From assembly GCA_002269645.1 (NCBI GenBank), contig NIVC01004363.1, forward strand, positions 1 through 48,462: 48,462 nt of DNA, written 5' to 3'. Below the pieces are notes generated by a model, which was not told the origin of the DNA, searched no databases, and was given only the letters and a program-made list of their open reading frames with translations. The DNA is from Macrostomum lignano (Eukaryota). Positions 1-48,462 of the stretch are shown here, one piece after another. Both the position numbers and the translations under genes were made by a program. Position 1 is the stretch's first letter; the number at the start of each line of letters is the position of its first letter.

Positions 1-1733
1 CGGATCCCATCTTCAAGAGTCGGGTATGCTGACGACGTCACTGCCATTGTGGCTGGCCGTCCCCCGGCAGCGCTCAGGGATCTGATGCAGAGCTTTATCC
101 GCAAAGCAGAATCCTGGCCAATGACAACGGTCTGGAACTCTCTGAGCCCAAAACTGTTGCCATTATGTTCAACAGCAGAATACGCTGGAACATACGACCT
201 CTGCAGTTATACGGCAGAGATATTGCCTTCGCGCATCAGACCAGATGTCTCGGGTCATACTTCTTGACCACCGGCTCAACTGGTCCTTCCACGTGAAAGC
301 AAAAGCGAAGCGTGCCTCAGCCATCCTGGCCCAGCTCCGACGAGCACTTTGGTGGATCTACACTTCCGTAGTTAGACCTGCCATTTTGTCTGGGTTAGCG
401 CTACCCAGGTCAAAAGCCATGCAGATTTGCTCAACACGATTCAGGGCAGAGCGTGTAGGCTCATCTGCAACGCCACCAGATCCACGCTCTTTGCCGGCAT
501 GGGGCCTTCCTTAATCTACCGCCTCTCGACCTCTTCGTCCATTCCGCTAATCCCTGAACGGCCGACGCGTATGGACGAAGGGTTGGCGCCGCCCAGGGAG
601 GTCCCCGTGTCGCCAGCAGCTATAGTGCTCTCTGGAAAGGAGAGTTCAGCCCTGCGGGTGGCCCGGAGGTAGCGCATGAGCTGATTAAAGTTTTCAGGTT
701 TGCACGCTTCAGTAATAGATGTGTGTGGCCCGAGGTAATTGAGTCTGGCTCACGTAAAGGCGGGACAGATGCTGACGAAATGCTCAGCGGTTTCGTCACC
801 TGAGTTACAGAAACTGCAGATGGCGTTGGTGGCATTGCCCTGCAGGTACTGGTGCCTAGAGAAGCAGCCGTGACCTGAGAGGGTCATGGTGGCAGCCCGG
901 ATGTCTTTGCGCAAGAGGCGCAAGAGGAGCTTCCGGAGCTGGTGAGAGGGCTGAGGGACAACGCCTCTGGATTGCCTGCAGGTGGCGCAGTTCGCCCAAG
1001 TCGAGCGGTGCTGGGTCCTGACTCCTGATCCACGCTTTGATGCGCGAGTTGATGACACAGCCAGGAATCGGGACAAGGGGTTCGGGACCGAGAGAGGAGC
1101 CGGAGGCGCCAACTTTAGCAAGGGCGTCAGCCAACTCATTTCCTCGGATCCCTACATGCCCGGAACCCACTTAAGGGTAATTTTGTTGGTGGAGCCCAAC
1201 ATGTTGAGGAGTTTGATACAGTCGAGGACTGTAGCAGAATTGGTACTACAGCCACTGATGGCGTGCAAGGCAGCTTGGCTGTCCGAATGGAAAATGATGT
1301 TCTTACCGGATACGCCAGTGGCGAGAAGCTCTGCAATGCAGGAGCTGATGGCGAGAACTTCATTTTGGAAGACACTGGAGTTGACCCCAGTGTACTGAGC
1401 GTGGGTTGCGATGACCCTCCCGTTCAGGAAGATTCCAACACCAAAACCGGTGTTGGCTGACTGCTTAGAACCGTCGGTGTAGCAATGAAGCTCACCAAGG
1501 TTCCATTGGTCATTGATGGTATCGCGCGAGTCGATAGCTACGGAGTAGCGTTGTCTCAGGTTGAGCATTGAGGCAATGCCATCGGTGAAGACGCGATTGG
1601 CCTGAAACTCGTTGAGAATGTTAAGGCACAGGTTGCTATGCGGGACGAGGTTCCGCTTAGCAGGTGCCCTCATGTAAAGGAATTTGACACTGGCATCAAG
1701 TAAATGCCGCATCATTCTAGCCGCCTCACCAGT
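1..1733. mobile_element. Decayed non-LTR retrotransposon with RT + RNase H + CCHC knuckle (I/R1/LOA-type). RT C-terminus on + (1-~540); RNase H and CCHC on - (~1733-541)
   Basis: + strand: GYADDV, ILDHRLNWSFHV, WIYTSVVRP, LNTIQGRACRLICNATRST, LNLPPLDLFV (frameshifted). - strand: GEAARMMRHLL, YTDGSK, SVFQNEVLAI, FHSDSQAAL, LKWVPG/GHVGIRGNELADALAK, CSFCNSGDETAEHFVSIC. Runs off the left window edge. Confidence 0.9.
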
Positions 1734-2535
1734 CCACTGTATCCTAGCAAAGGATCTCTATCTCCATTATGTTTACTTAGTCTGGGTGCCCTACAACCTC
1801 ACTGCAGACCAGCAACAGGCTTGTGTGAACTGCGCTTGAAGGAGATCTACAAGGTGTTTAGTAGTTGGGGCTTGAATAATATCTTAAACTGCTTGGTTAT
1901 TGAGGATGAAACCTAGTTCTACCTAGATGGCAAAGGCAGCAAGGCAGACAATTGCTGCTGGCTGGGAGCTGGGGACTCCAAGGTGACTGTGACAAGGAGG
2001 TCTATCTTGGACAAGAAGACTATGCTACTAGTGGCCTTTATGCCAAACAAATGAGTCTCTATCTGCATGCACAACACTGCCAAATACTAAGGTCAATGGT
2101 TAGTATTTTATTGACTTAGTCCAGCACACTAGGGATCTCTGGCAGTCTCTCTAGTCAAATCTAATTCATCTGGACAAGGTTCTATTGCAGATAGACAATG
2201 TATAGCCATATATCTATCTATAAGGCTGTTTAAGATTTTCTGGCTAGATGGCATTGGCAAGTGAATCTGTTCTGGCAAAGTCCATACAGCTTGGACTTCA
2301 ACTTGTATAATAGATTTCTGTTCAAATAGTTAAAGGCTGACTTTTCCAAGAGGAGTTTTACAAACCATGACAAGGTCAAAAAAGCTGTGTTGCACTAGTT
2401 CTAGCAGCTAGAGGTAAACCACTTGCAGGCTAAGGTAGAAAAGCTATATGAGCACTGCCAGAGAATGATTGATATTGGCCATTTGGGGGACAACTATGTT
2501 GTTGATTGATACAGTTTTGTTCATCTGCAATTGTA
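1732..2535 (+). mobile_element. 5'-truncated, heavily C>T-mutated Tc1/mariner transposase relic
   Basis: Degenerate motifs: WVPYNLT (WVPHxLT), VIEDET* (GDETW), LLQIDNV*PY at 2182-2211 (DNARPH), SPYSLDFNLYNRFLF at 2279-2323 (SPYSPDxxxCDxFLF). Nine premature stops plus frameshifts. Right TIR not confidently identified. Confidence 0.85.
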
Positions 2536-4334
2536 AGTTTGTCTATTTTCACATTAGTGACATTACTTATATCTTATGACATACCCAAAGTAGTTAATAA
2601 TTTTGCATTTAGATTACATAATGAATCTTTGTATGTTTTAAAGTAGCTATTGCATTAATTTAATTAAACTAATGTGATTTGCTATAATTGACTATATACT
2701 TTTTAGTTATAAATGTTCAATAAATTATAGATAAATTTTTATTGAGATTTTTTTTAAATGAAACCAAAGAATATTTATTGCAATGGGAAACATATTTAAT
2801 GACACAAAACTATTCAAAAACATAGCACTTGTTAGGTAGACAATGATATAATTTCAGTAGGTGGGTATGTATAGTGTAGGCGGATGTCCAGCCATCTAGT
2901 CACTACAAGCAATACTCAGAGACAATCAGTTGAAACTTACTGAGATAAAGCCACGGATTATAATAACTATATGAATATAATTAAAAATTAAAATTGAAAA
3001 TTAGTTCAAGATTAATCTAAAAATAATAATTATAACTAAACTAAATAGTTTTGTGTCACAAAATGTGTCTCTTATTGCAATAAGTATGCTTTGACATTCA
3101 TTTAAGTTGAAAAATAATTAAATGTGTGCTTCTTTTCAATTCTTAATATGTGCAAAGTGGCAGTGCCAGGATGCCAATTCTAGGATGTAATTCTTATATA
3201 AAAATAGGACACATTATTACTTATATAAAAATAAATAGCAATTAGCAGAATTGCTTTAATTCAATTGATGCTAGGCCTAATACTTATAATAGGGGGCCTA
3301 GTAATAATATTAGATAGTTGTCAGATATCAATATTTAAAAAAATGAGTTTGTTATCTTATCACTATCTCATTATAATATCATAACACAGACATTGTATTT
3401 AATATTCTGTGCCAGACGAAATGAATGCTGTATTTTTCAGATGAGAGAGTGGCAGACGAACTGGCATCAGATTCAGACGATTGAGGTTTGAGACGAATTG
3501 ACTGTCAAACTTTTAAGACCTTGGCCATAGCCCATAATCCCATATGATGTGATCTCACTGGAGAATACAGATTCTGGCCTTATGATGCTTAAAAGGAAGA
3601 GTTACTTTAAAATAGTTTAAGAGATATTTACTACAATAGCCATTTCAGAAGAAAATTACAAAAAAATCACACAAGAATTAGAAAGCTACATGGTATATGG
3701 TAATGGTAACATGGTATTTGGTTCAATACATATGCACAGTTGACAACTAAAAGTGTCGTATGTAAGGCATATTACTTTTACTCGTACATGGCAAAAAAGA
3801 GAAAGGTAATTTCTTAGCAAAATACGATCTGATCATTGCATTTTGTGCGTCTTAGCAATCCTGATTAAATCTGACGCCTACCATTTTCTTAGAACGAGCG
3901 TTTACCAAATTAGCGCTTTGTTGTCAGTGGTATAACAAAAGATGTTTATCTCTGACAAAGTTTAAAATTTTGCCTGATAATGCTGAAATTCATAAGAAAA
4001 TGCAGATTCATTAATAATTTAACCTAATGTTTGCTGAGTCTAGAAACTAGCGGAAAGCGAACTTCATGAAAAAAACAAGACTAGGTACTGGTAGGTGAAG
4101 CCTACAATTTATCGTAAAGCTCCCCCCAGTGGAAAACCTTTCCACTTCGTGTAATGCGTCATACTTTCCTTGCGTGGAAAGTCATTTTCCACCCAATTTA
4201 AAACGCGAACCCATCCCGTTAATTATATTTTAATGTGTACTATATGTACGTGCCATACAGTATATGCACATTGCACAATGTACATGTATATTATGCATAA
4301 TGTAATGTTATGTATCACCTACCAAAGGTACATG

Positions 4335-4660
4335 TAGTCTGCTGGTTATAGCGTCGGACTCATGACTGAAAGGTCGGGCCGGGTTAGATTCTCGATCCAT
4401 TCGGAACAATTGTTTGCGTCTTTGAGCACTTATATTACATGTAACTCTGCATTTTCACTAAATTCATCCAGCTGTAACAATGGGTTCCGTATTAGCTGGG
4501 GTAATTGAGGGCGTGTGTGGCGAATCCCCAGTCGTTGGAATGAACAGCTTGATTACGCAGTCCTTGAGATGCTGCGGCTGAACTGTCGTTGCACGTCTGC
4601 CCAATAGGGCAGGTACATGTATAGTCAATTAATGTATGACTATATACAATTAAATGATTA
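4335..4660 (+). mobile_element. Probable tRNA-derived SINE (pol III head, central domain, AT-rich tail)
   Basis: A-box-like TAGTCTGCTGG, anticodon-like loop GGACTCATGAC, B-box-like GGTTAGATTCTC, then a CCAGCTGTAACAATGGGT motif resembling conserved SINE central domains, then an AT tail. No second copy in the window. Confidence 0.5.
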
Positions 4661-6060
4661 AAATTGGGTTTTACCCGGTGTTAATCGTCAACATCCGTAA
4701 CCCTTTCCCACCCGGTGGCTCATGGGATAAAAGAGTCTGCACTCGCCAGGGGGTCAGACTCGTGTGTAATTTGCCCCCCCCCCTGAACCCTTGTCTTAAA
4801 CTTCCAATACTCGAGGTCCCTACCTTTAAGTTCGAATTGCCTAAGTCCCGACCAGCTCCCTTCCGACTATAGCCATGGTACCTCTATTAACTTTTTTGAC
4901 ACTGCGTGAAATTAACCCTAATTAATAAACTTATAGCCTTAGCGAATTATCATCTGCGGAAGCGTAGCTAAAAGCGCTGTTTAAATAAACCAAAAGTTCT
5001 CTGGGACTTCGTGACCAGCTTGCATTGCATTTCCTGATCCATACATGTAGTGATCCAAAACTAAGAAGATTTCTCAGACTATAGTTCTATAGCTAAACCC
5101 AACTGTCTCAGGATTTTTTCCGCGCATCACCACAGCGTGGCAGCGACCTACTAAAAGTAAAATGTTAGGCAAATCTACTGCATTCAACTATTATGATAAA
5201 AAGATTACATTTTTATAAAATTACCCCCCCCCCTGGCCCTAGCATGTGCACAGCTAGTGCATACTCAAGTTGGTTTTTGTTTAAAGGGTTTGAGCTGTTT
5301 AAATTGCGTCACTCGAACTGATAAGTAGCCTACTAGCTGTTTTTGGTTATTTACATTAAATGTTGCTATTAGGTGCTGGCACAATATTGCACATCACACT
5401 CGGTGACTCAGTGGCACTAAGATCGAACTTTAGAAGAAACTTTATAGAAGTTCAAGACCTGTGGAACAGACTTACGCATATAGGTCGTGATCGTGAATAC
5501 AGATGAGCGTACATGTACGTACGTTCAATATTCAACCGCTTCATATAGTTTGAGCCAGAAAATGGAAAAAAATCACAGTACATATATATACCTTACGCAT
5601 CGAAAGGCATATCTGTTGTTAGCAACATGCAATGTTGGGAGAGGGAGAGAGGGAGGGAGAGAGAGAGGTTACATTAGCTGAAGCACACTCCGTCTTACTG
5701 TGCCAATTCGCGCGCCACTGAACAATAGCTAAGAAGGCGGGGACTGCGCGAGTACTGGGGGGGGGAGGGCGTGAATTGCAACTCAGCTGCCCAAAGCTTG
5801 CAGCCCCCGAATGGCATAACCAATATTGTATTAAACTTCTAGCGAAAGCCTCACTTGAGTGGCTGTGGTAGAGCCAGGAATATATTTAACCGAAGAAAAT
5901 TGTGCACTTGGGCTATATGCGTCGCATTCATTGAGCTACACATAGTCGCAAGTTTTGCTGTGCCACCATAGTAACAAAACAATTTATTGGATTGTTTTGC
6001 TTCATTTATAAGATAAGCATAACAGAAAAAGCGAATATTTACCAATTATTGAACTGGCAA

Positions 6061-8596
6061 ATGGCTCCAGTTTGCAGCTGCATGAAAACGGCCCTCCGTC
6101 ATCTCTGCAACCGAATGCAGAGCAATCGCTTGCAGGCCAGAGGTCTGCGCCAACACCTGCTGTTATCCTTGCCGCTAATCGCTGCCATTGTGCTGCTCAT
6201 TGTCCTGTTGAACCAGCTATTCTCAAGCATAGAAGAGCTCTCTGTTGAGCTGCACCCGGACCCTGAGCTGCCGCAGTCGGAGCTAAAAGAGATTGCTGAA
6301 AGATTCTCTATTTCGAAATTGGACCAGAGTCACCGCATAATCAGCCTGCCAGTGACAAAGAAAATTCATTTCATGTACAAAGGCTACAAGCTGGATGTCC
6401 ACTTCGCTCCGCTGCTCAAGTCTTGGAGGTAAGACTGAGTATGTCGTTACAAGTATATACATTCCAGTTCAAGTGCAAATTAGTCAATCAGAGCGCATCT
6501 CAATATAAATGACTATAATGCACTTGACTGCTGAATCATTGCATTTCGATCATGGCTACTGAATGCCACCCAGCACACACGTATCGAACTGACCGAGTAA
6601 ACCATTTTCAATCACAATTTTCTCTTGCCAGAAAGGTGTACCCAGAATACAGAATGTACTTTTGGACGGACGATGAGATCGACCTGCTGATTAGTCGGCG
6701 TTACCCAGCCTGGCAGGACATGTACACCTTCAATCTCTCCAACTACATGGAGCGGTCGGACACCGCCAGAGCCTTCGTGCTGCACGCCATTGGCGGCTGG
6801 TACGCCGACCTCGACACCGGCTGCCTGAGCCGGGCGGACGGGTACGCAGCCAGACACGCTTTGATCTTACCGCTGGAGCCCTACCTGCACGCGCTGAACA
6901 ACTTCCGTATGCGCCGGTTGGTGAGCAACGCCATCATGTACAGCGCTCCGGGTCACCCGTTCTGGATGTTCTACCTGGAGCTCCTGCGCGAGTCGCTGGT
7001 CGGCAAGGAGTCTCGAACAAGTACAACGCAGGCGGCGGGCACAACGGGACCTGTGCTTCTTACTCACTGCACGCATATCTTCCAGCAGGTGGGTTGGCCG
7101 GCGGCTATTTATTGTGAAAGTCTAAATGGGAGCATGAGTTGCCAGTCTTGAATATCTTGAATAGCATTGTCCTGCACTCACTCACAGATAGCTCGTTGCA
7201 GCCAGCATTTACAGTGATCTCTATTGTCTGCCTCTGTACTGTAGCTGGCGCCTCCTCTGTAGCTGGCGCCTCCTCTGTAGCTGGCGCACCCCCCTCTGTA
7301 GCTGGCGCCTCCTCTGTAGCTGGCGCCTCCTCTGTAGCTGGCGCCCCCCTCTGTAGCTGGCGCCTCCTCTGTAGCTGGCGCCCCCCTCTGTAGCTGGCGC
7401 CTCCTCCGTAGCTGGCGCCTCCTCTGTAGCTGGCGCCCCCCTCTGTAGCTGGCGCCTCCTCTGTAGCTGGCGCCCCCCCCCCTCTGTAGCTGGCGCCTCC
7501 TCTGTAGCTGGCGCCCCCCCTCTGTAGCTGGCGCCTCCTCTGTAGCTGGCGTCTCCTCCGTAGCTGGCGCCTCCTCTGTAGCTGGCGCCCCCCTCTGTAG
7601 CTGGCGCCTCCTCTGTAGCTGGCGCCCCCCTCTGTAGCTGGCGCCTCCTCTGTAGCTGGCGCCTCCTCTGTAGCTGGCGCCCCTCCGTAGCTGGCGCCTC
7701 CTCTGTAGCTGGCGCCCCCCTCTGTAGCTGGCGCCTCCTCTGTAGCTGGCGCCCCCCCTCTGTAGCTGGCGCCTCCTCTATAGCTGGCGCCCCCCCTCTG
7801 TAGCTGGCGCCTCCTCTGTAGCTGGCGCCCCCCCTCTGTAGCTGGCGCCCCTCTGTAGCTGGCGCCCTTCTCTGTAGCTGGCGCCCCCTCTGTAGCTGGC
7901 GCCCCCTCTGTAGCTGGCGCCCCCCTTTGTAGCTGGCGCCCCCTCTGTAGCTGGCGCCCCCTTTGTAGCTGGCGCCCCCTCTGTAGCTGGCGCCCTTCTC
8001 TGTAGCTGGCGCCCCCTCTGTAGCTGGCGCCCCCTCTGTAGCTGGCGCCCCCTTTGTAGCTGGCGCCCCCTCTGTAGCTGGCGCCCCCTCTGGCTCTGTA
8101 GCTGTAGCTGAAAGTGAAATATGAAAATGTGAAAAGTGAAATTTTCACAGACAATTTCTTGCCGAATTCGTCAGCTGTCATTGCTGTCATCCTATATACT
8201 AAAAATGAAAATTAATTTACTAAACTTGCATCGCAGGCCAACAAAGACCGGGGCTGCCCGGGCTCCTGGTGTCCTCATCTGCCCCCGCCGGTGAAGTTCC
8301 TGCCTCACTACGATGACAGCTTTGAGGAGACGCGGCAGACGTTTTGGAGAATGTGCACCAGCCTCCGGCTCAGGAAACAGTTCGACAGCAGACAGTTTGA
8401 GGACGAGTGCAGGCGGCTCGAGGCGCACGAGTACCTCAATGCCCCGCTGGACCCCACCGAGTCGCACACCTATCACGAGTTCTATCACCTGAACGAGAAG
8501 AAGAGTGACGCTGGACGACAAAAAGTCGACGCGCGCAAATTGGGTCTCGACTTTGTGCTTGGCAACAGTCTGGTTGCCGAAATAGAGAAACTGTAA
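6061..8596 (+). CDS. GT32/DxD sugar-binding glycosyltransferase (SUR1/OCH1-like, type II membrane), paralogue 1; join(6061-6428,6632-7088,8237-8596), 394 aa
   Basis: N-terminal TM (LLLSLPLIAAIVLLIVLL), KIHFMY, YFWTDDE, ERSDTARAFVLHAIGGWYADLD, SNAIMYSAPGHPFW, TGPVLLT. GT-AG introns in phase 2 and 0; total 1185 nt is a multiple of 3. Confidence 0.88.
7239..8104. repeat. Minisatellite, ~18-bp unit GTAGCTGGCGCC(T/C)CCTCT, in GT1 intron 2
   Basis: Direct reading of the tandem array; unit length varies in the C-run. Confidence 0.95.
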
Positions 8597-9763
8597 CAGT
8601 TCAAAGAGCTCTTTTCTTCTACAGAACCGCTTTCTCAACTTTATCTGAGCCAACGTTTGCGGTCAATTAACCCCCAGAGAAGGGTGCGGATATGGGAAGG
8701 CATAACGTAAGCTACAGATTAATACTCAAGTCTGTATTCCTCCATCATCTAGGGGCGCCTCCCAAGGGCATTTTCGGATTGAGGAGCCACCAATTCCACT
8801 TTGAGAGCCTTCAACTTGACCTCATGAATTGCTCATTTTTTATAACCATTACAATTAGGCTTTAACACTGGCTCTGCTGCTTGATTTCGAAATGTATTTT
8901 TACATTGTCCTTTATGAGTATTAATAAGTGCGGGCACTTGAACTTCGATGCTTACTGCTTGTTATTCCATTATTATCAGTAGCTTAAGTAAACAGATATA
9001 ATATATTTTGTTCTTATGCTTAATGCGCTTCATTGTGAAGAGAATTAGTACGAACCGGAGTTTTGGTGTGGCCTCAAGTTCTTGCATCAGAGTGGCATCA
9101 AAGCTGTTTCCCAGGATACAATATTGGCCGATGTAGGTTAATGTTTTTATCAGCAGCGTCAAGCTTGTAGTAAACGAGTGGAACTCCTCCTTCGGAGAAG
9201 AGAGGGGAAGAACTCCCATCACCGGAATTCCATTCCCTGAAATCCATCAGCTGAAACTCCATGACTTGAATCCCATCTTCCAAATCATCTTCAAATCCTC
9301 TGTAAAGCCTGTAAAGCGAGCAAAATTAATGCGACCCAAGCGCGCAAAAACCGCAACTTTAACGACTGAGACAGAAGTGCCGATGTACTGATGAACGCGG
9401 GGAAGAACAGGTGTGCACTTCTTTTGACACCGAGCCCAAAACCCCGACATCACTGGCGATCTGACTCTAGGGAAACAACTGTGGGCCAGAAGCTTCAGCA
9501 GCCAGTGTCTACTCTCTGGCCCAAAAAGCACTGCGGCCGATGAGCGGTTGAAGACCACTGCATGTCTTCAACCTGCTGATGACAGCCTGGCAGAAGAGAA
9601 TCCAGCAGCCTCAGACCTCGGCATGCCCTGCCGGTCAGAAGTGGCGAGCCCTCCCTATTGTGAGAAGCCCCACCCACCCAGGTAGAACTGCACTGACAAT
9701 AAGCCCGTGTGTCTTATTATTCTATTTCAAGCTACAACACTCAGATGCGGCTTGTGCCACTGA

Positions 9764-11593
9764 CAACAACAACAAAATACGCTGTCAACCAGTTAAAGCT
9801 AGTCAATCGAGGCAAGCAAAAACAACGTCACAGGGCGCATTTCAGGGCCTCGGCGCGAACGTAGGCCGCACCGCCTACCGCCTCCGGCTTGGATGATATG
9901 GCCTGGAGTAACAGTTGGCGCAACAGTTCGCTGGGACGGGACAGGCCGGTGCGGCGATAGAGTGCCGCATCGGTAACTCGCTCGTAGCCGATCTTGTAGG
10001 CGGCGCGCAGCAGGCCAGCGTGCGCCGCATCGACCTGCTATTCGAGCGACCCCGTCAGGGTCCAGGTCTCGGCGTTGTACGACAGCACGGTCTACTGTTG
10101 TACAACAGGGTGGTCTCAATCACCGCCTGGAACAACGCCGTCCTCTGGCGGTCAGGCAGGGCTGCCCAGGCAAGCCCACGGCGTCGTCGCAGGTCCTCGT
10201 GAACGTCAGGCACGAGACCGAAAGTAGACGAACTGCTGATAGCACGGGAGCTTCGTCACCTGTCCGTCGGCTCCTCGGCAGAAAACTGCAGCCTCGATGT
10301 CGTCCGGCACGCAGAGCACGACGGTCTTCTGCATGTTGACCACCAGGCCGACACTCACCGCAACGCTCACCAGCCGGTCCAGCTGCGTTGGGCTCCCTCG
10401 ACGGTCGAGGACAGCAGGGCGAGATCATCGGCGTAGCCCAGCACGCTGAGCCGCCTTTCCGGTTGGCGTCGATCCCCGCGTCGCTGCAACAGGAAGCCGT
10501 CGTCGTTAGAAGGGACAGCAGTTCGTAGCACCCAGTCAAGCACCAGGACGAACAGGAACGCGCAAGCTTATCTCCCTGAAGCACCCCACAGGATGTCTCA
10601 AAGAAATCCGACAGGCCGTTCGGTGTTAGCACAGCAGAGTTCGTGCCGTGATACAGCGCCATGACGGCGGAGATCAGCTGCTCTGGTACGTTGTACGCAC
10701 GAAGCACCATTGGGAGCACGGCCCTCATGACCGAGTCGAAGCCTTCCTAAATCTATGAAGATAACAATCAGGATCTACTGGCGTGTCCGCGCTTCCTCGA
10801 TGACTCGGCGAAGAGCCAGGATCTGAGCCACTGTGCCGCGGTGGGGCGGGAACCCGTTCTGCTCAGGACGCAGGTACGACGCAGCTTCTAGTTGAACAGC
10901 TTCGCTACGCAGAACTGCAGACAGATACCTCGGTACTCCTCAAGCCACGTGGTGCCCGGCTTCTCCGGAACGGCGACGATGTACGCCGTGGTCCATTCGT
11001 TGGGTGCCGCCTCACCGAAAAGCGCGCAGTTCATCACGCTGGCGACCTCGCTGGCCACACAGTGGATGCGCAGCGCCTCGATGAGCATCTCGTCCGGACC
11101 CAGCGTTTTGCCGCCCAGAGTCTTCTAGGTGAGCATCACAACGTCGGCTGTGCTGAATGGTGCTACATTGAGACTCTTCTCTGTCGGTAGTGGCGTCCCC
11201 GGCGGCAGCCTCAAATCGTTTAGCAGCGGGGGCGGCGCCGCGTTGACGATGGCGGCGAGGAACTCGCGCAGTTCATTTCTGCGCTCATCCAGAGTATCGC
11301 CAGCCAGGCTGAGCGGGATGCGCCGCTTCCGCCCGGTCAGAGCATTGATGGTGGACCAGGCCACGCGCCCTTTGGTATCGGATCCAGCGGCGGTGACGGC
11401 CTGGATGACGTCGTCAATAGCGGCCTGTCGTCGATGCAGGTAGACAGCCGCCAGAGCATCCTCCGCCTCACGAGTTGGCCGCCTGCTCAGACGGAGCCTC
11501 TCCAGCTCTGTTCTCGCTTGCCGAATCGCAGGTCCATGTACTCGGGGCCACCCGCAGCAGTCACCAAGCGCGCTGACGAATGCACTAGCAAAA
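9764..11593 (-). mobile_element. 5'-truncated, decayed RTE-type LINE (RT and C-terminus)
   Basis: EWTTAYIVAVPEKPG, EYRGICLQ, EQNGFRPHRGT, GVLQGD, LGYADDLALL, IETTLLYN on the - strand with frameshifts. (TTG)3 3' tail at 9764-9775. Possible 11-bp TSD with one mismatch: TGCCACTGACA 9755-9765 and TGCTACTGACA 11594-11604. Homologous to the copy at 35455. Confidence 0.88.
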
Positions 11594-12895
11594 TGCTACT
11601 GACATAAAAATGCGTCCCGCAGAAGACACCAAGCTCGATCGTTTCCAGCTGTGTGGTACTATTAATTTGATGCGGCAGAGTGCAGGAGGCTGGGATTGCT
11701 CTCGATACTAGCTCAGAGCCAGGGCCGGGTTCTGAGTCCTTTGCGCCCTTTTTGCACACTAAAAGATCCGATTCGCATGCCTTTCTTGCTACTCTTCAGT
11801 AGGCAGTCTTTGATACAAGAATTCTAAGCATTCAGATCGAAATATTGAGAATTCTAAGCAGTCGAATCTGAAGAAGAGGACTCAAGGGATCTGTGTCAAA
11901 TGTCTTTTACGCTTTATTTTGCACTGAAGGGTACATCTCTTAGTACTTTTAACAATCTAATTCCTGATGTTAACCTGATTGACATGGTAGCAAGTGGACT
12001 TCGGCTTAAAGTCTTGAGAACTGCCCAAAGGCGCTCTCCAGAAATGAGAGAGTCACCCTGCAATACAAGCAGCTCGACTGTGACTGCCCACCGGAGCATT
12101 TCGACTGCGCTCAAAGACCTTCTCCAAGCCAAGTCTGGTTATGGCTACGAAGGAGTATTGATTAAAACAAAGTATTGCGTCCGCTCAAGTAAACAGCAAC
12201 TTCTCCCTGTCAAATTTTTCTCTTCCGCGACCTCCTCTAAAAGACTTTCTCTATGCTGTACTCTCGCGACACGGTCAACAAGCTTGCCCAATGCGCATGC
12301 CCCGATCCTACAGCATAAATCCCCTCCCCAATGCTCTGCGCCTCCCACAGCCAGCACTTGTCTTTCTTTTTTATGCCAGCAAATAGCAAGTTAATGTGCC
12401 ACAGCTGGCAGCCCACTGGGAAGAAAATTCTGCAACAGGAGGCCTGTAAGCAGTCGCAGTCCATTTCTTCCCAGCGGATAAACCTGGCAGAAAAGAGCTT
12501 CAAAATACACAATACTCAATTTCCTTGAGAAATCATTTATCCAAGTTCGTTCCGAAGCCGCCAATTTCCTAAATACAAGCGAAGGCACGAAATCAATAAA
12601 CGTCCCGGTAGGAGTTGATCGGAAACAGAGAAATGCTCTGCAGCAAATGACATAAAGGTATTGGCTTGGCCAGCCCAGTGCCGAGTCCTCGCTTGCTAGT
12701 TGAAGCTGTGCCTCTGAGTTTCTGGTCCTTCTATTGATAACATCGACACATTCAGCCCAGCAGGTCATCAAGCACTGGAATTAACTGGCTCCGAAATGAA
12801 TGCCAGAATAGTCGCAAAGTAGCCGGACCGGCAGTCGGACCAGCGGCCGCTCAGAAATTCTGCGCCCAGTACGAAGACTCGTCGGGTTCGTCCCG

Positions 12896-14897
12896 ATGTG
12901 GCTCGTCATCGACCGACGGTGCTCGCTCCGCAAGCTGGCCGGAGCGCTGCTGCTCATCGCCGCGCTCATCTCCACCCTGCTGCTCTCGGCGAGCTTCTGG
13001 ACGGGGCTGATCTGGCTGCTGCCGGAGCCGCTGCTGGCGCCGGCCGAGGCGCTCAGGATTGCCAGGAGTTACCCGCTGCCGCCTGCCAACCAGTCGTTGA
13101 CGCTGGCCGAGCTGCCGGTTGTGAAGCGAGTCCACTTCATGTACCGCGGGTACCGAATGAAGGAGCTGTTCAGAGTTCTGCTGGCGTCCTGGCGGTGAGT
13201 TGAATCTCTCCCTGATGCTTGTGGCATCTTGTGACCTATGTGTATCACATGCAGTGAGAGATAAGACAGCGGCCATAAGTTACAATTGATCGCTTCATTT
13301 TGTCTATTTTGCAATTAATAAATTTAATGTCAAGTAAGCGTGACAATAGTGACTGCAATCGAAATAGTACGCGGTGCGCTTACAGAGACTATCATCTCTT
13401 TCAATACTTGCCGACCACATTTTCATCGTTGATCACAGAAAGGTGTACCCGGACTACCAAATGTACTTCTGGACGGACGATGAGATCGACCTGCTGATTA
13501 GTCGGCGATACTCAGCCTGGCAGGACATGTACTACCGACAGCTGTCCAACTACATGGAGCGGTCGGACACCGCCAGAGCCTTCGTGCTGCACGCCATTGG
13601 CGGCTGGTACGCCGATCTCGACACCGGCTGCCTGAGCCGGGCGGACGGGTACGCAGCCAGACACGCTTTGATCTTGCCGCTGGAGCCCTACCTGCACGCG
13701 CTGAACAACTTCCGTATGCGCCGGTTGGTGAGCAACGCCATCATGTACAGCGCTCCGGGTCACCCGTTCTGGGTTTTCTACCTGCAGCGCCTGCGCGAGT
13801 CGCTGGTCGGCAAGAAGCCGAGGCAGAGCACTATGCAAGCCGCGATGGTCACCGGCCCGGTGCTGCTGACCAACGTGGCGCTCACCTTTCAGCAGGTGCG
13901 CGGCAGTAAGCTCTCATTCTGCTTCTCTCCATAGCCTGTGCAGGCGGCTCCATATTGGACAAAAAGTTTGAACCCATGATATCCTAAGTAGCGAGCGTCA
14001 AAGTACGGTGGTTCGATTCTATTCGTGACCACATCAATTTCGGGCGATTTTCATCGTGCGACTTCCGCCAATGTGGGCCAATTTCTAAGGCACAGAGGGT
14101 GTACATGACTGGCAAAGACAATGTCAGGGCTGCTGTACATCTTGTGTGTGAGTGCTGTGCCTGTGTGTGCACCTCTGCGGGCGGTCTCAAAGTTCAGCAG
14201 AACGGACTGCTTGCATCCTCCTCACTGACTCTGGACCCGCCAGTTGATTTGCATTGAATGATAACTTGCTAATATAGGTTGTCAGCGCAATTTTCTACGT
14301 TCGTTTCTTTAAAGCCGGGGATAGCACCACAACACGTCAGCGACATATCGTCGAGACAGTCGGTTCACTTTTCCAGACCGACCTGCCTCATGCTGTCATT
14401 TTATAATGACTGTCCTCGATAAGAGCTACTGCGGAAGCTGCAGGCACCCTATCGGCGAAGGCGCATTCCAAATTTTTTTGCTGCCTTTGTCAATTATTCG
14501 TTATGTTTCAAACCGAAGCCACCAACCTCCGCAGGCGCACAGCGGAAAGGGCTGCCCCGGTCTCTGGTGCCCGCACTTGGCCCCTCCGCAGCGATTTCTT
14601 CCTGTGTACGACAACAGCACGGTGGAAATGCGGCAGTCGTTTCGGCAGCTCTGTGACAGCGTCTTCGCCCTGCAGATTGTTGGCTTCGCCGAGGAGTGCC
14701 GGCGGTTCGAGCCGCACGGCTACCGGAACTACCGACTGGACCCGGACCAGTCTTGCACCTTCCACGCCTTCCTGCACCTGAACCAGCGGGCCAAAGACGC
14801 CGAACCCGAGGCCGACGTGCGCGACTGGGGCCTCGGCCTGGTCGTCGGGGATGAACTCGGGGCAGAAATTCGGCAGCTGGGAATGGGGGACGGGTGA
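12896..14897 (+). CDS. GT32/DxD glycosyltransferase, paralogue 2; join(12896-13194,13439-13895,14535-14897), 372 aa
   Basis: Same exon structure and phases as paralogue 1 (exon 2 is 457 nt in both). TM LAGALLLIAALISTLLL, RVHFMY, GGWYADLD, GCPGLWCPHL. Total 1119 nt. Confidence 0.88.
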
Positions 14898-15080
14898 CTC
14901 ACCTGTAGAAGGATTCCTATTGCTTCCATGTACTGCCGCTCCAGGTCTCAACTTACTGCTTCCATTGGAACTTTTGCCTGAATCCGATTGCCGCAAGCTT
15001 CTCATTTAGCAACTATTTGAAATACAATTCAAAGCATTTGTAAGCCAACGGCTTGCCTTGCAATAAGTGTCTTGCAATTT

Positions 15081-16151
<1,071 letters not shown>

Positions 16152-16534
16152 GATAATTAACGAATTGAGACTCAGTACAGGTATCAACCTGCTGCATCGC
16201 AAAGGTGTATTTTATACATGTGTACAAGCACAATATACTGGCATTTAGGCATTTAAAGAAAAGCAAAGCATTCTGCTGACTGACATAACTTTGCCTGACG
16301 GAGGCAAGTCGCCCAGCTAAAATTGGCGCAGTTGATCTCAGTCGCTGCGTCGGTTCCATCGCTAATTATCTAATTATCTGCCTCTCACAACCGCCTGGCC
16401 AGCGGCAGTCTGGCGAACTCGAATGGAGCACCAGTTGCTGGGACATTGCGGATGTCGAGATTTGAAAGGCAATTTGCTCGCAAGGAAATTAGAGGGCGAG
16501 ACAAGAGTTGCGAGGGCAGAAAGCGAGCAAAGGC

Positions 16535-16962
16535 AGATAATGAATGGGGAAGATAGGAGAGGGGGGCGGGTAGGGAGAGAAAGGTGAGTGATAGGGGAGA
16601 AAGTGAGATCGTGAAGAGAAGAGAGAGGGGGGAAGGAAAGACGAGAGAGGAGAGAGGGGAGAAAGGAGAGGGAGGAGATGGGTAATAGAGAAGAGAGAGA
16701 GAAATGGAAAGAGGAGAGAGGAGAGAGTGGAGAGGGGAGGAAGACAGCGGGAGAAGGGAGAGGGAAGAAGGCAGAGGGGAGAAGGGAGGGGGGAGAAGGG
16801 AGAGGGGAGAAGACAGAGGGGAGAAGGGAGGGGGGAGAAGGGAGGGGGAGAAGGGAGAGAGGGGAGAAGGTAGAGGGGAGACGGGAGAGGAGAGAAGGGA
16901 GGGGGAGAAGGGAGGGGGAGAAGGGAGAGGGGAGAAGAGAGAGTGAAGAGAGAGGGAGAGAG
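16535..16962. repeat. Polypurine GA-rich low-complexity repeat
   Basis: GAGGGGAGAAGGGAGGGG-type units, almost purely A/G on the + strand. Confidence 0.9.
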
Positions 16963-17158
16963 GGCAGTTGCAACTGCTCATTCAGTAAGAATAAAAGAAA
17001 CGGGGCGAGAGGGACACAGAGTGAGCTGGGGGTAGAGGCAGAGACAGGTACTGGGAGGGAGACAAGGCGGCACATGCGGAGATCCAGTTCGCAGCCACAT
17101 GGCAGCTGAATGCTCAGAGGCGGGTGGCTACACGGTGGTGGTGAGGTCAGGCGGGTGG

Positions 17159-35052
<17,894 letters not shown>

Positions 35053-35454
35053 TGGCTGTCGTAGCGTTTTGGAACTGTTTAATTGTAGTCTGGACTCGAA
35101 ATTGTCTGTCGTCTGTAGCAAACTCAGTTCGAAATTGAGACTCGAATTAGCGAGGGTCAGTAGCTCTCCCTAGCTGTGCAGTCAGCTATATACTCTGCTG
35201 TACACTCGAGCTCTTATCTTTCCAATGCGGCCCGGGCTTAAGCAGCATTGGCTGAGAGGCAATGCGAGTTAAAGAGAGACGGGAAAGTCCATTGACAGAG
35301 GGACCGGGCAGCCACAGATATCTGTTAGCATTATGTAGCAATTTTTGATCAGCTCGAAAAGAACATGAATTGCTACGATTAATTAAAACAATCTCAGCTA
35401 GAGTCGCTGCGCATTTTCTGGTGCAGTTTTGCTTAACAGCATGCTTAATTAGTA

Positions 35455-37860
35455 CAGCATTTTGAGCGCCGACGTCGGAGTTGAGCGCCGACGCGAGCGA
35501 AACCGGCGAGGCCGGCAACGTGGCGCCGCGCGCCGAGCTGCTGCCATGCGAGTCCATCTGGGTCTTCCGGGTGGCGCCGGAGACCATGAGGCTCACCACT
35601 ACCGAGCCCCAGCTGTACCACAGGGCACACTCCGAGTCGGGACGCTGAACTGCCGCACTCTCAAGGCCGCCTGGCGGAGAGGGTTGCTGGCGAAGTTAGC
35701 GCTCGACCTCAGCTGTGATGTCATTGCACTTCAGGAGGTGTCTATCAGAGCCGAGCCTGGACTTCACTGTGAGGACCTGGGCTCCGGTTGGACACTCTGG
35801 TACACCTCAGCGGATCAACGAGGCCGTGGAGGAGTTGGAGCACTGATCGGCCGAGACTGCAGCAGAGCTATCGCTGCTCTTCCTTGTCCCCCCCGGATGC
35901 TTCAGGTGCCGAGTACGCGGATGTGAGCGCCGCAGTACGAGCCGCCGCGGAACAACCGGTCCCGTTGATGCGACCGGCCCAGCGTGGGCAGCCGGTCTGG
36001 CAGGACGACCCCGCGATTCAGCAAGCGAGGGAAGATCTGGAGAGGCTCCGTCTGAGCAGGCGACCTACTCGCGAGGCGGAGGAGGCTCTGGCGACTGTCT
36101 ATCTGCAGCGGCAGCAGGCCGCAGTTGATGAAGTTGTCCAGGCCGTCTCTGCCGCTGGACCTGACGCCAGAGGGCGCGTGCCTGGTCCGCCATTAATGCT
36201 CTGACAGGGCGGAAGCGGCGCATCCAACTGAACCTGGCAGGCGACACTGCGGATGAGCGCAGGAACGAGCTGCGCGAGTTCTTCGCCGCCATCGTCAACG
36301 TACCGCCACCCCGCTGCCCAACATCCTGACGCTGCCCCCAAAGACGCCGTAGCCGTCAGAGGACAGTTTTAACGTTGCACCAGTCACCATGGCTGAAGTC
36401 GTAATGCTCGCCCAGAAGACGCCGGGCAGCAAGGCGTTGGGTCCGGACGAGGTGCCCATCGAGGCGCTGCGCATCCACTGTGTGGCCAGTGAGGTCGCCC
36501 GTGTGATGAACCGCGTGCTCTCCGGTGAAATGGCACCCACCGAGTGGACCATGGCGCACATCATCGCCATTCCAGAAAAGCCGGGCACTACACGGCTAGA
36601 CGAGCACCGAGGCATCTGCCTGCAATCCTGTGCTGCGAGGTTGTTCAACGGGATGCTGCTATCGCGGTTGCAACCCGTGCTGGATCCTTACCTGCGACCT
36701 GAGCAGAACGGATTTCGGCCCCACCGTGGCACAGTGCCGCAGATCCTAGCTTTTCGCCGAATCATCGAGGAGGCGCGCGCGCGCCAGTTGGATCTGATTG
36801 TTGTCTTCATTGACTTCATGAAGGCATTCGACTCGGTTGCGAAGGCAGCGCTCCCACATGTGCTCCGTGCGTATCATGTACCAGAACAGCTACGTGAGCA
36901 GCTGTGATGACGCCGGACTGCCTGTCGGACTCCTTAGAGACATCCTCCGGGGTGCTCCAGGGGGACACTCTAGCGTCGTTCCTGTTCGTCCTGGTGCTTG
37001 ACTGGGTGCTACGAACTGCTCTTCCTACCGACGAAGACGGCTTCGACGCGTGGGTCGACGTCAACCGGAGAAGCGGCTCAGCGTGCTTGGCTACGCCGAT
37101 GACCTCGCCCTGCTGTCCTCGACCGTAGAGGACGCCCAGCGCCAGCTGGACAAGCTGGTTAGCGCTGCAGCGAGCGTCGGCCTGGTGAACACGAAGAAGA
37201 CCGTTGTGGTCTGCGTGCCGGGCGACATCGAGGCCGCAATTTTCTGCCGAGGCGCTGGCGGGCAGGTAACGGAGCTTCCGCGCTGTCAGCAGTTTGTCTA
37301 CCTTGGCGGTCTGGTACCTGACGTCCGCAAGATCTGCGGCGTCGCCGCGGGCTCGCTTGGGCTGCCTTTCGCTCTGTGAGGGCGGTCCTGCAGTCCGAGG
37401 CCCTACCTGACCGCCAGAGGGCGGCGCTGTTCCAGGCGGTGGTCGAGACCGTCCTGTTGTACAACGCCGAGACCTGGAGGCTGACGGATTCGCTCGAACA
37501 GCAAGTCAATGCGGCGCACGCTCGCCTGCTGCGCGCCGCCTTTAAGATCAGCGACGAGCGGATCACTAACGCGGCAGTCTATCGCCGCGCCGGCCTGGCC
37601 CGTCCAAGTGAACTGCTGCGACTTCGGCGACATCATCCGCGCCGAGTCCTACCATGCCCCCAGCCGGTGCAGGAGGTGCTGCTGCTAACGCTGCAGGCAC
37701 CCTACCGGCGCGGCCAGGCCCGAACTCGGCGTTTCGTCGACTGCCTGCTGGCTGACGCTGGCGCCCCGGACTCTGCCGGCGGTGCGGCCTTTGTTCGCGC
37801 CCAGGCTCTGAAGCGTGCCCTGTGACGCTGGTTTTTTCCACCTGACAGCGTACTTTGTTG
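35455..37860 (+). mobile_element. RTE-type LINE with 5' end, partial APE endonuclease, RT and C-terminus; internally deleted and frameshifted; 10-bp TSD
   Basis: APE: VGTLNCRTLK, CDVIALQEVS, GRGGVG. RT: EWTMAHIIAIPEKPG, RPEQNGFRPHRG, IDFMKAFDSV, GVLQGDTLASFLF, GYADDLALL. TTG tail. TTAATTAGTA at 35445-35454 and 37861-37870. Confidence 0.92.
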
Positions 37861-37921
37861 TTAATTAGTAGATTCGTTGCTTTAGGCATGGGGAAGCCCT
37901 GCAGGGTCATGCGCTTCAGTA

Positions 37922-39216
37922 CGAGGGGCGTACTGAAAGTTTTGAGATACGGCTGACTCATAAGTCAGAACTGCACGAATTTTTACATGCATACTCTACC
38001 ACCTTTAAGAGGATTGAGTATTAATTTTCAGCCTTTGCGGTCTTGTCAATTTTTCACAATCTCTCTTTAAAGTCAATACCCCCTACCAAACTGTATTTGC
38101 TCCAATGGAGTTGGCAAACCGCGACTTTCATGCTATGATGGTTTATAGTCAGTGAAAAGGTCTTGCGTAGGAGCAGTGCGTTGAAAGTTTACATGCTGCC
38201 TTTGGAGACCAAGCCCCTTTACGTGCCACAGTTATTTGGTGGTACAGCGAATTTAAGTGGGGCCAAAGCCGCCTTGATGATGAACCCCAGACGGGACGTC
38301 CAGCTTCCGCTGTCACGGACGAAAAAATCGCTGCTGTCCGGAGAATGATTGACGAGGACCGGCGAGTGACCTGTGAGAAGATGAGAGAGGCTCTCGGCAT
38401 TGGATCGGCAGCGGTTACGACCATCCTGCACTCAAGCTGGGAGCCTCCAAGCGATGTGCCCGCTGGGTGCCCCACAACCTGGAGGAGGACCAGAATGCGG
38501 AGAGGGTGCGTTGGTGCGAGTTCCTACTCGAAAGATTCGATTCTGGGACCTTGAAGTGATGCTGGGAGATCATCAGTGGCGATGAGACCTGGGTCTGCCA
38601 GTGCGACCCGGAAACCAAGCAGCAGTCGGCAGTTTGGCTCCTCCCGGACGATGCCACCCCAACGAAGGTCAAGCGTCGGGAAGCAGATGGTGGCGGCTTT
38701 CTTCAGCCAGGCCGGCCACCTGGCGACTGTAGCGTTCCAAAACAGGTGGCCAGTCAATGCCGACTGATATACCAACCAGTGCCTGCCGCTCGTGTTCGAT
38801 GCGTGGCGCAGACGCCGGCCGCGCACCGGACTTTGTGGCCTGCTGCTGCACCACGACAACGTCAGTGCGCACGCGCCTGCTGCATCTTTGGCAATTCTGG
38901 CCGAGAATGGAGCTTAGTTGGTGACGTATCCCACATATTCCCTGCCCTGGCACCCTGCCACTTCTTTCTCTTCCCTTTGGAGAAGAACCAACTGCGTGGG
39001 ACTCAGTTTGAGAGTCCTGAAGCAGCAAGAATCGAGTTCGAGTGGGTGGTTTCAGCAGTGCCAGAAGAACAGTGGGCTGGAGCCTGAACGCAGTGGTTTC
39101 ACCGGATAAGGAAATGCGTGCAAGATGTTGACAACTACTTTGAAAAATTGTGACAGAAATTTTGGTTCAGATATTTGTGGTTTCGGCGTATCTCAAAACT
39201 TTCAGTACGCCCCTCG
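37922..39216 (+). mobile_element. Full-length (1295 bp) mariner, D,D34D-type transposase pseudogene
   Basis: Perfect 30-bp TIRs CGAGGGGCGTACTGAAAGTTTTGAGATACG (37922-37951, 39187-39216) with TA duplication on both sides. ORF from ATG 38105 (MELANRDF), WVPHNL, ISGDETW, LHHDNVSAH, LAPCHFFLFP, with stops and frameshifts. Confidence 0.96.
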
Positions 39217-39284
39217 TATAAGAGCTATTTCTTGCAGCTCTCCATGTTTCCCTGTGGCTCACAGACACTTGCCAGCCCTGCTGC

Positions 39285-39645
39285 CTCTCAGCTTCAGGCT
39301 GTCTGCATCCCGATCAGCTTCAAGTTCTCTGTCTCAGCTTCAGGTTGCCTCCGTCTGAACTTCAGGTGACCTCTATCTGAACTTCAGGTTGCCTGTCTCA
39401 GCTTCAGGTTGCCTGTATCTCAGCTTCAGGTTGCCTCTGTCTCAGCTTCAGGTTGCCTGTATCTCAGCTTCAGATTGCCTCTGTCTGAGCTTCAGGTTGC
39501 CTCTGTCTCAGCTTCAGGTTGCCTCTGTCTGAGCTTCAGGTTGCCTCTGTCTCAGCTTCAGGTTGCCTCTGTTTCAGCTTCAGTCTCTCTACATCTCAGC
39601 TTCAGGTTGCCTCTGTCTGAGCTTCAGGTTGCCTGTATCTCATTT
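39285..39645. repeat. 22-bp minisatellite TCAGCTTCAGGTTGCCTCTGTC, intergenic
   Basis: Direct reading. Confidence 0.93.
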
Positions 39646-40101
39646 TCAGTGCCCCTGTAGCATGGTTTAGCACAGCTACACTCGCTGACTGGCATATTAA
39701 TTTCACACACATGCAATTGTACTTGTAGACAGGCGCCCTGCATACCAGAGGCGTACCTGCATGTATTCAGCGATAAAATAATGATAACTGCAAAATCGAA
39801 GCCAACTAATTTTTATGGAGAAAACAATTTATATAAATATTTTGACATTATTTCAGTAATTATTTTGCAACTTATTGAGCAGAGCTACTCACAAGTAGTG
39901 CATCGTGCAGTCAAGAAAAAATAGCGGGATTACAGTTTGATATTCTGCAGCAACAAGTCCATCAACATATGAGAAAAACACGGCCGAGCTCGCAGAGCCA
40001 ATTGTGAATGAAGTTATGAACAAAGCTTTATGGCCTATTGATTGAATACTGCTGTGCATCTTGTACAGTGCACAGGTCTGGCAGATGCAGTAAGTTGGAA
40101 A

Positions 40102-40616
<515 letters not shown>

Positions 40617-40628
40617 GCATTCTCAGGC

Positions 40629-42654
40629 TCATTTGCCGCCAGTCCTGAGCATGCCGTAGAGGCCGCAGCCGGCCAGCTGGGCGCAGAACTCAACCACCTG
40701 TCTCTCCAGCGCCCGGTCCTTCTGGCTGGAGCCGGAGCGCTGCGTGCCGCGGTGCTCCAGAACCAGCGCCAGGTGCAGGCGCGGCTCCGCGTAGCCGATG
40801 CAGTAGGAACGGCGCAGCTTGTCGTCGGAGAAGAACCGCACGCGGACTTCGCCTGCGGAGGGGCCGCCGCTGCCCCAGTTCTCCGAGGCCACCTGCAGGC
40901 AGTCGCGTAGGCGAGTTGTGAAATTTATTGAAAAATTGACAATCGCTTCGATTTTTTCTAAGAAACCGGAACCGATTGTTTAAATTACCAATAAAGAGTT
41001 AGCCAACAGAACGAGATCATAAATGATTCTAACCCAGTTCTAAGTTATCCCAACTCAGTTCAAAGTTATCCCAACTCAATTCAAAGTTATCCCAACTCAA
41101 ATCAAAGTTATCCCAACTCAATTCAAAGTTATCCCAATTTAACTCAAAGTTATTCCAACTCAGTTCAAAGTTATCCTAACCGAATTCAAAGGTATCCTAA
41201 CTCAATTCAAATTCATCTCAACCCAATTCAAAGTTATCCCAACTCAACTCAAAGTTATCCCAACTCAATTCAAATTTATCCCAACTCAATTCAAATTTAT
41301 CCCAACTCAATTCAAAGTTATACCAACTTAACTCAAAGTATCTCAACTCAACTCAAAGTTATCCCAACTCAATTCAAAGTTATCCCAATTTAACTCAAAG
41401 TTATCCCAACCCGTTCGAATTTATCCCAAACCAGTTCAAAGATATCCCAACTCAGTTCAAAGTTATCCCAACTCAGTTCAAAGTTATCCCAACTCAAACC
41501 AATATTATCCTAACCCAGCCAAACGCATTAAAATCCCCATTAAAAGGCAAACCGCACTCCCGCACCGTCATCAGGATGTTGGTCATGTCCCCTGGCCCGG
41601 CTGCCGGTCCCACAGCAGATGAGGAGGCGGCAGCGCCAGCCGCAGCAGCGGAGGCGGGCGGGGCGGATTCCGCAGGCGGGAAGGCGAAGATGACGGGGTA
41701 GCCGTCCTTGCCGACTGGCCGCTCGCCCATCAGGCCTGGCAGGTAGTAGCCGTGGCCCAGGTACGGCTCCGACTGGGCAGTGGCGTTGAAAATCAGCAGC
41801 GAGGCCACGCAGTCGGTGCGCTTGTGCAGCTGGATCAGCTTCATCAGCAGGTCCTCCGGGTCCTGGCGCTGCTGGGCCATGCGGACCATCTCCTGCTGCT
41901 GGCCACTGGGACTCTGCTGGGCCAGCACGCTGCAGAAGCACAGGGTGTACTTTGACAGCAGGTGGGAATAAAGCCGGTGAAACCAGTGCAGCAGGTTGGG
42001 CTGGCCGGCCTTGTGCAGCTTCTGCGGGTTTTTGCGGAGCGCAGGCGGCTGAACTACTTTAAGTAGCTTAGTATATATATCTTATATTTACTCGTATATG
42101 TCAGTCTTTCTCTGCCTAGCTGCCTTAGTGTCTGTCTGCCTGTCTTAGTGTCCGCCTTAGTCTGTCTGGCTGCCTTAGTGTCTGTCTGCCTGTCTTAGTG
42201 TCCGCCTTAGTGTGTCTGCCTGTCTTAGTGTCCGCCTTAGTGTCTGTCTGCCTGTCTTAGTGTCCTCCTTAGTGTCTGTCTGCCTGTCTTAGTGTCCACC
42301 TTAGTGTCTGTCTGCCTGTCTTAGTGTCCGCCTTAGTGTCTGTCTGCCTGTCTTAGTGTCCGCCTTAGTCTGTCTGGCTGCCTTAGTGTCTGTCTGCCTG
42401 TCTTAGTGTCCGCCTTAGTGTCCACCTTAGTGTCTGTCTGGCTGCCTTAGTGTCTGTCTGCCTGTCTTAGTGTCCTCCTTAGTGTCTGTCTGCCTGTCTT
42501 AGTGTCCGCCGTAGTGTCTGTCTGCCTGTCTTAGTGTCCACCTTAGTGTCTGTCTGCCTGTCTTAGTGTCCACCTTAGTGTCTGTCTGCCTGTCTTAGTG
42601 TCCGCCTTAGTGTCTGTCTGCCTGTCTTAGTGTCCACCTTAGTGTCTGTCTGCC

Positions 42655-42703
<49 letters not shown>

Positions 42704-42746
42704 GAGTGTCTTTCTGTCTGTCTGTCTGTATATCTGTCGGTCTGTC

Positions 42747-42777
<31 letters not shown>

Positions 42778-45700
42778 GAGTGTCTTTCTGTCTGTCTGTC
42801 TGTATATCTGTCGGTCTGTCTCTGTCTGTCGGTCTGTCTGTCTGTCTGAGTGTCTTTCTGTCTGTCTGTCTGTATATCTGTCGGTCTGTCTCTGTCTGTC
42901 TGTCTGTCTGTCTGTCTGAGTGTCTTTCTGTCTGTCTGTCTGTATATCTGTCGGTCTGTCTCTGTCTGTCGGTCTGTCGGTCTGTCTTAGTGTCTGCCTG
43001 TCTCTGTCTGTCCATCATAGTGTCCGCCTGTCTGCCCTTAAAACTTCCGTATTTTGACTGCGACAGCATTTATGAGTGGTTAAAATTAGTCAAAATTTCA
43101 ACACACAAGAACAGAAATGATGAATAATAAAACAAAGGTCACCAAAAATGTGTACGGGACGGATGGAGTCAATCAGATGCAGCAGGTGCGGGGATCTGAC
43201 GGGCCATAAACAAACAATAATTATCGTCAATCATAACTTAATTATAATTAATTATAATGCTTGAAGTCTAGCTTAAAATAAATATCACTCAGTATAGAAA
43301 TCAATGTATTGAAATTTGAAAACTGAAATATCTGCATGCATTCCTGATCGGTAAAAACTATTCAACAGGTAGCGGGACAAAGCTAAAAGCTAATGGCGTA
43401 ATGCCCGGAAATAAAACTCAACTCCTCCACCAAATTAAAAAACGCCGCAAGCACTCACAAAGGTTCGCTCCATCTGCAAAATATTTCGAAATTCCAATCA
43501 GCTTTACGCGTGATATGCAGTCTGATTAGCAAGTTTATATACACTTTGGCATTCTTGAAGTGTGGTTACAATTTGCATTCTGCTCTGAACCGATCGGCAG
43601 ATGCACTTGGCAGTGCTATGAGACCATTTTGGTAAATAAATTATAGAAATTGTGAGCAACAAAATTATGATTTTTCATCAGGTGCGGTCTGCACTGCAGA
43701 TGGAAAATTTATTAACAGAAACTCTGCATCGAAACTATGATTGACATCTTGCGGATTTCGTTGATTTGGTCTGATAATCCAGCATCCTTCATCATTCAAT
43801 CCGCAACAGAATCTTTCATCATTCAGTCTGCCCCAGCATCCTTCATCATTCAGTCTGCCCCAGCATCCTTCATCATTCAATCTGTCGCAGCATCCTTCAT
43901 CATTTAATCTGCCCCAGCATCCTTCATCATTCATCTGCTACAGCATCCTTCATCACTCAATCTGCGCCAGAATCCTTCATCATTCAGTCTGCCCCAGCAT
44001 CCTTCATCATTCAATCTGCTACAGCATCCTTCATCATTTAATCTGCTACAGCATCCTTCATCACTCAATCTGCGCCAGAATCCTTCATCATTCAGTCTGC
44101 CCCAGCATCCTTCATCATTCAATCTGCTACAGCATCCTTCATCATTTAATCTGCTACAGCATCCTTCATCATTCATCTGCTACAGCATCCTTCATCACTC
44201 AATCTGCGCCAGCATCCTTCATCATTCAATCTGCTACAGCATCCTTCATCATTTAATCTGCTATAGCATCCTTCATCATTCATCTGCTACAGCATCCTTC
44301 ATCACTCAATCTGCGCCAGCATCCTTCATCATGGCCGGACATTGCGTTCTAAGGCCGCATAAAGGATTACAAGGTGCAGTGCGACACTACACAGGAGCGC
44401 TGTCTGATGGTGCAAGTTTGCCAAATTTTAAATTCACAACTTCGTACATTGAGATTTCAAACTGAAAAAAAAATAAATTAACAAAAAAGCTAACGCAAAC
44501 CTTTGGCTTGTCCATTATTGTGTCCAGACAATTTTTAACAAAGAACACATCTTGGGCGTGCATTCAATTATGCAATTGCAGGGCAGGTCAGTGTGAATGT
44601 GAAAGAAGATTTTCTGCATAATGACAAAAGCAAATAATGTTAAATATTAATTGCATTTACTTGTTAACTACAGTTTAGGGAAAAACTAGAGAATTTCCGC
44701 AGTGGGAAAAGGACTCAGTGAGTAGATGAAGAGGACTCAGTGAGGGATGAAAAGGACTCAGTGAGTGGATGAAGGGGCCTCAGTGAGTGTGATGAAGGTG
44801 ACTCAGTGGGGATGAAGGTGACTCAGTGAGTGAATGAAGGTGACTCAGTGGGATGAAGGTGACTCAGTGAGTTGATGAAGGTGACTCAGTGAGTTGATGA
44901 AGGTGACTCAGTGAGTGTGATGAAGGTGACTCTGTGGGGGATGAAGGTGACTCAGTGAGTGGATGAAGGTGACTCAGTGAGTGGATGAGGTAATTCAGTG
45001 AGTTGATGAAGGTGACTCAGTGAGTTGATGAAGGTTACTCAGTGAGTTGATGAAGGTGACTCAGTGAGTGGATGAGGTAATTCAGTGAGTTGATGAAGGT
45101 GACTCAGTGAGTTGATGAAGGTTACTCAGTGAGTTGATGAAGGTGACTCAGTGAGTTGATGAAGGTGACTCAGTGAGTGGATGAGGTAACTCAGTGAGTG
45201 GTGACAGGGGCTCATAGACTGGAGCTTCATGGAAAGGAAGCAGACTGAAGACAGTCTTCTCTAACTGCATTCTATTTAATTCGCCAGAAAACCAAACAAG
45301 GTAAGAACAACACACAGTGAGCAGGCAGTGACGACAGCAAATCTACTTAGCGGTTAAAGCGACAAACTGAAGGGTAAGGCAAACATTTGAAAGGAATTAA
45401 ACTAGCTTAAGGACACAATCTAGCTAGAATAAGTGAAAACAAATAGCACTACAAATCTAGTGTTAAAAAGTTTCAAGAGTCAAGAGTCGGTGCTAACAAA
45501 TAATTATTCTCACCTGAGACTCCGCCTCAGTGGGAGTCTGATGGGACAAAACCATAAAATTATCGAGAGATAAAATAATAGTCGGGAAGTCAATAACCAT
45601 ATCTGGATTATTTCAAATGCAAACAATAAAGCAAGAGTTCTGAACTCACGTATTTAGCGGCCTGGTCCTGCCACACCACCAGCCTATTGCTGACCTCGTG

Positions 45701-47693
45701 CAGGCTGAGCATGGACTCAAGAAAGTACAAATTGTTGATGCGGCCGCTGGCATTCAGCAGGTGAAACAGGATTTCCGTCTCGTCTCTTGATTGAAGGGAC
45801 GCGAGGGCTTGGATTGAAATCTCAAATCTTAATTATGATCACGTGACCTAAATCTGAATCCCACAGTCCTTCAGAAACTGAATCCCACAGTCCCGAATCT
45901 GAATCCCACAGTCCAGAATCTGAATCCCATAGTCCCGAATCTGAGTCCCACAATCTCGAACCTGAATCCCCTAGTCCCGAAGCTGAATCCCCTAGTCCCG
46001 AATCTGAGTCCCACAATCTCGAATCTGAATCCCCTAGTCTTCTCGAATCTGAATCCCCTAGTCCCGAATTTGAATCCCAGAGTTCCGAATCTGAATCCCA
46101 CAGTCCCGAATCTGAATCCCACAGTCCAGAATCTGAATCCCATAGTCCCGAATCTGAGTCCCACAATCTCGAACCTGAATCCCCTAGTCTTCTCGAATCT
46201 GAATCCCCTAGTCCTGAATCTTAATCCCATAGTCCCGAATCTGAATCCCAGAGTTCCGAATCTGAATCCCACAGTCCCGAATCTGAATATCATAGTTCCG
46301 AATGTAGATCCCACAGTCCCCGATATAGATCCCACAGTCCCGGGTGCAGATCCCAAGTTTCATACTCTTAACCCCACAATACTAGCAAAAAACATAAGCA
46401 ATTAAAAATATCCTCCACGGGGGGATCTCGCACACTCACTCAAAACAGGTGGAAATTCCCGCCAGCTTGGGGTGGTGAAATTTCCCCCGATACCGCTGCA
46501 TCAGGCATTCGACATCGCGTATAACAAAGTCGCGCGATTTCAATTGCAGCTGGTGTGGCGCCTGCTGGGCGGCTTGCGATTGCTGCTGCTGGTTCGGCGC
46601 CAAGGACTGCGAAGCCAGAGCTGCGTAGACGTCCATGAGATCCAAGCGGGCCTGAACGAACTCCACAAGTTGGTCGCTGACGTGGCTGACCAGCTTGGCC
46701 GAGGAGGCCCGAGAGACTCGCTGCAGCTCGGCGGACAGGCACCGGTAGGACTCGCGAAGGTTCTCCTTGCGAACGGTGAAGATCGGCGCCCGGGACTGCA
46801 GGTAGGAGAGGCTGTAGTAGGACTTTTCGTGTGAGCACAGCTCCGAGCAGGCGTTAAGGAAGGCGCGCCAGTTCGGCGACAGCACGGATTTGTTCTGGTC
46901 CAGCTCTTTGTCCTGCGGGTCAGTGAGTTAGTGAGTGAGTGAGTGAGTGAGTGAGTGAGTGAGTGAAGGGGGCCGTAGCCCAGCGGTAGCGCAGCTGCTC
47001 TGGTGTGCCAGCGACCCAGGCTCGATTCCAAGTGCAGTCACATTAATTTGGGGCTGAATTGGAATCTCGGCTTGGCTCTGCTCGTGCAATTAACGGCCTC
47101 GAGAGCCAACCCCCCAAGGCACAGTGAAGTGTACATGCCTAACGATAAAATAAAGTTAGGGCCGCTGTACACTCCTGTGTGAGTGTGTGCCTGCGTACGT
47201 ATCCGCGCGCTTGTATGCCTGCTCAGGGGAGTCGGCGGAATGGGCAGTAATGCCTCTCGCCGGTTGTGTGCCTATGTCGCTTAAAGTGCGACAGGGTGCA
47301 CACAACCCCTCTGCCTCTAAAAAAAGAGTGAGTCAGTCAGTCAGTCGGTGAGTCAGTCAGTGAGCCAGTGAGTCAGACAGTCAGTCAGTGAGTTGGTGCA
47401 TTTTTTTATGCATTTCTATTAAGTCTACATCTACATATCTACAGTCTCTTCATCCCACAACAATGTCCATCCTAGGCTAATTTAGCTTTGCTACATGTAA
47501 ATGGGGGTTTTATGCCAACTTGAGGCTTTAGACTATAGCAAAGAACAGGTATCCCTGGTCACCTGAGCCAGGCTGCTGGACTTACAATGATCTCCTTTGC
47601 TTTGTCAAAATGAAGAAATCGCAATGCTTCACTGAAAGAGTCCAAACTGGACCTTTCCACAAACTTTAAGTTGCCAGAGCCAAATTCTGCCAG
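40629..47693 (-). CDS. KICS2: KICSTOR subunit 2 (C12orf66) orthologue; complement join(47693-47586,46912-46440,45785-45650,42021-41566,40892-40629), ~478 aa, start codon unresolved
   Basis: Colinear similarity to human C12orf66 as I recall its sequence: [18 protein letters not shown] (LETFFSHLGIFSYDKAKD), [11 protein letters not shown] (AEKVYHSLTYL), [18 protein letters not shown] (LSHLSEQLCFFVQARMEI), KFHHPKL (RFHHPIL), YLGHGYYLP (FQGHGYHHP), [10 protein letters not shown] (FYDDKVQSTY). Phases 0,2,0,0 are consistent. An alternative in-frame acceptor exists at 42048. Confidence 0.9.
41035..41495. repeat. 21-bp minisatellite AAAGTTATCCCAACTCAATTC in KICS2 intron 4
   Basis: Direct reading. Confidence 0.94.
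42105..43005. repeat. 32-bp minisatellite TTAGTGTCTGTCTGCCTGTCTTAGTGTCCGCC merging into (TCTG)n, KICS2 intron 3
   Basis: Direct reading. Confidence 0.94.
43780..44330. repeat. 27-bp minisatellite CAGCATCCTTCATCATTCAATCTGCTA, KICS2 intron 3
   Basis: Direct reading. Confidence 0.94.
44712..45200. repeat. ~22-bp minisatellite GATGAAGGTGACTCAGTGAGTT, KICS2 intron 3
   Basis: Direct reading. Confidence 0.93.
45850..46340. repeat. 21-bp minisatellite GAATCTGAATCCCACAGTCCC, KICS2 intron 2
   Basis: Direct reading. Confidence 0.94.
46924..46966. repeat. (GTGA)n at the acceptor end of KICS2 intron 1
   Basis: Direct reading. Confidence 0.9.
47327..47392. repeat. (AGTC)n-like microsatellite in KICS2 intron 1
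   Basis: Direct reading. Confidence 0.85.
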
Positions 47694-48462
47694 TAAGAAA
47701 ATTTAATGCAATGGTTAATTGGCATGTATTGCAAGTTTGGGATTTCTTCTAGTAGGCTTTATGCAAGCAAGATTACTAAAGGAAGCTAAAAACAAAAAGG
47801 TATAAGGCTAGTTGTATAGGTAATCAAAGCTCTACTAATTTTTTTATTATCTAAGCTTTTGTTTTTAACTAAATAACAAACTACATAATTTTTGCATGTC
47901 AAATGTTTGACATTATTACCTAGGCTATAGTAAGGAACTCTAATGTCATAAAAATGATAATAATTTTAAAGTAAGCTTTTGGTACCTAGTGCCTTAATGG
48001 CTTTTTAAACATTAAAAAAACATTTAATTTCTAAATAATATTGATTTTTTCTAGACTACATTATTAAAAATTATTTTTTTAATTTTCAAGTTCATAGTTT
48101 ATTTATTAATTTAAAAATTCCAAATAGGTTAAGCTTAAGTTAGTTACTTATAATAATTAAATAGGTCTTTATAGACAAGCTTTTTATTGTCTATAAACAA
48201 TTAATTGGCTTTAAGTAGAGGGGAAATCCAAAAATCGGGGGCAAGTTTTATGAAAATTCGTTTTTTGGCAATTTGAAAGCAATAAAGCTATAAAATAAAT
48301 TTATTCAAGTTTTTAAAAAAGTAAAAAAGTCTATTAAAGCACAAATTATTTTCGTATAGCTTTATTTTTAATAAAAATGATTTGTTAAAATGGTAAGTTT
48401 AATTACGACCTAAAATGAGTCTAATGAAAATGATTGAAAAGCTATAATAATGTATTTTATTA

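What the first reader, a model, noticed from the sequence alone, without database searches (positions are those of the whole stretch)
1732..2535. RIP-like CpA/CpG C>T hypermutation of a mariner relic in an animal-type genome
Seen: nine premature stops in the transposase frame (TAG at 1914, 2101, 2152, 2203, 2327, 2396, 2402; TAA at 2231; TGA at 2052). Only 1 CpG occurs in 1741-2880 by manual count. Motif lesions read as DNARPH>DNV*PY, WVPH>WVPY, DETW>DET*, LCD>LYN and (inferred) M>I (ATG>ATA). Inferred: every stop fits CAR>TAR, TGG>TAG, CGG>TAG or CGA>TGA, i.e. C>T on either strand at CpA and CpG, driving sequence toward TpA. Established: CpA>TpA is the hallmark of fungal repeat-induced point mutation, while ordinary 5mCpG decay gives TpG/CpA and stops there. 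The adjacent LINE and the second mariner (37922-39216) keep abundant CpG and mostly TGA stops, so the process looks targeted. This could be an undescribed transposon-inactivation system (dense CpG plus non-CpG methylation, or a deaminase).
Basis: partly seen in the sequence, partly recalled or inferred. Interest (0 to 1): 0.82.

Follow-up and report, generated by a model that had tools for sequence, protein, structure and literature searches.

The report
C-to-T-decayed mariner in methylated-looking flatworm tract
A dead mariner transposon in the flatworm Macrostomum lignano really has been eroded almost only by C-to-T changes, but it sits in a 1.7-kb CpG-free, AT-rich stretch of host DNA that shares the CpG loss, so local germline DNA methylation explains it better than a fungus-style anti-repeat mutator.

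Summary
All nine premature stops lie in the transposase frame, and there are 3 CpGs in 1723-3416 against about 47 expected.

Of 107 relic-specific substitutions, 86 are C>T or G>A. Per-site rates are CpG 0.67, CpA 0.295, CpC/CpT about 0.10 and T>C 0.02. The changes are strand-symmetric and spread evenly along the relic. All 18 shared ancestral CpGs are gone.

Two controls in the same window show no CpG or CpA hypermutability: the second mariner and an 82%-identical repeat pair. The C>T excess is therefore real and local.

It is not aimed at the transposon or at repeats. The CpG-free tract runs 824 bp past the mariner's TIR and TA site into host DNA. Neighbouring repeats are untouched. Similar CpG-free AT-rich tracts occur at the window's other end and in another M. 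lignano locus, one of them in an intron of a housekeeping-type gene.

M. lignano keeps DNMT1 and DNMT3. The best reading is mosaic germline methylation followed by deamination. The excess of non-CpG C>T is not fully explained. The stop-codon argument is circular.

The parts
1729..2591 (+). Relic of a DD34D mariner-like transposon, corresponding to residues about 121-370 of intact relative P0001 plus the 3' UTR and 3' TIR. It carries 9 premature stops, 5 insertions in the CDS (three of them frameshifting) and a third catalytic D changed to N. GC is 41% against 54% in relatives, CpG count 1 against 33, and TpA count 70 against 15.
   Evidence: Pfam DDE_3 match is weak.
2552..2591 (+). 3' terminal inverted repeat of the relic. 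The family TIR is GTGACATTACTTATGACACACCCAAAG. The relic copy carries a 7-bp tandem duplication and one C>T.
   Evidence: by comparison with the TIRs at both ends of L002, L004 and L005.
2592..2593 (.). TA target-site dinucleotide next to the TIR. Original host insertion-site DNA begins here.
2592..3416 (.). Host flank that shares the CpG loss. GC is 25.5%, there are 2 CpGs (o/e 0.15), and TpA o/e is 1.00. It contains a 50-nt inverted repeat pair (2765-2814 / 3044-3093) that brackets both CpGs.
1723..3416 (.). The whole CpG-depleted, AT-rich tract: 3 CpGs against about 47 expected. The left edge is the LINE junction. The right edge is sharp at 3417, where 4 CpGs occur in the next 80 bp.
650..1728 (-). 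5'-truncated non-LTR retrotransposon (RNase H domain and C-terminal Cys/His knuckle) whose 5' end abuts the mariner and removes the mariner's first third. Its ORF is largely intact and CpG o/e is 0.75, so it is younger than, or exempt from, the C>T process.
37920..39218 (+). Control: a second, unrelated mariner (Transposase_1 type) with perfect 32-nt TIRs and a balanced spectrum. C>T is 6.8% per C and T>C 5.1% per T. C>T is 9.2% per site at CpG, 9.0% at CpA and 4.4% at CpY.
9919..11532 (+). Control: one copy of a GC-rich repeat (62% GC, CpG o/e 1.1). Its partner lies inverted at 36010-37620, 82% identical. C/T differences are flat across contexts: CpG 10.5-11%, CpA 6.5-7.2%, CpC/CpT 7.5-14%.
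47400..48236 (.). Second CpG-free, AT-rich tract in the window (616 bp with no CpG, GC 29-40%). No transposon relic was detected in it.

Best explanation
The window comes from the free-living flatworm Macrostomum lignano.

Proposed history. A GC-rich (about 54%) DD34D mariner inserted at a TA inside an AT-rich stretch of host DNA. That stretch belongs to the small CpG-depleted compartment of this genome. The compartment is inferred to be methylated in the germline by the DNMT1/DNMT3 machinery the species retains. 5-methylcytosine deaminates to thymine on both strands. This removed every CpG of the element and of its flank. Together with an AT-biased regime in this tract, it converted about a quarter of all C/G of the element to T/A. 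That AT-biased regime could reflect lower-level non-CpG (CpA-favoured) methylation, faster deamination in easily melted AT-rich DNA, or the absence of the GC-favouring fixation seen in the GC-rich repeats. The result was TpA dinucleotides and stop codons. The mariner is a passive passenger in a regional state, not the target of a repeat-sensing defence. Later a 5'-truncated LINE inserted and cut off the mariner's first third.

Shown: the substitution spectrum and its context, its strand symmetry, its locality, the extension into host flank, the untouched neighbouring repeats, and the recurrence of such tracts in host DNA.

Inferred: that methylation is the cause, that non-CpG cytosines are also modified or otherwise deamination-prone, and the order of events.
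For: Host identity. Window exons are 99% identical to an M. lignano UniRef protein. M. lignano retains DNMT1 and DNMT3 and has low-level 5mC, with the genomic pattern undescribed (PMC11292947, PMC9246332, PMC10658182).

Spectrum against intact relatives:
- 86 of 107 relic-specific changes are C>T/G>A.
- Per-site rates: CpG 24/36, CpA 28/95, CpC 6/65, CpT 9/81, T>C 6/308.
- Changes fall at codon positions 1, 2 and 3 at 16%, 12% and 25%, which indicates neutral decay. The intact relatives show 3.6/0.9/18.6% and 7.4/5.0/32.5%.
- All 18 shared ancestral CpGs were hit: 9 became TG, 3 CA and 6 TA.
- C>T (48) and G>A (38) are balanced, p=0.24. They are interleaved, runs test p=0.68. There is no gradient along the element.

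Locality. Relic 2 and the repeat pair show no CpG hypermutability. Their transversion 'ages' are similar to the relic's: 2.3% for the relic, 3.1% for relic 2 and 2.75% per branch for the repeat pair.

Not element-specific. The tract continues 824 bp beyond the TIR and TA site.

Mosaic pattern. 12 of 139 non-satellite 300-bp windows have CpG o/e below 0.35, in four tracts, against a main mode of 0.7-1.2. One tract starts at exon 1/intron 1 of a CDC5L-like Myb gene in another M. lignano contig.
Against: - CpG-only methylation does not explain the non-CpG excess. At codon positions 1+2 there are 58 C>T, 1 T>C and 7 transversions, against 15, 7 and 16 in relic 2.
- Non-CpG C>T is about 3-6 times what the controls predict for the same transversion age.
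- The implied GC-to-AT versus AT-to-GC per-site bias (8-fold or more outside CpG) would give an equilibrium GC below the flank's 25.5%.
- The trinucleotide preference (CCA 12/26, ACA 5/19, GCA 7/28, TCA 2/13, CAA 1/18) does not match what I recall of DNMT3 non-CpG motifs. That recollection was not checked.
- No methylation data for this locus were available.
- No gene overlapping the tract could be identified.
- This is one locus with 107 polarised substitutions.
- The control relic 2 has perfect TIRs, so its changes accrued in a mobile non-autonomous lineage at several locations.
Confidence: 0.5

Rival explanations
1. An active, targeted C-to-T hypermutation system operates in an animal. It would be RIP-like, or dense all-context methylation of a marked region, or a DNA deaminase recruited to it. 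It mutated the tract in one or several bursts.
For: - The spectrum is almost purely C>T/G>A: 86 of 107 overall and 58 of 66 at codon positions 1+2.
- CpA is about 3 times CpC/CpT, p=2e-4.
- TpA rose from 15 to 70, and TpA/ApT from 0.50 to 1.08.
- The tract is sharp-edged and AT-rich.
- By transversions the relic is no older than unaffected repeats nearby.
- The non-CpG excess is unexplained by CpG methylation alone.
Against: - The defining property of RIP, action on duplicated DNA in general, fails. The LINE fragments, the second mariner, an 82%-identical repeat pair and 24 tandem arrays in the same 48 kb keep CpG o/e of 0.75-1.1 and flat spectra.
- 824 bp of flank with no other copy in the window or L012 are affected, as are transposon-free host tracts.
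- CpG is hit at least as hard as CpA.
- (CpA+TpG)/(ApC+GpT) stays at 1.40.
- C>T and G>A are interleaved at short range, unlike single-strand deaminase clusters.
- RIP is described as fungus-specific in the papers found (PMC2621366, PMC7882544).
Confidence: 0.17
2. Ordinary neutral ageing. The tract is simply old AT-rich DNA drifting under a generally AT-biased mutation process. The GC-rich repeats look different because they are young or are kept GC-rich by GC-biased gene conversion. No cytosine modification is involved.
For: - A fixation bias of B about 1.5-3 in the GC-rich controls would reproduce the roughly 3-6-fold higher CpC/CpT C>T and the 0.4-0.5-fold T>C in the relic (calculated).
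- A GC-rich element placed in 25% GC DNA must lose GC.
- Relic 2 also hints at C followed by a purine being more mutable than C followed by a pyrimidine: 17/187 against 8/180.
Against: - 18 of 18 CpGs lost, against about 10% for CpC/CpT, needs a CpG-specific process.
- Controls of equal transversion age show none.
- AT-rich M. lignano DNA with CpG o/e of 1.0-1.4 is common, so AT-richness alone does not deplete CpG.
- The B needed to explain everything implies a mutation bias of about 20:1, far above what is usual in animals (my own general knowledge).
Confidence: 0.12
3. The tract did not evolve where it now lies. It would be an assembly chimera, contaminant DNA, or a segment that acquired its composition in another genome or compartment.
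For: - Both edges are sharp.
- The only intact relatives found come from unidentified read sets and metagenomes.
- No other copy of the family or of the flank occurs in the 64 kb of M. lignano DNA examined.
Against: - The left edge is a typical 5'-truncated LINE junction.
- The mariner has a proper TIR plus TA joint with the flank.
- Compositionally identical tracts lie inside native M. lignano genes in an independent contig.
- Relatives have the GC (53-54%) typical of the repeats in this window.
Confidence: 0.06

Closest known systems
Mosaic (invertebrate-type) germline CpG methylation leaving CpG-depleted, AT-enriched domains through 5mC deamination
   Same: Complete CpG loss to TpG/CpA, strand symmetry and sharp domains. 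CpG o/e is bimodal (below 0.2 or about 1) in host DNA. One tract lies in a housekeeping-type gene body. The host has DNMT1 and DNMT3.
   Different: A large excess of C>T also occurs outside CpG (CpA 0.295, CpC/CpT about 0.10, against T>C 0.02). No gene could be assigned to this tract. The methylation pattern in free-living flatworms has not been described (PMC9246332).
Fungal repeat-induced point mutation (RIP)
   Same: A nearly pure C:G>T:A spectrum, a CpA preference over CpC/CpT, strong TpA gain, many stop codons, an AT-rich tract with sharp edges, and spill-over into flanking DNA.
   Different: It is not repeat-induced, because other repeats in the window are untouched and sequence with no other copy in the sampled DNA is affected. 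CpG is at least as mutable as CpA. CpA+TpG is not depleted. The host is an animal without the fungal life-cycle stage in which RIP operates.
AID/APOBEC editing footprints in vertebrate retroelements
   Same: Dense C>T/G>A changes in a transposable element.
   Different: Here C>T and G>A are interleaved and balanced, with no strand-coordinated clusters. The dependence is mainly on the 3' neighbour, with a weak 5' effect. The element is a DNA transposon and the host flank is included.
Deamination-driven isochore model (faster C deamination in AT-rich, easily melted DNA; Fryxell and Zuckerkandl, cited from memory)
   Same: A regional, self-reinforcing C>T bias in AT-rich DNA affecting all contexts.
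   Different: There is no gradient towards the AT-rich flank within the element. The size of the effect here is larger than I recall being reported.

Membership tests
Tc1/mariner superfamily, DD34D mariner-like | DDE/D transposase with D..D..(34 residues)..D, and the DNARPH and SPYSPD motifs | tested here: met
   The relic is 68% identical over 257 aa to intact P0001 (E=2e-101). P0001 has 34 residues between the D of DNARPH and the D of LCD (counted). Precomputed Pfam domains are HTH_32 and DDE_3. In the relic the third D is now N.
Tc1/mariner superfamily, DD34D mariner-like | Terminal inverted repeats flanked by a TA target-site duplication | tested here: met
   The family TIR is seen at both ends of L002, L004 and L005. 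The relic's 3' TIR ends at 2591 and is followed by TA. The 5' end has been removed by the LINE.
Repeat-induced point mutation (RIP) | Mutations almost exclusively C:G>T:A | tested here: met
   86 of 107 polarised changes, and 58 of 66 at codon positions 1+2.
Repeat-induced point mutation (RIP) | Dinucleotide preference, classically CpA>TpA | tested here: inconclusive
   CpA at 0.295 exceeds CpC/CpT at about 0.10 (p=2e-4), but CpG at 0.67 is highest. Control relic 2 also shows a roughly 2-fold, non-significant excess for C followed by a purine.
Repeat-induced point mutation (RIP) | Acts on duplicated sequences generally, and only on them plus short leakage | tested here: not met
   The LINE fragments, the second mariner, the 82%-identical repeat pair and the satellites in the same window are unaffected. 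Transposon-free host tracts share the CpG depletion.
Repeat-induced point mutation (RIP) | RIP indices: TpA/ApT high (0.89 or more) and (CpA+TpG)/(ApC+GpT) low (1.03 or less). Thresholds are cited from memory. | tested here: inconclusive
   TpA/ApT is 1.08, which meets the first threshold (0.50 in the intact relative). The second index is 1.40, which fails, and it is unchanged from 1.37.
Repeat-induced point mutation (RIP) | RID/DIM-2-type machinery acting before meiosis | not testable with these tools
   The host genome and proteome could not be searched here.
Germline 5mC CpG decay in a mosaic methylome | CpG-specific hypermutability giving TpG/CpA, on both strands | tested here: met
   18 of 18 ancestral CpGs were hit (9 TG, 3 CA, 6 TA). 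C>T is 48 and G>A is 38.
Germline 5mC CpG decay in a mosaic methylome | Two classes of host DNA, CpG-depleted and CpG-normal, with sharp domains | tested here: met
   12 of 139 windows have o/e below 0.35, in four tracts, against a mode of 0.7-1.2. Only 64 kb were sampled.
Germline 5mC CpG decay in a mosaic methylome | Host encodes DNMT1 and DNMT3 and has 5mC | not tested
   Taken from the literature only: PMC11292947, PMC9246332 and PMC10658182, all citing Wasik et al. 2015, which was not held.
Germline 5mC CpG decay in a mosaic methylome | The tract is actually methylated in germline cells | not testable with these tools
   No methylome data were accessible.
Germline 5mC CpG decay in a mosaic methylome | Non-CpG cytosines mutate at the background rate | tested here: not met
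   Non-CpG C>T is about 3-6 times the rate in controls of equal transversion age.
AID/APOBEC-type DNA editing | Strand-coordinated clusters with a 5' TC or CC context | tested here: not met
   Runs test p=0.68 and strand balance p=0.24. The 5' neighbour effect is weak: CC 0.35, TC 0.22, GC 0.20, AC 0.15.

The most novel reading that the evidence does not exclude
M. lignano marks discrete kilobase-scale tracts with a cytosine modification or deamination activity that acts in all sequence contexts, in the order CpG, then CpA (especially CCA), then CpC/CpT. This drives nearly pure C-to-T hypermutation of whatever lies inside, transposons included. It would be a region-targeted, not repeat-targeted, animal analogue of methylation-coupled mutagenesis.
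Probability: 0.2. Interest if true: 0.8.

Novelty: new member of a known kind. Interest (0 to 1): 0.45.

Why it matters
The genomic pattern of DNA methylation in free-living flatworms is undescribed (PMC9246332). M. lignano is the flatworm model named in those reviews as retaining DNMT1 and DNMT3.

This locus, and three similar tracts in 64 kb, suggest that its genome carries a sharp mosaic of CpG-depleted domains. That gives a sequence-only map of where the germline is probably methylated. The locus also shows that a GC-rich transposon landing in such a domain is destroyed about five times faster, almost only by C-to-T changes.

If the non-CpG component proves general, it would point to non-CpG methylation or another regional deamination process in a spiralian germline. 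If it does not, the finding is an ordinary methylation footprint.

It also gives a warning about method. Stop codons alone will always look 'RIP-like'.

Tried and rejected
- Relic 1 against relic 2. blastn and tblastx found no similarity, so they are different families.
- Rfam (gathering thresholds) and ARAGORN over the window found nothing.
- Two metagenome-contig scans for more relatives of the relic. The first found none. The second found only 51% and 33% relatives, too distant for DNA polarisation.
Stop-free stretches there showed nothing recognisable.
- A look-up of the window's LINE ORF, meant to extend the locus leftwards and find the mariner's 5' half, found nothing on record.
- A search for other copies of the flank or of the other CpG-free tracts in window+L012 found only an internal inverted repeat. 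The spectrum could therefore not be replicated at a second locus.
- Wasik et al. 2015 (the M. lignano methylation data) is not held.
- A plant-like symmetric CWG methylation was rejected: CAG 10/34 against CTG 2/34.
- A UV signature was rejected. The three CC>TT tandems are about what chance gives at this C>T density, by my own rough estimate of about 1.4 expected, and UV damage would not be local.
- Mis-polarisation as the source of the skew was rejected. Parallel T>C in both relatives would account for about 1-2 sites (my own rough estimate). The skew is stronger at codon positions 1+2, where the relatives are constrained.
Full report
**What is there**

Window 1729-2591 (+) is the C-terminal two-thirds of a mariner-like transposon.
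- A stitched translation finds two intact relatives: P0001 (370 aa, 68% identity, E=2e-101) and P0002 (353 aa, 63%).
- Both carry HTH_32 and DDE_3 domains. They have the DETW, DNARPH and SPYSPDFNLCD motifs, with 34 residues between the last two catalytic aspartates.
- Their DNA, fetched as complete elements of about 1.3 kb, aligns to the relic without difficulty: L001-L003 at 79.3% identity and L004-L007 at 72.5%.
- The family's terminal inverted repeat is visible at both ends of the fetched elements.
- In the relic the 3' repeat ends at 2591 and is followed by the TA target site at 2592-2593.
- The first third of the element is missing. At about 1728 it abuts the 5' end of a minus-strand, 5'-truncated non-LTR retrotransposon with an RNase H domain and a Cys/His knuckle.

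**Host**

- Two glycosyltransferase gene copies in the window match Macrostomum lignano proteins. One match is 99% identical over 121 residues.
- Reviews state that M. lignano retains DNMT1 and DNMT3 and has low-level 5mC.
- They also state that the methylation pattern of free-living flatworms is unknown (PMC11292947, PMC9246332, PMC10658182).

**Check of the observation**

- All nine premature stops are at the stated coordinates and in the transposase frame defined by the alignment.
- Eight of the nine arise from C>T or G>A. Three are TGG>TAG, one is CAG>TAG, one is CGA>TGA, and three are CGR>TAG with both bases of a CpG changed.
- The TAA at 2231 aligns to TCC/ACG and does not fit the scheme.
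- There is one CpG in 1741-2880.
- The CpG-poor tract is wider than reported. It spans 1723-3416 with three CpGs, against a mean of 47 and a minimum of 29 in shuffles.

**The stop-codon argument is circular**

- Among transitions, only C>T or G>A can turn a sense codon into a stop.
- CAR>TAR and TGG>TAG are CpA contexts by the structure of the genetic code.
- The six stops of the control mariner arise the same way (read from the alignment).
- An unbiased spectrum was therefore needed.

**The spectrum**

Changes were polarised by requiring both intact relatives to agree. This gives 107 relic-specific substitutions:

| Class | Count |
|---|---|
| C>T or G>A | 86 |
| T>C or A>G | 6 |
| Transversions | 15 |

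Per-site C>T rates by context:

| Context | Changed / sites | Rate |
|---|---|---|
| CpG | 24/36 | 0.67 |
| CpA | 28/95 | 0.295 |
| CpC | 6/65 | 0.09 |
| CpT | 9/81 | 0.11 |
| T>C, for comparison | 6/308 | 0.02 |

- CpA exceeds CpC+CpT with p=2e-4. CpC+CpT C>T exceeds T>C with p=2e-4.
- Changes fall on codon positions 1, 2 and 3 at 16%, 12% and 25%. The intact relatives show 3.6/0.9/18.6% and 7.4/5.0/32.5%. The relic's changes are therefore mostly neutral decay.
- Restricting to positions 1+2, where polarity is safest, sharpens the skew: 58 C>T, 1 T>C and 7 transversions.
- C>T (48) and G>A (38) are balanced and interleaved: p=0.24 for balance and p=0.68 on a runs test.
- There is no gradient along the element.
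- All 18 ancestral CpGs shared by the relatives were hit: 9 are now TG, 3 CA and 6 TA.
- The TA fraction (6/18) matches the independent CpA-context rate, so no coupled double event is needed.
- TpA rose from 15 to 70.
- The CpA+TpG count barely changed, because losses to TpA are refilled from CpG. The index (CpA+TpG)/(ApC+GpT) is 1.37 in the intact relative and 1.40 in the relic.
- Among trinucleotides, CCA is highest outside CpG (12/26) and CAA lowest (1/18). Numbers are small.

**Controls in the same window**

Second mariner (37920-39218):
- It belongs to an unrelated family and was compared with an intact relative 81% identical in protein, using a more distant one as outgroup.
- Its spectrum is balanced. 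C>T is 6.8% per C and T>C is 5.1% per T.
- C>T is 9.2% per site at CpG, 9.0% at CpA and 4.4% at CpC/CpT.
- At codon positions 1+2 it shows 15 C>T, 7 T>C and 16 transversions.

GC-rich repeat pair (9919-11532 and 36010-37620):
- The two copies are inverted and 82% identical.
- C/T differences are flat across contexts: CpG 10.5-11%, CpA 6.5-7.2%, CpC/CpT 7.5-14%.

Age comparison:
- Transversion divergence is similar in all three: 2.3% for the relic, 3.1% for the second mariner, and 2.75% per branch for the repeat pair.
- The relic is therefore not simply older.
- It carries about five times more C>T overall than the controls predict.
- By context the excess is about 10-fold at CpG, 4-5-fold at CpA and 3-6-fold at CpC/CpT.

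Caveat:
- The second mariner has perfect 32-nt terminal repeats.
- It is probably a recently moved non-autonomous copy whose changes accumulated at several locations.

**Not aimed at the transposon or at repeats**

- The CpG-free tract continues 824 bp past the TIR and TA site into host DNA (GC 25.5%, two CpGs). It ends sharply at 3417.
- The adjacent LINE, the second mariner, the repeat pair and some two dozen tandem arrays all keep CpG.
- A second CpG-free, AT-rich tract lies at 47400-48236, with no transposon relic detectable.
- I fetched 16 kb of another M. lignano contig (L012, NIVC01003032.1). It has two more such tracts.
  - One begins right after exon 1 of a CDC5L-like Myb gene.
  - The other is 1.4 kb long and lies within the same gene range.
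  - Both sit among AT-rich DNA with CpG o/e of 1.0-1.4.
- With satellites masked, 12 of 139 windows of 300 bp have CpG o/e below 0.35, all within these four tracts. The main mode is 0.7-1.2.
- This is the two-class pattern expected of a mosaic methylome.

**Interpretation**

The most economical account is a regional germline state that makes cytosines in this tract prone to deamination. The mariner is a passenger in it.
- Complete, strand-symmetric CpG loss is the classical footprint of 5mC.
- The host has the enzymes.
- The same footprint occurs in ordinary host DNA, including a housekeeping-type gene body.

CpG methylation alone does not explain the large non-CpG C>T excess. Possible contributors:
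- non-CpG methylation;
- faster deamination in AT-rich DNA;
- GC-biased fixation in the GC-rich controls.

A fixation bias of B about 1.5-3 would reproduce the CpC/CpT and T>C differences. However, it implies an implausibly strong underlying mutation bias if it has to explain everything.

A RIP-like defence is disfavoured because its defining property, action on repeats as such, fails in this very window. A single-strand deaminase burst is disfavoured by the interleaved C>T and G>A. A chimera or foreign origin is disfavoured by the proper TIR-TA joint, the typical LINE junction, and the native tracts in L012.

**Verdict**

There is a real, local, C>T-specific decay with the order CpG, then CpA, then CpC/CpT.
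- It is probably a methylation footprint of a known kind in a species where that pattern has not been described.
- It is not a transposon-sensing mutator.
- The non-CpG component keeps a moderate chance of something new.
- The evidence rests on one locus.

Noticed in passing
window 1-1728: Two non-LTR retrotransposon fragments lie tail to tail. A plus-strand reverse-transcriptase piece (YADD motif at the very start of the window) runs to about 560. A minus-strand RNase H plus Cys/His-knuckle piece runs from about 1728 down to about 650. It could be two insertions or one rearranged element.
   Followed up: partly
window 2765-2814 and 3044-3093: A 50-nt inverted repeat pair, 84% complementary and 229 nt apart, lies inside the CpG-free flank. 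It brackets the only two CpGs of that flank (2881, 2954). It may be a small foldback or MITE-like insertion.
   Followed up: no
window 1837, 2064, 2211, 2249, 2477, 2566: Every small indel of the relic relative to its intact relatives is an insertion, with no deletions. Most are 4-7-bp tandem duplications (TGCA, ATCT, TGGCA(T/A), CTTAT..).
   Followed up: partly
window 5990-8650 and 13370-14900: Two paralogous copies of a DXD-motif glycosyltransferase gene (Pfam Gly_transf_sug in the M. lignano homologue P0006). Their shared exon is about 95% identical. The first copy holds an 18-bp minisatellite of 46 units (7239-8092) between exons.
   Followed up: partly
window 15080-16151, 22905-23357, 29467-31310, 40108-40616: Very long tetranucleotide arrays: (TATC)268, (AGAC)113, (TGTC)463 and (GACA)131. 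About twenty minisatellite arrays with 11-64-bp units are also present. Tandem repeats occupy roughly a third of the window.
   Followed up: no
window 37920-39218: The second mariner has perfect 32-nt terminal repeats including TA, despite six stops and three frameshifts. This suggests a non-autonomous copy that moved recently with help from another copy.
   Followed up: partly
window 9919-11532 and 36010-37620: An inverted pair of a GC-rich (62%) repeat with CpG o/e of 1.05 or more, 82% identical. It contains a reverse-transcriptase-like ORF at 10120-10728. CpG shows no excess mutability here.
   Followed up: partly
window 47400-48236: A second CpG-free, AT-rich tract at the far end of the window (616 bp without a CpG). 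Like the first tract it is rich in GGCC/AGCC-type motifs.
   Followed up: partly
L012 9073-9596 and 13893-15338: CpG-free, AT-rich tracts lie inside a CDC5L-like Myb gene of another M. lignano contig. A CpG-normal segment between them holds a 680-aa minus-strand ORF. This is the same old-tract, CpG-normal-insert mosaic as in the window.
   Followed up: partly
L001-L007: Intact copies of the relic's family are identical in coding sequence across three and four independent read sets or metagenomes. They assemble as contigs of about element length, and L002 runs exactly from TA to TA. This looks like a recently active, multi-copy element in an unidentified organism.
   Followed up: no
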